Positions 1 through 64,000 of a stretch of 64,000 nucleotides of DNA are shown in pieces. A program made the translations under genes and the position numbers. Source of the stretch: Myxococcota bacterium. Its GTDB lineage: Bacteria; Myxococcota_A; UBA796; UBA2385. The notes beneath the pieces were generated by a model that made no database searches, was not told the DNA's origin, and saw only the letters and a list, made by a program, of their open reading frames with translations. The DNA is taken from the NCBI GenBank assembly GCA_044344255.1, contig JBIJDH010000023.1:1-64000 (forward strand). The letters are read 5' to 3'. How positions within the stretch are numbered: position 1 is the stretch's first letter; every line of letters starts with the position of its first letter.

Positions 1-1445
1 CGGCTCCTCGCTCTCCTGTGCCACGGGCACGGGCGCGGCCGTCTCCACCGACTGCGACGACACCTCCGCTTCGGTCTACCTCGGCGCCACCGAGCTCGTC
101 GCCGACGGCATCGACCAGGACTGCGACAGCGTCGACTCCTGCTACACCGACGCCGACGGGGACAACTACGGTACGACCGTCGTGACCGACGGGTCCTCGC
201 TCTCGTGCATCACGGGCACGGGCGCCGCCGTCTCCACGGACTGCGACGACACCTCCGCTTCGGTCTACCTGGGCGCCACCGAGGTGGTGGCGGACGGCAT
301 CGACCAGGACTGCGACAGCGTTGACTCCTGCTACACCGACGCCGACGGGGACAACTACGGTACCTCCGTCGTCACTGACGGCTCCTCGCTCTCCTGTGCC
401 ACGGGCACGGGCGCGGCCGTCTCCACCGACTGCGACGACACCTCCGCTTCGGTCTACCTCGGCGCCACCGAGCTCGTCGCCGACGGCATCGACCAGGACT
501 GCGACGCGGTGGACTCCTGCTACACCGACGCCGACGGGGACAACTTCGGCACCTCTGTCGTCACCGACGGGTCTTCGCTCTCGTGTGTCACCGGCGCCGG
601 CGCCGCCGTCTCCACGGACTGCGACGACACCTCCGCTTCGGTCTACCTGGGCGCCACCGAGGTCGTGGCGGACGGCATCGACCAGGACTGCGACAGCGTC
701 GACTCCTGCTACACGGACGCCGACGGGGACAACTACGGTACCTCTGTCGTGATCGACGGGTCCTCGCTCTCCTGTGTCACCGGCACCGGCGCGGCGGTCT
801 CCACGGACTGTGACGACACCTCCGCGTCGGTCTACCTCGGCGCCACCGAGCTCGTCGCCGACGGCATCGACCAGGACTGCGACGCGGTGGACTCCTGCTA
901 CACCGACGCCGACGGGGACAACTTCGGCACCTCTGTCGTGATCGACGGGTCCTCGCTCTCGTGCATCACGGGCACGGGCGCCGCCGTCTCCACGGACTGC
1001 GACGACACCTCCGCTTCGGTCTACCTGGGCGCCACCGAGGTCGTCGCCGACGGCATCGACCAGGACTGCGACAGCGTTGACTCCTGCTACACCGACGCCG
1101 ACGGAGACAACTTCGGCACCTCCGTCGTGACCGACGGGTCCTCGCTCTCCTGTGTCGCCGGCACTGGCGCCGCGGTCTCCACGGACTGCGATGACACCTC
1201 CGCCGGGATCAGCCCAGCGGACACCGAGGTCGTGGCGGACGGCATCGACCAGGACTGCGACGCGGTGGACGCCTGCTACACCGACGCCGACGGGGACAAC
1301 TTCGGCACGACCGTCGTGACCGACGGCTCGTCCCTCTCGTGCTCCACGGGCACCGGCGCCGCGGTCTCCACGGACTGCGACGACAGCTCGTCCGCCATCA
1401 ACCCCGCCGCGACCGAGCTCGCCGGCGACGCGGTCGACCAGGACT
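1..1445 (+). repeat. In-frame tandem repeat, 189-nt (63-aa) unit, about 7.5 copies in the window
   Basis: cggctcctcgctctcctgtgccacgggcac occurs at 1 and 379 (2x189). Protein unit TDGSSLSC..GTGAAVSTDCDD...DNYGTSVV is 63 aa. Confidence 0.95.
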
Positions 1446-3814
1446 GCGACTCCACGGAGTCCTGCTTTGTCGACGCGGACTTCGACGGCGCGCGCACGGC
1501 CTTCGTGGTCGCGTCTCCCGACGTGGCGTGCGCGGCCGACGGCGAGGCGCTTGCGACGGCCGACCTCGACTGCGACGACACCGACGCGACGGCCTACCCC
1601 GCCGCCACCGAGCTCACCGGCACCGGCGTGGACGAAGACTGCGACGGCGCCGAGCTCTGCTACGTTGATTCGGACGGTGACGCGTACCGTCCCGACGACA
1701 CCTCCACGGTGGACTCCGCCGACGCCGACTGTGCCGATGTCGGCGAGGCCCTCGCCAGCGCGCTGACCGGGGACTGCGACGACACGTCCACGGCTTACAA
1801 CCCGGCCGCCGTCGAGTCCGACTGCACCGATCCCGCTGACTACAACTGCGACGGATCTACGGGCTATATCGACGCCGACGGTGACACGTACGCCGCGTGC
1901 GAGGAGTGCGACGACACCGACGCATCCGTGTACCCGGGCGCGACCGAGATCGCGGGCGACGGCATCGACGGTGACTGCGACAGCGTAGACACCTGCTACG
2001 TCGATGACGACGGCGACGGCTACCGCACCACGAGCACTGTCACGGGTACCACGGTGGCCTGCGACGGCGCAGGCGAGGCCACGGTCGACGCGGGCGCGGA
2101 CTGCGACGACACCGACGCCACGGTCAACCCCGCCGCGGTCGAGACCATCGGTGACGAGCTGGACGCGGACTGCGACGGCGCGGAGTCTTGCTTCACGGAC
2201 GCCGACGCCGACGGCTACCGCTCGGAGGACGGCGCGGTCGTCCTCTCGGAGGACACCGACTGTACCGATTCAAACGAAGCCCTCGCCAGCGCCGGCTTCG
2301 ACTGTGATGACAGCCAGACCTCGGTCAACCCCGCGGCGACGGAGACCGCAGGCGACGGGATCGACGGAGACTGCGACGACGCGGAGCTCTGCTACGTCGA
2401 CGCCGACGCCGACGGGTACCGCACCTCCGACACCGTGTCCGGCAGCGTGACCTGCGCCGGTGCGGGCGAGGCCTTGGCGACCGCGGACCTGGACTGCGAC
2501 GACACCGACACCTCGGTCAACCCCGACGGCGTCGAGCTGGCGGGCGACGAGATCGACAGCGACTGTGACGGCACGGAGCTGTGCTACGCCGACGCCGACG
2601 CCGACGGCTACGTGGACGGCTCCGGCGGGACCATCGACTCGGTCGACACCGACTGCGACGACACCCACGAGGCCTCGGCGACCGCCCTGTCCGGCGACTG
2701 CGACGACACCGACGCGGCCTACAACCCGGCCGCCGCGGAGACCGACTGCTCAGATCCGAACGACTACAACTGCGACGGCTCGTCGGGCTATGACGACGCC
2801 GACACCGACGGCTGGGCGGCCTGCGAGGAGTGCGACGACGCCGACGCGACGGTCAACCCCGACGCGACCGAGGTGGCGGGCGACCGGGTTGACCAGGACT
2901 GCGACGGCGCCGAGTCCTGCTACGTCGACGCCGACGACGACGGCTACCGCCCCGACGCCACCAGCGTCGTGAGCGGCAGCATCGCCTGCGACGGCGCGGG
3001 CGAGGCGGTGGCCAGCGACCCGACGACGGACTGCGACGACGCGGACGCCGCGGCGTACCCCGGCGCCACGGAGGTCGTGGGCGACGAGATCGATGAGAAC
3101 TGCGACGGCGACGAGGACTGCTACGTGGACGCCGATGGTGACGGGTACACCGCCACGGGCAGCGCCACGGTGGCCAGCGCGGACCTGCTCTGCGACGGCG
3201 CGGGCGAAGCGACCGATACGACCCCGGCGGGCGACTGCGACGACACCGACGCCGCCTACAACCCGAGCGCGCTCGAGGAGGACTGCACAGATCCGGCCGA
3301 CTACAACTGCGACGGATCCTCGGGGGTGGTCGACGGCGATGGCGACGGCTTCTACGCCTGCGAGGAGTGTGACGACGCGCTCGGCACGATCAACCCCGAC
3401 GCGGACGAGGTGTGCGACGGCGCCGACAACGACTGTGACGGCACCATCGACATCGACGCGATCGACGCCGAGACCTGGTACGCCGACGCCGACGGGGACG
3501 GGTACACCACGACCGAGACCGTGACCGCCTGCGACGAGCCGGAGGGCTACGCCGCGGCGACGGACGAGGACTGCGACGACGACGACGCGACCTCGAACCC
3601 GGCCGGCGAAGACGTCCCCGACGACGGCATTGACCAGGACTGCGACGGACTCGACGCAACCTCGGCGGACAACGAGGACACGGCCGACGCTCCGGACGAC
3701 AAGGACGGCGGGAAGGGCTGCGGCTGCGCCTCCACCGGGAACACGGGCGCGGTCTGGTCGCTGCTGCTCGGGGTGCTCGCGCTGGCGATGCGGCGGCGGC
3801 GGCGGGCGGCGTAG
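1..3814 (+). CDS. Large surface protein with MopE-like (putative metal-binding DCDD...P.A.E..DGID.DCD) repeats and a C-terminal MYXO-CTERM-type sorting signal; 5'-truncated by the window edge
   Basis: The frame is open from the window start, so the ORF-track start at 182 is an internal GTG. Many DCDD/DxDxDG repeats. C-terminus GGKGCGCASTG-hydrophobic stretch-RRRRR is typical of MYXO-CTERM. Confidence 0.9.
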   Translation, partial: GSSLSCATGTGAAVSTDCDDTSASVYLGATELVADGIDQDCDSVDSCYTDADGDNYGTTVVTDGSSLSCITGTGAAVSTDCDDTSASVYLGATEVVADGIDQDCDSVDSCYTDADGDNYGTSVVTDGSSLSCATGTGAAVSTDCDDTSASVYLGATELVADGIDQDCDAVDSCYTDADGDNFGTSVVTDGSSLSCVTGAGAAVSTDCDDTSASVYLGATEVVADGIDQDCDSVDSCYTDADGDNYGTSVVIDGSSLSCVTGTGAAVSTDCDDTSASVYLGATELVADGIDQDCDAVDSCYTDADGDNFGTSVVIDGSSLSCITGTGAAVSTDCDDTSASVYLGATEVVADGIDQDCDSVDSCYTDADGDNFGTSVVTDGSSLSCVAGTGAAVSTDCDDTSAGISPADTEVVADGIDQDCDAVDACYTDADGDNFGTTVVTDGSSLSCSTGTGAAVSTDCDDSSSAINPAATELAGDAVDQDCDSTESCFVDADFDGARTAFVVASPDVACAADGEALATADLDCDDTDATAYPAATELTGTGVDEDCDGAELCYVDSDGDAYRPDDTSTVDSADADCADVGEALASALTGDCDDTSTAYNPAAVESDCTDPADYNCDGSTGYIDADGDTYAACEECDDTDASVYPGATEIAGDGIDGDCDSVDTCYVDDDGDGYRTTSTVTGTTVACDGAGEATVDAGADCDDTDATVNPAAVETIGDELDADCDGAESCFTDADADGYRSEDGAVVLSEDTDCTDSNEALASAGFDCDDSQTSVNPAATETAGDGIDGDCDDAELCYVDADADGYRTSDTVSGSVTCAGAGEALATADLDCDDTDTSVNPDGVELAGDEIDSDCDGTELCYADADADGYVDGSGGTIDSVDTDCDDTHEASATALSGDCDDTDAAYNPAAAETDCSDPNDYNCDGSSGYDDADTDGWAACEECDDADATVNPDATEVAGDRVDQDCDGAESCYVDADDDGYRPDATSVVSGSIACDGAGEAVASDPTTDCDDADAAAYPGATEVVGDEIDENCDGDEDCYVDADGDGYTATGSATVASADLLCDGAGEATDTTPAGDCDDTDAAYNPSALEEDCTDPADYNCDGSSGVVDGDGDGFYACEECDDALGTINPDADEVCDGADNDCDGTIDIDAIDAETWYADADGDGYTTTETVTACDEPEGYAAATDEDCDDDDATSNPAGEDVPDDGIDQDCDGLDATSADNEDTADAPDDKDGGKGCGCASTGNTGAVWSLLLGVLALAMRRRRRAA

Positions 3815-3882
3815 GCGCCGCGCCGGGCGCCCGCGGCGCTGAGTCCCCTCGGATGCCGCGCCGCCCGAGGACGCGCTCCCCA

Positions 3883-3920
3883 GGCCCCGCCCTCTCCCGA
3901 GGGTGGGGTCTCTCGTTTGT
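3883..3920 (+). terminator. Probable intrinsic terminator after the MYXO-CTERM gene
   Basis: 12-bp stem ggccccgccctc / gagggtggggtc (with G-U pairs), 4-nt loop, followed by tctcgtttgt. Confidence 0.5.
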
Positions 3921-4216
3921 CGGACTCGGTCCATCCGGGTTGCATGGGCGGTCGGGGAGGCAACCTGCCGGTCTACCCGACCGCCGAGGCCTTCACCGAT
4001 AGAGCGGGTGGAGTGACTGGCCGCAGCAGGCCCGCGGCGAGACGCTCGGCCGCGACCCTACGGTCCAGTCTTGACCTTGCGCCGGGCCCGCCTTGCGATA
4101 TCACCGCCGCGCAAAGGCACCGTTGCCTCGCAGGAGGTTCCCGTGGTCGCATCCACGCGTTCTGTTCGGCAGCGCCAGAGCCACCGCGACGCCGCCGCCG
4201 GGCCTCGGAGGCGGGT

Positions 4217-5230
4217 TTGAGCGGCCGGGAGGTTGTCTCCATCCGCGAGGTCCAGGCGGTCCTGCTCGCCTCGCTCAGCTACGACCTCGAGCCGGGTCCG
4301 ATACTCGCCGCGGCTGGGCTCAGCTTCGAGGACCTCGCCAACACCGATCTCCGGATCTCCCATGCGCGGCTGGTGCGCCTGGTCGACGAGGCGATCCGCG
4401 GGGCCAGTGATCCCGACTTCGGCTTGCACATGGCCGAGCTGACGCTGCAGGCGCCGCTGCCGTCCGTGCTCGGACAGGCGTTGTTTGCGAGCGCCACCGT
4501 CGGGGACGGACTCCGACGGCTCCTGCGCTTCGGGCACCTCAACCACGGGGAGGCCATGCTCTGGCTGGAGGAAGACGGGGACGGGGTCCGCCTCTGTCAC
4601 ACCCCCGATCCGGGGACACTCGAGGTGACCCGCGCGCTCTCCGAGCGGGCGTTCGCCGCGGTGTTCCTCGGTGCGCGGCGCGTGGCCGGCCCGGCCTTCA
4701 CGCTCCGGGAGGTGACGTTCGCCCACGACGCCCCTCTGTCCGTGGCCGAGCACGCGCGGATCTTCGAGGCGCCGGTGCGCTTCGGGCAGCCGGTGGAGGC
4801 GATGGTCTTCGATCGTGCGCACCTCGACCTGCCGTGCGCTGGCGCCGACCTGGAGCTCGTCGCGGTGTTGGACGCCCACCTCGCGTCGCTCCCGTCGGCG
4901 CCGCCGGACCGGTTCCTCCAGCTCGTCCGGTCCCGGATCGCCGACGCGCTCCCGAACGGGACTCCGAGCGCGGAGCTCGTCGCCGCGCGGGTGGGCATGG
5001 GGGCGCGGACCTTCCGGCGGCGGATCGCCGAGTGCCAGACGACGTACCTCGACCTCGTGGCCGCCGTGCGCCAGGAGCGGGCCCGGACGCACCTCGCGGA
5101 CCCTGAGCTGGCGATCTCGGAGGTGGCCTTCGCGCTCGGGTACGCGGAGGTGAGCGCGTTCCACCGGGCCTTCCGCGGTTGGACGGGGACGACCCCGGCC
5201 GCGTTCCGGAGGGAGCGGGCGGCGGGTTGA
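4217..5230 (+). CDS. AraC family transcriptional regulator (N-terminal Arabinose_bd_2-type domain plus C-terminal double HTH)
   Basis: DPDFGLH, EVTFAH...FEAPVRFG, and C-terminal ISEVAFALGYAEVSAFHRAFRGWTGTTP. The TTG at 4217 with GGAGG upstream is preferred over the ORF-track start at 3917. Confidence 0.9.
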   Translation: MSGREVVSIREVQAVLLASLSYDLEPGPILAAAGLSFEDLANTDLRISHARLVRLVDEAIRGASDPDFGLHMAELTLQAPLPSVLGQALFASATVGDGLRRLLRFGHLNHGEAMLWLEEDGDGVRLCHTPDPGTLEVTRALSERAFAAVFLGARRVAGPAFTLREVTFAHDAPLSVAEHARIFEAPVRFGQPVEAMVFDRAHLDLPCAGADLELVAVLDAHLASLPSAPPDRFLQLVRSRIADALPNGTPSAELVAARVGMGARTFRRRIAECQTTYLDLVAAVRQERARTHLADPELAISEVAFALGYAEVSAFHRAFRGWTGTTPAAFRRERAAG

Positions 5231-5278
5231 GGACCTCGCGGGTGCGGGGAGCGTAGGCGGCGGGCGGCCTGAGGTCCA

Positions 5279-5319
5279 CTTTGGCCAGATCGGTCAATTC
5301 TTTGGCCCCGTCGGTCAAT
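5279..5319 (+). promoter_or_regulatory. Tandem direct repeat with 21-bp period, putative AraC operator
   Basis: ctttggccagatcggtcaat (5279) and ctttggccccgtcggtcaat (5300), 17/20 identical, directly after the AraC gene. Confidence 0.65.
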
Positions 5320-5461
5320 GACCCGACCCACACGGACCCGTAGGGTCACGTCGAACACGCAGCCGTGCCGAGGCGCTCGACGGGGACGGGAGGGTGGCGG
5401 CCTGGGCGTGGGCCCACGGGGAGGGCGACGAAGGGGGCGGCGGGGGGCTCAGCGCTCCGAA

Positions 5462-5496
5462 TCGGACAACCGCTTGCACTCTTCGGACAGCCGCTT
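5462..5496 (+). promoter_or_regulatory. Second 21-bp-period direct repeat upstream of the PKS
   Basis: tcggacaaccgctt (5462) and tcggacagccgctt (5483), 13/14 identical. Confidence 0.5.
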
Positions 5497-5592
5497 TCGG
5501 TGCGGCTCCCTGGCCTTTAGGGGCCGGCGTCGCCTCCGGAGCGCCCGCTCAGGAGGCCTCCCAAGATCCCCCGTCGCCGCCCCTCGCCGCCC

Positions 5593-6759
5593 ATGGAGCG
5601 CCCCTTGCACGCTGAAGACCCCGCCGTGGCCGCTGAGCTCGAATCCCTGGAGAGCCTGCTTGGATGGATGGTCGAGCAGCTCGGGAGCCGGCTCGGCCGC
5701 CCGGCCGAGTCCATCGACGTGGGCGAGCGCTTCAAGAGCCTCGGGATGGACTCTCTCGCGGTAACCGCCCTGCTCGCGCGGCTCGGCCAGCGACTCGGGC
5801 GAACCCTGTCGCCGACGCTGGCCTGGGAGCACCCCACCCCGAGGGCGCTGGCGATGAGCCTCCTGGGTGCGGGCGAGGCCGCGAGCGACCCCGCTGTGGG
5901 GGGTGTGGCGGACGGTCCTCGCCCAGCGGTCGATGAGCCCATCGCCATCATCGGCCTCGCTTGTCGCCTCCCTCAGGCCCCGAGCCCCGAGGCCTTCTGG
6001 GCGCTCCTTCGGGACGGGGTGGACGCCATCACAGAGGTGCCCACGGACCGCTGGGACCTCGCCGCCTGGTTCGACGCCTATCCCAGCGCGGCCGGAAAGA
6101 TGTGCACGCGTTGGGGCGGCTTCCTCCCCGACATCGAGCAGTTCGACCGCGCCTTCTTCGGCATCTCCCCCGGGGAGGCCGAGCGGATGGACCCCCAGCA
6201 GCGCCTCCTGCTCGAGACCGCCTGGGAGACCCTCGAGCACGCGGGGATCCTGCCCGAGACCCTCGTCGGCAGCGACACGGGCGTCTACATCGGCCAGATG
6301 TACCAGGAGTACAAGGGCCTGCTCGGTGGCCTCGAAGAGCTCGATGGGCACGTGCTCACCGGCTGCACCGCGAGCGTCGCCTCGGGGCGGATCTCGTACA
6401 CGCTCGGGCTCAAGGGGCCGAGCATGACCGTGGACACCGCCTGCTCCTCCTCCCTGGTGACCGTCCACCTCGCCTGTCAGGCCCTCCGCCGGCGGGAGTG
6501 CAGGTTGGCCCTGGCGGGCGGCGTCGCGCTGATGCTCACCCCCTCCACCTTCGTGGAGTTCAGCCGCCTCCGCGGCCCCGCGCAGCAGGAGGTCATTCGA
6601 AAGGCCCTGTCTGCGGCGGGGATCAAGGCGGCCGAGCTCGACTATGTCGAGTGCCACGGCACCGGGACCGCGCTCGGGGACCCCATCGAGCTCGGGGCCC
6701 TGGGCGCCGTCATGGCGGGACGAACGCCCACGTCGTGCTGGAGGAGGCTCCGTCCATGA
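5593..6759 (+). pseudogene. Type I PKS N-terminal part: ACP plus internally deleted, frameshifted ketosynthase
   Basis: ACP LGMDSL; KS motifs EPIAIIG, MDPQQRLLLE, DTACSSS and HGTGT present. FVEFSRLRG joins directly to PAQQEVIR (~6576). LGAVMAG jumps out of frame to GTNAHVVLEEAP (~6716), removing the second catalytic His region. Confidence 0.8.
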
Positions 6760-9700
6760 GCGCCGCCTCCACTGCGCGCCCCGGGGACGCGCTCCCCACG
6801 ACCGAGCTCTTCCTGCTCTCGGCGAAGACCGAGGCGGCGCTGCAGGCCGCTGCAGCCCGCCTCCTCTCTCACGTCGAGGCGCAGCCGACCCTCTCCCTCC
6901 ACGACCTCGCCTTCAGCCTCGCCACCCGCCGCAGCCCGATGGAGCGGCGCCTCGCCATCGTCGCCGGCTCGCGGGAGGAGCTGCTGACCGCCCTCCGTGC
7001 GCCCGTCACCGGAGATCGGCCGGGGGCGCCGGGTCGTATCGCTTTCCTCTTCACGGGGCAGGGCGCCCAGCGTCCGGGGATGGCGAAGGGGCTCCACGCG
7101 GCCTGGCCGGCCTATCGCGAGGCCTTTGACCGCTGTGTCGGTCTGTTTCAGCCCCTTCTCGACCTGCCGCTCCAGGACTGTATCTGGGCCGAGGAGGGGA
7201 GTGAGCTGGCCCTCGCCCTCGATCAGACCGGAATCACACAGCCCGCTCTGTTCACGGTTGAGTACGCCCTCGCGGCCCTCCTCGCCTCCTTCGGGCTTCG
7301 CCCCCAGCTCCTGCTCGGCCACAGCGTGGGCGAGCTGGTCGCCGCCTGTGTCGCCGGGGTCTTCACCCTCGAGGAGGCCGTGCGCCTCGTGGCGGCCCGC
7401 GGGCGGCTGATGCAGGCCCTCCCCGCAGGCGGGGCCATGGTCTCGATCCCCGCTTCGGAGGCGCGGGTCGCCGCGCGGCTCGTCGGTGTCGAGGGGCAGG
7501 TCTCCATCGCGGCGATCAACGGGCCCGACCAGGTGGTGGTGAGCGGCGAGGCGGGTGCGGTCCTCTCGGTGGCCGCTCGATTCGAGGCTGAGGGCGCCCG
7601 CTGCCGACGGCTGCGGGTCTCGCATGCCTTCCACTCCCCGTTGATGGAGCCGATGCTCGAAGCCTTCGAGCGGGTCGCGGGGACGATCTCCTTCCAGCGG
7701 CCTCAGATCCCGCTCGTGAGCAATGTGTCGGGCCAGCTCGCCGACGACCGCATCCTCACCCCGCGGTACTGGGTAGACCAGCTCCGGGGGGCCGTGCGCT
7801 TCGCCGATGGCCTCCGCGCCCTCGCCGCGGCCGGCGCCACCCGCCTCGTCGAGCTCGGGCCGCAGCCCACCTTGCTCTCCTTCGCGGCCGCCACGCTGTC
7901 TGAGGCCACACTGCCCGAGGCCACACTGCCTGCGGCCACACTGCCTGCGGCGGGGCTGCGCTTGATCCCCACCCTCCGCGCGGGGCGCGACGACACGGCC
8001 AGCCTCCTCGGGGCGCTCGGCGCGCTCTGGACCGCGGGCGCCCGCCTCGACCCCGCCGCCCTCTTCCCCAGCGGGGGCCGGCCTGTGCCGCTCCCGACCT
8101 ACCCCTGGCAGCGCCAGCGCTGCTGGCCGGCCGTCGCGCCCCCAACCAAGCCTGTCGGGGACTCCACCGGGGACCTGCTCTACGAGGCCGTGTGGACACG
8201 GCAGGACCGACCCCTCCCGGGGCCCGCGCCCACCGGCCGCTGGCTCATCTACGCCGATGACACTGGCGTCGCGCTCTCGCTCCTCGCCGCCCTCACCCGC
8301 GCCCGGGTGCCCGCGGTGGCGGTGTGGGCGGGGCGGGCCTGGCGGGCCTTGGAGGACGATCGTTTCGTCATCCGACCCGGCGTCCCCGAGGACGCCGCCC
8401 GGATGCTCAAGGAGGCCGACGCCGTGACCCAGCCCTTCACGCGGGTCGTCCAGCTCTGGGGGCTCGATGGCGCGGAGGCCACCGGGGTCCCCCGTGTGCG
8501 GGCCTTTCAGGCGCGGGCCCTCACCGGCACCCTGCACCTCGTGCAAGCCTTGGCCGCTCTCCAAGAGGGTGCCCGCAGCGCCCCGGCGCCCCGGCTCTCG
8601 ATCGTGACCCGGCAGGTCCACCTCACCCGGCCCGAGGACGGGCTGCCCGCCTTCGCCGGCGCCTCGCTCTGGGGCCTTGGGCGCACCATCGCCGCCGAGC
8701 ACCCCGACCTCTGGGGCGGGCTCTTCGACATCCCCGAGAGTAGCGGCGGCCCCGATCTCGCCGCTCGCCTCGTGGCCGAGGTGATGGACCCCCGCGGTGA
8801 AGAGGAGCTGGCCCTCCGATCCCACGGTCGCTATGCGCTGCGCCTGCGGCCGGCCCCCGCCGATTCGGCCCAGCCGGTGCAGATCTGCGGGGAGGCGGCC
8901 TACCTGATCACGGGGGGCCTGGGCGCCCTCGGCCTGCTCATCGCCGACCGGCTCGTCATCGAGGGGGCCCGCCACATCGTGCTCGTCGGGCGCAGCCCCC
9001 TCCCGCCTCGGGAGCGCTGGGAGGCGCTCCGGGAGGAGCCCGGGGTCGGCCCGCGGATCGCCGCGGTGCGCGCCCTCGAGGCGAAGGGGGCGCGGGTCTA
9101 CACCGGCGCCCTCGACATCACCGACGAGCCCGGCCTCCGCGCCCTCCTCGACGCCCTCCGTGGGCAGGGCTGCCCGCCCGTCCGCGGGGTGGTCCACGCG
9201 GCTGCTGAATTCCGGGCCGGGCCGCTCCGGGGCCTCTCGGCGGCGGAGCTCGACCGCTCCCTCGAGGCGAAGGGGATCGGCGCCCTCGTGCTCGAGCGCT
9301 GCCTCGGCGGGGAGGGGCTCGACTTCTTCCTGCTCCTGTCCTCGGTCGCGGGCTCGCTCCCCGACTTCGCTGAGGGCCTCGGCGGCTACGCGGCCGGGAA
9401 CGCGCTCTTGGACGGGCTCGCCCACCACCTCCGGGCCCGCGGCCTCCCCGCCACGAGCTTCGACGCCGGGCCCTGGGCCGACGGGGCCAGCGCCGACGCG
9501 GCCCTAATGGACAAGGTCCTCCGCTACTTCCGGCGGGTCGGCGTCCGCCCCTTTACGGCCGGCGAGGGGACGAAGCTCTTCATGCGCGTCCTGCGGGGGG
9601 GAGCGGCGCAGCGTTGGGGGATAGCGCTCGACCGCTCGGTCGCCGCACAGGCGCTCGCCCATCGCCCGCTCTTGCGGGAGCTGTGGAGCGCCCCCACAGA

Positions 9701-10850
9701 GCGTACGGGCCCGACCGCGGTCGCCCCCTCCCTGCCCGAGCGCCTCGCCGCGCTGCCCTTCCTGGAGCGGCAGACCGAGGTCACGGCGCTGCTGCGGCGC
9801 TTCGTGGCCGAAAGCATGGGCCAGTCGGAGTCCAACGTCCCCTTGGACCTGCACCTCAACACGCTGGGCCTCGACTCCCTGATGGCGGTGGAGCTCCGCC
9901 GCCGGGTGCAGGCGGAGCTCGGGGTCAACCTGCCTGCGGCCATGCTCATCGAGGGTGCGGCTGTCCGGGACCTCGCCGACCGGGCGCTCCGACTCCTGTC
10001 CGAGGGCGGGGCCCAGAGGGTCGCCCCTGTCGCTGCACCTGTCCCTGTCCCTGTCCCTGTCGGCGACCGGTGGATCGTGCTCCCGGCGCCCCGGAGGGCA
10101 GCGAGGCTGCGTCTCTTCTGTTTCCCCTATGCAGGGGGCGGCCCGGCGCTCTTTCACAAGTGGGCCGCGCGGCTGCCGGAGCATGTGGAGCTGTGCGCCG
10201 TTCAGCTCGCGGGGCGCGGCGCCCGCCTCTCCGAGCCGCCGCTCCGGCACATGGACGCCGTGGCCGACGCGCTCGCCCAGGCCATCCGACCCTGGCTCGA
10301 CCGGCCTTTCGCCTTCTTCGGGCACTGTATCGGCGCGCTGGAGATGTTCGAGCTCGCCCACCGCCTCCGCGCCAGCGGCGGACCGCTGCCCTCGCGGCTC
10401 TTCGTCTCCGGCGCCCGCGCGCCCTCGACCTACACCCCCGAGCAGCTCCACCACGACGTGCTTCAGTTCAGCCCGAACCCGGAGGTGCCGGGCCATCGCC
10501 TGCCGGAGGCGCAGCTCCTCGAGCTCATGCGCTCGCTCAACTTCGGCACCAGCACGGCCCTCTACGAAGACGCCGACCTGCGCCGCCTGCTCGCGCTGAT
10601 GGTGCAGGCCGACCTGGAGGTCAACAACACCTACCATTATGCCCCTCGGCCCCTGCTCGACTGTCCCATCACCGCCGTCGGGGGGCGAACGGACCCCTTC
10701 GTCACCGCCTCTCACCTCATGGGGTGGAAGGGGCACACCCGGGGTGCCTACGCCTTGCACATGCGCCCGGGGGACCATTACTTCATCGAGGCGGAGCGAC
10801 CCTTCTGGTTGGAGCTGCTGGCTCGGGAGCTTGGGGCCGAGGCCATGTGA
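6756..10850 (+). CDS. Type I PKS C-terminal part: KS-AT linker, AT (malonyl-type), KR, ACP, thioesterase
   Basis: AT FTGQGAQ, GHSVG, HAFHS; KR ITGGLGALG...YAAGN; ACP LGLDSL; TE RLFCFPYAGG, GHCIG, GDHYF. ATG 6756 is in frame, overlaps the upstream TGA and has GGAGG upstream. Confidence 0.85.
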   Translation: MSAASTARPGDALPTTELFLLSAKTEAALQAAAARLLSHVEAQPTLSLHDLAFSLATRRSPMERRLAIVAGSREELLTALRAPVTGDRPGAPGRIAFLFTGQGAQRPGMAKGLHAAWPAYREAFDRCVGLFQPLLDLPLQDCIWAEEGSELALALDQTGITQPALFTVEYALAALLASFGLRPQLLLGHSVGELVAACVAGVFTLEEAVRLVAARGRLMQALPAGGAMVSIPASEARVAARLVGVEGQVSIAAINGPDQVVVSGEAGAVLSVAARFEAEGARCRRLRVSHAFHSPLMEPMLEAFERVAGTISFQRPQIPLVSNVSGQLADDRILTPRYWVDQLRGAVRFADGLRALAAAGATRLVELGPQPTLLSFAAATLSEATLPEATLPAATLPAAGLRLIPTLRAGRDDTASLLGALGALWTAGARLDPAALFPSGGRPVPLPTYPWQRQRCWPAVAPPTKPVGDSTGDLLYEAVWTRQDRPLPGPAPTGRWLIYADDTGVALSLLAALTRARVPAVAVWAGRAWRALEDDRFVIRPGVPEDAARMLKEADAVTQPFTRVVQLWGLDGAEATGVPRVRAFQARALTGTLHLVQALAALQEGARSAPAPRLSIVTRQVHLTRPEDGLPAFAGASLWGLGRTIAAEHPDLWGGLFDIPESSGGPDLAARLVAEVMDPRGEEELALRSHGRYALRLRPAPADSAQPVQICGEAAYLITGGLGALGLLIADRLVIEGARHIVLVGRSPLPPRERWEALREEPGVGPRIAAVRALEAKGARVYTGALDITDEPGLRALLDALRGQGCPPVRGVVHAAAEFRAGPLRGLSAAELDRSLEAKGIGALVLERCLGGEGLDFFLLLSSVAGSLPDFAEGLGGYAAGNALLDGLAHHLRARGLPATSFDAGPWADGASADAALMDKVLRYFRRVGVRPFTAGEGTKLFMRVLRGGAAQRWGIALDRSVAAQALAHRPLLRELWSAPTERTGPTAVAPSLPERLAALPFLERQTEVTALLRRFVAESMGQSESNVPLDLHLNTLGLDSLMAVELRRRVQAELGVNLPAAMLIEGAAVRDLADRALRLLSEGGAQRVAPVAAPVPVPVPVGDRWIVLPAPRRAARLRLFCFPYAGGGPALFHKWAARLPEHVELCAVQLAGRGARLSEPPLRHMDAVADALAQAIRPWLDRPFAFFGHCIGALEMFELAHRLRASGGPLPSRLFVSGARAPSTYTPEQLHHDVLQFSPNPEVPGHRLPEAQLLELMRSLNFGTSTALYEDADLRRLLALMVQADLEVNNTYHYAPRPLLDCPITAVGGRTDPFVTASHLMGWKGHTRGAYALHMRPGDHYFIEAERPFWLELLARELGAEAM

Positions 10851-11054
10851 GGACGAGGGCCTCGCCCATCAGGAGGGCGCGCAGCACCTCCCTCGGCCAG
10901 GGCGATGGTGGCGCCGCTGCTCACGCTGACGTCCTCCGGATTGACCACCACCTTCCGCGCGCCGCGCGGCCCGCCGAGACGCAGGGCACGGCCCGTCCGA
11001 GCGACGGGGCCGGCCGAGCGCCGCGGCGGGCCCGCGGAGCGCGAGGCGAGCCTG

Positions 11055-11120
11055 TCAGCCCTTGACGCCCTCAATCTTCCAAAAGACGGGGCCGGCCTTG
11101 ATGTGGGTCTTGCTGCGCAT
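11055..11120 (-). CDS. Small 21-aa ORF MRSKTHIKAGPVFWKIEGVKG (not in the ORF track)
   Basis: ATG at 11120 with AGGAG 7 nt upstream, TGA at 11057-11055, GC3-rich codons, GC-rich hairpins downstream. Confidence 0.5.
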   Translation of the reverse strand: MRSKTHIKAGPVFWKIEGVKG

Positions 11121-11306
11121 GGTGTCTCTCCTGCAGGGGGGTTGAAGGGACGGCCTCTTGCCGTCCCACCTCTGGAGTGACGGTCGCCCCCGTTTGGTTC
11201 ACACAATTCTGCGCGACCCGCCGATGAGGGTGGCCAGCGACCCGCGGGCGGTCCGCAGGTCGAGGGTCACCCAGCGGCCCTCCTCCTGCACCGCCACCCC
11301 GCGCAC
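11115..11306. repeat. Left copy of a ~190-bp diverged direct repeat (degenerate 3' end of the 16884-17357 gene plus its downstream intergenic DNA)
   Basis: Aligns by eye with 16788-16976, e.g. tcacccagcggccctcctcctgcacc is shared. Translation VQEEGRWVTLDLRTARGSLATL vs VQEEGRWVIDDLRTARWSLATL. Confidence 0.9.
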
Positions 11307-11424
11307 TCCATCTCTGGCGCCGCCGATCCCCTCCAACGAAGGACACTGCGTCCAGAATTCCGTGTTGATGGCCACCCTTGCGATTGGGCCTACGCTCACT
11401 TCAGGATATCGCCGATACCTTCAG

Positions 11425-12600
11425 CTATCGCTGGAGGCACCGCTGAAGCTCCTCGGCGACCACGGCATGGCCCGCTTGGGTCCAATGGCCATCATAGGTG
11501 AGGTACATCGCGTCCCCCCGCGTGCTCGCGCTCTCCTGGCCGGCGCGGAGGGCCAGGGTGAGGTCGCAGGCAGAGATCCCGGTGCGTTTGAGGAGCTCCC
11601 ATACGGCGAGGGCGGGGGCGTCCAGGGTCGCAGTGGCTGGATCGAGGCCGACGACCTTGAAGGTCGGCTCCACACGCCGCTGGTCTACCACGAAGGCGGG
11701 AGGGGCCACGGCGACGAGGAGCTGGTCGCCATTGCGGGCGGCCTCCTCCGCCAGGGCCCGGAGCGGCGCTTCGCTCTTTTGAATCAACGCGGCGAGGCGG
11801 GGGGCCCCGCTGCGGGTGTAGATCGAGAGCTCATCCCCCCAACGCTGAATGGAGGGGTCTCGACCGGTCGCCAGCTCCCGCGCCCGACTCCATACGCGCA
11901 GGTGAGCATAGAGGTAAGAGTTTTTGAGGAGGATGGACTTCCACCACTGGAGCGGTGGGGGCCCCTGTCGAATCTCGGGCGGCCGCGGTGGGCCTCCGGC
12001 GGTCCGGGTGGCGCCCGCTGGGGGTGCCGGCGGAGGGCGATCCATCTCGGCCTTTTGGATGGGCCAACGCTCATTGTCCTGAAGGTCGTTTCCAAGGAAG
12101 AAGAGCAGCAGGACGGCGGAAGATCCGCTTGAGCTGCGGAGCCCCTTGTAACGATCCAGGGCCTGCCAGGTGGAGTAACCATCCACACCGGCGTTCCAGA
12201 AATGCTCCTTTCGCTCGGCGGAGAGGCGGCCGATGAAGGTCTGCTCCTCGGGCACCTGAATGGAGAAGGTAAAGGAATCGCCGATGGTGAGCCAGCGAGC
12301 GACCTCCGCCACCGCTTCGGGCTCCGGCCCGCGCATCCCCAGGCGATTGATACGGATGGGGACGGCATAACCAAGGGAACGAGCGGTGGCCTGAAAGCCC
12401 GGGGTGGGCACCAGCAGGAGCGCCGTATCTCTTTGATAGAGCCCGGGGGGAGATGCATCGGGAGAGTTGAACAGGAGGTCCGAATTGCCAGCCGGTCGGA
12501 TGACTCGGGCGGCCAATTCTCCCAGGAAGAGACCGACCAGGAGGCCGCCTATCAGGAGCCCCAGCCGGGAAGCGACGGTCCACCAGCGAGGGCTCTTCAA
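11425..12600 (-). CDS. Membrane-anchored SGNH/GDSL-type (AlgX/AlgJ-like) hydrolase or acyltransferase
   Basis: N-terminal TM helix; blocks GDSFT, NAGVDGYS, FFLGND, DGHWT. TTG start overlaps the upstream TGA. Confidence 0.8.
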   Translation of the reverse strand: MKSPRWWTVASRLGLLIGGLLVGLFLGELAARVIRPAGNSDLLFNSPDASPPGLYQRDTALLLVPTPGFQATARSLGYAVPIRINRLGMRGPEPEAVAEVARWLTIGDSFTFSIQVPEEQTFIGRLSAERKEHFWNAGVDGYSTWQALDRYKGLRSSSGSSAVLLLFFLGNDLQDNERWPIQKAEMDRPPPAPPAGATRTAGGPPRPPEIRQGPPPLQWWKSILLKNSYLYAHLRVWSRARELATGRDPSIQRWGDELSIYTRSGAPRLAALIQKSEAPLRALAEEAARNGDQLLVAVAPPAFVVDQRRVEPTFKVVGLDPATATLDAPALAVWELLKRTGISACDLTLALRAGQESASTRGDAMYLTYDGHWTQAGHAVVAEELQRCLQR

Positions 12601-13772
12601 CGGGCACACCGAAACCCGGAGGTCTTTCGGCGCAGCTCACTCAGGAATTCATTCCGCTCTCCAGCCGGATGAATGGCCAGGTCGAAGAAGTAGGCCCCGC
12701 CCCGGACGGCGACGTAGAGGCCGGGCTGTACGGAACGCACATCGTGCAGCACCTCGCCGGACTTCTCATAGACATATTGCTCCCAGGAGTCCACGCGGAG
12801 GTCGCTCGTGAATTCCCACGCATTGCCATAGGCGTCATCGAGGCCGTAGGGGCTGCGGCCCGAGGGGAAGGCGCCCACGGGAGAGGTGTGGAGGTAACCA
12901 TCGCTGTCGTCGAAATTGGGCTCCTCCATTCGCCCATGGTTGCAGCGCGCACCATCCCAGGTCACTCCCCAGGGATAGGAGCGCCTCTCGCTCGACGGCC
13001 CGAGCGCGGCGAGCTGCCACTCCGCCTCGGTGGGGAGTCGTTTCCCGGCCCAGGCGCAGTATTCGGCGGCGTCGTACCAGCTCACCAGTACGACGGGGTG
13101 GTCTCCGGTGCCCTCGGGAAAGTCTGTCCCCTCCCAGTTCCAGCCCTCGGCTGCCCAGGGCTCATCCACAAAGGGGGGGCGATAGCCGGTCGAGTCGAGG
13201 AAGACCTTGTAGGCGGCGCGGCTCACCTCCGTGCGGTCCATCCAGAAGGCGTCCACCGCCACCCGTCGCGCCTTGATCTGTTTGCCTCCGTAGCTGTTCC
13301 AGACCTTCGGGTGCTCCGGCACGGGCGGATCGGGGGGAGACATGCCCATCGCGGGAGGGCCGCCGACCTGACGGGAAGCCCCCAGGGGAGCGCCAAGGTC
13401 AGGGCGGGAGGGGTCTATCGTCTTTTGAATGGGTGGACCACCCGGCGCGCCCGGTGGTGGTCCTATCGGCCCGCCATTCGGAAAATTGCCCGGTGGGGGG
13501 AGGTCCTGAGGGCCGAGCATCACCTCGCCGGCCGGGATGGGCACCATCCCCTCGACTTCGCCCTCGATCGGTGAATTCGGCGCCGCGGAGGGGTCCTGCG
13601 CGTCGGTGGACCGGGGCGCGGTCGAGCCACCCCCGCCGCCGTTGCAGCCGAAGAAGCCGAGGCCAAGGGCGGCGCTCATCGCGCAGCGCAGCGCGGTTGA
13701 TCTCGCGGATGAGGCTGCGGAGCAGGGCCGTCCGGAGGCCGGCCGTCCGAGGGTGCGACGCCAGACAATCAC
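12597..13772 (-). CDS. SUMF1/FGE-sulfatase-domain lipoprotein lacking the FGE catalytic cysteines; start uncertain (13772 or 13679)
   Basis: MDRTEV, HPVVLVSWYDAAEYCAWAGKRLPTEAEW, GNAWEF, RGG, GFRCAR; lipobox-like LGFFGC; Pro-rich insert. Confidence 0.85.
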   Translation of the reverse strand: MIVWRRTLGRPASGRPCSAASSARSTALRCAMSAALGLGFFGCNGGGGGSTAPRSTDAQDPSAAPNSPIEGEVEGMVPIPAGEVMLGPQDLPPPGNFPNGGPIGPPPGAPGGPPIQKTIDPSRPDLGAPLGASRQVGGPPAMGMSPPDPPVPEHPKVWNSYGGKQIKARRVAVDAFWMDRTEVSRAAYKVFLDSTGYRPPFVDEPWAAEGWNWEGTDFPEGTGDHPVVLVSWYDAAEYCAWAGKRLPTEAEWQLAALGPSSERRSYPWGVTWDGARCNHGRMEEPNFDDSDGYLHTSPVGAFPSGRSPYGLDDAYGNAWEFTSDLRVDSWEQYVYEKSGEVLHDVRSVQPGLYVAVRGGAYFFDLAIHPAGERNEFLSELRRKTSGFRCAR

Positions 13773-14614
13773 GTGGCCGGATAGGCGCATCGAAAACCCG
13801 TGGTGAGGGCCAGCCGGTCGGGGCGGGCAGGTTCGCGGTGCGAGCAGCTGCAGTAGCTCGGCAGATTCATGTACGCGCCGCCCCGCATGGTCTTCCAAGT
13901 GCCACTCGTAGGGCCAACGGGGTCTGTCGCCGGGGTGTCCCGATTGGCCGAGCTCGGAGTGTAGGCATCCCGGTGATACCAGTCCTGTGTCCACTCCCAA
14001 ACATTTCCGGCGGCAAAGAGCAGGCCGAAAGGCCCTTCCAGCCCCTTGTCCTGTTGACCCACGGGGCGCGTGTGGACGCTCGTGACATGCCCGAATTTCC
14101 CCTCGGCATACCAGGGTGCATCGACCTCCTCGGAGTCACCCCAGGGGTAACGGGTGCCGCCGTTGCCACAGGCGGCGTGCTCCCATTGGGCCTCGGTGGG
14201 CAGGCTCCCGCCCCTCCATCGGCAATAGGCGTCGGCCTCGTACCAGGTCACCGCCACGACCGGGTGGTCGCCGTCGCGACCCGAAGCCCGCAGCTCGGGG
14301 CCCGCGCCGTTCGGGTGCCCGCTGAGCCAAGTGGCAGCGTCCTTTGACCATAACGCGGAGTTGCTGTAGCCTCCCGCGGTGGCGAAGGCCTCGAACTCGC
14401 GGATGCTCACCTCCGTCCGGTCGATTCGATAGGCGGACAGGGCCACTTGCCGCAGGGGCTCGTCTGCAGCCCGACCGCTGCCCTGTTGAAAGGAGCCTGC
14501 GGGGATGGAGACGGGCTCGGCATACGCCGGTGAGAGCGAGGCGAGCACCACCAGGAGGGGGAGCCCGCCGGAGGATCTCGAGGAGGGTCGTGAGGAGGGG
14601 AGGGGAGAGTACAT
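13769..14614 (-). CDS. Secreted SUMF1/FGE-sulfatase-domain protein
   Basis: Signal peptide ending AYA-E; IDRTEV, HPVVAVTWYEA, LPTEAQWE, GNVWEW, RGGAY..SYCSC, GFRCA. Confidence 0.85.
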   Translation of the reverse strand: MYSPLPSSRPSSRSSGGLPLLVVLASLSPAYAEPVSIPAGSFQQGSGRAADEPLRQVALSAYRIDRTEVSIREFEAFATAGGYSNSALWSKDAATWLSGHPNGAGPELRASGRDGDHPVVAVTWYEADAYCRWRGGSLPTEAQWEHAACGNGGTRYPWGDSEEVDAPWYAEGKFGHVTSVHTRPVGQQDKGLEGPFGLLFAAGNVWEWTQDWYHRDAYTPSSANRDTPATDPVGPTSGTWKTMRGGAYMNLPSYCSCSHREPARPDRLALTTGFRCAYPAT

Positions 14615-14798
14615 GCGGGGTAGATTATACACCCGAGGACGCGCTGACCACGCGGCCATCGGCGATCCGACCCCGGAGCCGGGCGCGGTCGGGCTTCCCG
14701 GTGGGTTCGTCGGCCAGGATGAGGGCGGGATCGGTGGCGAGGGCCCGGCCGCTGCCGAGCGCTCCACTTCGGGCCGATGGGGTGCTACGCTGCGGACC

Positions 14799-16781
14799 AT
14801 GCGCCTCCAACCGCTCCTCATCCACTGCCTGGTGCTCATCTTGGCCTCCGCCTGTGGGGATCCAGCCTCGGGCAAAGGGCCTGAAGAACAACAGCGGGAG
14901 GAGGGGGGCGCAGAGACCGGCCTCCACCCCGACAGCGCGGAGGGCCAGGGGGACAGCGGGATCGGGGGCGACTCCGGGGCGCCCTGCGCCGGCTTCGAGC
15001 TCCGCAGGGTCTCTCCAGAGGTGGCAGACCAGGGAGATCCCAGCGAGTCCGGAAGTGTCGCCGCCTGGATCGCTGCCCTTCCACCGGACTGCACCACGAC
15101 GCTCGTCTTCGAAGAGGTGGGCGCCTACGCGGTGGTGAGCGACCTCAGCGTCCCGTCGACGGTGGGCCTCCGTTTTGTGACCGGGGCCTGGCTGGAGCTC
15201 GGCCCCGAGGTCGAGCTCAGCCTGATGGGCGCCATCGATGCGGGTCGCGCGAGGATCTTTGGGGATGCTGGGAGGCTCTCCGGAGAGCCCCAGGTAGAGG
15301 CCCTCTACCCGGAGTGGTTCGGTGCCCTGCCCGACGACGGCGTTGAGGATCAGGTGGGCCTCCAGCGGGCGCTCGACCTCCTACCGCGGCTCCGCTTCGA
15401 TGGGGGTGTCTATCGGATCGGCTCCGCGCTGCGGCTGCCCAGCGGCTCTCGCCTGGCGGGTCCGGAAGTTCCGGAAGATGCAGATCCGGAAGATGAAGGT
15501 GATGTGGCTCCGGCTGTGCTTCAGAGCGCTCTGGTCTATCCGACGACCGAGGGGTTCTACCCCACACGCATGCTGGAGGCATCCGACGCCACCGACCTGC
15601 AGCTCCGCGATATCGTGCTCGATGGAGATCGACATTCGCGGCTCGTGGAGTGCTGGAATTACCCGGAGGCCGACAACCTCGGGCGCTTCGAGCGGGTGGA
15701 TGGCCTCCTGCTAGAACGGGTGCGGGTGACCGGATACGAGGGCAACTGGGGGTCGGAAGACCAGACCCTCGCGCGCGCGGTGGCGGTCCTCTCTTCCCAG
15801 TCTGTCACCTTCACCGATGTCCGCTTCACGGACTCTCGAACCGAGGGTATCCTCTTTCAGGACTGCGAAGACGTCGTGGTTCAAGGGTTCTTCAGCCAGA
15901 ACACCGACGTGTGGACCCCGCTTCATGCCTTCTATGTGGACGGCTTCACCCTGGTAGACTCCACCATCATCGAGGATGAAGGGGTCGAGTGGTCTGGTAG
16001 CACCGCCAACCTGACCGTGAAGAGGGGAGTGGTCACCGGGAATTCTTTCCAGGGCGGCTGGGGGCTCGATTTCGGAGACGAGGTCGGAACCACCCCCTTT
16101 GGGCCAGGGGATATTGTCATCGAAGACAACGTCATCGAGACCCTCGGCCATGGCATCTACTTCTCTCCCTATGCCCCGGGCGACAGCGTGACGGGGGTGG
16201 AGATTCGAAACAACGAGCTCCGGGTCAGCCGGCAGAGCTCCGCCGACTCTACCGATGAGCTGCTCCGCTTCGATGCTTCCGCCGATGTGCTGGTGGAGGA
16301 CAATCTGTTCGTCGTCTCGGGAGGGGGGGATAGTTTCAGTCGGGGAATCAGCTTCCAGGGGAGCACAGACAACATCACCCTCCAGCGAAATGAGATGGAG
16401 GGAGTGGATGTGGGCATCTCCCACTCCGGAGACTCTGCTTCGGGGGGAAGCCTCCTGATATCGGGGAATCAGCTCCATTGCGCAACCTCGATTCGACGAG
16501 ACACCTGGTCGGGAGGGAGCACGGGAGTCTGGATCTTCCGCTACAGAGATGCCCACTTCGACCGCATCACCGTGGAGGACAACATCATCGAGGCGGTGGG
16601 TGGCTGGGTCTCGCTCATCGACTATGCGAGCCTCAGCTCGGATCCAGGGCCCTTTGTCGATGAGCTGATCCTCCAGGGAAACACCTTCAGCCCAGCCGAG
16701 GGTCCGGAGCGGAGCCCCATCTGGGATGGCGCCTCGACGGTGACCATCAGCGGTAACACGCCCGCGTGGGTCAATCCCTGA
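14799..16781 (+). CDS. Lipoprotein with right-handed parallel beta-helix (pectate-lyase-like / glycosidase-like) repeats
   Basis: Lipobox LASAC; YPEWFGA..D...D...LQRA-type beta-helix cap; repeated I.I.NN.I-type coils. Confidence 0.75.
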   Translation: MRLQPLLIHCLVLILASACGDPASGKGPEEQQREEGGAETGLHPDSAEGQGDSGIGGDSGAPCAGFELRRVSPEVADQGDPSESGSVAAWIAALPPDCTTTLVFEEVGAYAVVSDLSVPSTVGLRFVTGAWLELGPEVELSLMGAIDAGRARIFGDAGRLSGEPQVEALYPEWFGALPDDGVEDQVGLQRALDLLPRLRFDGGVYRIGSALRLPSGSRLAGPEVPEDADPEDEGDVAPAVLQSALVYPTTEGFYPTRMLEASDATDLQLRDIVLDGDRHSRLVECWNYPEADNLGRFERVDGLLLERVRVTGYEGNWGSEDQTLARAVAVLSSQSVTFTDVRFTDSRTEGILFQDCEDVVVQGFFSQNTDVWTPLHAFYVDGFTLVDSTIIEDEGVEWSGSTANLTVKRGVVTGNSFQGGWGLDFGDEVGTTPFGPGDIVIEDNVIETLGHGIYFSPYAPGDSVTGVEIRNNELRVSRQSSADSTDELLRFDASADVLVEDNLFVVSGGGDSFSRGISFQGSTDNITLQRNEMEGVDVGISHSGDSASGGSLLISGNQLHCATSIRRDTWSGGSTGVWIFRYRDAHFDRITVEDNIIEAVGGWVSLIDYASLSSDPGPFVDELILQGNTFSPAEGPERSPIWDGASTVTISGNTPAWVNP

Positions 16782-16787
16782 TTTGTC

Positions 16788-16976
16788 GCGCATGGTGTCG
16801 TCCTGCGGGGGCTGAATGTACGGCCTCTCGCCGTCCCACCCCTGGAGTGACGCTCCCCCCGGCTCGGCTCCCACAGCGCTGCGCTACCCGGCGGTGAGGG
16901 TGGCCAACGACCAGCGGGCGGTCCGCAGGTCATCGATCACCCAGCGGCCCTCCTCCTGCACCATCACCCAGCGCAC
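16788..16976. repeat. Right copy of the ~190-bp direct repeat
   Basis: Matches 11115-11306. It begins 7 nt after the beta-helix gene stop and includes an ATG with a similar RBS (MRDK...) that does not continue the small-ORF sequence. Confidence 0.9.
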
Positions 16977-17357
16977 CTCTCGGGCTTCACCTCCGTTCGT
17001 GAACCGCGCCACCACCTCGTCTCCATCGAGGGTGACGTCGATGTTGGAGAGCGCGTAGTCCTGGGCGTCGATGACAGGGTCGAAGTCCACATCCTCGTTG
17101 TGCGCGGTCCAAGACGCCCTCAGGCGCCGGGAGAGCGGCAGGTCCTCCCGTCGCGGGGGATCGTCGGCCCGATAGCGCTCGTAGATCGCGCGGACCTCGA
17201 CGAGGCGGGGGTCTTCGCGGGGGGCGGTCGGCCCCGCGCTGGGCGCGGGAACCTCCACGGGCGCCTCCGACGCCACATCGGCCACCCCTGAGCAGGCGAG
17301 GCCAAAGCAGGCGAAGAGGGAGACCAGTCCGAGGGTGCCGAGCGCGGTGCGAGCCAT
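16884..17357 (-). CDS. Lipoprotein, DUF3828/YbjP-like
   Basis: Lipobox GLAC; DFDPVIDAQD, V.ARFTNGG, and EEGRWVIDDL motifs. Confidence 0.7.
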   Translation of the reverse strand: MARTALGTLGLVSLFACFGLACSGVADVASEAPVEVPAPSAGPTAPREDPRLVEVRAIYERYRADDPPRREDLPLSRRLRASWTAHNEDVDFDPVIDAQDYALSNIDVTLDGDEVVARFTNGGEAREVRWVMVQEEGRWVIDDLRTARWSLATLTAG

Positions 17358-17412
17358 CGTGTCTGTCCTGGGTTCAGGCGGCAACCATAATCCCCTGCGC
17401 CAGCGGGTCCCA

Positions 17413-18279
17413 TCACAGGTGCGCGAGCTTGGCCGGCACGAGCTGCGACCAGAGCGTACAGATCTGGCCGCTCTCCACCTCGCAGATCAACGTGAATCGG
17501 TTGGGCTTCCGCCCACGGAGGCGCGGGTCGCGGTGCTCGCCGACGACGGTGAGCGCGCCGTTACAGCGCTGGAGCCTCCAGCGGACCCCTGCCGGATACT
17601 GGCGTTGGAGTCTCCGGAAGAAGGTGACGATCTTGCCCGCGCCTCGCACGGGCACCCGCGCCGCCTGCACGACCCCGCCGCCGTCGTTGAGGGCGACGGC
17701 GTTCGGGTGAAGGAGGCGGGTCGCCGCACCGGTGAGGCCGAGCTGCAGGGCGCCGAGGAAGGCGAGCACCACGGCGTCGTCGCGCTTGCGGGGCCGCTTC
17801 GGGGGCTTGCCGAGCCGGGCCCGGGCCTCGTGCAGCGCCACGTCCACCGCGCCGGGGCTGCTGCCGAGGGCGGCGGCGGTCTCGGCCGAGGAGAGCTCGA
17901 GCACCTCGCGCGCCAGGAAGACCGCGCGCTGCGTGGGGGAGAGCGCCTCCGCGGCGCGGAGGAAGGCCCAGCTCGCCGTCTCCCGCATCATCAGGGCCTC
18001 GTCGGCGAGGCGGTTGTCGGGGACCGGCGCTGGTAGCCAGGGCCCGAGGTAGGCCTCGCGCTGACGGCGACGGAGGCGGTCGCGGGAGAGGTTGAGGGCC
18101 ACGGTGACCATCCAGCCGTCGAGCGGGCGCCCCGTGTCGGCCGGGGGGCGCTCGAGCAGGCGGAGGAAGCAGTCCTGCACCACCTCATCGGCGTCCTGGA
18201 CGGTGCCGGTCATCCGATAGGCGACGCCCCAGAGGCGCCGCCGGAGCCGCTCCGCTTCGCTGGCCACGGTGGTGTCCAT
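17413..18279 (-). CDS. ECF sigma-70 factor, SigJ/ECF41-like with C-terminal SnoaL-like extension
   Basis: AYRMTG..DADEVVQD, R.AYLGPWLPAP, LSPTQRAVFL.RE, DGGG motif, PAKL C-terminus. Confidence 0.9.
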   Translation of the reverse strand: MDTTVASEAERLRRRLWGVAYRMTGTVQDADEVVQDCFLRLLERPPADTGRPLDGWMVTVALNLSRDRLRRRQREAYLGPWLPAPVPDNRLADEALMMRETASWAFLRAAEALSPTQRAVFLAREVLELSSAETAAALGSSPGAVDVALHEARARLGKPPKRPRKRDDAVVLAFLGALQLGLTGAATRLLHPNAVALNDGGGVVQAARVPVRGAGKIVTFFRRLQRQYPAGVRWRLQRCNGALTVVGEHRDPRLRGRKPNRFTLICEVESGQICTLWSQLVPAKLAHL

Positions 18280-18288
18280 CTCGCTCCT

Positions 18289-19452
18289 CTACGCCGCCCG
18301 TCGCGCGCCGACGAGCAGGGCGTCGGCGGCGGCCTCGGCGCTGGCCATCGACCGGTCGAGCAGCATCCCCTCCTCGCCGACCCAGTCACCCACGAGGTGC
18401 ACCGGCCGCCCCCCGACCTGCTGGGCGCCCTCGACCCGCTCCCCCGGCCGGTCGACGCGGTGGGTCACGATGAGCTCGGGGAGGAAGCGCTCTGCCCTCA
18501 CGACCGATCGCCAGCCGGGCTGGGCCTGGTCAAGGAGGGCCTCGAGGCGCGGTCGGGCGGCGGCCCCCGGCTCACCGGGCGCGAGGTAGCGCGCGACGTG
18601 GAGCACCGGGCCGCCGAGCGCGGCCACGCCGCCGTGCTCGGAGAGGTAGAGGGGCTCGTCGAGGCCGAGCACGAAGCGGTGCTCGGGCACCGGCAGGCGG
18701 TCGAGGGCGAGGTCGAGGCAGGCGGCCCGGACCGCCGTGAGCGGCGGGACCGCGCAGCCGAGGCGTCGCGCGAGCGCGGGCGGCCCGGCGATCACGACCG
18801 CGTCTACGTCCTCGGGGAGCTGGCGGACGTCGACCCCCGTGTGCACGCGGACGCCCGGCGCCGCCTGGAGGGCCAGGACGATGCGCTGCCAGCCGCCGTC
18901 GAGGTAGCGCACCCCGCGCAGCGCCAGCCGGAGCTGCCGGACCGCCGCCGCCGCAGACTGGAGGTCGGGCGCCTCGCAGTAGGAGGAGACGCGCACGAGC
19001 CCGCGCAGCAGGTCGGCCGCCGCAGGGGGCGCCCCGGCAAGCCAGTCGGTCACGGTGCCCGCCGGGTCGCCGCCGGGGAGGAGGTGGCGGCCGACCGAGG
19101 CGAGGTCGGCGAGCCCGAGCGCGGTGGTGGAGAGGGCCGAGCCCAGGGTCGCGGGGAGGGCGTGGAGGGCGCCGCCCCGGAGCACCTTCCCACCGGGGGG
19201 CGCCACGGCCCCCGCCGGCGTGATCCCGAGGCGCCGCAGCACCCGGTCGGCCGCCCCCGCCGCGTAGAGCGCGTGGGGCCCGAGGTTCACCTGGCGGTCG
19301 CCGAGGGTGTCGGTGCGCCCTCGCCCGCCGGGGGCCGCCGCCCGCTCGTAGACATCGACCTCGACGCCCCGTGCCGCGAGCAGCGCCGCCGCGGTGAGCC
19401 CGCCGATGCCTCCGCCGATGACCGCCACCCGCCCTGCCGTGCTGCGCTGCAT
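18289..19452 (-). CDS. FAD-dependent oxidoreductase (phytoene-dehydrogenase-like)
   Basis: VAVIGGGIGGL..A...VYER...GGR, NLGPHALY, YLDGGWQ, LVGDWVG; directly upstream of the ECF sigma gene. Confidence 0.85.
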   Translation of the reverse strand: MQRSTAGRVAVIGGGIGGLTAAALLAARGVEVDVYERAAAPGGRGRTDTLGDRQVNLGPHALYAAGAADRVLRRLGITPAGAVAPPGGKVLRGGALHALPATLGSALSTTALGLADLASVGRHLLPGGDPAGTVTDWLAGAPPAAADLLRGLVRVSSYCEAPDLQSAAAAVRQLRLALRGVRYLDGGWQRIVLALQAAPGVRVHTGVDVRQLPEDVDAVVIAGPPALARRLGCAVPPLTAVRAACLDLALDRLPVPEHRFVLGLDEPLYLSEHGGVAALGGPVLHVARYLAPGEPGAAARPRLEALLDQAQPGWRSVVRAERFLPELIVTHRVDRPGERVEGAQQVGGRPVHLVGDWVGEEGMLLDRSMASAEAAADALLVGARRAA

Positions 19453-19561
19453 GATCCGCTCCCTGGTGTGAAGAGAGCACGCGCCATCCGGGGCAGACCT
19501 TAGGGGCGCAAGTCGGGCGCCGCACAATTTTTAGGGTGAGCGCGGTCCGCTGGAGGCGATC

Positions 19562-20650
19562 TCAAAACGAGATCCGCTCCCCCGCGTTGTACCGCGACTT
19601 CTTTCCCTCGGGTCCGAAGACGTAGACCCCGTCGCGGCCCACCGAGGTGACCACGGGCCCCCCGAGCTCGACGAGCAGGTAGCTCTCCTCGTTGAGCCCG
19701 GCGCAGACCCGCGAGGAGAAGCGGCGCGCGAGGTAGGCGAGGTTGTCGGGGTCGTCGGTCTGGATGCGGTCCATGCAGTGGGGCAGGATCTGGAGCCCGC
19801 CGACGAGGCCGAGCCCGCGGTCGAGCAGGCGGAAGTCGCGGGAGAGCGGGTCGCCGGCGTAGTTGTCGTAGACGATCATCCGGTCACAGAGCACGAGCGC
19901 GCCGGCCGAGCTCACGACGAAGGTGGCGCCGCGGCGGAGCGACTCCATCAGCGCCGGCTGGAGGTCGAAGAAGCGCAGGGCGCCCAAGAGCTCGGTCGGC
20001 GAGCCGCCAAAGAAGATGAGGGCGTCGGCGCCGAGGATGCGCTGCTGGAGCTGATCGCGGGCGCGGAGCCACTCGGGGTCGAAGCGCAGGCCCGTGCGGG
20101 CGTGGACCTGGTCCTGGGCGTCGTCGAGGGCGGCGAGCATGCGCTCGTCGTTCTCCTTGAGGTCGTCGATCGAGCCGAGGAGCTCGCGGGACAGGGCCTT
20201 GGCGAAGAGCTCGCGGCCGCTGAGCTGGGACTCGGGCCGGAGCGGGTCGCGGGTGTGCAGCGCGCCGAGCGAGGCCTCGGGCACGCGCGCCCGCAGCTCG
20301 CGCACCCCCCGGCGGATGAGCTGGGCGTGAAAAGCAGTCTTCTCGAGGTAGTAGGCCTGGATGGCCTCCATCGCCTCGGTGGTCTCCGCCCAGACCGCCG
20401 CCACGTCGGGCCGGCGGGAGAGGAAGTCGCGCCAGACGTGCCAGACGCAGGAATTGTGGATGGGCTCGGTGATGCCGAGCTGGTAGAGGGCCTCCTTGAC
20501 GGGCCCCTCGTTGTACTCGCCCTCCTTCCAGGCGGCCGTGACGAGCAGCACCTTGGGGGGCGCGCCGCGGGCGGCGCCGCGGAGGAAGGGGGCGGCGCGG
20601 TCGAGCAGCTCGCTGCCCGCGTTGCCGTTGAAGAGGATGCGGCCCTTCAT
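19562..20650 (-). CDS. Peptidase S51/cyanophycinase-like class I glutamine amidotransferase-fold protein with a long helical insertion
   Basis: ADALIFFGG, nucleophile elbow SSAGA, GLGL....ILPH, GLNE. Confidence 0.65.
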   Translation of the reverse strand: MKGRILFNGNAGSELLDRAAPFLRGAARGAPPKVLLVTAAWKEGEYNEGPVKEALYQLGITEPIHNSCVWHVWRDFLSRRPDVAAVWAETTEAMEAIQAYYLEKTAFHAQLIRRGVRELRARVPEASLGALHTRDPLRPESQLSGRELFAKALSRELLGSIDDLKENDERMLAALDDAQDQVHARTGLRFDPEWLRARDQLQQRILGADALIFFGGSPTELLGALRFFDLQPALMESLRRGATFVVSSAGALVLCDRMIVYDNYAGDPLSRDFRLLDRGLGLVGGLQILPHCMDRIQTDDPDNLAYLARRFSSRVCAGLNEESYLLVELGGPVVTSVGRDGVYVFGPEGKKSRYNAGERISF

Positions 20651-21516
20651 GAGGGGTCTCCAGGGGCGGCGGGGGGCGCCGGCGGGTCAGCGGGGCTCGG
20701 GCTCGGCGCGGCGGCGGGCTCGGGCTGGGTCCTCATCCAGGCGCGGATCGCCACGCCCGCGCCCACCATCCCGATCATCACCCACTGGGCCGGTGTGAGG
20801 TGGAGCCAGCGCACGTCGGCGTTCTCGAGGTCGGTGTTGCGGAGGAAGTCGAGGCCGAAGCGCGCCGGCGCGTAGAGGAAGCACCAGAGCGAGGTGAAGT
20901 GCCCGAACTTCACCCGGCGGTCGCGCTGGAGGAAGAAGACGAGCGCGATGACCGCGGTCCAGAGGGCCTCGTAGAGGCCGAGGTCGTGGCGGGGGCCGCC
21001 GTAGTAGCGCTCGGGGAAGTCAACCCCAAGGAAGAAGCTGGTCTTCTGTCCGATGTGGTCGTGGGCCGAGAAGCAGCCGAGGCGCCCGAGCGTCCAGGCG
21101 AAGGGGAAGCCGAAGGTGATGGTGTCGGCGTGGGGCCAGAAGGGCCGCTTTCGAAGCACCTTGTAGAAGAGCAAGGAGCCCGCGACCGCGCCGAGGAAGC
21201 CGCCCGTGCTCGAGAAGCCCTCCCAGACGCGCACGAGCGCCATCACCCCGTCCTTCTCCAGCTTCTCGGGGTGGTAGGCGAGGACGTGCATCAAGTGCCC
21301 GCCCACGAAGCCGAGCCCGACGGTGACCACGATGCCGTCGATGATGTCGCGGACGTCGAGGTCGAGCTTGATGGCCCGGGCCCGCACGATCTCGAGGCCG
21401 AGGATGAAGCCCAGGCTGACCAGCAGGGCCCAGGAGTCAAGCTCGATGGGCCCGAGCTTCCAGACGGGGATCTCAAAGTAGGGGATCAGCGCGAGGGTGG
21501 GGATGAGCGCGAGCAT
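20647..21516 (-). CDS. lgt: Prolipoprotein diacylglyceryl transferase (divergent paralogue 1)
   Basis: Multi-TM; GRLGCF, H...LYE, YAPARFGLDFLR, LTPAQW. Confidence 0.8.
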   Translation of the reverse strand: MLALIPTLALIPYFEIPVWKLGPIELDSWALLVSLGFILGLEIVRARAIKLDLDVRDIIDGIVVTVGLGFVGGHLMHVLAYHPEKLEKDGVMALVRVWEGFSSTGGFLGAVAGSLLFYKVLRKRPFWPHADTITFGFPFAWTLGRLGCFSAHDHIGQKTSFFLGVDFPERYYGGPRHDLGLYEALWTAVIALVFFLQRDRRVKFGHFTSLWCFLYAPARFGLDFLRNTDLENADVRWLHLTPAQWVMIGMVGAGVAIRAWMRTQPEPAAAPSPSPADPPAPPAAPGDPS

Positions 21517-21590
21517 CCCCCTCGTTAGCACGGCCGAGCAGCCGCGACCGGGACCGGTTAAGGGGGCCGCCCAACGAAGGAACCGACCCC

Positions 21591-22034
21591 ATGGCGGTCA
21601 TCACCACCGACATCCTCCTCGAAGGCGTCCCGCGCGACCGCGTCTTTGAGTGGCTCTCCGATCCAGCCCACCACCGCGTCCTCGTCGAGGGCGCCTTCGA
21701 CGGCTTCAAGGAGAACGGCACGGGTGACTTCACGGTCACCCTCAAGCTGAGCCCGAAGAGCCGCGACATGGGCTACCGCTTCCTCCGCCCCGATGACGCC
21801 CACGGCGGCCGCCGAGTCCTCATCGAGACCACCGGGAAGCGCACCAAGGGGGCGATGAGCTACAGCCTCCGCACCATGAAGCCGAGCACCAACACGCTCG
21901 TGACCCTGCACCTCGACTACGACGCTGGCGGCCTCCTGGGCGAGCTGGTGAACCGCGCCGGACTTATGGCGGGTATTGAGGCCGGCATGAAGAAGGTGCT
22001 CGAAAACCTGGCCCGGTCTTACCCCCGCACCTGA
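21591..22034 (+). CDS. SRPBCC/START-fold protein
   Basis: P.RVFEWLSDP N-terminus, T.VTLHLDY...G.LG.L C-terminal pattern; GAAGGA RBS. Confidence 0.65.
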   Translation: MAVITTDILLEGVPRDRVFEWLSDPAHHRVLVEGAFDGFKENGTGDFTVTLKLSPKSRDMGYRFLRPDDAHGGRRVLIETTGKRTKGAMSYSLRTMKPSTNTLVTLHLDYDAGGLLGELVNRAGLMAGIEAGMKKVLENLARSYPRT

Positions 22035-22136
22035 GGGGCGTACCGGCAGCGGTTCGGCGCCAAGCCGCACTCCTGCCTGTGCTCGAGCGCCGCCCCCCGG
22101 CCTCCCGACCGATAGACGGCCCGCCGTTTCCGTCAC

Positions 22137-22168
22137 AACCTGCCTCTCGGCATGCCGATAGGCAGGTT
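22137..22168. other. 32-bp near-perfect palindrome between convergent genes
   Basis: aacctgcctctcggcatgccgataggcaggtt, one mismatched pair. Confidence 0.8.
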
Positions 22169-22229
22169 CAACCAGCCTTACCCCGCGCCGCCCGAAATAT
22201 ACACCTGTGTGTTATTTCGAGCGGACCGT

Positions 22230-23117
22230 TCAGGGGACCAGGATCGAGCAGTAGCAGGAGTAGATGCTCCCAGAAGCGATCTTGGAGCCATCGGAGAAGT
22301 TGGCTTCAAAACTGCTCAAACCGAGCTCCGAGTTGAGCGTGTACAGATCAATGCTGAAGGCGCTGCCGTCAGCCAGAGCCTTGTTCAGGCTGCCCGTTCC
22401 GGTCTCCAGGAGCACCTCGGCCAGGGTGGAGGGCGCCGGCATGAAGCTCGCGGCCTGGTACAGGGTGACCGTGTCGCCCGAGGCCGGAGTGCCCTCGATC
22501 ATGATCTGAATCTTGGTGCCCGTATACGTGGCGGCCCCCGCTGCGAGGTCACAGGGGGTGGCCCCAGAGGTATCCGAGGTGCCCACCAGCATGGCGCCGA
22601 AGGAGGTCTCTTCGTAGGCCCAGTTGTTGTAGGTCGCCGCGGTCCCCCCAATGGTGCCGACGATGGTGTTGGCGGCGCAGTCGGCGTCCGCATCGGCATC
22701 GGAGTCGGCATCGGCGTCGGCGTCCGAGTCGGCGTCGGCGTCCGCATCGGAGTCGGCATCGGCGTCGGCGTCCGAGTCGGCGTCGGCGTCCGCGTCGGTG
22801 TCCCCATCGGCGTCGGCGTCGGTGTCGGTGTCCGTGTCTCCATCGGCGTCGGCGTCGGTGTCGGTGTCGGTGTCGGCGTCTACGTCGGCGTCGCCCTCCC
22901 CGGAGGTGTCAGGCTCTCCGCTGTCGCCGGTGCTCTTGCAGTCAGGCCCCGCGGCGCAGCCCGGATCGTCGCAGTCGAACTTGCCGTTCTCGTCGTTGTC
23001 GGCGCCGTCGGTGCACTGCCCCGGTTCGGAACCCTCACCGGCCTTGCCGCCGCAGGCCGCCAGCGCCATCAGGGCTACGAGGCTCATCATCGTTGTCGTC
23101 GTCATCCCATCCTCCAC
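22230..23117 (-). CDS. Lipoprotein with a Cys/Asp motif (C.DG.DND.NG..DC.DP.C) and an Asp-Ala/Asp-Thr low-complexity linker
   Basis: Lipobox LAAC; (DA/DT/DS)n tract at ~22680-22890. Confidence 0.8.
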
Positions 23118-23217
23118 TCAAGGAGTATGCCAGAGCGGTCCAGCCGCTGCAAGAGCCTCCCCGCCGGTCGTCCCTCGGCGGCGCCCGCCGAGCGCGGGCG
23201 CCTGGTGCCCTCGCCGT

Positions 23218-24870
23218 TCAATCCCCGGACCACGTGATGAGGCTGCGCGCGGGGATGGGGCCCTCGAGGGTCAGGGGCTCCCGCCAGGGGGGATACCAGG
23301 TGATGCGGTCCACCGTGTCCATGTTCCCGAGGCCGACATGGGTGCCCCGGGGTTTCGCCGACTTGAAGCTCGCCTCCGTCGTGATGAGACCCACAAAGCT
23401 CCGTCCGCCGGCCTCCACCACCACCCGGGTGCCCTCCGGACCGCCGAGCTCAAGCCAGTTTCCGTCGGTGCAACCATTGGACAGGAATACCCAGGGGGAC
23501 CGTTGACCATCCCCCACGATGAGGTCGAGCACGCCATCCCCGTTGATGTCAAACGGGACGACGGTTCGTGTGTCGGCCTCCTGGGGGAATCCCAAAGAGG
23601 CCCCCGCCTCCGTGAAGGTGCCATCTTCGTTCTGCAGGCCAATCCACAGGGGCCAGGGCTCTGCGTCACCGTCCCAGAACCACGACGTGGGCAGGATGAG
23701 ATCATTACGACCGTCATTGTCGAGATCGGTGATCGAGAGGCCCCACAACATCTGGTGGCCGTCGAGGTTGGGCATACCGCTCGTGGCGGTCACATCGACA
23801 AACCCGAAGTCCGGAACATCGACCAGCAACCACAGACGTTCGGCGTCGCCGAGGGCGAGGTCGAGGAGGCCGTCGCCGTCGATGTCGCCCCAGCCCGAGC
23901 CCATGCAGTTCGACACCACCCCGAGACCGGAGGGATCGCCGGCGCTCACGAAGTCGCCTCCTGAATTGGCGTAGAATGCGTTTGGAGCCGTCTCTCGGCC
24001 GAAATCGTTACAAATATAGGCGTCGGGCCGATTGTCCCCATTTACATCGAGCAGGGTGGTGTCAAAGGTCCTCCCCCACCCGGCGCCGGGATCGCTGATC
24101 TCCTGGGCGGCACCGGTGAAGGCAATCCCCGGGTCATGCCAGACACGGCTCGGCGGGGGGGACTCATTGTGAGTGAAGGAGATGAAGAGATCGATCTGCT
24201 CTGTGTCATCGATATAGGCGGGGCTGATATCGCGGGGGCTGAGCCCGTCGGGCATGGTCACCGTTTCGGAGGCAAAAGACCGAGGGAGATCGGTGAACAG
24301 GGTGAACTCCGGGCCGCCGAAAGCGAGAAGCTCGTCCTCTCCATCCTGGTCGAGGTCCAGCAGGGTGAAGGCCGCGGAGTCCGAGACCATAGGAAAATCG
24401 GCTGGGTCGAGCTCGGCCTCGCCGACGGCCAGGGCATGCAGCTCGGCATAATAGTCTTCCCAGATGATGATGGCCCCCGAACCGCTGGGAATAATGGCCA
24501 CCGCGCCCGCCTCGATGGACTGAAAGACCGTATCCGACCATTCTCCGAGCTCGGTCGGCGGCACGAGGAGGGTCCAGCCGAGGGCGACGGGGGCGGCACA
24601 GGTGGAGGTCTCGATGGTGAAGGCCGGGGGCAGTGGGTCGGCGCTGTCTCCCGTCGTCCCGTCGCCGCCGCCCTCTCCCATTCCATCGCCCCCACTGCCT
24701 CCGCCCCCACTGCCCCCGCCCTCCTCCTCAAGATGGCAGAGCCCATCTTCCCACCGCGCGGATCCGACGGGACATGGATCGGGGCCACATGCCGCGGCGC
24801 CGACCAGCCCGAGGAGGAGGAGGCTACGGAGCGGGGACTGGAGAGGGGTTCGGAAGACGGGGGAGATCAC
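23218..24870 (-). CDS. FG-GAP/VCBS-repeat (CRTAC1/ASPIC-UnbV-like) lipoprotein
   Basis: Lipobox AAAC; repeated D.D.DG..D blades; C-terminal GNWLEL...HVGLG....D.I.W. Confidence 0.8.
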   Translation of the reverse strand: MISPVFRTPLQSPLRSLLLLGLVGAAACGPDPCPVGSARWEDGLCHLEEEGGGSGGGGSGGDGMGEGGGDGTTGDSADPLPPAFTIETSTCAAPVALGWTLLVPPTELGEWSDTVFQSIEAGAVAIIPSGSGAIIIWEDYYAELHALAVGEAELDPADFPMVSDSAAFTLLDLDQDGEDELLAFGGPEFTLFTDLPRSFASETVTMPDGLSPRDISPAYIDDTEQIDLFISFTHNESPPPSRVWHDPGIAFTGAAQEISDPGAGWGRTFDTTLLDVNGDNRPDAYICNDFGRETAPNAFYANSGGDFVSAGDPSGLGVVSNCMGSGWGDIDGDGLLDLALGDAERLWLLVDVPDFGFVDVTATSGMPNLDGHQMLWGLSITDLDNDGRNDLILPTSWFWDGDAEPWPLWIGLQNEDGTFTEAGASLGFPQEADTRTVVPFDINGDGVLDLIVGDGQRSPWVFLSNGCTDGNWLELGGPEGTRVVVEAGGRSFVGLITTEASFKSAKPRGTHVGLGNMDTVDRITWYPPWREPLTLEGPIPARSLITWSGD

Positions 24871-25012
24871 AACCGAGCCAGGTCTGCAGGTGGGTCAATG
24901 GATTGGGCTGGGCCAGCCTGTTCAGGGAACTCGGGTGATAGGTGTAACAAATCGGGTATCGGCTGGCAAGGGGTTCGCGAACACGGAGACCGCTCCGGGC
25001 CGCCCCGTCCCC

Positions 25013-26413
25013 TCAAAACTGGAAGTAGTAAAAATCCCGCGCGTCTACCGCCGACACGGCGCAGAGGCCGCCCACCACGATCAGCAGCAGGGCCAGGGCG
25101 GGTGCGCTCGCTCGCCGGGCGCCGCGGAGGAGCTGGGCCCGCCAGTCGCGGGGGGAGAGGTGCAGGGCCACCACCAGCGCCAGGAGCGCGGCCGCCTGGG
25201 CGTCAAAGAGGCCGCCCGTGGGGCGCTGCCAGGCGGTGAGGGAGACGAGGGCCGCCTTCAGGTCGGTGAGGGCGATGGGGCGGAGGGCCATCACGGACAG
25301 GGCGGTGAGCTGGAAGCAGAGGAGCCGCTCGAAGACGCCGACGGCGCCGGCGCCGGGGACGGGGCGGAGGAGGCGCCAGGTGGCGGCCAGCACGCCGTTG
25401 TAGAGGCCCATGAGCACGTAAGAGGCGCCCACGCCGTGCCAGACGCCGGAGACGAAGAAGACGAGGAAGAGGTTCCGCCAGATGAGGAGGGGGCCGCCGC
25501 GCGAGCCGCCGAGGGGGAAGTAGAGGTAGTCGCGCAGCCAGCGGCCGAGGGTCATGTGCCAGCGGCGCCAGTGCTCCACGGGGCTGGGGGCGAAGGCGGG
25601 GCGGTCGAAATTCTGGGGGAGGGTGATGCCGAAGAGCAGGGCGGAGCCGATGGCGATGTCGGTGTATCCGGAGAAGTCACAATAGAGAGAAAAATAAGCC
25701 GCCCAGTCGGCGAGGAGGGCCTCGGGGCCGTTGTAGTGGCTGGGGTTGGCGAAGAAGGGATCGACGAGGGCGCGGCCGATGCCGTCCCCGAGCACCATCT
25801 TCTTCACCATGCCGATGCAGATGAGCAGCAGGCCCTCGCCGATGGCGCCGGCCTCCGGGCGGGCCGGCCGGTCGATCTGCGGGAGCAGCTCCGTCGCCCG
25901 TACGATCGGGCCGGCGATGAGCTGGGGGAAGAAGGCGGTGAAGAAGCTGAAGTCGAGCAGGCTGGCGGTGGGCTTCGACTGACGCCGATAGATGTCGATC
26001 GAGTAGCCGAGGGTCTGGAAAGAGTAGAAAGAGATGCCGATCGGCAGGCCGAGGCCGAGGCGGGGGAGGCTCCACTCGGCCCCGAGCAGGCGCCCCAAGC
26101 CCTCGACGCCGCCGAGCAGGAAGTCCCCGTACTTGAAGACCCCGAGCATGCCGAGGTTGCCGACGACGCTCACGAGCAGGAGCCGGGTGCGGGCCCGGGT
26201 GTCGTCCGTGGCGGCGATGCGGGCCCCGACCACGAAGTCGAGCAGGGTGGCTGCAGCGAGCAGCGGCAGGTAGCCGACGTTCCGGTGGCCATAGAAGACG
26301 AGGCTGATCCCGGTGAGCCAGGCGACGTTCGCGAGGCGGGAGCCGCGGAGGAGCCGAGAGACCACCCAGGCCAGCGCCAACAGCAGCACATAGTGGAGGT
26401 CAGTGAAGCGCAT
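25013..26413 (-). CDS. MBOAT family O-acyltransferase (AlgI/PatA/DltB-like)
   Basis: LGVFKY, LPIGISFYSFQ, FFPQLIAGPI, YCDFSGYTDIA, NFDRP, WRRWHMTL..W.RDYLY.PLGG, SGVWHG, C-terminal FYYFQF. Confidence 0.95.
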   Translation of the reverse strand: MRFTDLHYVLLLALAWVVSRLLRGSRLANVAWLTGISLVFYGHRNVGYLPLLAAATLLDFVVGARIAATDDTRARTRLLLVSVVGNLGMLGVFKYGDFLLGGVEGLGRLLGAEWSLPRLGLGLPIGISFYSFQTLGYSIDIYRRQSKPTASLLDFSFFTAFFPQLIAGPIVRATELLPQIDRPARPEAGAIGEGLLLICIGMVKKMVLGDGIGRALVDPFFANPSHYNGPEALLADWAAYFSLYCDFSGYTDIAIGSALLFGITLPQNFDRPAFAPSPVEHWRRWHMTLGRWLRDYLYFPLGGSRGGPLLIWRNLFLVFFVSGVWHGVGASYVLMGLYNGVLAATWRLLRPVPGAGAVGVFERLLCFQLTALSVMALRPIALTDLKAALVSLTAWQRPTGGLFDAQAAALLALVVALHLSPRDWRAQLLRGARRASAPALALLLIVVGGLCAVSAVDARDFYYFQF

Positions 26414-27461
26414 CGACCAGCGCCTCACAGAGGGCGGTGGAGGCGCGGCGGGCGCCGATGGAGTTGAGGTGGTCGGGGTCGATGTAGAGGGCGCGCGCGG
26501 TCCAGTCGCCGCCGTTCCAGTCAGTGCTGTTCCAGTCGAGGTAGCGGGCCCCGTGCGCGGCGGTGGTGGCGCGGACATACCGGTCGAAGGTGGCGTAGTC
26601 CTCGGGGGGGATCTCTGCCTGATAGGTCGCGCTCACCGGCAGGTTGACGATGAAGAGCGGCAGCCCCTCGGCCTCGGCGCGGCGGAGCAGGGCCTCGAAG
26701 TGGCTCGCCGGCAGCCCGCCCTCGATACGATAATCGGCGAAGCGCTCGGCGCGCACGTGCGGGAGCACCCGCTCGATGCGGGTCTGCCAGCGGCCAGCGT
26801 GTCGGCGGTCATAGTCAGCGTTCCGCGCCTCACAGCTCGGGTGGCTGGCGCAGTACTGCCCGCCGCCCTCGTAGAGCGCCATCCAGGTGATGTGGGCGTG
26901 GTCTGTCCAGGGCCGGTGCAGCAGGAAGGCGAGGCTCTCGACGCCGCGGAAGAGGGGGCGGGCGCAGGCCGCGACGTCGGGCGGCCCCTGGGCGGCGGCG
27001 AGGAGGCACTCGGGGACATCGCCCGGGTCGGCGCTCGTGCCCACGTTGTGGTTGAGCTCGAAGTGGGCGGCGTTGAGCGAGTCGGGGGCGACCTCGGCGA
27101 CGAGGACGCGGGGGCGCCGTTCTCCGGAGAAGAGGTCGCGGGCCAGGAGGTCGGTGGCGTAGGTCGAGGCGGCGAGGCGGCTCGCGGACTCGGTGCGGGT
27201 GGGGCGGCCGAGGCGGTCGCTCAGACAGGCGTCGATGAGCCGGGGGGCGAAGGCGTAGTGGGATCGGCTGCTGCCGGCGATGCCGACATCGGCGGGCGCG
27301 GGGTGGCGGGTGTGGGAGAGGGCGAAGAGGTCGGTCGGCCACTCCACCTCCCCCACATACTTGATTCCGAGGGCCCCCTGGAGGAGCCCCGCGGCGACGA
27401 GGAGGAGGACGACCCAGCCGAGCACGGCGAAGCCCCGCCGGTCCGCCTCGCTCGGCCGCAC
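26400..27461 (-). CDS. Extracytoplasmic SGNH-like partner of the MBOAT (DltD/DUF1574-like)
   Basis: N-terminal TM; GSSRS block I; C-terminal DPDHLN (D-x-x-H); overlaps the MBOAT start. Confidence 0.75.
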   Translation of the reverse strand: MRPSEADRRGFAVLGWVVLLLVAAGLLQGALGIKYVGEVEWPTDLFALSHTRHPAPADVGIAGSSRSHYAFAPRLIDACLSDRLGRPTRTESASRLAASTYATDLLARDLFSGERRPRVLVAEVAPDSLNAAHFELNHNVGTSADPGDVPECLLAAAQGPPDVAACARPLFRGVESLAFLLHRPWTDHAHITWMALYEGGGQYCASHPSCEARNADYDRRHAGRWQTRIERVLPHVRAERFADYRIEGGLPASHFEALLRRAEAEGLPLFIVNLPVSATYQAEIPPEDYATFDRYVRATTAAHGARYLDWNSTDWNGGDWTARALYIDPDHLNSIGARRASTALCEALVDALH

Positions 27462-27463
27462 GG

Positions 27464-27652
27464 CTACCAGCGCTCCTGGGCGGTGAGGGTGCCGCCCGAG
27501 ACCGCTGCTGGGGGCGTGGGCGCCGGGGCGCCGGCGAGGACGGCGTCGAGGGCGCGCTGGTTCGCGTCGACGTCGCCCTGCCAGATGAGGAGCGCGGCGC
27601 CCACCAGGAGGGCGAGCGTCAGGGCGGCGAGGGGCAGCTCAGCGGAGCGCAA
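27464..27652 (-). CDS. Small single-TM protein (62 aa) heading the SGNH-MBOAT operon
   Basis: Hydrophobic helix; stop 2 nt before the SGNH start. Confidence 0.55.
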   Translation of the reverse strand: MRSAELPLAALTLALLVGAALLIWQGDVDANQRALDAVLAGAPAPTPPAAVSGGTLTAQERW

Positions 27653-27699
27653 GGGGAGACCCTGGGCGGAGCCCGGACCCTACCACGCCGCCGCCCCGG

Positions 27700-28596
27700 T
27701 CAAGGGCGGGCGGGGCCCCCCGCCGCGGCGGCCTCCAGCGCCGCGCGCAGCCGCGGCGGCAGGCGGTGGGAGAGGCGGCCCCAGGCCCGCTCGGCGAGGT
27801 CGGGGTCGAGGAGCACCGGATAGACAGAGAGGGCCATGTTGCCGAGCGAGCCCACGTCCATCAGCGAGGCGATGCCGAGGTGCATCAACGCCCCGGCCAC
27901 GAGCACCAGGGGGTTCGTCACCCGCAGCCCGATGAGGAACACGAAGCCGAGCTCGAAGGCGAGCGTGAAGATGGACATCGCCGCGCAGAGGGCGGGCTGG
28001 CCCGAGAGCCAGACGGCGAGCGGCCCGCCGGCGTGCCAGCGGTCGAGCAGGTCATAGGACAGGGCGGTGCCGTCCCACCAGCGGGGCTCCTCGAGGCCCT
28101 TGAGGAAGCCGGTCGACAGGTAGAGCGAGCCCATGATCACGAGCAGGACGAGGCGCGGAGAGGGCGAGACCCGCGCCCGCAGCAGGTCTGTCCGGCCTAT
28201 CGGGGCGAGCAGCAGCACGCCGACCGCCCAGGTGGCGAAGCGCTCCGGCACGCGCACGTTGAGGCCCACGCCGGCGATCAGGCCCGCGGTGGCTGCGAAC
28301 CACAGGAGGAGGCCGGGCTTGGCCCAGGCGCCGCCGCGGAGGAGGCCGAGCAGGCCGAGCAGGCCCGCCGCCCACAGGCCGTACGCGAGGGGCGCTGGGA
28401 GGAGGGGGACCTGGGCGAGGTAGAGGGGGCCTGCGTTGAAGCGGAGGTCCCCGATGGCGAGCGCGTCGCCGAGGAGGGGGAGGCGCTCGAGGTGGGCCCA
28501 CAGCGCCGCCAGCCCAAAGAGCAGGCGGGTGAGGGCCCAGCCGCCGCCCCAGCGGGGGCGGAAGAGGGCGTCGAGGACGGGCGAGCTCAGGGGCAA
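27700..28596 (-). CDS. HTTM-domain membrane protein (vitamin-K-dependent carboxylase / SdpB-like)
   Basis: R..FG, YLSTG..K....WWDG.AL, TLAFELGF, G..MHLGI motifs; TTG start overlaps the upstream gene end. Confidence 0.75.
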   Translation of the reverse strand: MPLSSPVLDALFRPRWGGGWALTRLLFGLAALWAHLERLPLLGDALAIGDLRFNAGPLYLAQVPLLPAPLAYGLWAAGLLGLLGLLRGGAWAKPGLLLWFAATAGLIAGVGLNVRVPERFATWAVGVLLLAPIGRTDLLRARVSPSPRLVLLVIMGSLYLSTGFLKGLEEPRWWDGTALSYDLLDRWHAGGPLAVWLSGQPALCAAMSIFTLAFELGFVFLIGLRVTNPLVLVAGALMHLGIASLMDVGSLGNMALSVYPVLLDPDLAERAWGRLSHRLPPRLRAALEAAAAGGPARP

Positions 28597-29054
28597 GGCC
28601 AGCTCCCGAGGGCCTCGACGTTGGGGTCCCGCTCGGGCTGCTCGCGGGAGCCGAGCGTCTTCTTCCAGCGCACCAGGGTGAAGCGGACCACGCGCGTGCC
28701 CTCGTCGGCACAGAGGTCGCGGGCGAGGTCGGCGAGGCGGGCGGGGTCGCGGTAGAAGTCGTCGCGCTCGTAGCCGGGGCCCTCGTCCCACCGCATCGGG
28801 TAGCGGGCCCCGAGGTCGAGCTCGGTCCAGCCCCCGGGCCCCTCGACCTCGCAGCGGAGGCGGGTGTGGTGGTCGCGGAGCTCGGTGAACATACGCCAGC
28901 GGCCGAGCCAGGTGAGGCCGGACAGGCCGGGGAGCCCTGCGGGGGCGGCGGCCACGCCGAGGTTGGTGAGCGAGACCCGGTAGCCCACGAGGAAGTAGAG
29001 GCCGAGCAGCAGGAGCCCGACCACCTTCCATTCGGCGTGGGCCTCTCTCGACAT
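28587..29054 (-). CDS. Small membrane-anchored partner of the HTTM protein (W.MF motif; SdpA/DUF5819-like)
   Basis: TM helix, RWRMFT, conserved-looking Cys residues; AGGAGG RBS. Confidence 0.6.
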   Translation of the reverse strand: MSREAHAEWKVVGLLLLGLYFLVGYRVSLTNLGVAAAPAGLPGLSGLTWLGRWRMFTELRDHHTRLRCEVEGPGGWTELDLGARYPMRWDEGPGYERDDFYRDPARLADLARDLCADEGTRVVRFTLVRWKKTLGSREQPERDPNVEALGSWPCP

Positions 29055-29100
29055 CACCTGTGACCTCCTGTGGCCCTCGCAGGGCCCCCCGCATGGGCGA

Positions 29101-30948
29101 TCAGCGCACCGTCAGCGCGTAGACCTCGATCTCGTAGCCGGAATTGTCGCCCACATAGAGGCGGTCGCCCTGCACCCAGATCGCGCCGAAGCCGGCGTAC
29201 TGGCCGTAGCTGTCGTATCCGGCCTTTCCGAAGGTGCGGATGGGGGTGCCGTCCTGCTCGAAGATGGCGATCCGGCTGTTCCCCGTGTCGGCGACGAAGA
29301 CGGTGCCCTTCGGGCCGACCGCGACGTGGCTGAAGCCCCCCACCTTGAGCTGTCCCTCGCCGGAGCCAGTGCTGCCGAAGGTTGAGATGAAGTTGCCGTC
29401 GAGATCGAGCTTCTGCACTCGGTCGTTGTTGGCATCGACGACGTAGAGCCAGCCGTTGTCGCGGTCGAGGGCGAGACCGGCCGGGAAGTTGAACTCGCCG
29501 GGGTCAGCCCCGAAGCGGCCGGAGCGCCAGAGCTCGGTGCCGTCCCAGGAGAATTTCATGATGTAATGGTCGTCGGAGTTCGCGACGTAGACCGTCTGCT
29601 CGACCGAGTCTACCGCGATGCCGCGGATCTGGGCGCTGCTCGGGAAGTCCTCGCTGCCGACCGCGCGCACGAATTTTCCGTGTCGGTCAAAGCAGCGCAG
29701 GCGCCAGTCCGACTGGCGGCGGGGGTCGGTGGTGTAGGCCTGTCCGCCGAGGATGGTCCAGACGTTGCCGTCGGAGTCGGTGGCGATCGCGTTCGGGAAG
29801 CTCTGGTCTTCCTTGATCACCCACATGCCGGTGGTGGGGTCGGTCTCGAAGCCGTGATCGTAGGGGTCGCCCTCGAAGGAGAATTGGTAGGGCGAGACGG
29901 GCGGCCACTGCTCGAGGAACTGACCGTTTCGATTGAAACGTTTGATCCGATGGTCGAGCCAGTCGGAGACGAAGATCTCGCCCGAGCGAGGGTCACTCGA
30001 GACGCCGGTGATCAAGTTGAACACGGCCCCCTCGCGGCTGCGCTGGCCGAAGGAGCCGAGGTACTGGCCCGAGGGGCTGAAGCGGTCGATGCGGTGGGCG
30101 TAGGCCGCCGCGACGTAGACCTCCCCCGTGTTCAGGTTGACGTCGACGGCGCGGGGGTGGAATTCGCCGGACTGGAGGTCATTCGGGCCTTGGAAGAACT
30201 GGAGGAAGTTGCCGTCCTGGTCCCACTTCTGCACCCGCTCGTTGTCGGTGTCGGCGATGTAGATGTTGCCGTCGTTGTCGATGGTGACGTCGCGGTCCCA
30301 GCGCAGCTCCCGGCGCATGCTGCCGTAGTCGCGCCAGCGGGCGAGCAGGGTGCCGTCGAGCGAGAATTTGAGAACCTGGCCCTTGGCAGTGTTGGCCACC
30401 ACCACGAAGTCCCCCTTGGGGTGGATCGCGATGCCGTAGGGCTCGTCGAGCTGACTGTCGGTGAACTGGCGGAGGTAGGCGCCGCTCCGGTCAAAGACCT
30501 GCACGCGCAGGTTGCCGGTGTCGAGCACGTAGAGGTCTCCGTTCTGGCGGTTGACCGCGACGTCCTGCGGGTTGTCGAATTGTCCGGCCCCGCTGCCGCT
30601 GCTGCCGAGCTCGGCCTCGAGCACCCCGGCGCTGCTGAAGCGCTGGAGCTTGTCCTCCTCGCGCACCGCCACCCAGAGGTCGCCGGTGTCGGGCTCGACG
30701 GCGAGGCCGAGCGAGTCGTCGCGGGTCCACATCGTGAGGAAGCGGCCGGTGGCGTCGAACTTTTGGATTCGGTTGAAGAACTGGTCGAGGACGTAGACCT
30801 CGCCGGTGCTCGAGTTCACGGCGAGCTGCGAGGGGTAATTCGTGCGCCCTGGTCCGTTGTCTACCCGGTGCCCAAAGGCCTGCTCGAAGCGGATGTCTAC
30901 GGAGGTGGCGAGGGCGGACGCGGCCGTCAGGAGGAGGAGCGGGGACAC
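29101..30948 (-). CDS. Secreted NHL-repeat (6-bladed beta-propeller) protein with two propellers; start 30948 or 31011
   Basis: Repeats F..P.G.A.D....YV.D..N.RVQ.F...G.F; signal peptide ending ALA. Confidence 0.85.
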   Translation of the reverse strand: MSPLLLLTAASALATSVDIRFEQAFGHRVDNGPGRTNYPSQLAVNSSTGEVYVLDQFFNRIQKFDATGRFLTMWTRDDSLGLAVEPDTGDLWVAVREEDKLQRFSSAGVLEAELGSSGSGAGQFDNPQDVAVNRQNGDLYVLDTGNLRVQVFDRSGAYLRQFTDSQLDEPYGIAIHPKGDFVVVANTAKGQVLKFSLDGTLLARWRDYGSMRRELRWDRDVTIDNDGNIYIADTDNERVQKWDQDGNFLQFFQGPNDLQSGEFHPRAVDVNLNTGEVYVAAAYAHRIDRFSPSGQYLGSFGQRSREGAVFNLITGVSSDPRSGEIFVSDWLDHRIKRFNRNGQFLEQWPPVSPYQFSFEGDPYDHGFETDPTTGMWVIKEDQSFPNAIATDSDGNVWTILGGQAYTTDPRRQSDWRLRCFDRHGKFVRAVGSEDFPSSAQIRGIAVDSVEQTVYVANSDDHYIMKFSWDGTELWRSGRFGADPGEFNFPAGLALDRDNGWLYVVDANNDRVQKLDLDGNFISTFGSTGSGEGQLKVGGFSHVAVGPKGTVFVADTGNSRIAIFEQDGTPIRTFGKAGYDSYGQYAGFGAIWVQGDRLYVGDNSGYEIEVYALTVR

Positions 30949-31009
30949 AAGGCGACTCCGAGCGAGGTGTCGGATGTTAGCCTGCCGGGCGACGCGGAGG
31001 GACGGGAAC

Positions 31010-32908
31010 ATGAAGGGTGTGCGCTGCGGTTGGTGGCTTGGCGTCGTCGGGCTGATGGCCTGTCGGAGTGAGGGGCCAAATTCCGGTCCGTCCGAGGCGG
31101 AGTCCTGCGAGGGTGGGGCCCCGGCCCAGGTCTTCTTCGCCGACGCCGATCAGGACGGCTTCGGCACCGCCACCTCCACGGCGGTCGCCTGTGACCGGCC
31201 GGCCGGCTTCGTCGCCGAGGCCTCGGACTGCGACGACGGCGCCGCGGGTGTCCACCCCGGGCAGGTCGAGCTCTGCGACGGCGTGGATCAGGACTGCGAC
31301 GGCCTCATCGACGACGAGGCCGAAGACGCGACCGCCTGGTATGGCGACCTCGACGGCGACGGCTTCGGCAACCCGAACGACATCGTCCTCTCCTGCACCC
31401 AGCCCCCCGGCCGCCTCGCCGACGCGCTCGACTGCGATGACGCCGACGACGGGGTGAACCCCGCCGTGGCCGACGTCTGCGACGAGCTCGACCGCAACTG
31501 TGACGGCCGGATCGACGCCTGCTCCACGGTGCTGCGCGGCGAGGTCTCGCGCACCAGCGCCACCGCCGCCTGGCAGGGTGAGCAGGAGTGGTCGCGGGCG
31601 GGGGAGGCCCTCGCCCCAGCCGGTGACGTGGACGGGGACGGCTTCAACGATCTGCTGGTCGCCGCGCCCCTCACCGACGTCACCACCGACGGCAATGAAG
31701 GCGCCGCCTACCTCATCTATGGGCGCGCGGACCTCGCCGCCGAGGCGCCCCGCTCCCTCGCCGACGAGGTGGGCTGGGTGGGCGCCCTCGGGGATGAGCT
31801 GGGCCTCGGCCTCGCCGGGGCGGGAGACCTCAACGGCGACGGGCTCGCTGACCTCGTGCTCGGCGCGGCGGGCGCCGACACGCCGGACAGCGAGGCCGGG
31901 GCCGCCTGGATCTTCTACGGGCCCGCCGCGGGGGAGGCCCCTGACGCGGTCTGGACCGGCGAGCTCAGCGAAGACCGGGCCGGCGCGTCCCTGGCCGGCC
32001 CGGGCGACGTCGATGGTGACGGCCAGGACGACCTCCTCGTCGGCGCCTGGGGGGTGGACAGCGGGGGCGACCTGCGGGGCGCCGTCTACCTCGTCTACGG
32101 CCCGGCCGACGCGGGGGGCTCCTTGTCCGCCGCCCCCCGCTGGACCGGGAAGAGCGACCTCGACTACCTCGGCCAGCGGCGGAGCCTGTCGGGCGCCGAC
32201 TTCGACGGCGACGGCCTCGCCGACCTCGCGATGGGGGCCTTCGGCTACTCCGTGTCCCGCGACCGCCAGGGGGTGGTCTACGTGCTCTCGGGGGAGGCCG
32301 ACCGGCTCACCGGCGGCGTCAGCGCCGAGTCGGAGGCCACGAGCGTGCTCGTCGGCACCGAGGCGGGCACCGAGACCCAATTCGGCATGGCGGTCTCGGC
32401 CGTGGGTGACCTCAACGCCGACGGCTTCGCCGACCTCGCCGTGGGCGGGCCCTACTACGAGACTGGCACCGGCGAGGGCGGCGCCGCCTGGGTCTTCTTC
32501 GGCCCCCTGCCCGCGGGACGGGTCACCGCCGACGAGGCGGAGCTCGTCTTCCTCGGCGCCAACCAGTGGGACTACACGGGCTCAGACCTCGCGGGGGCGG
32601 GCGACATTGACGGCGACGGGCACGACGAGCTGGTCGTCGGCGCCCCGGGCTACGACCTCTCGGTCACCACCACCGCCGCGGGCGCGGCCTGCGTGATCTA
32701 CGGGGCCGCTGACCTGTCGGGCACGCGCAGCGCCTTTGACGGCGACCACGACCTGCGCGTGAGCGGCGGGGCCCGCGACGACGAGCTGGGAGCGGCGGTC
32801 GCCGGGGCCGACCTCGACGGCGACGGCCAGAGCGACCTCCTCCTCGGCGCGCCGGGCACCGCCGAGTACCTCGGCGGCGTCTACCTGTTCCGCGGCGGCC
32901 TCGAGTGA
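31010..32908 (+). CDS. Lipoprotein with MopE-like repeats and FG-GAP (integrin-alpha-like) repeats
   Basis: Lipobox LMAC; DADQDGFG...DCDD..E.CDG.DQDCDG; GD.DGDG..DL.VGA repeats. Confidence 0.9.
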   Translation: MKGVRCGWWLGVVGLMACRSEGPNSGPSEAESCEGGAPAQVFFADADQDGFGTATSTAVACDRPAGFVAEASDCDDGAAGVHPGQVELCDGVDQDCDGLIDDEAEDATAWYGDLDGDGFGNPNDIVLSCTQPPGRLADALDCDDADDGVNPAVADVCDELDRNCDGRIDACSTVLRGEVSRTSATAAWQGEQEWSRAGEALAPAGDVDGDGFNDLLVAAPLTDVTTDGNEGAAYLIYGRADLAAEAPRSLADEVGWVGALGDELGLGLAGAGDLNGDGLADLVLGAAGADTPDSEAGAAWIFYGPAAGEAPDAVWTGELSEDRAGASLAGPGDVDGDGQDDLLVGAWGVDSGGDLRGAVYLVYGPADAGGSLSAAPRWTGKSDLDYLGQRRSLSGADFDGDGLADLAMGAFGYSVSRDRQGVVYVLSGEADRLTGGVSAESEATSVLVGTEAGTETQFGMAVSAVGDLNADGFADLAVGGPYYETGTGEGGAAWVFFGPLPAGRVTADEAELVFLGANQWDYTGSDLAGAGDIDGDGHDELVVGAPGYDLSVTTTAAGAACVIYGAADLSGTRSAFDGDHDLRVSGGARDDELGAAVAGADLDGDGQSDLLLGAPGTAEYLGGVYLFRGGLE

Positions 32909-32938
32909 GCCCCGCCGCGGTGGTCGCCTACCCGTAGA

Positions 32939-34666
32939 CTACTCGTAGACGACGGCCCAGGAGCGCATTTCGATGTTGCCGGAGCCGTCGGCGGGCGTGC
33001 GGCCGTCCTGGGTGGCGCTGTAGGTGAAGGAGGCCGTGCTGCCGGCGGGGGCCTCGGCCGTCACGTCGACGACGTAGGGATCGACCTGCCGGCCCGGGCA
33101 CCAGCCGCCGCGGCCGTACCACCAGGTGCCGGGCTGGTTGGGCGTGGTGCCGCTGCTCACCGTGCGCTCGCAGCCACGCGAGGTGCCCGCCACGTCAAAG
33201 TCGAGGGTGTTCGTGGTGCCGCCGACCGTGAAGCTGTGCTCCTGGCCGCAGAACTCGGCACAATTGTTGGTCTCCATCCCGTGGCCGGTGATGATCGCGA
33301 CGACATCGACCTTCTTGGCGTCCGGCGAGACCTCGACCTCCACGGCCGCTCGGTCATTGTAGGTCGAGCCGAAGGCCCCGCCCTGAAACAGCGGCCAGGC
33401 GGCGACGGGGCGCATCCCCTTGCCCTGGTTCGAGAGGCGGAGATCGACGGTGATGCCCGTGGGCTGCGTGTTCCAGGAGGGGGCCCAGGAGTAGCGGACG
33501 GTTCGCGTTCCGCCCTCCTGGAGCCAGGCCAGCGCGTGGGTGGCGTCGACCACCCACTCCGTCTCCCGGTGATAGGACGTGATGAAGCGGCCGAACTCGA
33601 GCCAGGTCTCTGTCGCCTCGTCCCAGAGCCAGAGCTCGGCGATGTAGTCCCAGGCACCGCAGTTGCCGGGCTCGGCCTTGTCGCGGTCGGGGCACTCCAT
33701 CAGGACGTCGATCTCCAGCGTGTCGAAGCTGGCCATCGTGGCGCCGTCGGGGAGGGTCAGGGTGCCGTCGACGTACTCGGCGTAGACCTCGCCCCCGAAG
33801 ATCGGCACCACGGTGGCGCCGTCGCCCGCGAGGCGCGCGGCCCGCTCGTGCTGGTAGTTGAAGTAGGTGGCCTCGTGGGCCACCGGATAGAGGTGCGTCT
33901 CGTAGGGCCACTCGCCCTCGGCGGAGAGGTCGGCGTCATAGTCGATGACCGACGCCATGTGACCCACCCCGCGCAGCTTCTGACCGCGGTCAATCCCGAA
34001 GCCATAGACCCCGACGTCGCTCGAGAGCATGTCGGAGACGAGCCCGTCGAATTCACCGGGCGCCCCCCGGACCACGTGCAGGCGGCTCGACCACCAGTCC
34101 CGATCGGCCTCGTCCATGTCGAGCAGCAGCTCGTCGATCGAGCTGTCCATCAGGGCCTCCTGCTCCCCCATGTCTCCCCAGTAGTCGGTGCCGATCACGA
34201 AGAAGTAGTGGACGTTGAGCGGTGACTCGTCAATCAGCTTGTCGAGACGGGTGTCGAACCAGCTCCGGGTGTCGAGCGAGGAGACGGGGAACCAGTTGGG
34301 GACGAAGAGGTAGCTGTCGCAGCCCGACCACTGCTCGGAGAGGGTCCAGGTGGTGCCGTCGGTCAGGGGGACGCTGAGGTCGCCTGCGGGCTGGCGGCGC
34401 TGCATCGCGCTCGGGGCGGTGGGATCAAAGGGGAGGGAGTCGAGGCCGAGGGTGGTGCAGGCCTCGGTGGGGTCGGGATCGGGCTCGGGCTCTCCGGTGT
34501 CGCCGCCGCCATCGCTGCCGTCGCTGCCGTCGCTGCCATCGCTGCCATCGCTGCCCCCGCTGTCATCGGTGGGGTCTGCGCCGTCGCCGCCGCCGCCGTC
34601 GCCCTTGTCGGACCCGCCTTCTCCCGAGCAGGCGAGGAGCAGGGCGAGCAGGGGAGACAGTCGCAT
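32939..34666 (-). CDS. Peptide-N-glycosidase F-related lipoprotein
   Basis: Lipobox LLAC, GSD linker; CGAWDY, EFGRFIT.Y, TGHG...CAEFC, NQPGTW.YGR.GWCPG. Confidence 0.8.
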   Translation of the reverse strand: MRLSPLLALLLACSGEGGSDKGDGGGGDGADPTDDSGGSDGSDGSDGSDGSDGGGDTGEPEPDPDPTEACTTLGLDSLPFDPTAPSAMQRRQPAGDLSVPLTDGTTWTLSEQWSGCDSYLFVPNWFPVSSLDTRSWFDTRLDKLIDESPLNVHYFFVIGTDYWGDMGEQEALMDSSIDELLLDMDEADRDWWSSRLHVVRGAPGEFDGLVSDMLSSDVGVYGFGIDRGQKLRGVGHMASVIDYDADLSAEGEWPYETHLYPVAHEATYFNYQHERAARLAGDGATVVPIFGGEVYAEYVDGTLTLPDGATMASFDTLEIDVLMECPDRDKAEPGNCGAWDYIAELWLWDEATETWLEFGRFITSYHRETEWVVDATHALAWLQEGGTRTVRYSWAPSWNTQPTGITVDLRLSNQGKGMRPVAAWPLFQGGAFGSTYNDRAAVEVEVSPDAKKVDVVAIITGHGMETNNCAEFCGQEHSFTVGGTTNTLDFDVAGTSRGCERTVSSGTTPNQPGTWWYGRGGWCPGRQVDPYVVDVTAEAPAGSTASFTYSATQDGRTPADGSGNIEMRSWAVVYE

Positions 34667-34761
34667 CGAGCGGAGCGCGGCGGGGTGGTTCACGGGGTCA
34701 CCTGGAGTGGGGGGCCCGCAATATACCCGGACCGCGGTGCGGCGCCGCGCTACGCTGTCAG

Positions 34762-35571
34762 ATGCGCGTTCATCATCTCGACTGTGGGACCCTCTGTCCG
34801 CGGGCGGCCCGCTGGGTCACCGCGCCCTCCGACCACATGGTGGCGCACGTCCTGCTCGTCGAGACCGACCGCGGGCTGGTCCTCATTGACGCCGGCTTCA
34901 GCCTCGCCGACGTCGCGCGCCCCGGGCGGGTGATGCCCTGGCTCTTCCGCGCGGCGGCGCGGCCGCGGCTTGACCCCGAGCAGGCCGCGGTCCACCAGGT
35001 GCGCCGCCTCGGCTTCCGCCCCGAGGACGTGCGCCACATCGTGCTCACCCACATGGACTACGACCACCTCGGGGGCATCGGTGACTTCCCGTGGGCGAAG
35101 GTGCATGTCTTCGCGGGGGAGCACACGGCCGCGCTCGCCCCCCAGACCTTGCTCGATCGGACGCGCTACCGCCCGATCCAGTGGGCGCACGGGCCGGACT
35201 GGGCCCTCCACGGCATCGGCGGCGCGCCCTGGGAGGGCTTCTCCTGCGTGCGCGACCTCCCGGGCCTCCCGCCCGAGATCTTGATGGTGCCGCTGCCCGG
35301 GCACACGCTCGGCCACTGCGCTGTCGCCGTCGCGTGGGGCGAGGGCTGGCTCGTGCACGCCGGAGACGCGTACTTCCACCAGGCCCAGCTCGGGCCGAGC
35401 CCCTCGAGCACCCCCGTCGGCGCGCAGGTCTTTGAGTGGGGCGTGGCCACCGATCGAGAGAAGCAGCAGGCGAACCTCTCGCGCCTGCGGGCCTTCGCGC
35501 TCGGCAACAAGGGCCGCATCCGGGTCTTCTGCGCTCACGACGCCGCTGAGTTCGAGGCCCTCCGGAGCTGA
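34762..35571 (+). CDS. MBL-fold metallo-hydrolase
   Basis: LIDAG, THMDYDH, PGHT.GH, GDAY, FCAHD. Confidence 0.9.
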   Translation: MRVHHLDCGTLCPRAARWVTAPSDHMVAHVLLVETDRGLVLIDAGFSLADVARPGRVMPWLFRAAARPRLDPEQAAVHQVRRLGFRPEDVRHIVLTHMDYDHLGGIGDFPWAKVHVFAGEHTAALAPQTLLDRTRYRPIQWAHGPDWALHGIGGAPWEGFSCVRDLPGLPPEILMVPLPGHTLGHCAVAVAWGEGWLVHAGDAYFHQAQLGPSPSSTPVGAQVFEWGVATDREKQQANLSRLRAFALGNKGRIRVFCAHDAAEFEALRS

Positions 35572-37262
35572 TAGTCGAGCTCCACACAGGCGATCCCGAA
35601 GAGGGAGAGCGTGTGGGTCGCCACGAGCTCCGCCCCCCCGGTCGTTCCCGAAGCCGAGCGCGGCCCCGGCCCGATCTCGAGCCGCTCCGAGACCGGCAGG
35701 CGGAAGGGTCCGAGGGGCGTGTCGAGGAAGATGCCCTCGGCGAGTGCGTCTTCGGGGTGGGAGCGCAGCGTCATCGCCCCGCCCGGGGCCCCCTCGGGGC
35801 GGAGCAGGGCCACCATCGCCGCGCCGGGGAGGGGCAGCACGACGACCATCAAGGGGCGCCCCCCCGCGGCGGTGGTGGCGTAGAGGGCGATGAACATCGG
35901 CCGGCCGTCGGCGTGGCCGCGCTCATAGATGCGGGCGTCGAGGAGCGCGCCGGTCGAGCCCGGGCGGGCGGCGGCGATGCGGAGGGTCACGGGCTGCCAG
36001 GCGCCGCCCTGGTCGGTGGGCAAGGACAGGTTCCCGATAGAGCCCATCCCGCGGGCATAGGCCCTCCCGGCGAGGCCGAGGCCCCGGCGCCACCGAGGCC
36101 GCACCGACAGGGCCCACTCGCTCGTGCGCTCGTAGAACTCCCGCACTGGCGGACAGACCTCGGCGGCGGAGAAGCCCGGCTGGTCGAGGTCGGAGAGGCG
36201 GTCGAGCTGGCCCGGGGGAGGGGGCCGCTGGGGGTCGGCCACGCCGGCCCGCTCAAACCAGCCCCAGCCGACCCGCCGGGCCCAGGGGAGCCCGGTCGCG
36301 GGGAGCCCGAGCGGCGGCCGGGAGACGGGCGGGGGATCGAGGGCCCGGCCGAGCAGGCCGAGGAGCACGAAGCCGAGCGCGTTGACGGCCCCGTGGGCGT
36401 GCAGCATGTCGACCATGTGGGGGCGGGCGAGGCCGAGGCCGCGCGCGGCCCCCCAGGCGGCGGCGAGGCCCATGCCCCAGAGCAGGCAGAGCGCCGACAG
36501 GGCGAGGAGGGGGCGGGACAGGGGGCGGGACAGGGGGCGGCCGCCGCGGACGGCCTCCCGGAGCTGGCCGAGGGCGGCGAGGCTGGCCGCCAGCGCCATG
36601 AAGGTGGCGGCGGCCCACTCGGCGGCGCGGTGGTCGGTGAGCTGAGAGGCGACGAGGCCGGCGGCGACGACGCCCATGCCGGCGAGCAGCGCGATGGCCA
36701 GCGGGCGGGAGCCGCCGCTGCGGCGGGCGGCGAGGCCAGCGAGCAGGGGGAGGCCGAAGCCCGCATAGTGAAAGTGGACGGCGGTGAGCCTCACCAGCAG
36801 GGGATCGTAGCCGAGGGGGCGGAGCCCCGCGCGGTCGGCCAGGGTCCAGGCGCCGCCGACCAGGAGGAAGGCGCAGCCCCCTGACTCGAGCAGCGTGGCG
36901 GGGTCGCGCAGGCCGTGGAAGGCGAGCTGACGGAGGCCCCACAGGCTGAGCGCGACCGTCACCGCCGCCCAAGGCAGGGCGAGGGCGAGGGCCAGGGGAC
37001 CGCGCTCCAGCAGGAGCGCGAGGCCGAGGAGGAGGGCCGCAGGGTCGAGGGCGCGCCGGGCCTGTCGGTGGAGGGGGTGCGGGGCCCCGTCCGCCTCCGG
37101 CCCGTGCAGCAGCGGGACGCCGAGCGGGAGGACGACGAGGGCGGCGAGCAGGAGCAGGGCGGCGGGGAGGTCGAGCCCGCCCAGGCGCACGAAGGCGAGC
37201 GTCAGCAGGGCCCCGAGGAGGAGCCCTGCGAGGGAGGGCGGCGCGGGCGGGCGCGCGCTCAC
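35535..37262 (-). CDS. YndJ-family membrane protein
   Basis: LTAVHFHYAGF, M...HG..NALGF, C-terminal P.VREFYE.T domain. Confidence 0.8.
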   Translation of the reverse strand: MSARPPAPPSLAGLLLGALLTLAFVRLGGLDLPAALLLLAALVVLPLGVPLLHGPEADGAPHPLHRQARRALDPAALLLGLALLLERGPLALALALPWAAVTVALSLWGLRQLAFHGLRDPATLLESGGCAFLLVGGAWTLADRAGLRPLGYDPLLVRLTAVHFHYAGFGLPLLAGLAARRSGGSRPLAIALLAGMGVVAAGLVASQLTDHRAAEWAAATFMALAASLAALGQLREAVRGGRPLSRPLSRPLLALSALCLLWGMGLAAAWGAARGLGLARPHMVDMLHAHGAVNALGFVLLGLLGRALDPPPVSRPPLGLPATGLPWARRVGWGWFERAGVADPQRPPPPGQLDRLSDLDQPGFSAAEVCPPVREFYERTSEWALSVRPRWRRGLGLAGRAYARGMGSIGNLSLPTDQGGAWQPVTLRIAAARPGSTGALLDARIYERGHADGRPMFIALYATTAAGGRPLMVVVLPLPGAAMVALLRPEGAPGGAMTLRSHPEDALAEGIFLDTPLGPFRLPVSERLEIGPGPRSASGTTGGAELVATHTLSLFGIACVELDYQLRRASNSAAS

Positions 37263-38671
37263 AGGCCGGGGAGCGGCCCCTCGGGCATGTCGTCGGCGAC
37301 GGTGCCGAAGCTCGTGTCGGCCTCCCCCAGGAGCTGGAGCACGCTCGTGAAGAGCTGGTTGGTGGTGGCGGTGGCGTCGAGGTAGCCGCCCATCGCCTCG
37401 ACGTCTTCGACGGTGCCCGACATGAAGTCGAGCCAGCGCCCGCCGCGGTCCCCGACCCCGCCGGCGAGCACCGCCGGCAGGTTGCGCGTCCAGTGCCGGC
37501 CGGAGCTGAACTCGGGCATCCAGAGGACGAGGCTGGTGTCGAGGAGGTTGTCGCCGTCCTCGTCCTGGGCGGCGTCCATGCGGGTGAGCAGGTCAGCGAA
37601 CATCGAGAGGTACCAGCGATAGACCCACTCCATCCCAGACTGGTAGTCGGCGTGCACCATCGCGTGCCAGTTGTCCCATTCGCCCGGCACCACGATCGGG
37701 CCGCCGTTGGCGCCCCAGAGCCACTCGAAGCTGTGATCGTGGCTGTTGGCGAAGGAGACGGTGGCCACGCGCGTGAGCCCACAGGACAGGGCCGTGCAAA
37801 GAATGTCATTGAGGATGGGCGCCGAGACGTCGTCGTCCCAGGAGAAGTCGTAGCCGGTGGGGGTGCTGAAGGTGGGGGCGTTACACTCGCCGAGGCCGGC
37901 GGTGATACGCGCCTCGAGCTCGCTCACCTTCTGGAGGTGGGCCTGGAGGCGGTCCCGGCCGGCGCCGTCGAGGTGTCGGTTCATCTCCTTGAACTGGCCC
38001 ATCACGGCGTCGAGCACGCTGCTGCGGCGGGCGCGCAGGGCCCAGGCGTCGGCCGGCGACAGGCTGGCGTCGCCGAAGATCCGCGCCACGGCGACGAAGG
38101 GGTCGTTGTAACCCTGGACGGGGTCATAGGGGCCGTAGAAGAAGCGCTCGGAGGTGGAGAAGCCCTCGCCGGCGCTGCCGCCCACCACGAAGTCGAGGCG
38201 GTTGTAAGGAGAGAGGCCGGCGAAGCGCTCGGCCACCACCTGCTCGAGGGTGGGGCCCGCCGCGGTGAGGAGCGCGGAGTCCTGCACGTAGAAGGGCCGC
38301 CCCGTGAAGAGCGTGAGGTTGGCGCCGTCGTGGGCGTTGCCGACGGTGTTGAAGTTCGGCGCCCGGTTGTCGAGGCCGGTGATGACGGTCATCCGGTCGC
38401 GGAAGGGCTCCAGCGGCTCGAGGATGAAGGGCAGGGAGAAGCTCGTCTCGGAGCCGGTGGGCACGGTCTCGGAGAGGACGGTACCCTGCGCGGTGTTCAC
38501 GATGACGAGGCGCTTGATGCCCGGGCCGAGCCCGGTGTCGGCGCGGGCCACCGCGCTGCGAAAGAGGGGGAGGAGCCCCGCGGCGACCCCGCCGCCGAGC
38601 AGGGCGCGCCGCGAGGGGGCGCCCCGAGGGGGGCGGCCGGCGTGGGAGAGGGGCGGGCGGCGGGCGCTCAC
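37259..38671 (-). CDS. DUF1552-domain protein with a Tat signal
   Basis: SRRALL; ILEPL.P....M..I.GL; SVLD.V......RL.AH...V.ELE; LLD.SLV.W..E....H....LP..LAG. Confidence 0.85.
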   Translation of the reverse strand: MSARRPPLSHAGRPPRGAPSRRALLGGGVAAGLLPLFRSAVARADTGLGPGIKRLVIVNTAQGTVLSETVPTGSETSFSLPFILEPLEPFRDRMTVITGLDNRAPNFNTVGNAHDGANLTLFTGRPFYVQDSALLTAAGPTLEQVVAERFAGLSPYNRLDFVVGGSAGEGFSTSERFFYGPYDPVQGYNDPFVAVARIFGDASLSPADAWALRARRSSVLDAVMGQFKEMNRHLDGAGRDRLQAHLQKVSELEARITAGLGECNAPTFSTPTGYDFSWDDDVSAPILNDILCTALSCGLTRVATVSFANSHDHSFEWLWGANGGPIVVPGEWDNWHAMVHADYQSGMEWVYRWYLSMFADLLTRMDAAQDEDGDNLLDTSLVLWMPEFSSGRHWTRNLPAVLAGGVGDRGGRWLDFMSGTVEDVEAMGGYLDATATTNQLFTSVLQLLGEADTSFGTVADDMPEGPLPGL

Positions 38672-40695
38672 GGTGTCACCTCGTGGGGGGCGCGGGCTCG
38701 GAAGGCGTCGGTGAGGGTGATGTCGACCATCAGGCCGCGGAGGTCGCCGCCGCTCGCCTGGAAGCGGCTCGAGAGCTCACGCAGGGTGCAGGCGTCCTCG
38801 GCCTCGGCCGCCCTCCCGACCGCGTACTCGAACCAGCGCTGGGCGTAACAGGCGCGGGCGCGGTCGCTGTCGGCGAGGAGGGCGAGGAGCTCGGCGGCGC
38901 CGTCGAATTCGCCCGCAGGGTCGTCGAAGGTGCCGGTGGCGTCGATGGGGATGCCGTCCTCCCAGGTGTCGCGCCACTCGCCGAGGGCCCCATAGTGCTC
39001 GAAGGCGAAGCCGACGGGGTCGATCCGCAGGTGGCAGCCCGAGCAGGCCTCGTCGGTCCAGTGGGCCTCGAGCTGGTCGCGCACGGTGACGATCTCGGTG
39101 TCGGTCTCGGGGAGGGTCGTGCTGACCCCCGGCGGCGGGTCGAGGGACTCGCAGAGGAGCTGCTCGAGCACGAAGGCGCCGCGGCGGACGGGCGCGCTCG
39201 CGCTCGAATAGGCGTGGGCGCTCAGCCAGCCGGCGCGGGTCAGGAGCCCGGGGCGGAGGGCGGGGTCGAGCTCAACCCGGACCCACTCGGCGCCGGGGTC
39301 GGGCAGGCCGTAGAGGGGCGCCAGATCGCTGTTCACCCAGGTGGAGCCCGAGGAGAAGAGCGCGTCGTAGGTGCCGTCGCCGAGCCAGACCACCTCGGTG
39401 GTGAAGAGGTCGGTCTCCGTCTTGAGGCTGGCCACGAGGGCGTCGTCGAAGGCCGGATAACGCGTGCTGTCCTTGGTGGCCGTGTCGAGGGCGTCGAGGT
39501 GCAGCCAGTCCTGGTGGAAACGCGCCACGACCCCGGTCATCGCCGCCCCATTGACGAGGCGGGCGGCCTCGGCGGACACCCCCTCCGGCGTGGAGAGGGC
39601 GCCCGAGGCGGCGGCGGCGCGGAGGGCCTCGTCGGGGAGGTCGTCGGTCATGAAGAAGGCGAGGCGGGCGGCGAGGGTGTCGGGATCGACGGGCACAGGC
39701 TCGGCGGCCAGGCTGGCCTCGGCGGCGCGGGGGTCGATGTAGAGGAGCTGCGGGGACTGGAGCAGCACCTCCACCCCCATTCGCACGGCGGTCTCGGGCT
39801 CGAGCCCGGCGTCGAGGAAGCGGGTGAGCAGGGCCGCCTCGGCCTCGGAGAGGGGCCGCCGGAAGCCCCGGGCCCCGCGGTCGAGCAGGAAGCGCCGGGC
39901 GCAGTCGGCCTCCGCCTCCCCGTCGGCGCAGGCGAGGGCGCTCGGATAGGCGAGGGCGGCGGCGGCGGCCTCCGCGGCGAGCTCGATCGACTCCGCCCCC
40001 GAGCCGGACACGGAATTGGAGGTGGCCCAGGTGCGAAATCCATCGCCCCGCTCGCTCTCCGGATAGAGCCCATCGGGCAGGCTGACCCCGAGCAGGGTCA
40101 ACACGACCTTTTGGAACTGGGTGTCCGTGAGGAGGCGGAGCGGGGCGGTGCCCGGGCGGACGGTGCCGTCGCAGGTGACCGGCAGCGCCACCGGCGAGGC
40201 GCAGCCGCCCGGCACCTGGAGCCGGCCGACGAGCTCGGTCATCACGGCCATCTCGGGGTCGAGGGTGTCGAAGCGCTCCCCGCCTGCGTGGCTGACCTGG
40301 CCGGTGGGCTTCAAGGTGAGGAGCCCGGCGGCGTCTTCATTCTCGGTGACGAAGGCCTGGAGGCGATCCCAATTGGTGGCCTCGGCGCTGGCCTCCCCCG
40401 CGGGGGCGAGCACCATCCGGGTGCCGGCGGCCATTCCCCCCTCGACGTGGCAGGTGAGGCAGTCCGAGAAGAGCGGGTTCGCCTGGGCGGAGAAGAACTC
40501 GGCGTCGGTGACGCAGCTCGGATCGGGATCGCCGCCCCCGTCTGCCTCCGCCCCGTCGTCGCCGTCGGAGGCGCCGTCCGTCGAGGCGGCGCCCCCCTCC
40601 TCTCTCTTCCCGCCGTCGCAGGCGATGAGCAGGGAGAGGGACAGGGAGAGGGACAGGGAGAGGGACAGGGAGAGGAGCGGGCGGGTGTCGGTCAT
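38668..40695 (-). CDS. DUF1592/DUF1588/DUF1595-family c-type cytochrome lipoprotein
   Basis: Lipobox LIAC; CxxCH motifs CLTCH and CSGCH; RRPL...E, LQSP..LY, RLAFF...PD, PVRRG, DP.GFAFEHY. Confidence 0.88.
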   Translation of the reverse strand: MTDTRPLLSLSLSLSLSLSLSLLIACDGGKREEGGAASTDGASDGDDGAEADGGGDPDPSCVTDAEFFSAQANPLFSDCLTCHVEGGMAAGTRMVLAPAGEASAEATNWDRLQAFVTENEDAAGLLTLKPTGQVSHAGGERFDTLDPEMAVMTELVGRLQVPGGCASPVALPVTCDGTVRPGTAPLRLLTDTQFQKVVLTLLGVSLPDGLYPESERGDGFRTWATSNSVSGSGAESIELAAEAAAAALAYPSALACADGEAEADCARRFLLDRGARGFRRPLSEAEAALLTRFLDAGLEPETAVRMGVEVLLQSPQLLYIDPRAAEASLAAEPVPVDPDTLAARLAFFMTDDLPDEALRAAAASGALSTPEGVSAEAARLVNGAAMTGVVARFHQDWLHLDALDTATKDSTRYPAFDDALVASLKTETDLFTTEVVWLGDGTYDALFSSGSTWVNSDLAPLYGLPDPGAEWVRVELDPALRPGLLTRAGWLSAHAYSSASAPVRRGAFVLEQLLCESLDPPPGVSTTLPETDTEIVTVRDQLEAHWTDEACSGCHLRIDPVGFAFEHYGALGEWRDTWEDGIPIDATGTFDDPAGEFDGAAELLALLADSDRARACYAQRWFEYAVGRAAEAEDACTLRELSSRFQASGGDLRGLMVDITLTDAFRARAPHEVTP
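40628..40675. repeat. 12-nt tandem repeat encoding (LS)n in the signal peptide
   Basis: (agggagagggac)n on the + strand, about 4 copies. Confidence 0.85.
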
Positions 40696-42098
40696 GGGGC
40701 CACGCTGGGGGCCGCGTCTTGGAAGCCGGGGCCGTCGTTGTCGGGGAGGATCTCGGTCCAGGTGAAGCCGCCGTCGGTGGAGCGGTGGAGGGAATTGCCG
40801 GAGCGCCCGAAGGCGAGCCGACCCACGGCCGCGATCGGGGTGACGGTGGAGGCGTTCTCGAGGTCCCAGGTGGCGCCGTCCGCCGAGCTCCAGACCTCCG
40901 CGCCGTCGCCGATGAGGAAGCGGTCTCCCGCCCAGATGACGGCGGCCCATTCGGTGTCGCCGAGGGTGGTGGCGCTCCAGCTCCGCCCGCCGTCCAGGCT
41001 CTGCTCGATGCGGCCCCCGGCCCCGACGGCGACGAAGACCCCGTCCCCGAAGGCGATGTGGTCGAGGTCGGTGTCGGCGACGGTGAGGTCGACCGTCCAG
41101 GTGAGGCCGTCTTCGGTCATCGCGCGGCGGTCGGCGCCGACGGCGACGAAGACACCGTCTCCGTAGGCGACGCCGTGCAGCGTGCTGCCGCCGAGGCTCC
41201 CGCCGGACAGCCAGGCGGCGCCGTCGGTGCTGCTGCGGAGCAGGGCGTCGCTGCCCACGACCACGTAGAGTCCGTCTCCCCAGGCGCAGTCGGCCACCCA
41301 GCCCCCGCCGTCCGTGGTCTCGGTCCAGGTGAGGGCGTCGGCGCTCTGCCAGAGGCGCCGCTCGTCGCTCCCGCCCACGCTCAACCAGCCCGCCGAGCCC
41401 GCGCAGGCGCCGCGCTGCAGCGCGTTGGTGTGGGCGACGAGCGTCTCCCAGCCGTCCACGGCCCAGGTCTCACCGTAGTCTGGGGTCATCGTCACCCGCC
41501 GCCCCTCGCCGAAGAAGGCGATGGGCAGGGGGGCGGTGACCTCGGCCGTGAGGGTGAGCGTGTAGGGGGAGCCGGGCTGGTCGTAGGGCAGGACGAAGCT
41601 GCCGCTCACGAGGCCCTCGTCGCCGGGGACAAAGGTGAGGCCGAGCTCGGCGCTCTCCCCGGGCGCGAGGTAGACCGGCGGCAGGGCGTCGAGGCTGAAG
41701 CCCTCGCCGCTGAGCCAGTCGTCGGGGTGGCCGAGGAAGCGCAGCTCGTCGTGCGTGCAGGGGTTGGTGAGCTGGAGGCGGGCGGTGAGCGGGTCAGCCT
41801 GCGCCGGCGTGCGGCCGAGGTCGAAGGAGGCGCCGCTCAAGAGGGGCTCGCCGAGCACGCTCACGGCGAGGGGCTCGGCGCAGGGGGGCGCCGTGTCGTC
41901 GGGGGGCCCGCTGTCCTCGGGGGCGTCGGAGTCGTCGGCGGGGCCGCTGTCCTCGAGATCGGCCACGCCGCTGTCGTAGGCCTCGCCGGTCTCGCCGGCC
42001 CCGTCGGTCGCGCCGCCTGCTTTTGGCCCACCCGCGGCGCCGCCCCCGCAGGCGACGGCGAACGTGAGGGTGAGAGTGAGGAGGGACCCGCCCTTCAT
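40692..42098 (-). CDS. Lipoprotein with an Ig-like domain and a BNR/WD40-like beta-propeller
   Basis: Lipobox AVAC; repeats VAYGDGVFVAVG..., S.DG..W. Confidence 0.8.
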   Translation of the reverse strand: MKGGSLLTLTLTFAVACGGGAAGGPKAGGATDGAGETGEAYDSGVADLEDSGPADDSDAPEDSGPPDDTAPPCAEPLAVSVLGEPLLSGASFDLGRTPAQADPLTARLQLTNPCTHDELRFLGHPDDWLSGEGFSLDALPPVYLAPGESAELGLTFVPGDEGLVSGSFVLPYDQPGSPYTLTLTAEVTAPLPIAFFGEGRRVTMTPDYGETWAVDGWETLVAHTNALQRGACAGSAGWLSVGGSDERRLWQSADALTWTETTDGGGWVADCAWGDGLYVVVGSDALLRSSTDGAAWLSGGSLGGSTLHGVAYGDGVFVAVGADRRAMTEDGLTWTVDLTVADTDLDHIAFGDGVFVAVGAGGRIEQSLDGGRSWSATTLGDTEWAAVIWAGDRFLIGDGAEVWSSADGATWDLENASTVTPIAAVGRLAFGRSGNSLHRSTDGGFTWTEILPDNDGPGFQDAAPSVAP

Positions 42099-43516
42099 CG
42101 CCCCTCCAGCGCCATTGCGCGGATGGTCATCTCGGTGTGGACGGCGGTGTAGACCGTCTCCCAGTCGGCGCCGTCGCGGGAGCGCACGAGCTCGTCGAGC
42201 TCGCTCCAGGGGTGGAGGGCCCCGATGAACCACCCGTTCACAAAGCCGAGGAGCTGCACCGAGTCGTCGTGCACGGCGGTCCAGGTGAGCCCGTCGGTCG
42301 AGGCCCACACGCCGTCGCAGCTGTTCGAGACGCCGCCCGCCAGCCAGAGGCCGTCCCCCCAGGCGACAGACTCCATCCGGGTGTATTGGGAGTCACACCA
42401 GGACTGGTCGGTCCAAGTCAGTCCGTCGTCTGCGGAGCGACTGACGGTGTATCGCTCACCGCCCCAGCCGCCCACTGCCACGAGCGTGCCGTCGTCGGAG
42501 CGGGCGAGGTCGCTGAGATAGTCTCCATCGGCGAAGTTGTCTTCGGTGGCCCAGGAGCTGCCGTCCGTGGAGGTCACGCGGCGGCCGTTGCGGCCGGTGG
42601 CCACGAAGCGCTCGCCCGTGTAGAGCACCGACAGGAGCATGTCGTCCCATTGGGTAGACTCGTGGAGCACGGTCTCGCCGGAGTCTGACCAGGAGATGGT
42701 GTCGGAGCGCACGCAGAAGAACTGGCCCATCCCGTAGGCGCAGTCGCTCACCCAGAAGTCGTCGGAGGCGGCGGAGGCGGTCCAGGTGGTGCCGTCCTCG
42801 CTCCACTGGTAGTGGCCGGCCACAGACCAGGAGAAGCCCTCTTGGGAGGCGAGGAAGAAGCGCCCCTCTCCCCAGGTGACCGTGTGGACGGCGTCCTGGA
42901 TCTCGGTGGGCTCCACCGTGGCCGACCAGGTGGCGCCGTAATCTTCGCTCAGGAGCACGGTGGGCCCATCACCGGCGACGACGAGGCGGAGGGGGCGGGG
43001 CACGCTCGCCCGGAGCGAGACCGCGAGCGGGGGCTCGGTGGGGACGGAGAGCGTGCCCGCCCGCGACTCGGCGGCGGTGGCGTCGACGGGGTTGACCGCG
43101 ATCTCGAAGGGGGCGCTCTCGTCGGGCTCGAGGTGCTCGGGGAGGGGCCCGCTGGCCGTGAAGCCCTCGCCGGACAGCCAGAGGGAGGGGTCCGCCGGCA
43201 GGGTCAGGGCCTCGCCGCTGCGGTTGGTGAGCGTGAAGCGGAGGACGCTCGCCTCGTCGATGCCGGCGGGCGCGGTCTCAATGGAGACGGCCGCCCCGTC
43301 GGAGAGCACCGCGCCCTCGTAGACGAGGGTGACCCCGGGGCTCCAGTCGACCTCGGTCTCGGGCCAGACTGAGGCGGTGTCGTCCCCGTCGTCGGGCTCT
43401 CCGGTGTCCCCGGCGGTGTCCCCGCCCGATGGGGCGGGACCCGAGCCCGCCGCGCCTCCGTTTGGCTTCGATGAAGCGGCACAGGCCGCGAGCAGGAGGG
43501 GAAGGGTCCAGCGCAA
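42095..43516 (-). CDS. Paralogue of the adjacent Ig-like plus beta-propeller lipoprotein
   Basis: Lipobox LAAC; shared WLSGEGF...LP..L.P.ESA and S.DG..W repeats. Confidence 0.8.
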   Translation of the reverse strand: MRWTLPLLLAACAASSKPNGGAAGSGPAPSGGDTAGDTGEPDDGDDTASVWPETEVDWSPGVTLVYEGAVLSDGAAVSIETAPAGIDEASVLRFTLTNRSGEALTLPADPSLWLSGEGFTASGPLPEHLEPDESAPFEIAVNPVDATAAESRAGTLSVPTEPPLAVSLRASVPRPLRLVVAGDGPTVLLSEDYGATWSATVEPTEIQDAVHTVTWGEGRFFLASQEGFSWSVAGHYQWSEDGTTWTASAASDDFWVSDCAYGMGQFFCVRSDTISWSDSGETVLHESTQWDDMLLSVLYTGERFVATGRNGRRVTSTDGSSWATEDNFADGDYLSDLARSDDGTLVAVGGWGGERYTVSRSADDGLTWTDQSWCDSQYTRMESVAWGDGLWLAGGVSNSCDGVWASTDGLTWTAVHDDSVQLLGFVNGWFIGALHPWSELDELVRSRDGADWETVYTAVHTEMTIRAMALEGR

Positions 43517-43532
43517 GGCGGCTCCGTCAGGG

Positions 43533-43985
43533 TCAGAGGGGGATGCCCACCCGACGATAGATGAATTGGAGCAGCCAGGCGGGCCCGACGAGCAGGAATT
43601 GAAGGTCTTGGAAGAAGGACGGCTTCTTCCCCTCGATCTTGTGGCCGATGAACTGCGCCACCCAGGCGGTGAAGAAGACTCCCGCCGAGACCCAGCCGAT
43701 CGGCAACACGCTGGCGATGAGCGTGTTGATCGAGAGCATGATGACGGCGCCCAGCGCCATCCCGAGGGCGAGGGTCCAGGACAGCGAGGCGTAGAAGATC
43801 ATCGTGAGGCCCGCGCCCACGACCCCCCAGTGCAGGCCGCTCTCACCGAAGGGATGGGGGATGGCGGCGCAGAGACCGAGCGTGGACAAGGCGATCGGGG
43901 GGATGAATACCCAGTGGATGAGCTTGTTCGTGGGGTTCCGGTGAGACTCCCCGTAGAGGCTGAACCACTCCTCGGCGCTGCGCAT
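43533..43985 (-). CDS. DUF962/Mpo1-like membrane protein
   Basis: Y.ESH.NP.N..IH...P.I; W..QFIGH.IEGKKPSF..D...LL.GP. Confidence 0.92.
   Translation of the reverse strand: MRSAEEWFSLYGESHRNPTNKLIHWVFIPPIALSTLGLCAAIPHPFGESGLHWGVVGAGLTMIFYASLSWTLALGMALGAVIMLSINTLIASVLPIGWVSAGVFFTAWVAQFIGHKIEGKKPSFFQDLQFLLVGPAWLLQFIYRRVGIPL
43889..43962. repeat. Left copy of a 74-bp direct repeat (inside the 5' end of the DUF962 gene)
   Basis: 65/74 identical, ungapped, to 51275-51348 by manual alignment. Confidence 0.9.
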
Positions 43986-44052
43986 GCCTACACCTCCCCC
44001 CGTGACCGTCCTGCGAACCGGAGACTACCCCGCGCTGGGCGGCCGGCGCGGG

Positions 44053-44937
44053 TCACCGCTGGAGGGCCCGATCGAGGTCTTGCAGGCCCGCGTGCAGAGA
44101 GGCGCGGATCTTTACCTTGGCGAAGGGATTGTCGTCGATCTCCCGGAGGACCGGGTCTCCCTCGAGGGCCGTGCGGTAGCCTCTGATCAAGGCCATGCAG
44201 CGCTCGAGGGCCGCCGTCTGGGCGCTCGGCTCGCTGGCGCCCGCGAGCGCGTCGAGGGCGCCGATCAGGCGGTCGTCGAAGGCGCCCATCTTCCAGCCGA
44301 CCTTCTTGATCTCCCCGGCGGCCGCTCGCATCTCGGGGTCCGCCCGCACCTCGGGGTCGGAGTAGATGGCCTTCAAGAGCTTGTCGAATTCGCTGCTCGC
44401 GGTGGTCCGGGCCGAGGTCCAGACCATCTTCGAGCGGTTGATCGCCACCGGGGTGGGGAGGGCCGGATTCGAGGTGTCCGGATGTTGGTCTTCGGAGGAC
44501 CCCCCGGTAGAGGGAGCCTCCTCGGGCCCGGCCTCCTCGCTCTCCTCCTCGCTCTCCTCCTCGGTGAAGAGGGCCTTGTCGATGAGCTGGGCGGCGTAGT
44601 CGAGGCCGATGGCCTTCGCACCGAGCTTCCAGGCCTTGACGAAGGCGGCCTGGAGGAGCTTGGGGCCGATGCAGCGCTTGAGGTCGGCCACGACGCGGAG
44701 CGTAGCCCCTTCGAGGCTCACCTGACCCACCACGACCGCAGTGCCCTGGAAACCCTCCACCGACTTCTTGAGGCCGGCTAAAACCTTCGCGGCGTTCGGA
44801 GCGTCTTGCCGCTTCTTGTAAAACCAGATCAAGGGATCTGGAGCCGCCACGAGCGCGAACTGGATCGGCGCTTGTTTGGCGAGCGGCCAGATGGCGAGCA
44901 GGGCTTTCTTTTGGTCTACCGTGACCTTGATGGGCAT
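44053..44937 (-). CDS. Hypothetical two-domain cytoplasmic protein with an acidic linker and a helical C-terminal domain (W...R...IDDNPF)
   Basis: Clean ORF, GGAG RBS, no signal peptide; divergent from the giant ORF. Confidence 0.75.
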   Translation of the reverse strand: MPIKVTVDQKKALLAIWPLAKQAPIQFALVAAPDPLIWFYKKRQDAPNAAKVLAGLKKSVEGFQGTAVVVGQVSLEGATLRVVADLKRCIGPKLLQAAFVKAWKLGAKAIGLDYAAQLIDKALFTEEESEEESEEAGPEEAPSTGGSSEDQHPDTSNPALPTPVAINRSKMVWTSARTTASSEFDKLLKAIYSDPEVRADPEMRAAAGEIKKVGWKMGAFDDRLIGALDALAGASEPSAQTAALERCMALIRGYRTALEGDPVLREIDDNPFAKVKIRASLHAGLQDLDRALQR

Positions 44938-45084
44938 CGATCTTCTCCGGGGGCGGACGATACATCAGCGGCCGCCGACGAACAAGGCCCGCTGCTGGCC
45001 GGTGAGCGGCCTTGAGCAACGCGCTTGACAGAGCGGGTGGAATTGCCGAACCTGCGGTCGCCCATCCCTGGCGAGGACACACGA

Positions 45085-48000
45085 TTGGACTCGGAAACGA
45101 CGAGATCGAAGAAGAAGACTTCCCCGAAACTTGCCTTTCTCCGCCTCCTCACGCGAGGCGGCGGGGGAGGCGGTGGGGGAGACAAGGAGCCGACCTCGTC
45201 GGAGAGCTCCGGCAGCGAGGCCATCGACCTCGGGCCGGGCCTGGCGGCGGCGCGGGAGAAGCTCGGCGAGCTCGACATCACCCTCCTCGCGTGGGAGCAG
45301 GGCGGCTTCGGCGAGGGCTGGAAGGCCCTCCGCCTGCGTCACGGGCAGTTCGCCAAGGCCCTCGAGCAGGTGGCGGACGCCAAGGATCGGGTCGCCGCCC
45401 AGAAGGCGCTGCTCCAGGTCACGCGGGGCATCTCGGAGGCTGCGGGGAGCGCCGCCGACACGCTGGACCGCTGGAAGCGCTGGGATCGCTCGTCCAAGCA
45501 GCTCGAGCCGCTGGTCACCGCCGCGCTCAAGCGGGGGGCCGGCGAGGTCCAGAAGATCCGCTCCACCTGGGCCCTCGCCGGCGAGAAGGCGGAGGCGGGC
45601 GATCCGGTGGAGGCGCTGTCGCTGTTGTCTCCTCTCATCCTGCTCATCCGGGAGGCGGACAAGGCGGAGAAGACGCAGGTTCAGGAGGAGACCGCCGGCA
45701 TGGTCGACATGGACCAGACCAAGGTCCAGCTTCTGACGGCGAAGTGGAATTCCCTTTGGGGGAAGATGGCCCCCCTCGTCCAGAGCACCCTCGAGAAGGG
45801 CATCGCCGAGCGGACCCGCCTTGAGGCCACCTGGGCTTTCGCCCACGAGAAGGCCGAGCTCGGACAGCAGACCGGCAGCGTGGCCGACCTCACCCTCGCG
45901 CTGCAGACCCTGGTCGAGGTCAAGAAGATCATCGACAACGCCGTGGTGGACGAGACGGTCCCCAAGGGCACCGTCGTCAAGGCGAAGCAGCTCCTCGAGG
46001 GCGAGTCCGAAGGCAAGCGGGTCCACGCGCTCCTCCTGTCCACCCGGTCCACCGCCACCAAGGTGAGCACGCGGTTGACTAAGGCCTTCGAGCCGAAGAC
46101 CCCCGAGGCCATCGAGAAGCAGATCGAGAAGATCGACAAGCTGCTGTACACGGGCAGCGAGGCCGATCTCGAGAAGCTGGAGAAGGCCGCTACAGATGCC
46201 GCCGAGGAGATCGTCAAGCTCGAAGAGCTTGCACGGCAGCCCCTCATCGACAAGGGGCGCTGGGAGAAGGATGTCGCGCTCTTCAAGGCCCGCCTGGTTT
46301 CGCTCACCAATCACAAAGCAGCGAATGGGAAGATGGTCAAGCCCCTCGTCAAAGGGGTCACCGACGGTCTCGATGCCGCCGAGCTGAAGGCGACCGCGCT
46401 CACCTGGGCGCTGGCGAGCCAGGATCTGCCGGCGCTGTACCTCCGCTGTGACGAGGTCGAAAAGCAGGCCGACAGCATCGCGGAGCTCATCGCCGTCCAG
46501 GCGGATCGGAAGGAGCGCCTGGCCAGCCTGCCCGATGTCGGGACGATCGCGCACGATGTCCCGAAGGAGGCCGTAAAGGCGGCACTGAAGCTCATGAAGG
46601 ACGGAGGTGTAGAGGCCCAGGCTGGCCGCTACGACGCCGCCAAGGTGCTCTACAACAAGATCCCCGAGGCGGTGGCGCTCGCCCAGGACCTCGTCGGATT
46701 GGCGGCAATGTATGCGGTGGATTACCCTGTCGCCGTCCAGGATGTGATCAACATCGCGGCCTGGGATCAGGCGGTGAAGGACGAGATCGTGGCCGAGCAG
46801 GCCAGCCACAAGAAGCTCGTGGAAGACGCCGACTTCGACAAGACGAAGAGCTTCGCCCTCTCGACGCGGAAGCTGCGGGACGCCAATGGTTTTGTCTCCC
46901 TCCTGGTCGGCCGTCGGAAGCAGATCACCGCCTGGCTGAGCCGGCTCAAGGAATTCGACCTCCGCCTCAAGGCGGTCAAGGAGCACAAAGGGCGGATCGC
47001 GATCGAGGAGCACTTCGCGCGTCTGACCTCGGACCGGGTCTTCGCCTTGAAGAAGGTCACCGAGAAGGACTTCTACGCCGCCGAGAAGGTCCTCGCCGCC
47101 TCCGAGGGTGAACAGACCGCGAAGCTGGCGCTGGCCGATATCGGCGAGGATTATATCGGCAAGAAGAAGAAGCTCGACGAGGATATCGACAAGGTCCTGA
47201 AGGCCAAGAACGGCAGCCTGGCCGCGACCTTCATCACCGACGCCCGGGCGCATATCTCCGCGGGGGAGGCCATGAAGACCGCCGGCCAGTGGCCCGAAGC
47301 GGTCAAGTGCCTGGAGCAGGCCGCCGCCCGGGTGACGCTGGCCGAGAAGGTCCTCGGCGAAGACAAAGGCCTCAAGGACCTCAAGGACGATGGCAAGCTC
47401 GACAATATCGCGACAGACTTCCCCGCCGCCTATGATGTCTATGAGAAGATGCTGTCCCATGTCCAGGGAAAGGACGACGGCACCTTCGCCACCCCCCTCA
47501 AAGCCGCGACCGCGGCGGGTAAAAGGGCCGAGGAAGCCGCGAAGAAGGAGACCCCGGATTATGGAGCGGCGCGGATCGCGCTCGACCAGGCGATGAAGGT
47601 CTGCGAAGACGTGCTCGTGCTGATCACAAGAAAACCTGCCTATGATTCGAACCGGTCCGCCGTCGTCACCGCCCATGGGACCACGCTCCCGCCCCTCAAT
47701 GACGAAAACTGTATCGACCAGTTGATCCAGGACATCGGGGCCGCCCTCGACCTCGCCGCCGAGCTCGCAAAGTCGCCCGTCTTCAACTATGCCGAGGCAG
47801 AAGGCAAGCTGTCCGAGGCCCAGAACCTGGTCGCGAAGGCGAAGGTGAACGCGGAGGCCTGGAAGACGGCGAAGCCCGATGTCAAGACCATCCAGGAGAC
47901 CCACAAGTATATCAGCACGCCCATTCGGAAAAAGGGAATGGGAGCAGAGGTCGCCCGTCTTGAGAAGATCGGGGAAAAGATGGAAGAGCTGGTCAAGAAG

Positions 48001-50499
48001 GGGGATATGCCCGCCCTCGTCAAGGAGGCCGCGATCGGCGTCGCGCTTTGCGCCCCCTTCCGTCTCGCGGCGGATGCCTATGTAAAGGCGATGGCCGATG
48101 TAAAGACATTCATCACCGATCGACGGGCGAGCATCGAGGGCAATCCGATCAGCGATCCCGAGCTCACAGAGCTGAAGGCGGTGGACAAACAGATAGAGGA
48201 GGCCTTCAAGGCCCATGCCTTCGCCGTCGCCGCAGCGCTGGCCGCCTCTGGATTCTGGGTGATCGACGCGGGCGAGCAGGCCATCGCGGAGCACAAGCTC
48301 TACGAAGTGGAGCGGGTGAAGGCGGAGGACAAGGTCAAGGAGGTGGAGCTCATCTCCAACCTGGGCGTGCTCGACCAGGTGCAGGCGCTGCGCTCCCGGT
48401 ACAAGGCGGTCCTCGACATGGCGGGGGCCCGCAACTTCCCCCGCGCCAAGAAGATGGCGGAGTCGATCCCCGGGGACGCCGATCTCATCCCTCCCCTCGC
48501 GACAGCCTACAAAGAGTGTAAAGCCGCGCGCGACACCGCCGGCAAGGCGCTGGAGAAGGCCGAAGGGCACAAGAACGCCCTCGCCATCGCGCCGCTGGTC
48601 ACCAAACTGAAGGCACGCTTCGAGGTCGCAAACAAGCTGGAGCTCGGCGGCGACCGTGTCGCGGCGAAAAAGATCTTTGAGGAGCTGGCCACAGAGTGCG
48701 CCGACGCCCTCCTCGTCGCCGGCGACCATGATCAGACCCTCGATCTCGCTCGAACAGCCAAGGAGAACGGCTCTCCCTCCAATGAGCAGGTGGTGGAGGC
48801 CCGCGAGAAGGCCGAGCTGATTCGAAACAAACACCTCGAGGAGCCCGAGGCGCTCTATGTCATCGGGCCCATGACACGGGCCCATACGCTGCTCAAGGAG
48901 TCCGACGAGCTGCACAAAGGGGGCAAGTCAGCCGAGGCGCTCCAGAAGATCGGGGCCGCCCTCGAAGAGCTTGCCGCCGCACGAATCGGGATGGGACATT
49001 ATAAACAGATGGAGGCGGAGGCCAAGAGCGTTCGAAAGGCGATTGACGATCTGCTCGGGAGCCACGCACAGGCCGACTTCATTCGCCCCGACTGCGAGCG
49101 GCTGCAGGAGGGTGTGGACAAGGCCATTCAGAAGGCCCGCACCGATGGTGCCCACGAGGTCGCCTCGAAGTCCCTGGCCGACATCGACCAGTCCGTGCAT
49201 CGCCTCAAGGGGGTGGCGACCGCCCATGTCGCCTATCTGAAGGAGCGGGATGAGCTCTCCCCGGGTGTGGCGCTGTTGGAGAAACACGCGCACCGATATG
49301 CCGCCGCCACCGAGCTCAAGGATCTCCGTAAGCACCTCGCCACCGCCTCCCAGAAGGCGGATGCCCACGATCACAAAGACGCCATGGTGCTGCTCAGCGG
49401 CGCGGGACGCGCCTACGAGGCCGCCCAGCTCAAGGTGAAGATGGCCGGCAACGAGGCGCCGGGTGTGGACGATGTCCAGGCGATCCTCAAACGACCGGGG
49501 GGGGAGAAACACCTCGATAAAATCGTCGCGGGCCTCGAGCCCAGCGCCCAGCGAAAGGTGCTTCGGGCGGCGATGGAGGCCCGTTTCGGCTGCAAGCTCA
49601 ATGTCTTCCCAAACAAGGTGATGGAGGACGAATACCGAGAGTGGATCCAGGACAATCCGGACGCCAGCGAAATCGAAAAGAAGAACAAGCTCGCCGCTTG
49701 CACAGAGTCGGATGGGAACCTGAAAGGCCCCAACCTCCGCCGTTTCTACGATGTCATGTCTGACCTCCCCGACACCCACACCAAGGAGAATGACAGCATG
49801 CAGGTCTTCTCTGAGGTGAGCGGACCGGCGAAGGGCTCCGCCTACAACACAGGGCGGAAGGAGGTCATGATGCGGGAGGGCGCTTTCCAGAAGAGCGGCG
49901 ACTATCTCATCGCTCAGGAGCACGAGATCGAGGCTCCCGATCCCGAGTGTACGCCCGTCCCAGGCAGGGATCTGAGCTACTTCGACTGGAACACGCTGCA
50001 TGAGGTCGGCCACGCGGTGGACGACAAGCACAACTTCATGAAACGGAACGGAAAGACCCTCGCAGGCTGGGAGGATTACGGAAACAACGTGCTCCCCATC
50101 GCGACGGCCATCGCGAAGAAACACAAATACGACGCGGGCTATATCACCGCCTACATGGGTGGAGAGGCAAAACCCGCGATCCCCGAGCCGGTGGACTGCG
50201 ACGCCGATGAGTGGGAGCGGCGGCGGGTGATCTGCCGGTTGTGGGTGGATAACGCCCGGTTCGGCAAGGACCCCTGGTCAAGCGCCGCATCCGCCAAGGC
50301 GCTCGAGATCGAAGGGGTCGTCTACCACGAGAGCTACGAGAACAGCTGGTCGAGCTACCCCCTGGCCGAACGCGCAAAGGGGGTGAGCGGCTACCAGTTC
50401 CGGGCCCCCGGCGAGTGGTTTGCCGAGCTCTACGCCGCCTACCACAGCGGCAAGATGAACCCCTCCCACCCCGCCCGTTCCTGGCTGGCCGACCTGTAG
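45085..50499 (+). CDS. Giant (~1800 aa) alpha-helical repeat protein with a C-terminal HEXXH...E zinc-metallopeptidase-like domain
   Basis: Ala/Lys/Glu-rich helical repeats; TLHEVGHAVD (CAT at 49999) and GEWFAELY (~50413). TTG 45085 has GAGGA upstream; ORF-track start is 45025. No signal peptide. Confidence 0.8.
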   Translation: MDSETTRSKKKTSPKLAFLRLLTRGGGGGGGGDKEPTSSESSGSEAIDLGPGLAAAREKLGELDITLLAWEQGGFGEGWKALRLRHGQFAKALEQVADAKDRVAAQKALLQVTRGISEAAGSAADTLDRWKRWDRSSKQLEPLVTAALKRGAGEVQKIRSTWALAGEKAEAGDPVEALSLLSPLILLIREADKAEKTQVQEETAGMVDMDQTKVQLLTAKWNSLWGKMAPLVQSTLEKGIAERTRLEATWAFAHEKAELGQQTGSVADLTLALQTLVEVKKIIDNAVVDETVPKGTVVKAKQLLEGESEGKRVHALLLSTRSTATKVSTRLTKAFEPKTPEAIEKQIEKIDKLLYTGSEADLEKLEKAATDAAEEIVKLEELARQPLIDKGRWEKDVALFKARLVSLTNHKAANGKMVKPLVKGVTDGLDAAELKATALTWALASQDLPALYLRCDEVEKQADSIAELIAVQADRKERLASLPDVGTIAHDVPKEAVKAALKLMKDGGVEAQAGRYDAAKVLYNKIPEAVALAQDLVGLAAMYAVDYPVAVQDVINIAAWDQAVKDEIVAEQASHKKLVEDADFDKTKSFALSTRKLRDANGFVSLLVGRRKQITAWLSRLKEFDLRLKAVKEHKGRIAIEEHFARLTSDRVFALKKVTEKDFYAAEKVLAASEGEQTAKLALADIGEDYIGKKKKLDEDIDKVLKAKNGSLAATFITDARAHISAGEAMKTAGQWPEAVKCLEQAAARVTLAEKVLGEDKGLKDLKDDGKLDNIATDFPAAYDVYEKMLSHVQGKDDGTFATPLKAATAAGKRAEEAAKKETPDYGAARIALDQAMKVCEDVLVLITRKPAYDSNRSAVVTAHGTTLPPLNDENCIDQLIQDIGAALDLAAELAKSPVFNYAEAEGKLSEAQNLVAKAKVNAEAWKTAKPDVKTIQETHKYISTPIRKKGMGAEVARLEKIGEKMEELVKKGDMPALVKEAAIGVALCAPFRLAADAYVKAMADVKTFITDRRASIEGNPISDPELTELKAVDKQIEEAFKAHAFAVAAALAASGFWVIDAGEQAIAEHKLYEVERVKAEDKVKEVELISNLGVLDQVQALRSRYKAVLDMAGARNFPRAKKMAESIPGDADLIPPLATAYKECKAARDTAGKALEKAEGHKNALAIAPLVTKLKARFEVANKLELGGDRVAAKKIFEELATECADALLVAGDHDQTLDLARTAKENGSPSNEQVVEAREKAELIRNKHLEEPEALYVIGPMTRAHTLLKESDELHKGGKSAEALQKIGAALEELAAARIGMGHYKQMEAEAKSVRKAIDDLLGSHAQADFIRPDCERLQEGVDKAIQKARTDGAHEVASKSLADIDQSVHRLKGVATAHVAYLKERDELSPGVALLEKHAHRYAAATELKDLRKHLATASQKADAHDHKDAMVLLSGAGRAYEAAQLKVKMAGNEAPGVDDVQAILKRPGGEKHLDKIVAGLEPSAQRKVLRAAMEARFGCKLNVFPNKVMEDEYREWIQDNPDASEIEKKNKLAACTESDGNLKGPNLRRFYDVMSDLPDTHTKENDSMQVFSEVSGPAKGSAYNTGRKEVMMREGAFQKSGDYLIAQEHEIEAPDPECTPVPGRDLSYFDWNTLHEVGHAVDDKHNFMKRNGKTLAGWEDYGNNVLPIATAIAKKHKYDAGYITAYMGGEAKPAIPEPVDCDADEWERRRVICRLWVDNARFGKDPWSSAASAKALEIEGVVYHESYENSWSSYPLAERAKGVSGYQFRAPGEWFAELYAAYHSGKMNPSHPARSWLADL

Positions 50500-50518
50500 T
50501 CCGCCTGGAGGCTCCAAT

Positions 50519-51217
50519 ATGTCTCTCTTCCGTCCCATGAATGTCCAGTGCCCGAAGTGCGACGCCATCGTCAACATGAGCGCCGTGGGCAGCGTAAACG
50601 CGGATCGGCGCGCCGATCTGCGGGCCGCCATCCTCGCCGACACCTTCCAGGACACCACCTGCGAGGCCTGCGGCAACGTCTGTCGCCTCCCGCCCGAATT
50701 CAACTACCTCGACGTCGGCCGGGGTCAGTGGCTCGCCAGCCTGTCGGCCGACCGTCTCCCTGACTTCCTGGAGGCCGAAGACGAGGCGCAGGCGGCCTTT
50801 GACGCCTCCTACGGCAAGAACGCATCGCCTGCGGCCCGCGAGATCGGGGAGGGCCTCGCCGCCCGGGTGACCTTCGGCTGGCCAGCCCTCCGGGAGAAGC
50901 TCCTGATCCGCGAGCAGGGCCTCGACGACGTCGTCGTGGAGATGGTCAAGCTCGAGCTCTTCCGGCGGCTCCCCGACGCCAGCCTCTCCCCGGGGGTCGA
51001 GCTCCGCCTCCTCGATGGGGCAGGCGACCTCCTCGTCTTCGGCTGGGTCGAGTCGGACTCCGAGGAGGTGCGGCAGGAGCTGCGGGTGCGGCGCGACCTC
51101 TACGACACCATCGCCGCTGACGCCGAGGGCTGGAAGGGGGTCCGCGCCAGGCTGACGGACGGCCCCTTCGTCGACATACAGAAGCTCGTCTTTGGCGAGG
51201 GTCGCCCGAGCGCCTGA
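50519..51217 (+). CDS. CpXC-domain (zinc-ribbon) protein
   Basis: CPKC...SVNAD....L..AI......CEACG.......YLD; R..FG...LREK; GGAGG RBS; 19 nt after the giant ORF. Confidence 0.8.
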   Translation: MSLFRPMNVQCPKCDAIVNMSAVGSVNADRRADLRAAILADTFQDTTCEACGNVCRLPPEFNYLDVGRGQWLASLSADRLPDFLEAEDEAQAAFDASYGKNASPAAREIGEGLAARVTFGWPALREKLLIREQGLDDVVVEMVKLELFRRLPDASLSPGVELRLLDGAGDLLVFGWVESDSEEVRQELRVRRDLYDTIAADAEGWKGVRARLTDGPFVDIQKLVFGEGRPSA

Positions 51218-51274
51218 GGCACCCTGTCGGAGCGCAGGCAGAAGAGCGGGCCCATCCTGTAGGCGCAGTCGTCC

Positions 51275-51348
51275 AGGCGATCGGGGGGATGAACACCCCG
51301 TGGATGAGCCTGTTCGTGGGGTCCTGATGAGCCTCCCCGGCGAGGCTG
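51275..51348 (-). pseudogene. Degenerate duplicated fragment of the DUF962 5' end (right copy of the 74-bp repeat)
   Basis: Translates SLAGEAHQDPTNRLIHGVFIPPIA vs SLYGESHRNPTNKLIHWVFIPPIA. Confidence 0.85.
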
Positions 51349-51361
51349 GCACGGCGCGTGC
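51347..51361 (+). promoter_or_regulatory. Putative sigma54 (-24/-12) promoter
   Basis: TGGCACG-gcgc-GTGC with exact GG-N10-GC spacing, ~90 nt upstream of the hemerythrin gene. Confidence 0.55.
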
Positions 51362-51451
51362 GGTGTCCTGCGCCGCCCCCTCTCTTTTTGGCTCTCTTGG
51401 GCGAGCGGGCCCATCCCCCGGGGAACCCCATCCCCCAAGGAACGAGGAACG

Positions 51452-52717
51452 ATGTCTGTCCCCCCCGCACCCGCGCCCATAGACCCCGACGAGACGCTCG
51501 GCCTCGTCGCGCGGATCCTCGACACCCACCACGCCCTCCTGCGGCAAGAGCTCCCGCGACTGGGGGAGGCCCTCCGCGGTCGAGATCGCGGGCTGGTGGG
51601 CCCCTTCGTCGAGCTGCGCGCGCTCCTCGAGGCCCACCTTTGGAAGGAGGAGGTCATCCTCTTCCCAGCGATCCAAGCGCTCGCGCGGGGAGAGGCCGGA
51701 GGCGGCTGCGGCGTGGAGGCGCCCATTCGACAGATGAGCTTCGAGCACGAGAAGATCCGAGAGCTGGAAGAGGTGTTGCGGGGAGCGGCCTCGCTCGCCG
51801 GCGCCGAGGCGGGTGCGCTCGTCGCCCTGCTCGACGATCTGGCCGTCCACGCCCGCACCGAAGATGAAGCGCTCTTCCCCGCCGCGCTCTCCTTGGCCGC
51901 GAGCGGCGTGGAGGTGAGCCCCCCCGAGGCGCCGGCCGAGCCCCCGTCGGCGCCCAGAACGAAGACCCTGCCTCCCCCCATCGCCGTGCCGGACAGCCCC
52001 TTCTCGCTCCGCCACCTCGGCTGGAGCGGGCTCGAGCTCCGCCACGGGGGGCTCCGCCTCTCGGTCGATCCCCCGGAGCCGGTCGAGGGGCCGATCGCCC
52101 TCTCCTGGTCCGAGCAGGAGCGCGTCCGGGGCGCTCGGGCCAGCCGTGGGCCCTTCGCGGCGGCCCAGCCCATCCTGTCCTGGCTGGCGCTCCACGGCAT
52201 GCCCCTCGAGGAGGGACGCGCCGTGCCCTTCGGCGGCTGGATGGTGTCGGTGAAGGCGTACCGGCCGATCCCGTACGCCACAGCCCCCGAGGCCGCGCGA
52301 AAGGTGCTCTCCGGGCTCCGCTCCCCTGCGGTCGCGGCCGGCCGCCTCGCCTTCACGCTCCGCCGTCCGAGCGCCCTGCCCCTCGCGCTCCGCCTCGATG
52401 TCCACGGGCGCCGGGCCGTCCTCCTCGGTCAAGCGCTCCACCGCTTCCTCACCCCCGAGGAGCACAGGGCCCTCGTCACCTGGGCGGGGCGGGCCGACCT
52501 CGTCGTCGCGGGCACCGACTACGACGACGAGGCTGCGACCGGCTCGCTCCTCGCGGCCTTTGATGCGGGCGAGCGCGTCATCGCCGACCTCACCGGGCAG
52601 GTGCGACGCGCCCTCCATTTGCCCGTCCGGACCCTCGATCATGCCCTCGCGGCCGCTCCAACGGGCACGCATGGCCTCTCCGCTGGGAGCGGGGTCGGCG
52701 GCCCCTTAGCCGGCTGA
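51452..52717 (+). CDS. Ric/YtfE-like hemerythrin domain fused to a degenerate MBL-like domain
   Basis: HH..LR.ELP.L, H..KEE.ILFP, PI..M..EH, H...E...LFP; C-terminal LRHLGWSG.EL...LRLSVDP resembles an MBL N-terminus but lacks HxHxDH. Confidence 0.7.
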   Translation: MSVPPAPAPIDPDETLGLVARILDTHHALLRQELPRLGEALRGRDRGLVGPFVELRALLEAHLWKEEVILFPAIQALARGEAGGGCGVEAPIRQMSFEHEKIRELEEVLRGAASLAGAEAGALVALLDDLAVHARTEDEALFPAALSLAASGVEVSPPEAPAEPPSAPRTKTLPPPIAVPDSPFSLRHLGWSGLELRHGGLRLSVDPPEPVEGPIALSWSEQERVRGARASRGPFAAAQPILSWLALHGMPLEEGRAVPFGGWMVSVKAYRPIPYATAPEAARKVLSGLRSPAVAAGRLAFTLRRPSALPLALRLDVHGRRAVLLGQALHRFLTPEEHRALVTWAGRADLVVAGTDYDDEAATGSLLAAFDAGERVIADLTGQVRRALHLPVRTLDHALAAAPTGTHGLSAGSGVGGPLAG

Positions 52718-52771
52718 CGAGGGCCCCGGCATGGGGCGGGGGCTCCGGCATTTGACGGAGGGCGCGGTCGC

Positions 52772-53440
52772 TCAGGCCCCCGTGCGCAGGTCCACGGTGA
52801 TGACCACCTCGTCTCGGATGAGGTCGTCGGGCTTGCCGGGGAAGGCGATGCCGAAGTCCTGGCGGTTGATGACGAACTCGGTCTTCACGGTGGCCGCGCC
52901 GGCACCCGCGGTGATCTTCGCGGGCACCTCGAGGCGCTTGGTGACGCCGTGGAGCGTCAGATCGCCGATGATCGTGCTGTTGGCGCCCTCGAGCTTGGAG
53001 TCGGCGGGGGCGCCGGCCTTGATCTCGGTCGAGACGAAGGTGGCCGAGGGGAAGGCGGCGACGTTGAAGAAGTCGGGGCTCTGGAGGTGGCCGTCGAGCT
53101 TGGCCGAGTCGGTCTTCACGGTGGAGACGTTCACCTCGACGCGGCCGCCGGTCAGCTTGTCGCCGTCTACGGAGAGGCTCCCTGTCCAGCCGCCGAAGGT
53201 GCCGGTGTGAGACTTGGTGATCTTCGCCCCGACGAAGCCCACGGAGCCGACGGCCGCGAGGGCCGTGCCCGGGAAGGAGGGCGTCGCGGCGGCCGGCGCC
53301 GCGGCGGAGGGAGCGGCCGGAGTGGCCGGAGCGGCGGGCGCGGCGGCCGGCGGGGCCTCGCTCACCTTGGCGGCGGACTTGTCCTCGGCGGGGTTGGCGC
53401 AGGCGAGAGCGAGACAAGACAGGAGGGCGATACGGTACAA
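52772..53440 (-). CDS. YceI-family lipoprotein
   Basis: Lipobox ALAC; H.G.F...G, D.HL.S.DFF.V..FP.A.F.S, GDLTLHGVTK, INRQDFGI. Confidence 0.92.
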   Translation of the reverse strand: MYRIALLSCLALACANPAEDKSAAKVSEAPPAAAPAAPATPAAPSAAAPAAATPSFPGTALAAVGSVGFVGAKITKSHTGTFGGWTGSLSVDGDKLTGGRVEVNVSTVKTDSAKLDGHLQSPDFFNVAAFPSATFVSTEIKAGAPADSKLEGANSTIIGDLTLHGVTKRLEVPAKITAGAGAATVKTEFVINRQDFGIAFPGKPDDLIRDEVVITVDLRTGA

Positions 53441-53484
53441 GGGGGCTCCAGGTGACGGTGACCCGGGTTGCTAGCCCAAGAACG

Positions 53485-53540
53485 GGCCGAGCGCACGCCG
53501 GTCGAGCGCAGGCCGGTCGAGCGCAGGCTGGCCGAGGGCC
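53485..53540. repeat. 15-nt tandem repeat (about 3.5 copies) in a divergent intergenic region
   Basis: ggccgagcgcacgcc / ggtcgagcgcaggcc / ggtcgagcgcaggct / ggccgagggcc. Confidence 0.8.
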
Positions 53541-53602
53541 GGCGCGGGCGATCACCGGGGGACGTGATAAGGTGGCCTCGGCGAAATTCCGAGAGGCCCC
53601 CC

Positions 53603-54814
53603 ATGCCCGACGTCACCCAGCGTTCCACCACGACGACCACCGCGCGCACCACCTCCGGTGGCAGCAGCACCGCCTCGGGGGGCCGCACCGGCGCCGGGGA
53701 GCGGGGCAACGCCGCGGCGCAGGACGACCTGCGCGCCGGTGCCAAGCCGCGGGTGGTGGCCTATCTCACGCAGAACAGCACCACGCACCAGAACGACGAG
53801 ATCCCCGAGACGCTCGCCGCCCTCCAGAAGGCCGATCAGAGCGGCCTCGGAAAGAAGAGCCTGATCCCGATCTCGGATCCCTACGCCGACGGCCACGAGA
53901 CCGACGGCTACACCTTCGGGTCGGCCAACAAGGACAAGCTCGGCTGGTGGCAGGGGGACCCCTCCCTTCAGCCCGGCCAGGCCAAGCTCGGCGCCGAGAC
54001 GCTGACCCTCGGCGTCGACGACCCCACCGGCAGCTCCGAGGAGGCCGTGAAGATCGGCGCTGACTGGTCGAAGGCCCTCCTCGCCCTCGGCATGGACGCC
54101 GCCACCACCGGTCGTGTCGTGGCCGCCCTCTTCAAAGACTCCGACGGCAACCCGAAGCTCTACGCTTCGGGCGGTCGGGCCTGTAACGAGCTCATGCAGA
54201 TGGTCTATGTGCTCTATCGGGCCGAACAGGGTGAGTTTGAGCTCAGCGGCATCGTGCTCTCGGGGCACCACTACTCCGGCACGGACTACCTGTTCGGGGA
54301 GAGCGCGCCGCACGAGTACGACACGAAGGACAGCTTCAATTTTCATGACCTCGAGGCCCTGAAGCCGGTCTTCCCGAAGGCCTTCGCTGATGTTGACAGC
54401 GTACAGTTCTCGGCCTGCAACACCCACGACATCGCGATGAACGACGCGCAAGGTAACGAGCAGTCCACCGGCGACTGGGTGAAGAACACCTTCCCCAACT
54501 CGGAGAGCTCGGCCTGGTGGTCGGGCATCGCGCCTGGCTCGGACATGGCCTCCTTCTTCTCGGGTGAGTTCGCCCTCGACCAGGCCAAGAAGGAGAAGGG
54601 GGACAGCGCCGCGTTTGGCGACGCCCTCTTCCGACAGACCAGCAAGGGGGAGTTCCATCGCGGTCAGACGGGCGCCGACGGCAAGATGGCCGAGACCCCC
54701 CTCCAGAAGAACGGGAGCTCCTACAGCTACAACGACTACAAGGGGCTGCGGAACTCGAACGGGCAGGCCTTCCACAAGCGCCCTGACCTGATGAAGTACG
54801 TCCACCAGAAGTAG
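53603..54814 (+). CDS. Hypothetical protein with a low-complexity N-terminus (GNAAAQ) and a possible caspase-fold His/Cys peptidase domain
   Basis: GAGG RBS; IVLSGHH and VQFSACNT motifs; no signal peptide. Confidence 0.7.
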   Translation: MPDVTQRSTTTTTARTTSGGSSTASGGRTGAGERGNAAAQDDLRAGAKPRVVAYLTQNSTTHQNDEIPETLAALQKADQSGLGKKSLIPISDPYADGHETDGYTFGSANKDKLGWWQGDPSLQPGQAKLGAETLTLGVDDPTGSSEEAVKIGADWSKALLALGMDAATTGRVVAALFKDSDGNPKLYASGGRACNELMQMVYVLYRAEQGEFELSGIVLSGHHYSGTDYLFGESAPHEYDTKDSFNFHDLEALKPVFPKAFADVDSVQFSACNTHDIAMNDAQGNEQSTGDWVKNTFPNSESSAWWSGIAPGSDMASFFSGEFALDQAKKEKGDSAAFGDALFRQTSKGEFHRGQTGADGKMAETPLQKNGSSYSYNDYKGLRNSNGQAFHKRPDLMKYVHQK

Positions 54815-54820
54815 TCGGGC

Positions 54821-55234
54821 GTGATGAGCTGGCTGCTGCTGCTGACCCTCAGCGCACAGGGACAGGATCTCGGAGACGCGCTCGTGGCCCCGCCGCCTCC
54901 GCGGGGCGCCGGTGGGGTCGATGTGGCGCTCCGGAGCCGGCGCTTCGAGCTCGACGGTGTCCCCTGGTACGGGCTGCGATGGGCCACGGTCACCTGGACG
55001 ACCACCCTCGGGGATGGCACGGAGATCTCGACCACGACTCGCTTCTGGGGCACGAAGCGCTGTGAGCTGCGCCTCCCCCTCGGCGAGGCGGGCCCGGTCA
55101 CGCTCCACATCGCCCAGCGTGGCCCGCTGCCGGCACCCCTCGAGCCCCGCCTGCCGGAGGGCTGGACCGCCGAGGGCGCCGGCTGGAAGGGCGGCGGGCC
55201 CGGGGAGATCGTGCTCCGCCTGCCCGGCTGTTGA
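54821..55234 (+). CDS. Small exported hypothetical protein
   Basis: Signal-peptide-like N-terminus; begins 6 nt after the upstream stop. Confidence 0.55.
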   Translation: MMSWLLLLTLSAQGQDLGDALVAPPPPRGAGGVDVALRSRRFELDGVPWYGLRWATVTWTTTLGDGTEISTTTRFWGTKRCELRLPLGEAGPVTLHIAQRGPLPAPLEPRLPEGWTAEGAGWKGGGPGEIVLRLPGC

Positions 55235-55360
55235 CGGAGCCGGGCGCAGAGGGAGATCTGCGGGCCGGACAGCGCCTGTCCGCCCTCCCTGGACCCGACC
55301 GGCTAGGAGACAGGGGCTCACCCGTTGAGCGTCGTCCCCCGCGCGGGGTGGAGAGGCGGA

Positions 55361-56710
55361 ATGTTGCGGATCTTGCACACCGGTGATTGGCACCTCGGTC
55401 ACCAGCTCCACGGCTTCGATCGAGTCCGGGAGCACCAGATCTTCCTCGATTGGCTGCTCGTGGAGCTCGGGGAGCAGGCGGTCGACACGCTGCTCATCGC
55501 GGGCGACGTCTTTGACACCGCCAACCCGCCCGCCTCGGCGCTCGCCACCTGGTACCAGTTCCTCGCCGAGGCTCGGCGCCGCCACCCCAACCTCAACGTG
55601 GTGGTGATCGGCGGGAACCACGACTCTGCGGCCCGCCTCGACGCGCCGCAGCCCGTGCTGGGGGCGCTCGGGGTCACCGTGATCGGGGGCCTGCCACGGG
55701 GGGAAGGCGGGCTCCTCGACGCCGAGCGGGTCGTGCTGCCGCTCCGACGGAGGGATGGGGAGGTGGGGGCCTGGCTCTGCGCGGTGCCCTTCCTCCGCCC
55801 GGCTGACCTCCCGCCTCCTGCCGCCCTCCCGCTCACCGGCGACGTGCCCGAGGGCGACCGCCTGATCGAGGGGGTGCGCGCCGTCTACGCCGCCGCCGTG
55901 GCGGAGGCCCGCGCGAGGCGCTCGCCCGGTCAGGCGCTGCTGGCGGCGGGCCACTGCTACATGACGGGCACGGAGCTGTCGATGATGAGCGAGCGGCGGG
56001 TGCTGGGCGGCAACCAGCACGCGCTGCCCGTCGAGGTCTTCGACGCCGACCTCGCGTATGTGGCGCTCGGCCACCTCCACCGGGCCCAGCGGGTCGGCGG
56101 GCGGGAGGGGGTCCGCTACGCGGGCTCACCCCTGCCGCTCTCGATGACCGAGGCCGACTACCCGCACCAGGTGATGATCGTCGACATCGAGGGGGAGCAG
56201 GTGTCGGCGCTCCGCCCCCGGCTCACCCCGCGGCCCGTCGCCCTGCTCCGGCTCCCGGTCGGCGAGGCCCAGCCCCTGGCGGCGGTCCTCGTGGCGCTGG
56301 GGGCGCTGCCGAACCGCGTGACCGGCGAAGAGGAAGCCCTGCTGCCCTTCCTCGAGGTGGCCGTCCGCCTCGAGCGGCCGGCGCCGGGGCTCCGCCAGGA
56401 GGTGGAGGCCGCCGTGGGGGCCAAGGCGGTGCGCCTCGTGAAGATCAGCACCACCACGACGGGGACGGGGGCCGCCCTCGGCGACCTCCAACGCGGCGAG
56501 GTGCTTCGCGACCTCCACCCCGAGGAGGTCTTTCGGCGGCGCTGGTCGAGGGACCACGAAGAGGAGCCTGGGGTCGCCCTGATCGAGGCCTTTCACGCCC
56601 TGCTGGAGCGGGTGGAGGGGGGCCCGCCGCCGAGCCCCACCGCCCCGCCGCCCGCGAGCCCGCCCCCGGACCCCTCGAAGAACCCCAGCTCCGGCGTGGT
56701 GCCCGCATGA
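55361..56710 (+). CDS. sbcD: Exonuclease SbcCD subunit D
   Basis: HTGDWHLG, IAGDVFD, GNHDS, YVALGHLH, RYAGSP. Confidence 0.96.
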   Translation: MLRILHTGDWHLGHQLHGFDRVREHQIFLDWLLVELGEQAVDTLLIAGDVFDTANPPASALATWYQFLAEARRRHPNLNVVVIGGNHDSAARLDAPQPVLGALGVTVIGGLPRGEGGLLDAERVVLPLRRRDGEVGAWLCAVPFLRPADLPPPAALPLTGDVPEGDRLIEGVRAVYAAAVAEARARRSPGQALLAAGHCYMTGTELSMMSERRVLGGNQHALPVEVFDADLAYVALGHLHRAQRVGGREGVRYAGSPLPLSMTEADYPHQVMIVDIEGEQVSALRPRLTPRPVALLRLPVGEAQPLAAVLVALGALPNRVTGEEEALLPFLEVAVRLERPAPGLRQEVEAAVGAKAVRLVKISTTTTGTGAALGDLQRGEVLRDLHPEEVFRRRWSRDHEEEPGVALIEAFHALLERVEGGPPPSPTAPPPASPPPDPSKNPSSGVVPA

Positions 56711-59700
56711 AGATCCTCGGCATTCGCGGCGCCAACCTCGCCAGCCTCGACAAGTTCGACCTCCGCCTCGACCGCGCCCCGCTGTCGAGCGCAGGCCTCT
56801 TCGCCATCACCGGCCCCACCGGCGCCGGCAAGAGCACGCTGCTCGACGCCCTCTGCCTCGCCCTCTACGACACCACGCCGCGCGTCGAGGTCCGCGGTCG
56901 GGGCGTGCTCTTCGGCCGCGCCGACGAGCCCGAGGAGAGCCGGGTGAGCAGCACCGACCCCCGCACCCTCCTCCGGCGGGGGACGGGCATGGCCATGGCC
57001 GAGGTCGAGTTCCTGGGCCGCGGCGGCAAGCGCTACCTCGCCCACTGGGAGGTGCGGCGGGCCCGGGAGAAGGCCGATGGGCGCTTCCAGAACCAGGAGA
57101 TGTGGCTGCACGATCTCGACCTTGACCGCCGGGTGGCGGGGGGCAAGCGCACCGAGGTCAAGGCGGCCATCGTCGAGAAGCTGGGCCTCGACTTCGACCA
57201 GTTCCGCAGGTCGGCCCTGCTCGCCCAGGGGGAGTTCGCCGCCTTCCTCAAGGCCAACGAGGACGAGCGCAGCCAGCTCCTCGCCGCGATGACCGGCACC
57301 TGGATCTACGAGCAGCTCGGCCGCGGGGCCTTCGAGTCGGCTCGCGAGCTCCGGCGACTGCTGGACGGCTTGGAACAGCAGGAGCGGGCCTTGGCGCTGC
57401 TGTCTGAAGAGCGGCGGGGGACGGCGCAGCAGGAGATCGGGGCCCTGGAGGCGGCGCTGCTGGCCCTGGCCGCGCGGCTCGAGGGGGCGACCGGCGCGGT
57501 GGCCTGGTTCGAGAAGGCCGATCAGCAGAGGGCCGCCGTCCAGCGGGCCGTCGAGCACCGGGCGGCCGCCGAGCTCACGGTCGCCGCGGCCGCTACCCGT
57601 CGGTTGACGCTGGCCGCGGTCGAGGGCGCCGAGGCCCTGCGGTCGGTGGTCGAGGGGGCCGATCGGGCGCTCGTCGGGGCCCTGGAGCGGCGTCGGGCGG
57701 CGACGGAGCAAGAGGCCGAGGTGGAGCGGGCCGCCCAGGCGGAGCTCCGGGCGCTTCAGGGGCGCACGCTCGCGGCCGTGGCTCGAGACGAGGCCCGGCG
57801 GCGCCGGCAGGAGCTGGAGCCGGAGCTCGCCGCTGCCGCCCTGCTCGACGCCCAGCTGCGCGGCCTCGAAGAGCGCGAGCAGCTGGGGGTGCAGCGCGGT
57901 CGGGCCGCGCAGGCGGCGGTGGAGGTGGCGCGGGAGAGGGCGGCCGGCCTCGCCCAGGCGGTGTCCCAGCACGAGACCCTGGCGCTGGAGGCCGAGCGCT
58001 GGTTCAAGCAGAACGCGCAGCTTCAGGCCCTCGTGGACGGCTGGAGCCGCTGGGAGAAGGACCTCTCCCGCACCGACGACCTCATCCGGCAGCTCCGCTC
58101 GAATGAGGCGGCCGCCGGGGCCATCCGCGCGCGGGCCGAGGTCGCCGGCGAGGCCCTCCGCGCCGCACAGGGCCGCTGGACGGAGGCCGCGCGCGGGCTC
58201 GAGTCGGCGGAGGGCGCCTGCCACCTCGCGGCCGAGGCTGCGCGGGAGCGGCCCGCCGCGCCCCAACGGGCGGAGCGTGACCGGCTCCAGGAGGACCGCG
58301 CGCGCCTCGAGCGGGCCGCTGACCTCCTCAACACCGTGGATCGGCTGGAGCGAGACCTCAAGCAGAGCCGCGCCGCCGCCGCCGCGGCGAAGGCCCAGGG
58401 GGAGGCCCACGCCGCCGCCGCCGAGCTCTCCCGAGCGGAGGCCGAGCGCCTCAAGGGGCGCGCCGAAGAGGCCGAGATCGCCGTCCAGACGCTCACCCTC
58501 GCGCTGAGCCTCGCCGACCACCGGCGGTCGCTGCGGCGGGGCGAGCCCTGCCCCCTCTGCGGCGCCGCCGAGCACCCTTGGGCCGAGGGCGCCGGGCCCG
58601 CCGACGAGGCCCTGCTCAGCCAGCGGGAGCGCCTGAAGGGCCTCCAGCGGGCGGGGCGCGAGGCCCTCTCGACCGCCACCGCCGAGGCCGCCCACGCCCT
58701 GGCCTCCGCCGCGGCCGCGTCCCGAGAGGAGCAGCGGGGGACGGAGCTCGACCAGCAGCGCCTCGCCGAGGGGCTGAGGCTCGGGCCCCTCCTCGCCGGC
58801 CTCGCGGTGGCGACCGTGGCGACCACCCCGATCGACCTCCACGATCCCTCCGTCCTCCGGCGCCTCATCGAGGCCCAGCTCCGCTCAGCCCGCGAGGGCG
58901 TCTCGCTCCTCGAACAGGGCATTCGTGCCGCCGAGGCCCTGGAGCGACAGGCGGAGGGGAGCCGCGCGGCCTTCGAGGCCGCCCGCCGCCGCCGCGACCT
59001 CGAGGCGGTCTCGGTCGAGGCCGCAGCCCAGGAGGCCCGGCATGCCGAGGAGGCCGCCCGCGGCTCCGCGGCCGACCGTGGCCGCCTCGAGGGTGAAGTG
59101 GAGCTGCTCATCGAGGGCCTCGGCCCCGCCTTCGAGCTCCGGCAGGTGGACTGGCGGCGGGCCCTGAGGGCCGATCCCCAGGGCGCCCGCGCCGCCGCGC
59201 ACCGAGATCAACGCCTCTGGACGAGCTGGAGGCAGAAGCAAGAGTCGAGCGCGAAGGAGCTCGGTCAGCTGCGGCCCCTGGCGGCGACGGCGCGGTCCGA
59301 GGCGGAGGGCGCGCAGGCCGCCCGCCTGCAGGCCGAAGACGACGCCCGGAAGGTCAGCGAGGAGCGGGAGGCCGCCAGCCGAGGGCGGGCGGGCATGCTC
59401 GACGGTCAGCCCACGGCCGTCGTCCGCGGGGCCTTGGACGCGGCCATCACCCAGGCCGAGGCCGCCGCCGCCGCCGCTGTCACCGCCGCTGAGGCCGCCC
59501 TGCGGTCTGCCAACGAGGCCCGCGGCCGGGTCGAGGCCGCCTTGGAGGCCGCCCAGCGGGCCGAGGGCGAGGCCGGCGCCGCGGAGCGCGCCCGCGACGC
59601 GGCCCTCGGCGAAGGGGGGGTCGCGCTGGCCACCGCCCGCGCCCGCCTCGCGCCGGACTCCGCCTGGCGCCAGCGGGAGCGCGCCGAGCTCGCGCGCCTC

Positions 59701-60453
59701 GACGAGGCCCTGGCCGCGGCCCGCTCCGCCGAGGCGGTCCACGTCGAGCAGCAGGCCGCGCACCAGGCCGCCCCGCCTCCCCTCGGGGACGCGCTCGCCG
59801 CGCAGACGGAGGTCGAGGCCAGCCGCGCCGCCCTCGCCGCCGCCGCCGAGCGTCGGGCGGAGCTCCGCGCCGAGCTGCAGCGGGACGACCGCGGTCGGGA
59901 CGCCGCCCAGGCCCTGCGCGAGGCGCTGACCCTCCGCCGCGCCGAGGCTCGGCCCTGGCTCGAGATGGACTCCCTCATTGGCTCATCCGACGGGAAGAAG
60001 TTTCGGGTCTTCGCCCAGAGCCTCACGCTCGACGCGCTGCTCGCCGAGGCCAACCACCACCTCGATGAGCTCGCCCCGCGCTACCGCCTGATGCGGGTGC
60101 CCCGCTACGACCTCGACCTGCAGGTGATCGACCGCGACATGGGCGACGAGGTGCGCGCCACCACCAGCCTCTCGGGCGGCGAGAGCTTCCTCGTCTCGCT
60201 GGCCCTGGCCCTGGCCCTGGCCTCCCTCTCCGCCGAGAACACACGCGTGGAGACCCTCTTCATCGACGAGGGCTTTGGCACGTTGGATCCCGCCACCCTC
60301 GAGGTCGCCCTCCACACCCTCGATCAGCTCCAATCCACCGGGCGACAGGTGGGCCTCATCTCCCATGTGCCCGGCCTCGCCGAGCGCATCGGCGCCCAGG
60401 TGCGGGTGGAGCCTCGCGGCGGCGGCCGGAGCGTCGTGCGGGTCGTCGGCTGA
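56707..60453 (+). CDS. sbcC: Exonuclease SbcCD subunit C (SMC-like ATPase)
   Basis: Walker A GPTGAGKS, LAQGEF, zinc hook CPLCG, LSGGESF, FIDEGFGTLD, ISH; ATGA overlap with sbcD. Confidence 0.96.
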   Translation: MKILGIRGANLASLDKFDLRLDRAPLSSAGLFAITGPTGAGKSTLLDALCLALYDTTPRVEVRGRGVLFGRADEPEESRVSSTDPRTLLRRGTGMAMAEVEFLGRGGKRYLAHWEVRRAREKADGRFQNQEMWLHDLDLDRRVAGGKRTEVKAAIVEKLGLDFDQFRRSALLAQGEFAAFLKANEDERSQLLAAMTGTWIYEQLGRGAFESARELRRLLDGLEQQERALALLSEERRGTAQQEIGALEAALLALAARLEGATGAVAWFEKADQQRAAVQRAVEHRAAAELTVAAAATRRLTLAAVEGAEALRSVVEGADRALVGALERRRAATEQEAEVERAAQAELRALQGRTLAAVARDEARRRRQELEPELAAAALLDAQLRGLEEREQLGVQRGRAAQAAVEVARERAAGLAQAVSQHETLALEAERWFKQNAQLQALVDGWSRWEKDLSRTDDLIRQLRSNEAAAGAIRARAEVAGEALRAAQGRWTEAARGLESAEGACHLAAEAARERPAAPQRAERDRLQEDRARLERAADLLNTVDRLERDLKQSRAAAAAAKAQGEAHAAAAELSRAEAERLKGRAEEAEIAVQTLTLALSLADHRRSLRRGEPCPLCGAAEHPWAEGAGPADEALLSQRERLKGLQRAGREALSTATAEAAHALASAAAASREEQRGTELDQQRLAEGLRLGPLLAGLAVATVATTPIDLHDPSVLRRLIEAQLRSAREGVSLLEQGIRAAEALERQAEGSRAAFEAARRRRDLEAVSVEAAAQEARHAEEAARGSAADRGRLEGEVELLIEGLGPAFELRQVDWRRALRADPQGARAAAHRDQRLWTSWRQKQESSAKELGQLRPLAATARSEAEGAQAARLQAEDDARKVSEEREAASRGRAGMLDGQPTAVVRGALDAAITQAEAAAAAAVTAAEAALRSANEARGRVEAALEAAQRAEGEAGAAERARDAALGEGGVALATARARLAPDSAWRQRERAELARLDEALAAARSAEAVHVEQQAAHQAAPPPLGDALAAQTEVEASRAALAAAAERRAELRAELQRDDRGRDAAQALREALTLRRAEARPWLEMDSLIGSSDGKKFRVFAQSLTLDALLAEANHHLDELAPRYRLMRVPRYDLDLQVIDRDMGDEVRATTSLSGGESFLVSLALALALASLSAENTRVETLFIDEGFGTLDPATLEVALHTLDQLQSTGRQVGLISHVPGLAERIGAQVRVEPRGGGRSVVRVVG

Positions 60454-60458
60454 GGCGC

Positions 60459-61757
60459 TCAGCCCTCTTCGATCTCGACGATGGGATCGAGCCCGTAGGG
60501 CTCCCGGCTGATCGAGCGCCAGGCGGCGTCGGCCCACGCGAAGTCGGCCTCGTCGGCGAAGGTGGCCGTCATCACGACGGCAGAGGGCACCTCGGTGGAG
60601 AACATCTGCCCGCCGAAGACGACGACGGAGCGGTCGTCCGGGTCGCGGCCCATCTGGCAGAGCCCGGCGAGCCCGGGGGCCTCGAAGGCCCAGGCGCGGC
60701 CGCCGTGGCGGAGCTCGGGGCGGCGGGCCCCGCTCATCACGGTGACCCAGAGGGTGTGCGGCCCGTCGAAGGCGCAGAGGGTGCCGTCGTCCTCGAGGCG
60801 CTCGCCGAAGGAGCCCGGCAGCGTGATCCACCAGCCGGCCGGCAGACGGACGCGCACCGGGCGGCGCCGGTAGCCGAGGGGGGGGGCCTTCGGGGCGGCC
60901 TCGCGGGCCCGGTCTGCGCGCTGGGCGACCTCTCGGACGAGGTGGCCCTCGGAGCCGATGAGGGTGTGGAGCTCGGCCCAGGCGACCCAGGGCAGGTCGA
61001 GGTTCGGCTCGAGCTCGTGGGCGCGCGCGAGGAGGCCGTCGATCTCGACGAGGGTGGCGGTCTCCTCGCGGGACTGCGGGGGCCGCCAACGAACGTCAGT
61101 CCAGAGCGCCGACAGGGCGCGGCCGCGCAGGTAGCGGGCGCCGAGGCCCGGCTCGGGCCAGGGGAAGGCGTCGACCAGCCGGAGTGAGCCCACCGCGGCC
61201 CCGGCGAGCCAGGCCATCCCTTGTGGGCCGAGCGGGCTCGCGGTGACGCCGTCGTGTTGGAACAGCACGTCGTCCGGGAGGAGCAGGGGCGGGCAGATCC
61301 CGGTCTCGGTCAGGTCGTCCAGGGCCGCCCGCGCCGCGGCGATCAGGCGGGCGCTCGCCGCCTCGCTCGACCAGCTCGGGCTCCGCTGCAGCGGCGGCTC
61401 GAAGGCGAGGTCGAGGTGGAGGGCGAGGTCTTGGAGCTCGCGGGTGAGGAGGTCGAGGTAGCCGGGCCCGACGAGGAGGGGGTCAGCCTCGACCCGCAGC
61501 TGGTCGCCCGACTCAGCGGTGACGCGCACGCCGCGGTCGAGGGGGTGGAGGCGGAGGTGGAGGGCCGGCGGCTCTCCCACCGCGATCACGCGCTGACAGG
61601 AGACGAGCAGCGCGCTGCACCGTCGCCGGAAGTGCTGCTCCACGGCGGAGAGCAGGTTCATCGGCGAGCCGGTCCGGAACTCGCCGACACAGCGCCCGAC
61701 GCTCGCGATGGCGCCTTCGAGGAGCGGGGCCGCGGGCACGGGCAGCGGCTCAGTCAT
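60459..61757 (-). CDS. Hypothetical cytoplasmic protein, coupled to the second lgt
   Basis: Long GC3-biased ORF overlapping the lgt stop; no motif recognised. Confidence 0.65.
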   Translation of the reverse strand: MTEPLPVPAAPLLEGAIASVGRCVGEFRTGSPMNLLSAVEQHFRRRCSALLVSCQRVIAVGEPPALHLRLHPLDRGVRVTAESGDQLRVEADPLLVGPGYLDLLTRELQDLALHLDLAFEPPLQRSPSWSSEAASARLIAAARAALDDLTETGICPPLLLPDDVLFQHDGVTASPLGPQGMAWLAGAAVGSLRLVDAFPWPEPGLGARYLRGRALSALWTDVRWRPPQSREETATLVEIDGLLARAHELEPNLDLPWVAWAELHTLIGSEGHLVREVAQRADRAREAAPKAPPLGYRRRPVRVRLPAGWWITLPGSFGERLEDDGTLCAFDGPHTLWVTVMSGARRPELRHGGRAWAFEAPGLAGLCQMGRDPDDRSVVVFGGQMFSTEVPSAVVMTATFADEADFAWADAAWRSISREPYGLDPIVEIEEG

Positions 61758-62649
61758 CCCCGTCCTCGGCCTCCGGTCGGAGGGGCTGCTCGGGAGCGCG
61801 GCCCTGGGGGAGGCGGATGGCGACGATGATCAGGCTCACCAGCACCATCGCGGCGGCGACGGTCTGCGAGGTGGAGAGGGTGACCGGCCCGAAGGTGTGG
61901 AGCCCGCGCACGTCGTCGCCGCGGAAGTGCTCGATGGTGGCGCGCAGGCCGGCGTAGAGCAGCAGCATCGCCGACATCACGACGCCGTCGAAGCGGCGGT
62001 GGTGCTTCCAGATCCACGAGAGCACCAGGAAGAGCAAAAAGGCCCCGCCCGACTCCATGAGCTGCGTGGGGTAGACCGGGATGTCGGTGAGCGCGGCCAC
62101 GCCCGCGCCGGGCCCGCTCTCGAAGACGAGGCCGAGGTAAGGGGCGCCGTCGAGCGTGGCGATGTGACCATGCGGGAAGGGGAGCAGGGTGCCCGTCTCC
62201 TTCGCCGCGATGGCAAGGCCATGGCAGCAGCCCGCCGAGAAGCAGCCGAGGCGGCCGATGGCGAGGCCGAGCATGATCGAGGGGGCGCCGATGTCAAACA
62301 GCTTCCAGGGCGAGATCTGGCGCGCCATCGCGTAGACGCCCCCGGCGACGATCCCGCCGATGGCCCCGCCGTAGAAGGCGAAGCCGCCCTTCGCAGGGTC
62401 AAAGAAGGCGAGGAGCCCCTCCTCGCGGAGGACGTCAACGTCGGTGGACATCGCGAAGTGCAGCACCCGAGCCCCGACGAGGCCGGCGCCCATCGCGATC
62501 AGGTACATCGGGACGAGCTTGTCGGGGTCAATGCCCACCCGCGGCGCTCGGAGGCTCGTCACCGCGGCCGCGCCGAGGAAGGCCAGCATGACGAGCAGGC
62601 CCCAGGTGTGGAGCTCGATGCCGTTCAGGCTGAACAAGGTTGGGAACAT
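61750..62649 (-). CDS. lgt: Prolipoprotein diacylglyceryl transferase (paralogue 2)
   Basis: MFP.LF....I....WG, GAR, FYGG, GRLGCF.AGCC, PTQL.E, R..IE.FRGD. Confidence 0.9.
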   Translation of the reverse strand: MFPTLFSLNGIELHTWGLLVMLAFLGAAAVTSLRAPRVGIDPDKLVPMYLIAMGAGLVGARVLHFAMSTDVDVLREEGLLAFFDPAKGGFAFYGGAIGGIVAGGVYAMARQISPWKLFDIGAPSIMLGLAIGRLGCFSAGCCHGLAIAAKETGTLLPFPHGHIATLDGAPYLGLVFESGPGAGVAALTDIPVYPTQLMESGGAFLLFLVLSWIWKHHRRFDGVVMSAMLLLYAGLRATIEHFRGDDVRGLHTFGPVTLSTSQTVAAAMVLVSLIIVAIRLPQGRAPEQPLRPEAEDGDD

Positions 62650-62725
62650 GGATTAAGAGCGCCGCCCGGCAGGAGGGGGCTCCCCCTATCACCCTGCCCG
62701 CCCCGCTACCCGCCCCGGAGCCTCT

Positions 62726-63592
62726 GTGAAGGACGCCTTCATCGTCAGCGCCCTCTCTCTCGTGCCGAAGAACGCCGCGACGCGGATGCTCGGGCACGTC
62801 AACCGCCTGTCCTTGCCGCGCTTCCTGCACCGAATGCTGCTGCGCTGGTACATCGGGCACTATGGGGTCGATCTGTCCGAGTGTGTCGGCGGCGCCGACG
62901 ACTACGCGAGCCTCGCCGACTTCTTCGTGCGCCCCCTCAAGCCCGGGATGCGCACGATCGATCCGCGCCCCGAGGTCCTGGTGAGCCCGGTCGACGCGAA
63001 GGTCCACACCTTCGGCAAGATCGAGGCCGGCTCTTTCTTGCAGTACGACGGCAAGCGCTCGAGCGTGGCGCTGCTGCTCGGCGCGGGTGACCCTCGCCTC
63101 CCCGGCGTCCAGGCAGACCTCGCCGCCCGCTACGAGGGGGGCCAGTTCGCCGTGCTCTACCTCTCGCCCAAGGACTACCACCGCGTCCACACGCCCGAGG
63201 CGGGGGTGGTGCGCCGCCTGCGTTACCTTCCGGGCAAGCTCTGGCCTGTGTTTCCGGCGGCGACCCGCAAGGTGGACGACGTCTTCTCGCGGAACGAGCG
63301 GCTCGTCTTCGAGCTCGAGACGGAGCGCTTCGGCCTCGTCACCGAGGTGATGGTGGGGGCCTTCGGGGTGGGGCGGATGACCACCGTGGTCGACCCGCTC
63401 ATCACCAACCAGGGCCTCCCCGCCGTCGAGAAGGCGCTCTCTCCCGCGCCGGCCCTCGGTCGGGCGGCTGAGCTTGGCCGCTTCGAGATGGGCAGCACCG
63501 TCATCCTGTTGCTCGAGCCCGGGAAGGGAGAGTGGACCCTTCAGATTGGCGCCCCCGTGCGCCTCGGGCAGCCGATCGCAAGACGGGTGTGA
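62726..63592 (+). CDS. psd: Phosphatidylserine decarboxylase proenzyme
   Basis: FF.R.LK, SPVD, YLSPKDYHR.H.P, NER, VGA..VG, self-cleavage motif FEMGST. Confidence 0.95.
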   Translation: MKDAFIVSALSLVPKNAATRMLGHVNRLSLPRFLHRMLLRWYIGHYGVDLSECVGGADDYASLADFFVRPLKPGMRTIDPRPEVLVSPVDAKVHTFGKIEAGSFLQYDGKRSSVALLLGAGDPRLPGVQADLAARYEGGQFAVLYLSPKDYHRVHTPEAGVVRRLRYLPGKLWPVFPAATRKVDDVFSRNERLVFELETERFGLVTEVMVGAFGVGRMTTVVDPLITNQGLPAVEKALSPAPALGRAAELGRFEMGSTVILLLEPGKGEWTLQIGAPVRLGQPIARRV

Positions 63593-63640
63593 CGGCGCTG
63601 TAGTCAGGGTATGGAAGGGGACTCGGACGGAGTTCCCATC

Positions 63641-64000
63641 ATGCGTATCCTGGCCCCCCTCTCGCTCTTCCTCTTCCTCGCCGCCTGCTCGGACAAGGGC
63701 TCGGGAGGCTCTGACGGCACCGACGGCACTGACGGCACCGATGGCACCGACGGCACCGACGGCACCGACGGCACCGACGGCTCGGATGGGGGCGGCGACA
63801 CGAGCGGCCTCACCGACGCCGACGGCGACGGCTACTACCTCGAAGAGGACGACTGCGACGACTCCGACGCCGCGGTGAACCCCGCCGCCGCCGAGGTCTG
63901 TGACGGCCTCGACAACAACTGTGTGGATGGCGCGGATGAGGGGCTCGAGACCAGCCTCTGGTACCCTGACGCCGACGCCGACGGCTTCGGGCAGTTCGAC
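63641..64000 (+). CDS. Lipoprotein with a (GTD)n linker and MopE-like repeats; 3'-truncated
   Basis: ATG 63641 with GGAG RBS; MRILAPLSLFLFLAAC; DADGDGY..DCDD...VNP.A.E.CDGLDNNC. Confidence 0.85.
   Translation, partial: MRILAPLSLFLFLAACSDKGSGGSDGTDGTDGTDGTDGTDGTDGTDGSDGGGDTSGLTDADGDGYYLEEDDCDDSDAAVNPAAAEVCDGLDNNCVDGADEGLETSLWYPDADADGFGQFD

Follow-up and report, generated by a model that had tools for sequence, protein, structure and literature searches.

What is the function of three neighbouring genes of a lake bacterium that all lack annotation, and do they form one system? The window analysed is the whole stretch of 64,000 nucleotides, within which a short block encodes a giant protein, a small CpXC protein directly behind it and a divergently transcribed protein. 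Taken together, they resemble a giant with a zinc protease at its tip, an adaptor that would load it and a small partner constantly found with it. In marine roseobacters, such a set accompanies a bacterial injection machine.

Organization of the locus

The three open reading frames and the motifs reported in the initial annotation are real on re-examination, and the features of the locus are as follows.

43533..43985 (-): intact Mpo1-like (DUF962) gene of the left flank (PF06127, E 7.2e-19), outside the system
44053..44937 (-): candidate adaptor, 294 aa, with a weak N-domain match (aa ~18-135), an acidic linker and a helical D domain (aa ~166-294)
45085..50499 (+): giant cargo, 1804 aa (1824 aa from the first TTG, 45025-50499), with a short amphipathic N-terminal motif (KLAFLRLL), an Ala/Lys/Leu/Glu-rich stalk and a C-terminal zincin
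45085..46317 (+): constant N-terminal part of the giant (aa 1-411), from allele comparison
46318..50343 (+): allele-variable segment of the giant (aa 412-1753), from allele comparison
49399..50499 (+): zincin domain, LF/PPEP-like, from AF2 model, structure search and conservation
50507..50511 (+): GGAGG serving CpXC as ribosome-binding site, from sequence
50519..51217 (+): CpXC gene, 232 aa, PF14353
51225..51348: decayed, internally deleted left-flank copy (42700-42746 joined to 43882-43962)

The start of the giant is uncertain because the first 176 nt hold no in-frame ATG; the TTG at 45085 has AGGA upstream. The CpXC gene starts 19 nt past the end of the giant. Maximal KD hydropathy per 19-residue window is 1.6, 1.3 and 1.0 in the three proteins, none being strongly hydrophobic, which agrees with the proposed lack of a signal peptide in the giant as far as a KD scan, rather than a signal-peptide predictor, can indicate. 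The block was also described as richer in A than its flanks. Its GC content is indeed low (0.653; equally low in just 1.4% of 2,219 genomic 7-kb windows), but the GC3 of the giant (0.855) is ordinary, being as low in 25% of 2,919 long ORFs, and thus the A-richness stems mostly from a protein rich in Ala, Lys and Glu. Likewise, the reported bracketing by a duplicated DUF962 fragment stands only in part: the left copy is an intact gene, and the remnant lies on the right side only and is chimeric, with 47 nt from 42700-42746 (91%) fused to 81 nt from 43882-43962 (85%).

A lethal-factor-like protease at the tip of the giant

The lethal factor (LF) zincin combines an HExxH helix with a distal Glu that serves as zinc ligand and a catalytic Tyr. 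The giant carries HEVGH (HExxH) at nt 49999-50013 and YQFRAPGEWFAE at nt 50392, where the pattern Tyr-x6-Glu-x3-Glu (nt 50392-50427) reads YQFRAPGE(W)FAE. Its C-terminal domain (last ~350 aa) was modelled by AF2 with a pLDDT of 92.3, and a wide structure search of this model with VIA-align returned the LF catalytic domain 1yqy (Z 9.5, rmsd 3.7, 163 aligned), followed by PPEP-3 (Z 7.8) and PPEP-2 (Z 7.0); LF/PPEP/EF-type chains account for 8 of the 11 top rows. The catalytic residues are near-invariant among 168 paired sequences (His 163, Glu 162, His 162, Tyr 166, Glu 166); alignment gaps account for most of the exceptions. In a profile comparison, both motifs fall on those of LF with equal Tyr-x6-Glu spacing, if weakly (E 0.068), and the ATLF profile (PF07737) has weak matches in 8 of 61 homologues (best E 0.0017). 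The window domain itself has no match to the ATLF or Tox-ALFMPTase profile at E<=1, the cut-off not being reached; Foldseek with the zincin and CpXC models gave no match at E<=0.001, and phmmer with the single zincin domain found none in the PDB. By model and conservation, then, the C-terminus of the giant is an intact, predicted lethal-factor-like zinc protease domain, as had been proposed from its motifs. Clustering at 50% identity divides this unannotated protease family into about 1,380 clusters.

CpXC as the partner of the protease

The small protein is a clear member of PF14353 (E 3.5e-19; 69.4 bits against a cut-off of 25.4). It has two CxxC pairs, whose four Cys show no variation across an alignment of 62 sequences, the motifs SVNADRRP and RxTFGW, and the invariant polar residues R30, R116, E126, K127, E141 and K144. 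The AF2 model has a pLDDT of 92.7, and a wide fold search gave no clear match; as the best Z was just 4.6, no fold family is named.

The initial suggestion that CpXC accompanies the protease proved well founded. A CpXC gene lies directly 3' of the protease in 78 of 80 genome loci, the other two ending at contig ends, and in all 73 metagenome loci (80 in total) with at least 300 nt of room. In Rhodobacteraceae, zincin and CpXC occur in an identical set of 17 of 301 genomes, with 18 adjacent copies each. By genetic linkage, CpXC is thus a fixed partner of the zincin giant. The reverse does not hold for every CpXC, as a clear zincin match was present in 14 of the 20 CpXC loci fetched from the host order. 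In four loci of this order (L020, L021, L022, L029), CpXC is separated from the HExxH protein by a further small gene. Coevolution analysis of 154 paired sequences (effective number 90), run without a mispaired control, gave scattered inter-protein pairs, and the zincin-CpXC identity correlation of 0.89 reflects co-inheritance only.

As to its role, a CpXC that would bind and restrain the protease in the producing cell as an immunity protein or inhibitor is slightly favoured; a folding or loading chaperone is rather unlikely. It is improbable that CpXC is itself the active or co-delivered part, with the zincin as a processing or carrier protease that matures it and the giant no toxin. Such a role would suit the higher conservation of CpXC (mean identity 45% vs 37% for the protease), its invariant polar residues on no recognised fold, and its identity of about 99% across the allele swap described below. 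Metallopeptidases also act as releasing peptidases in PVC toxins, according to parts of the text of Zhang et al. (2012, PMC3482391), but there they lie on the N-terminal side of a toxin domain, whereas the zincin is C-terminal here. Both the intervening small gene in the four loci above and the order adaptor-cargo-small gene, which is the effector-then-immunity order described in parts of the report on RIX triads (Kanarek et al., 2023), speak against it as well.

No paper on CpXC function surfaced in the literature searched. The family is not mentioned in the main text of bioRxiv 2021.10.07.463556 or in the first 300,000 of the 357,715 characters of Zhang et al. (2012), and the 'CpXC' of PMC11090510 is an unrelated motif.

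The giant and its homologues

There are 283 homologues of the giant (1003-3192 aa), and among the 120 matches listed the stalk aligns over much of its length at about 25-39%. The stalk had been described as amphipathic helical repeats. BLASTP of the protein against itself revealed no internal repeat, and 'helical' is a reading from composition. Neither did the expected swapping of C-terminal toxin tips behind a stalk appear: it is the protease that stays constant, while variation falls on the N-terminus and stalk. The search was anchored on the zincin protease and was thus blind to any stalk with a different tip. With respect to the polymorphic-toxin layout, the N-terminus varies among these zincin-recruited homologues, the N-domain class described below is polymorphic as a whole, and CpXC is an adjacent downstream partner that tracks the giant, by genetic linkage only.

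The N-domain and the candidate adaptor

An unannotated domain of ~120 aa, the N-domain, is fused to 40 of 71 complete giants (about half) and also stands apart from cargo on N+D proteins. It occurs in 36 of 301 Rhodobacteraceae genomes with up to 14 matches each, and 35 of these 36 have a T6SS subtype distinguished by an additional long TssC-like gene, itself present in 39/301 genomes. The C-termini of its carriers include a WHH nuclease (E 5.7e-9), a VanY-like peptidase (E 1.8e-5), the zincin and the D domain; of 30 N-domain proteins scanned, no more than 8 matched Pfam at all, and just three of these look enzymatic. The N-domain proteins tested matched no MIX, FIX, RIX, PIX or WHIX model, as far as Pfam and NCBIfam contain these. 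By association in Rhodobacteraceae, the N-domain marks a class of polymorphic proteins linked to a single T6SS subtype. One N-domain gene lies about 2.4-3.5 kb from tssC in many genomes, divergent from tssA-B-C, and most N-domain C-termini are without enzyme annotation. This would be expected if N-domain proteins, including the adaptor, were accessory or structural parts of the T6SS subtype and the giant a non-toxic appendage, but the scatter of matches within a genome, the unrelated C-termini and the conserved protease active site make this the least credible of the readings considered.

The divergent protein has no match in Pfam, NCBIfam or PADLOC, and ESM Atlas gave unnamed clusters alone for it and the N-domain (scores <=0.83). 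Its C-terminal helical D domain, which terminates in IDDNPF, is matched by a profile built from 12 other loci (48.7 bits, E 2.7e-16). The N profile reaches 14.5 bits when 7 proteins are searched (hhalign probability 5.8%) and ranks the protein first among 71,375 ORFs of the host genome, yet with E 1.9, which is not significant genome-wide; the iterated N profile did not recover it. An N-terminal module of the host lineage (the C83 paralogue, G003 and G036) showed no sequence link either to this protein or, at an hhalign probability of 0.6%, to the N-domain of Rhodobacteraceae. Overall, the divergent protein resembles a stand-alone N-domain with a D platform and is a candidate loading adaptor.

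D genes were found by profile at other zincin loci, which supports the proposal that this gene is part of the system; its divergent transcription is shared by no other examined locus. BLASTP (3 homologues; weak matches at 4 of 80 loci) had suggested no co-occurrence, a view overturned by the profiles. Of 72 N-less zincins, 8 have a D gene immediately upstream, 13 have one at another place in the locus and 51 have none in the fetched flank, compared with 0 of 44 N-fused zincins with a D gene; these counts are not independent, since many N-less giants cluster in one clade of the tree and nine of the 'elsewhere' genes are the T6SS cluster's own copy. A long ORF follows the D gene in 17 of 39 cases, many starting with the amphipathic motif. 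This motif is present in 58 of 121 N-less giants vs 0 of 66 N-fused giants and 3 of 468 background proteins, by a pattern composed after the sequences had been viewed.

Association with injection systems

TssC is found in 48 of 50 carrier genomes vs 83 of 301 background Rhodobacteraceae, and in 16 of 17 carriers of the unbiased 301-genome sample; tssA/B/C/hcp lie within 10 kb in 9 of 80 loci. This association points to non-Sec delivery, as first suggested. In the host, no TssC was found, and tblastn with TssA/B/C/E/F/G/K/M/Hcp from three T6SS loci gave no match. Within the host order, TssC is present in only 1 of 41 genomes and Pvc16 in 40 of 41. The host eCIS cluster is on contig C52, which is not that of the giant, and the giant has no eCIS_core (DUF4157) and does not lie in an eCIS locus. 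Two host-order CpXC loci (L018, L019) have an eCIS_core-headed HExxH protein upstream, that of L018 being a distant homologue with both eCIS_core and zincin. In the table of Geller et al. (2021), CpXC occurs in 0 of 734 eCIS loci. The resident eCIS is the likeliest route for the host module, but this is the weakest step and somewhat doubtful. A type III route was dropped, as the sole FHIPEP gene of the host adjoins a flagellar cluster.

An intracellular protease switch for defence or programmed death, in which the stalk senses a trigger and the zincin cuts CpXC or a host protein with no export, is very improbable. It would account for the missing hydrophobic export signal, the tight two-gene coupling, the patchy distribution and the T6SS-less carriers, namely the window host and G049, a complete chromosome by its record, which has an N-fused giant and CpXC and no TssC, Pvc16 or VgrG match. 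The strong T6SS co-occurrence and the N-domain and eCIS_core fusions would stay unexplained; PADLOC matched the three proteins to 0 families at E<=0.01, and no defence gene, as named by Pfam or by eye, recurs among 59 neighbour clusters (at least 3 of 80 loci).

Alleles and acquisition

A related strain has a second full-length allele at the same locus, on a contig of 17,704 nt (run X20) spanning 40682-56000. In its segment aa 412-1753, the stalk is 66% and the protease body 77% identical (proteins P0002, P0277). Outside this segment, the N-terminus, adaptor and CpXC are 98-99% identical, with 98% for aa 1-411 of the giant and 98.7-99.6% between CpXC and cluster members P0285, P0287 and P0288. 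A near-unchanged CpXC across a 77% protease swap is unlike allele-specific immunity and, like the higher conservation of CpXC in general, counts against the inhibitor reading.

This allele swap at one locus is a conflict signature in favour of the module proposed below.

The window zincin nests among Rhodobacterales/Pirellula giants in a quick tree (SH-aLRT 97), far from the host's own paralogue, and its origin is probably horizontal, in agreement with the initial annotation. Insertion as a unit, also claimed there, is tentative: the search for an empty site gave none, which leaves the remnant in the right flank and the tree position as its support. Eleven short loci from five relatives had no shared flank synteny, and among the contig joints listed from four runs, none spanning the block was convincing.

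These data bear on whether the host acquired the cassette from a T6SS donor and left it stranded, never delivered, being drifting or kept since CpXC protects against the proteases of neighbours. The absence of a T6SS, the tree position and the decayed duplicate flank would fit, but the two alleles, whose stalks diverge by 34%, have each kept full length and intact motifs, the host carries a second zincin-CpXC pair (C83), and the T6SS-less relatives G003 and G012 have their own D-gene and cargo pairs. Stranding is as improbable as the maturation of CpXC by the zincin.

Proposed mechanism and significance

The reading modestly favoured is that adaptor, cargo and partner form a module serving a contractile injection system. 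The T6SS-less carriers, the absence of CpXC from the tabulated eCIS loci and the insignificant N-domain match of the adaptor count against it. The giant ends in a predicted lethal-factor-like protease that CpXC would bind and restrain in the producing cell. N-less giants such as that of the window would be loaded in trans, the D domain of the divergent protein gripping the amphipathic N-terminal helix of the cargo and the N-domain docking on the injection machine in the manner of RIX adaptors. The protease may then cleave some protein of a competing bacterium or of a microbial eukaryote. In this host without a detectable T6SS, the module was probably acquired horizontally and is kept intact in two alleles. 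A wider scheme is speculative and, as a whole, unlikely: one undescribed loading grammar (the N-domain fused, or on a D-platform adaptor gripping the N-terminal helix) would serve the Rhodobacteraceae T6SS subtype, be re-used by eCIS in a T6SS-less lineage, and deliver more than 1000 50%-identity clusters of LF-like proteases checked by CpXC, a new-fold inhibitor covering several protease alleles.

The orphan CpXC family gains a concrete, testable partner in the LF-like zincin giant, and its first likely role is that of partner of a cargo protease. The N-domain provides a sequence marker listing candidate T6SS cargo across roseobacters, including cultured Leisingera, Sulfitobacter and Pseudooceanicola, for which no effector-marker paper surfaced in the literature searched. 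Further, the T6SS-less host makes cargo transfer between T6SS and eCIS directly testable.

Comparison with known systems

The window CpXC is a member of Pfam CpXC (PF14353) but adds about 90 C-terminal residues beyond the model. The zincin shares HExxH and the distal Tyr-x6-Glu with its best matches LF, PPEP-3 and PPEP-2 (PDB 1yqy, 9g0j, 6fpc; Z 9.5, 7.8, 7.0), and differs in its identity of about 15%, with 145-163 of 366 residues aligned at rmsd 3.4-3.7 and no other LF parts seen; the likeness is one of fold and names no substrate. Tox-ALFMPTase, an LF-like HExxH domain at the C-terminus of PVC/eCIS cargo, is reported in delta-proteobacteria in parts of the text of Zhang et al. (2012, PMC3482391). 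It resembles the present tip and the eCIS_core-zincin layout of L018, but is listed there with PVC/T2SS delivery and Imm-SuFu immunity, and the window giant is without eCIS_core.

Similarly, the MIX binary module VP1388-VP1390 is a three-gene unit in which a delivery-domain co-effector loads a separate toxin, as described in parts of the paper of Dar et al. (2022, PMC8728615); its effector is periplasm-targeting, whereas the present proteins have no MIX match in Pfam or NCBIfam. The RIX triads of Vibrio T6SS consist of adaptor, effector and immunity protein with experimentally shown functions (parts of Kanarek et al., 2023, PMC10435454), while functions in the present module are predicted and the likeness is one of logic. 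The hosts differ, and the present module has a cargo of 1,800 aa that bears an LF-like zincin, a divergently transcribed adaptor and a host without T6SS. As far as those parts describe them, the RIX triads likewise begin with a protein that joins a delivery domain to a loading platform at its C-terminus, followed by a cargo held via its first ~25 residues and then a partner gene, and the RIX delivery domain is also fused to polymorphic toxins, like the N-domain here.

The three-gene block and its surroundings

The block at 44053-51217 of the window contains three open reading frames, all of which were recovered where the initial annotation had placed them.

Genes of the block and neighbouring genes
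44053-44937 (-): divergent gene, ORF of 294 aa
45025-50499 (+): giant, ORF, 1804 aa from the best start, TTG 45085
50519-51217 (+): CpXC gene, ORF of 232 aa, 19 nt past the giant, GGAGG at 50507
51452-52717 (+): hemerythrin-domain gene, ordinary neighbour
52772-53440 (-): YceI gene, ordinary neighbour
53603-54814 (+): ORF of 403 aa with a Ser/Thr/Gly-rich N-terminus
55325-60453 (+): SbcD/SbcC-like pair, named by eye, ordinary neighbours

The sole family match among the three proteins is that of the third to PF14353 (CpXC), and NCBIfam and PADLOC gave zero matches for all of them. The block had been described as A-rich; it is indeed GC-poor (0.653, equally low in 1.4% of 7-kb windows), but the third-position GC of the giant is ordinary and hence composition says little on origin. 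It had also been thought to be bracketed by a duplicated DUF962 fragment; on the left this is in fact an intact Mpo1/DUF962 gene, and on the right a chimeric remnant of 124 nt derived from the left flank. The 403-aa ORF has no Pfam or NCBIfam match and no paralogue, and its N-terminus is presumably like the leaders of eCIS (contractile injection system) cargo.

A predicted lethal factor-like protease with a fixed partner

The last ~350 residues of the giant have a predicted fold (pLDDT 92) for which a wide structure search ranked the catalytic domain of anthrax lethal factor (LF) first (Z 9.5, rmsd 3.7, 163 aligned), followed by PPEP-3 (Z 7.8) and PPEP-2 (Z 7.0); Foldseek returned no significant match for the same model. 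The zincin takes up about aa 1440-1804 of the giant. The HExxH motif and a distal Tyr-x6-Glu are conserved in 162-166 of 168 paired sequences and align weakly with the corresponding LF motifs. The zincin family comprises 1,384 clusters at 50% identity, and a Pfam scan of 62 representatives gave 0 matches. Zincins form the C-terminal domain of proteins of ~240 to 2,080 aa with varying N-termini. By sequence comparison, the protease appears as the constant part among the homologues found, the search for which was anchored on the protease.

CpXC is a fixed partner of the zincin by gene linkage. It lies directly downstream in 78 of 80 genome loci (the best 80 of 221), the remaining 2 stopping at contig edges, and in 73/73 metagenome loci with room, drawn from the best 80 of 170. 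Likewise, the zincin and CpXC profiles matched the same 17 of 301 genomes of Rhodobacteraceae, the family of Leisingera sp. ANG1, with 18 adjacent copies each. Cultured carriers include Ostreiculturibacter nitratireducens FR2A1 (L083) and Leisingera. The CpXC model (pLDDT 92.7) matched no solved fold in a wide search (best Z 4.6). The host carries a second pair (G000:C83:262844-266074, -), in which the zincin (846 aa) has a lineage-specific N-terminal module found also on 4 proteins in genome G003 and 3 in G036. At four loci of the host order (L020, L021, L022, L029), a small gene, often lipoprotein-like, stands between the HExxH protein and CpXC and could encode a second, periplasmic partner.

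A second allele is present in a related strain, where one 17.7-kb contig of sequencing run X20 spans the locus. The two alleles are nearly identical in the flanks, the candidate adaptor, giant residues 1-411 (98%), the giant's last 51 aa (100%) and CpXC (98.7-99.6%), but differ in the stalk (66% identical) and the protease body (77%), which looks like allelic exchange under conflict. CpXC being nearly identical across the swap, one CpXC serves two protease alleles. An unlikely alternative would make CpXC itself the active part. Seen from the side of CpXC, the pairing is looser in the host order, a clear zincin match occurring at 14 of 20 fetched CpXC loci.

The N-domain and its association with T6SS

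TssC, a T6SS marker, is present in 48 of 50 zincin-CpXC carrier genomes chosen from the 80 loci, and in the unbiased 301-genome sample it is found in 16/17 carriers versus 83/301 overall. All 16 TssC-bearing carriers in that sample have a T6SS subtype that carries a further, long TssC-like gene besides TssC (39/301 genomes; the second-TssC subtype). The Fisher values for this co-occurrence are tiny and overstate the link, because related genomes are not independent. An unannotated N-domain of ~120 aa heads 40 of 71 complete giants. It occurs in 36/301 genomes with at most 14 matches per genome, 35 of the 36 having the second-TssC subtype, and the C-termini of its carriers are unrelated, the majority unannotated and others including a WHH nuclease at L138 and a VanY-like peptidase at L135. 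Such a distribution is typical of a marker for T6SS delivery.

Several unannotated families begin with the N-domain (L125-L164). Besides the nuclease and the peptidase, they include a recurrent one of 1,160-1,360 aa whose members have a C-terminal motif in common, and a helical one that is apolipoprotein-like. N-domain genes are divergent from tssA in the second-TssC subtype, whose second TssC-like gene in Rhodobacteraceae has open frames of ~570-2000 aa (L127-L128, G296:C1:926000-965999); G296 has a second long TssB-like gene too. The complete chromosome of G049 (L044) carries an intact N-fused giant with CpXC and gave no TssC, Pvc16 or VgrG match, in a record that may omit a plasmid. In a genome of the host's family, a DUF4280 gene, which we take to be PAAR-like, directly follows a zincin-CpXC pair (L014:14595-14981, -).

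The divergent gene as a candidate adaptor

The C-terminal half of the divergent protein matches the helical 'D' domain found in N+D proteins that stand alone (E 2.7e-16), and its N-terminal half matches the N-domain weakly (E 1.9), yet at rank 1 of 71,375 host ORFs. Of 72 N-less zincins with enough sequence on the upstream side, the window's among them, 8 have a D gene immediately before them and 13 more have one at another place in the locus, nine of these being the T6SS cluster's own gene, versus 0/44 at N-fused zincins (one fused locus counted twice, L044 = L164). Two further upstream D genes (L184, L234) had too little room and were left out of the count. Other cargos are also preceded by D genes, and a long ORF follows 17 of 39 D genes. 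A short amphipathic N-terminal motif, its pattern written post hoc on sequences already viewed, occurs in 58/121 N-less giants versus 0/66 N-fused and 3/468 background; the window giant's KLAFLRLL matches it, and many N-less giants belong to one clade. Among the loci examined, only the window has adaptor and giant head to head.

The host and the proposed mechanism

The host genome (8.2 Mb, 71% GC, 95% complete) occurs in lake and river metagenomes, and its gene content suggests a myxobacterium-like organism. It gave no TssC match, and tblastn with T6SS core proteins taken from three loci returned only generic ClpB-like, OmpA-like, kinase and VgrG-fragment matches. Across the host order, TssC is present in 1/41 genomes and Pvc16, an eCIS marker, in 40/41. 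Use of an eCIS is favoured by eCIS_core-headed homologues near CpXC in that order; the absence of eCIS_core from the window giant counts against it, as do 0/734 eCIS-locus counts for CpXC in 12 of 15 supplement files (Geller 2021). An eCIS-like cluster of the host (G000:C52:235382-259721) contains Pvc16, an eCIS_core gene and genes that by eye resemble those for sheath, tube and baseplate; apart from it, short stand-alone genes match the C-terminal part of VgrG (G000:C64:75704-77149, -; C83:44754-45017, -).

In a quick tree, the window zincin groups with giants from Rhodobacterales and Pirellula (support 97), apart from the host's own paralogue, a position consistent with horizontal transfer. 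A cassette stranded in this host is an improbable reading, and the two full-length alleles argue against its decay. We lean towards the reading that the adaptor loads the giant on a contractile injection system, perhaps in the host too: its D domain would grip the cargo's N-terminal helix and its N-domain would dock on the system, the secreted giant would be delivered and its zincin would cut a target protein to toxic effect, and CpXC would restrain the zincin in the producing cell. An intracellular switch seems somewhat less probable than either a stranded cassette or an active CpXC, and a structural accessory very improbable.

Comparison with known systems

The literature searched, with most subscription papers outside it, yielded no account of CpXC function, the zincin-CpXC pair or the N-domain. 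The block consists of undescribed parts in a known kind of arrangement, and the operon supplement of PMC3482391 may bear on its novelty. The window zincin is similar to Tox-ALFMPTase as that paper presents it but falls below the ATLF profile cut-off. On the proposed reading, the adaptor-cargo-partner set of the block would operate in the manner of the RIX adaptor-effector-immunity triads (PMC10435454) and of the MIX binary modules (PMC8728615).
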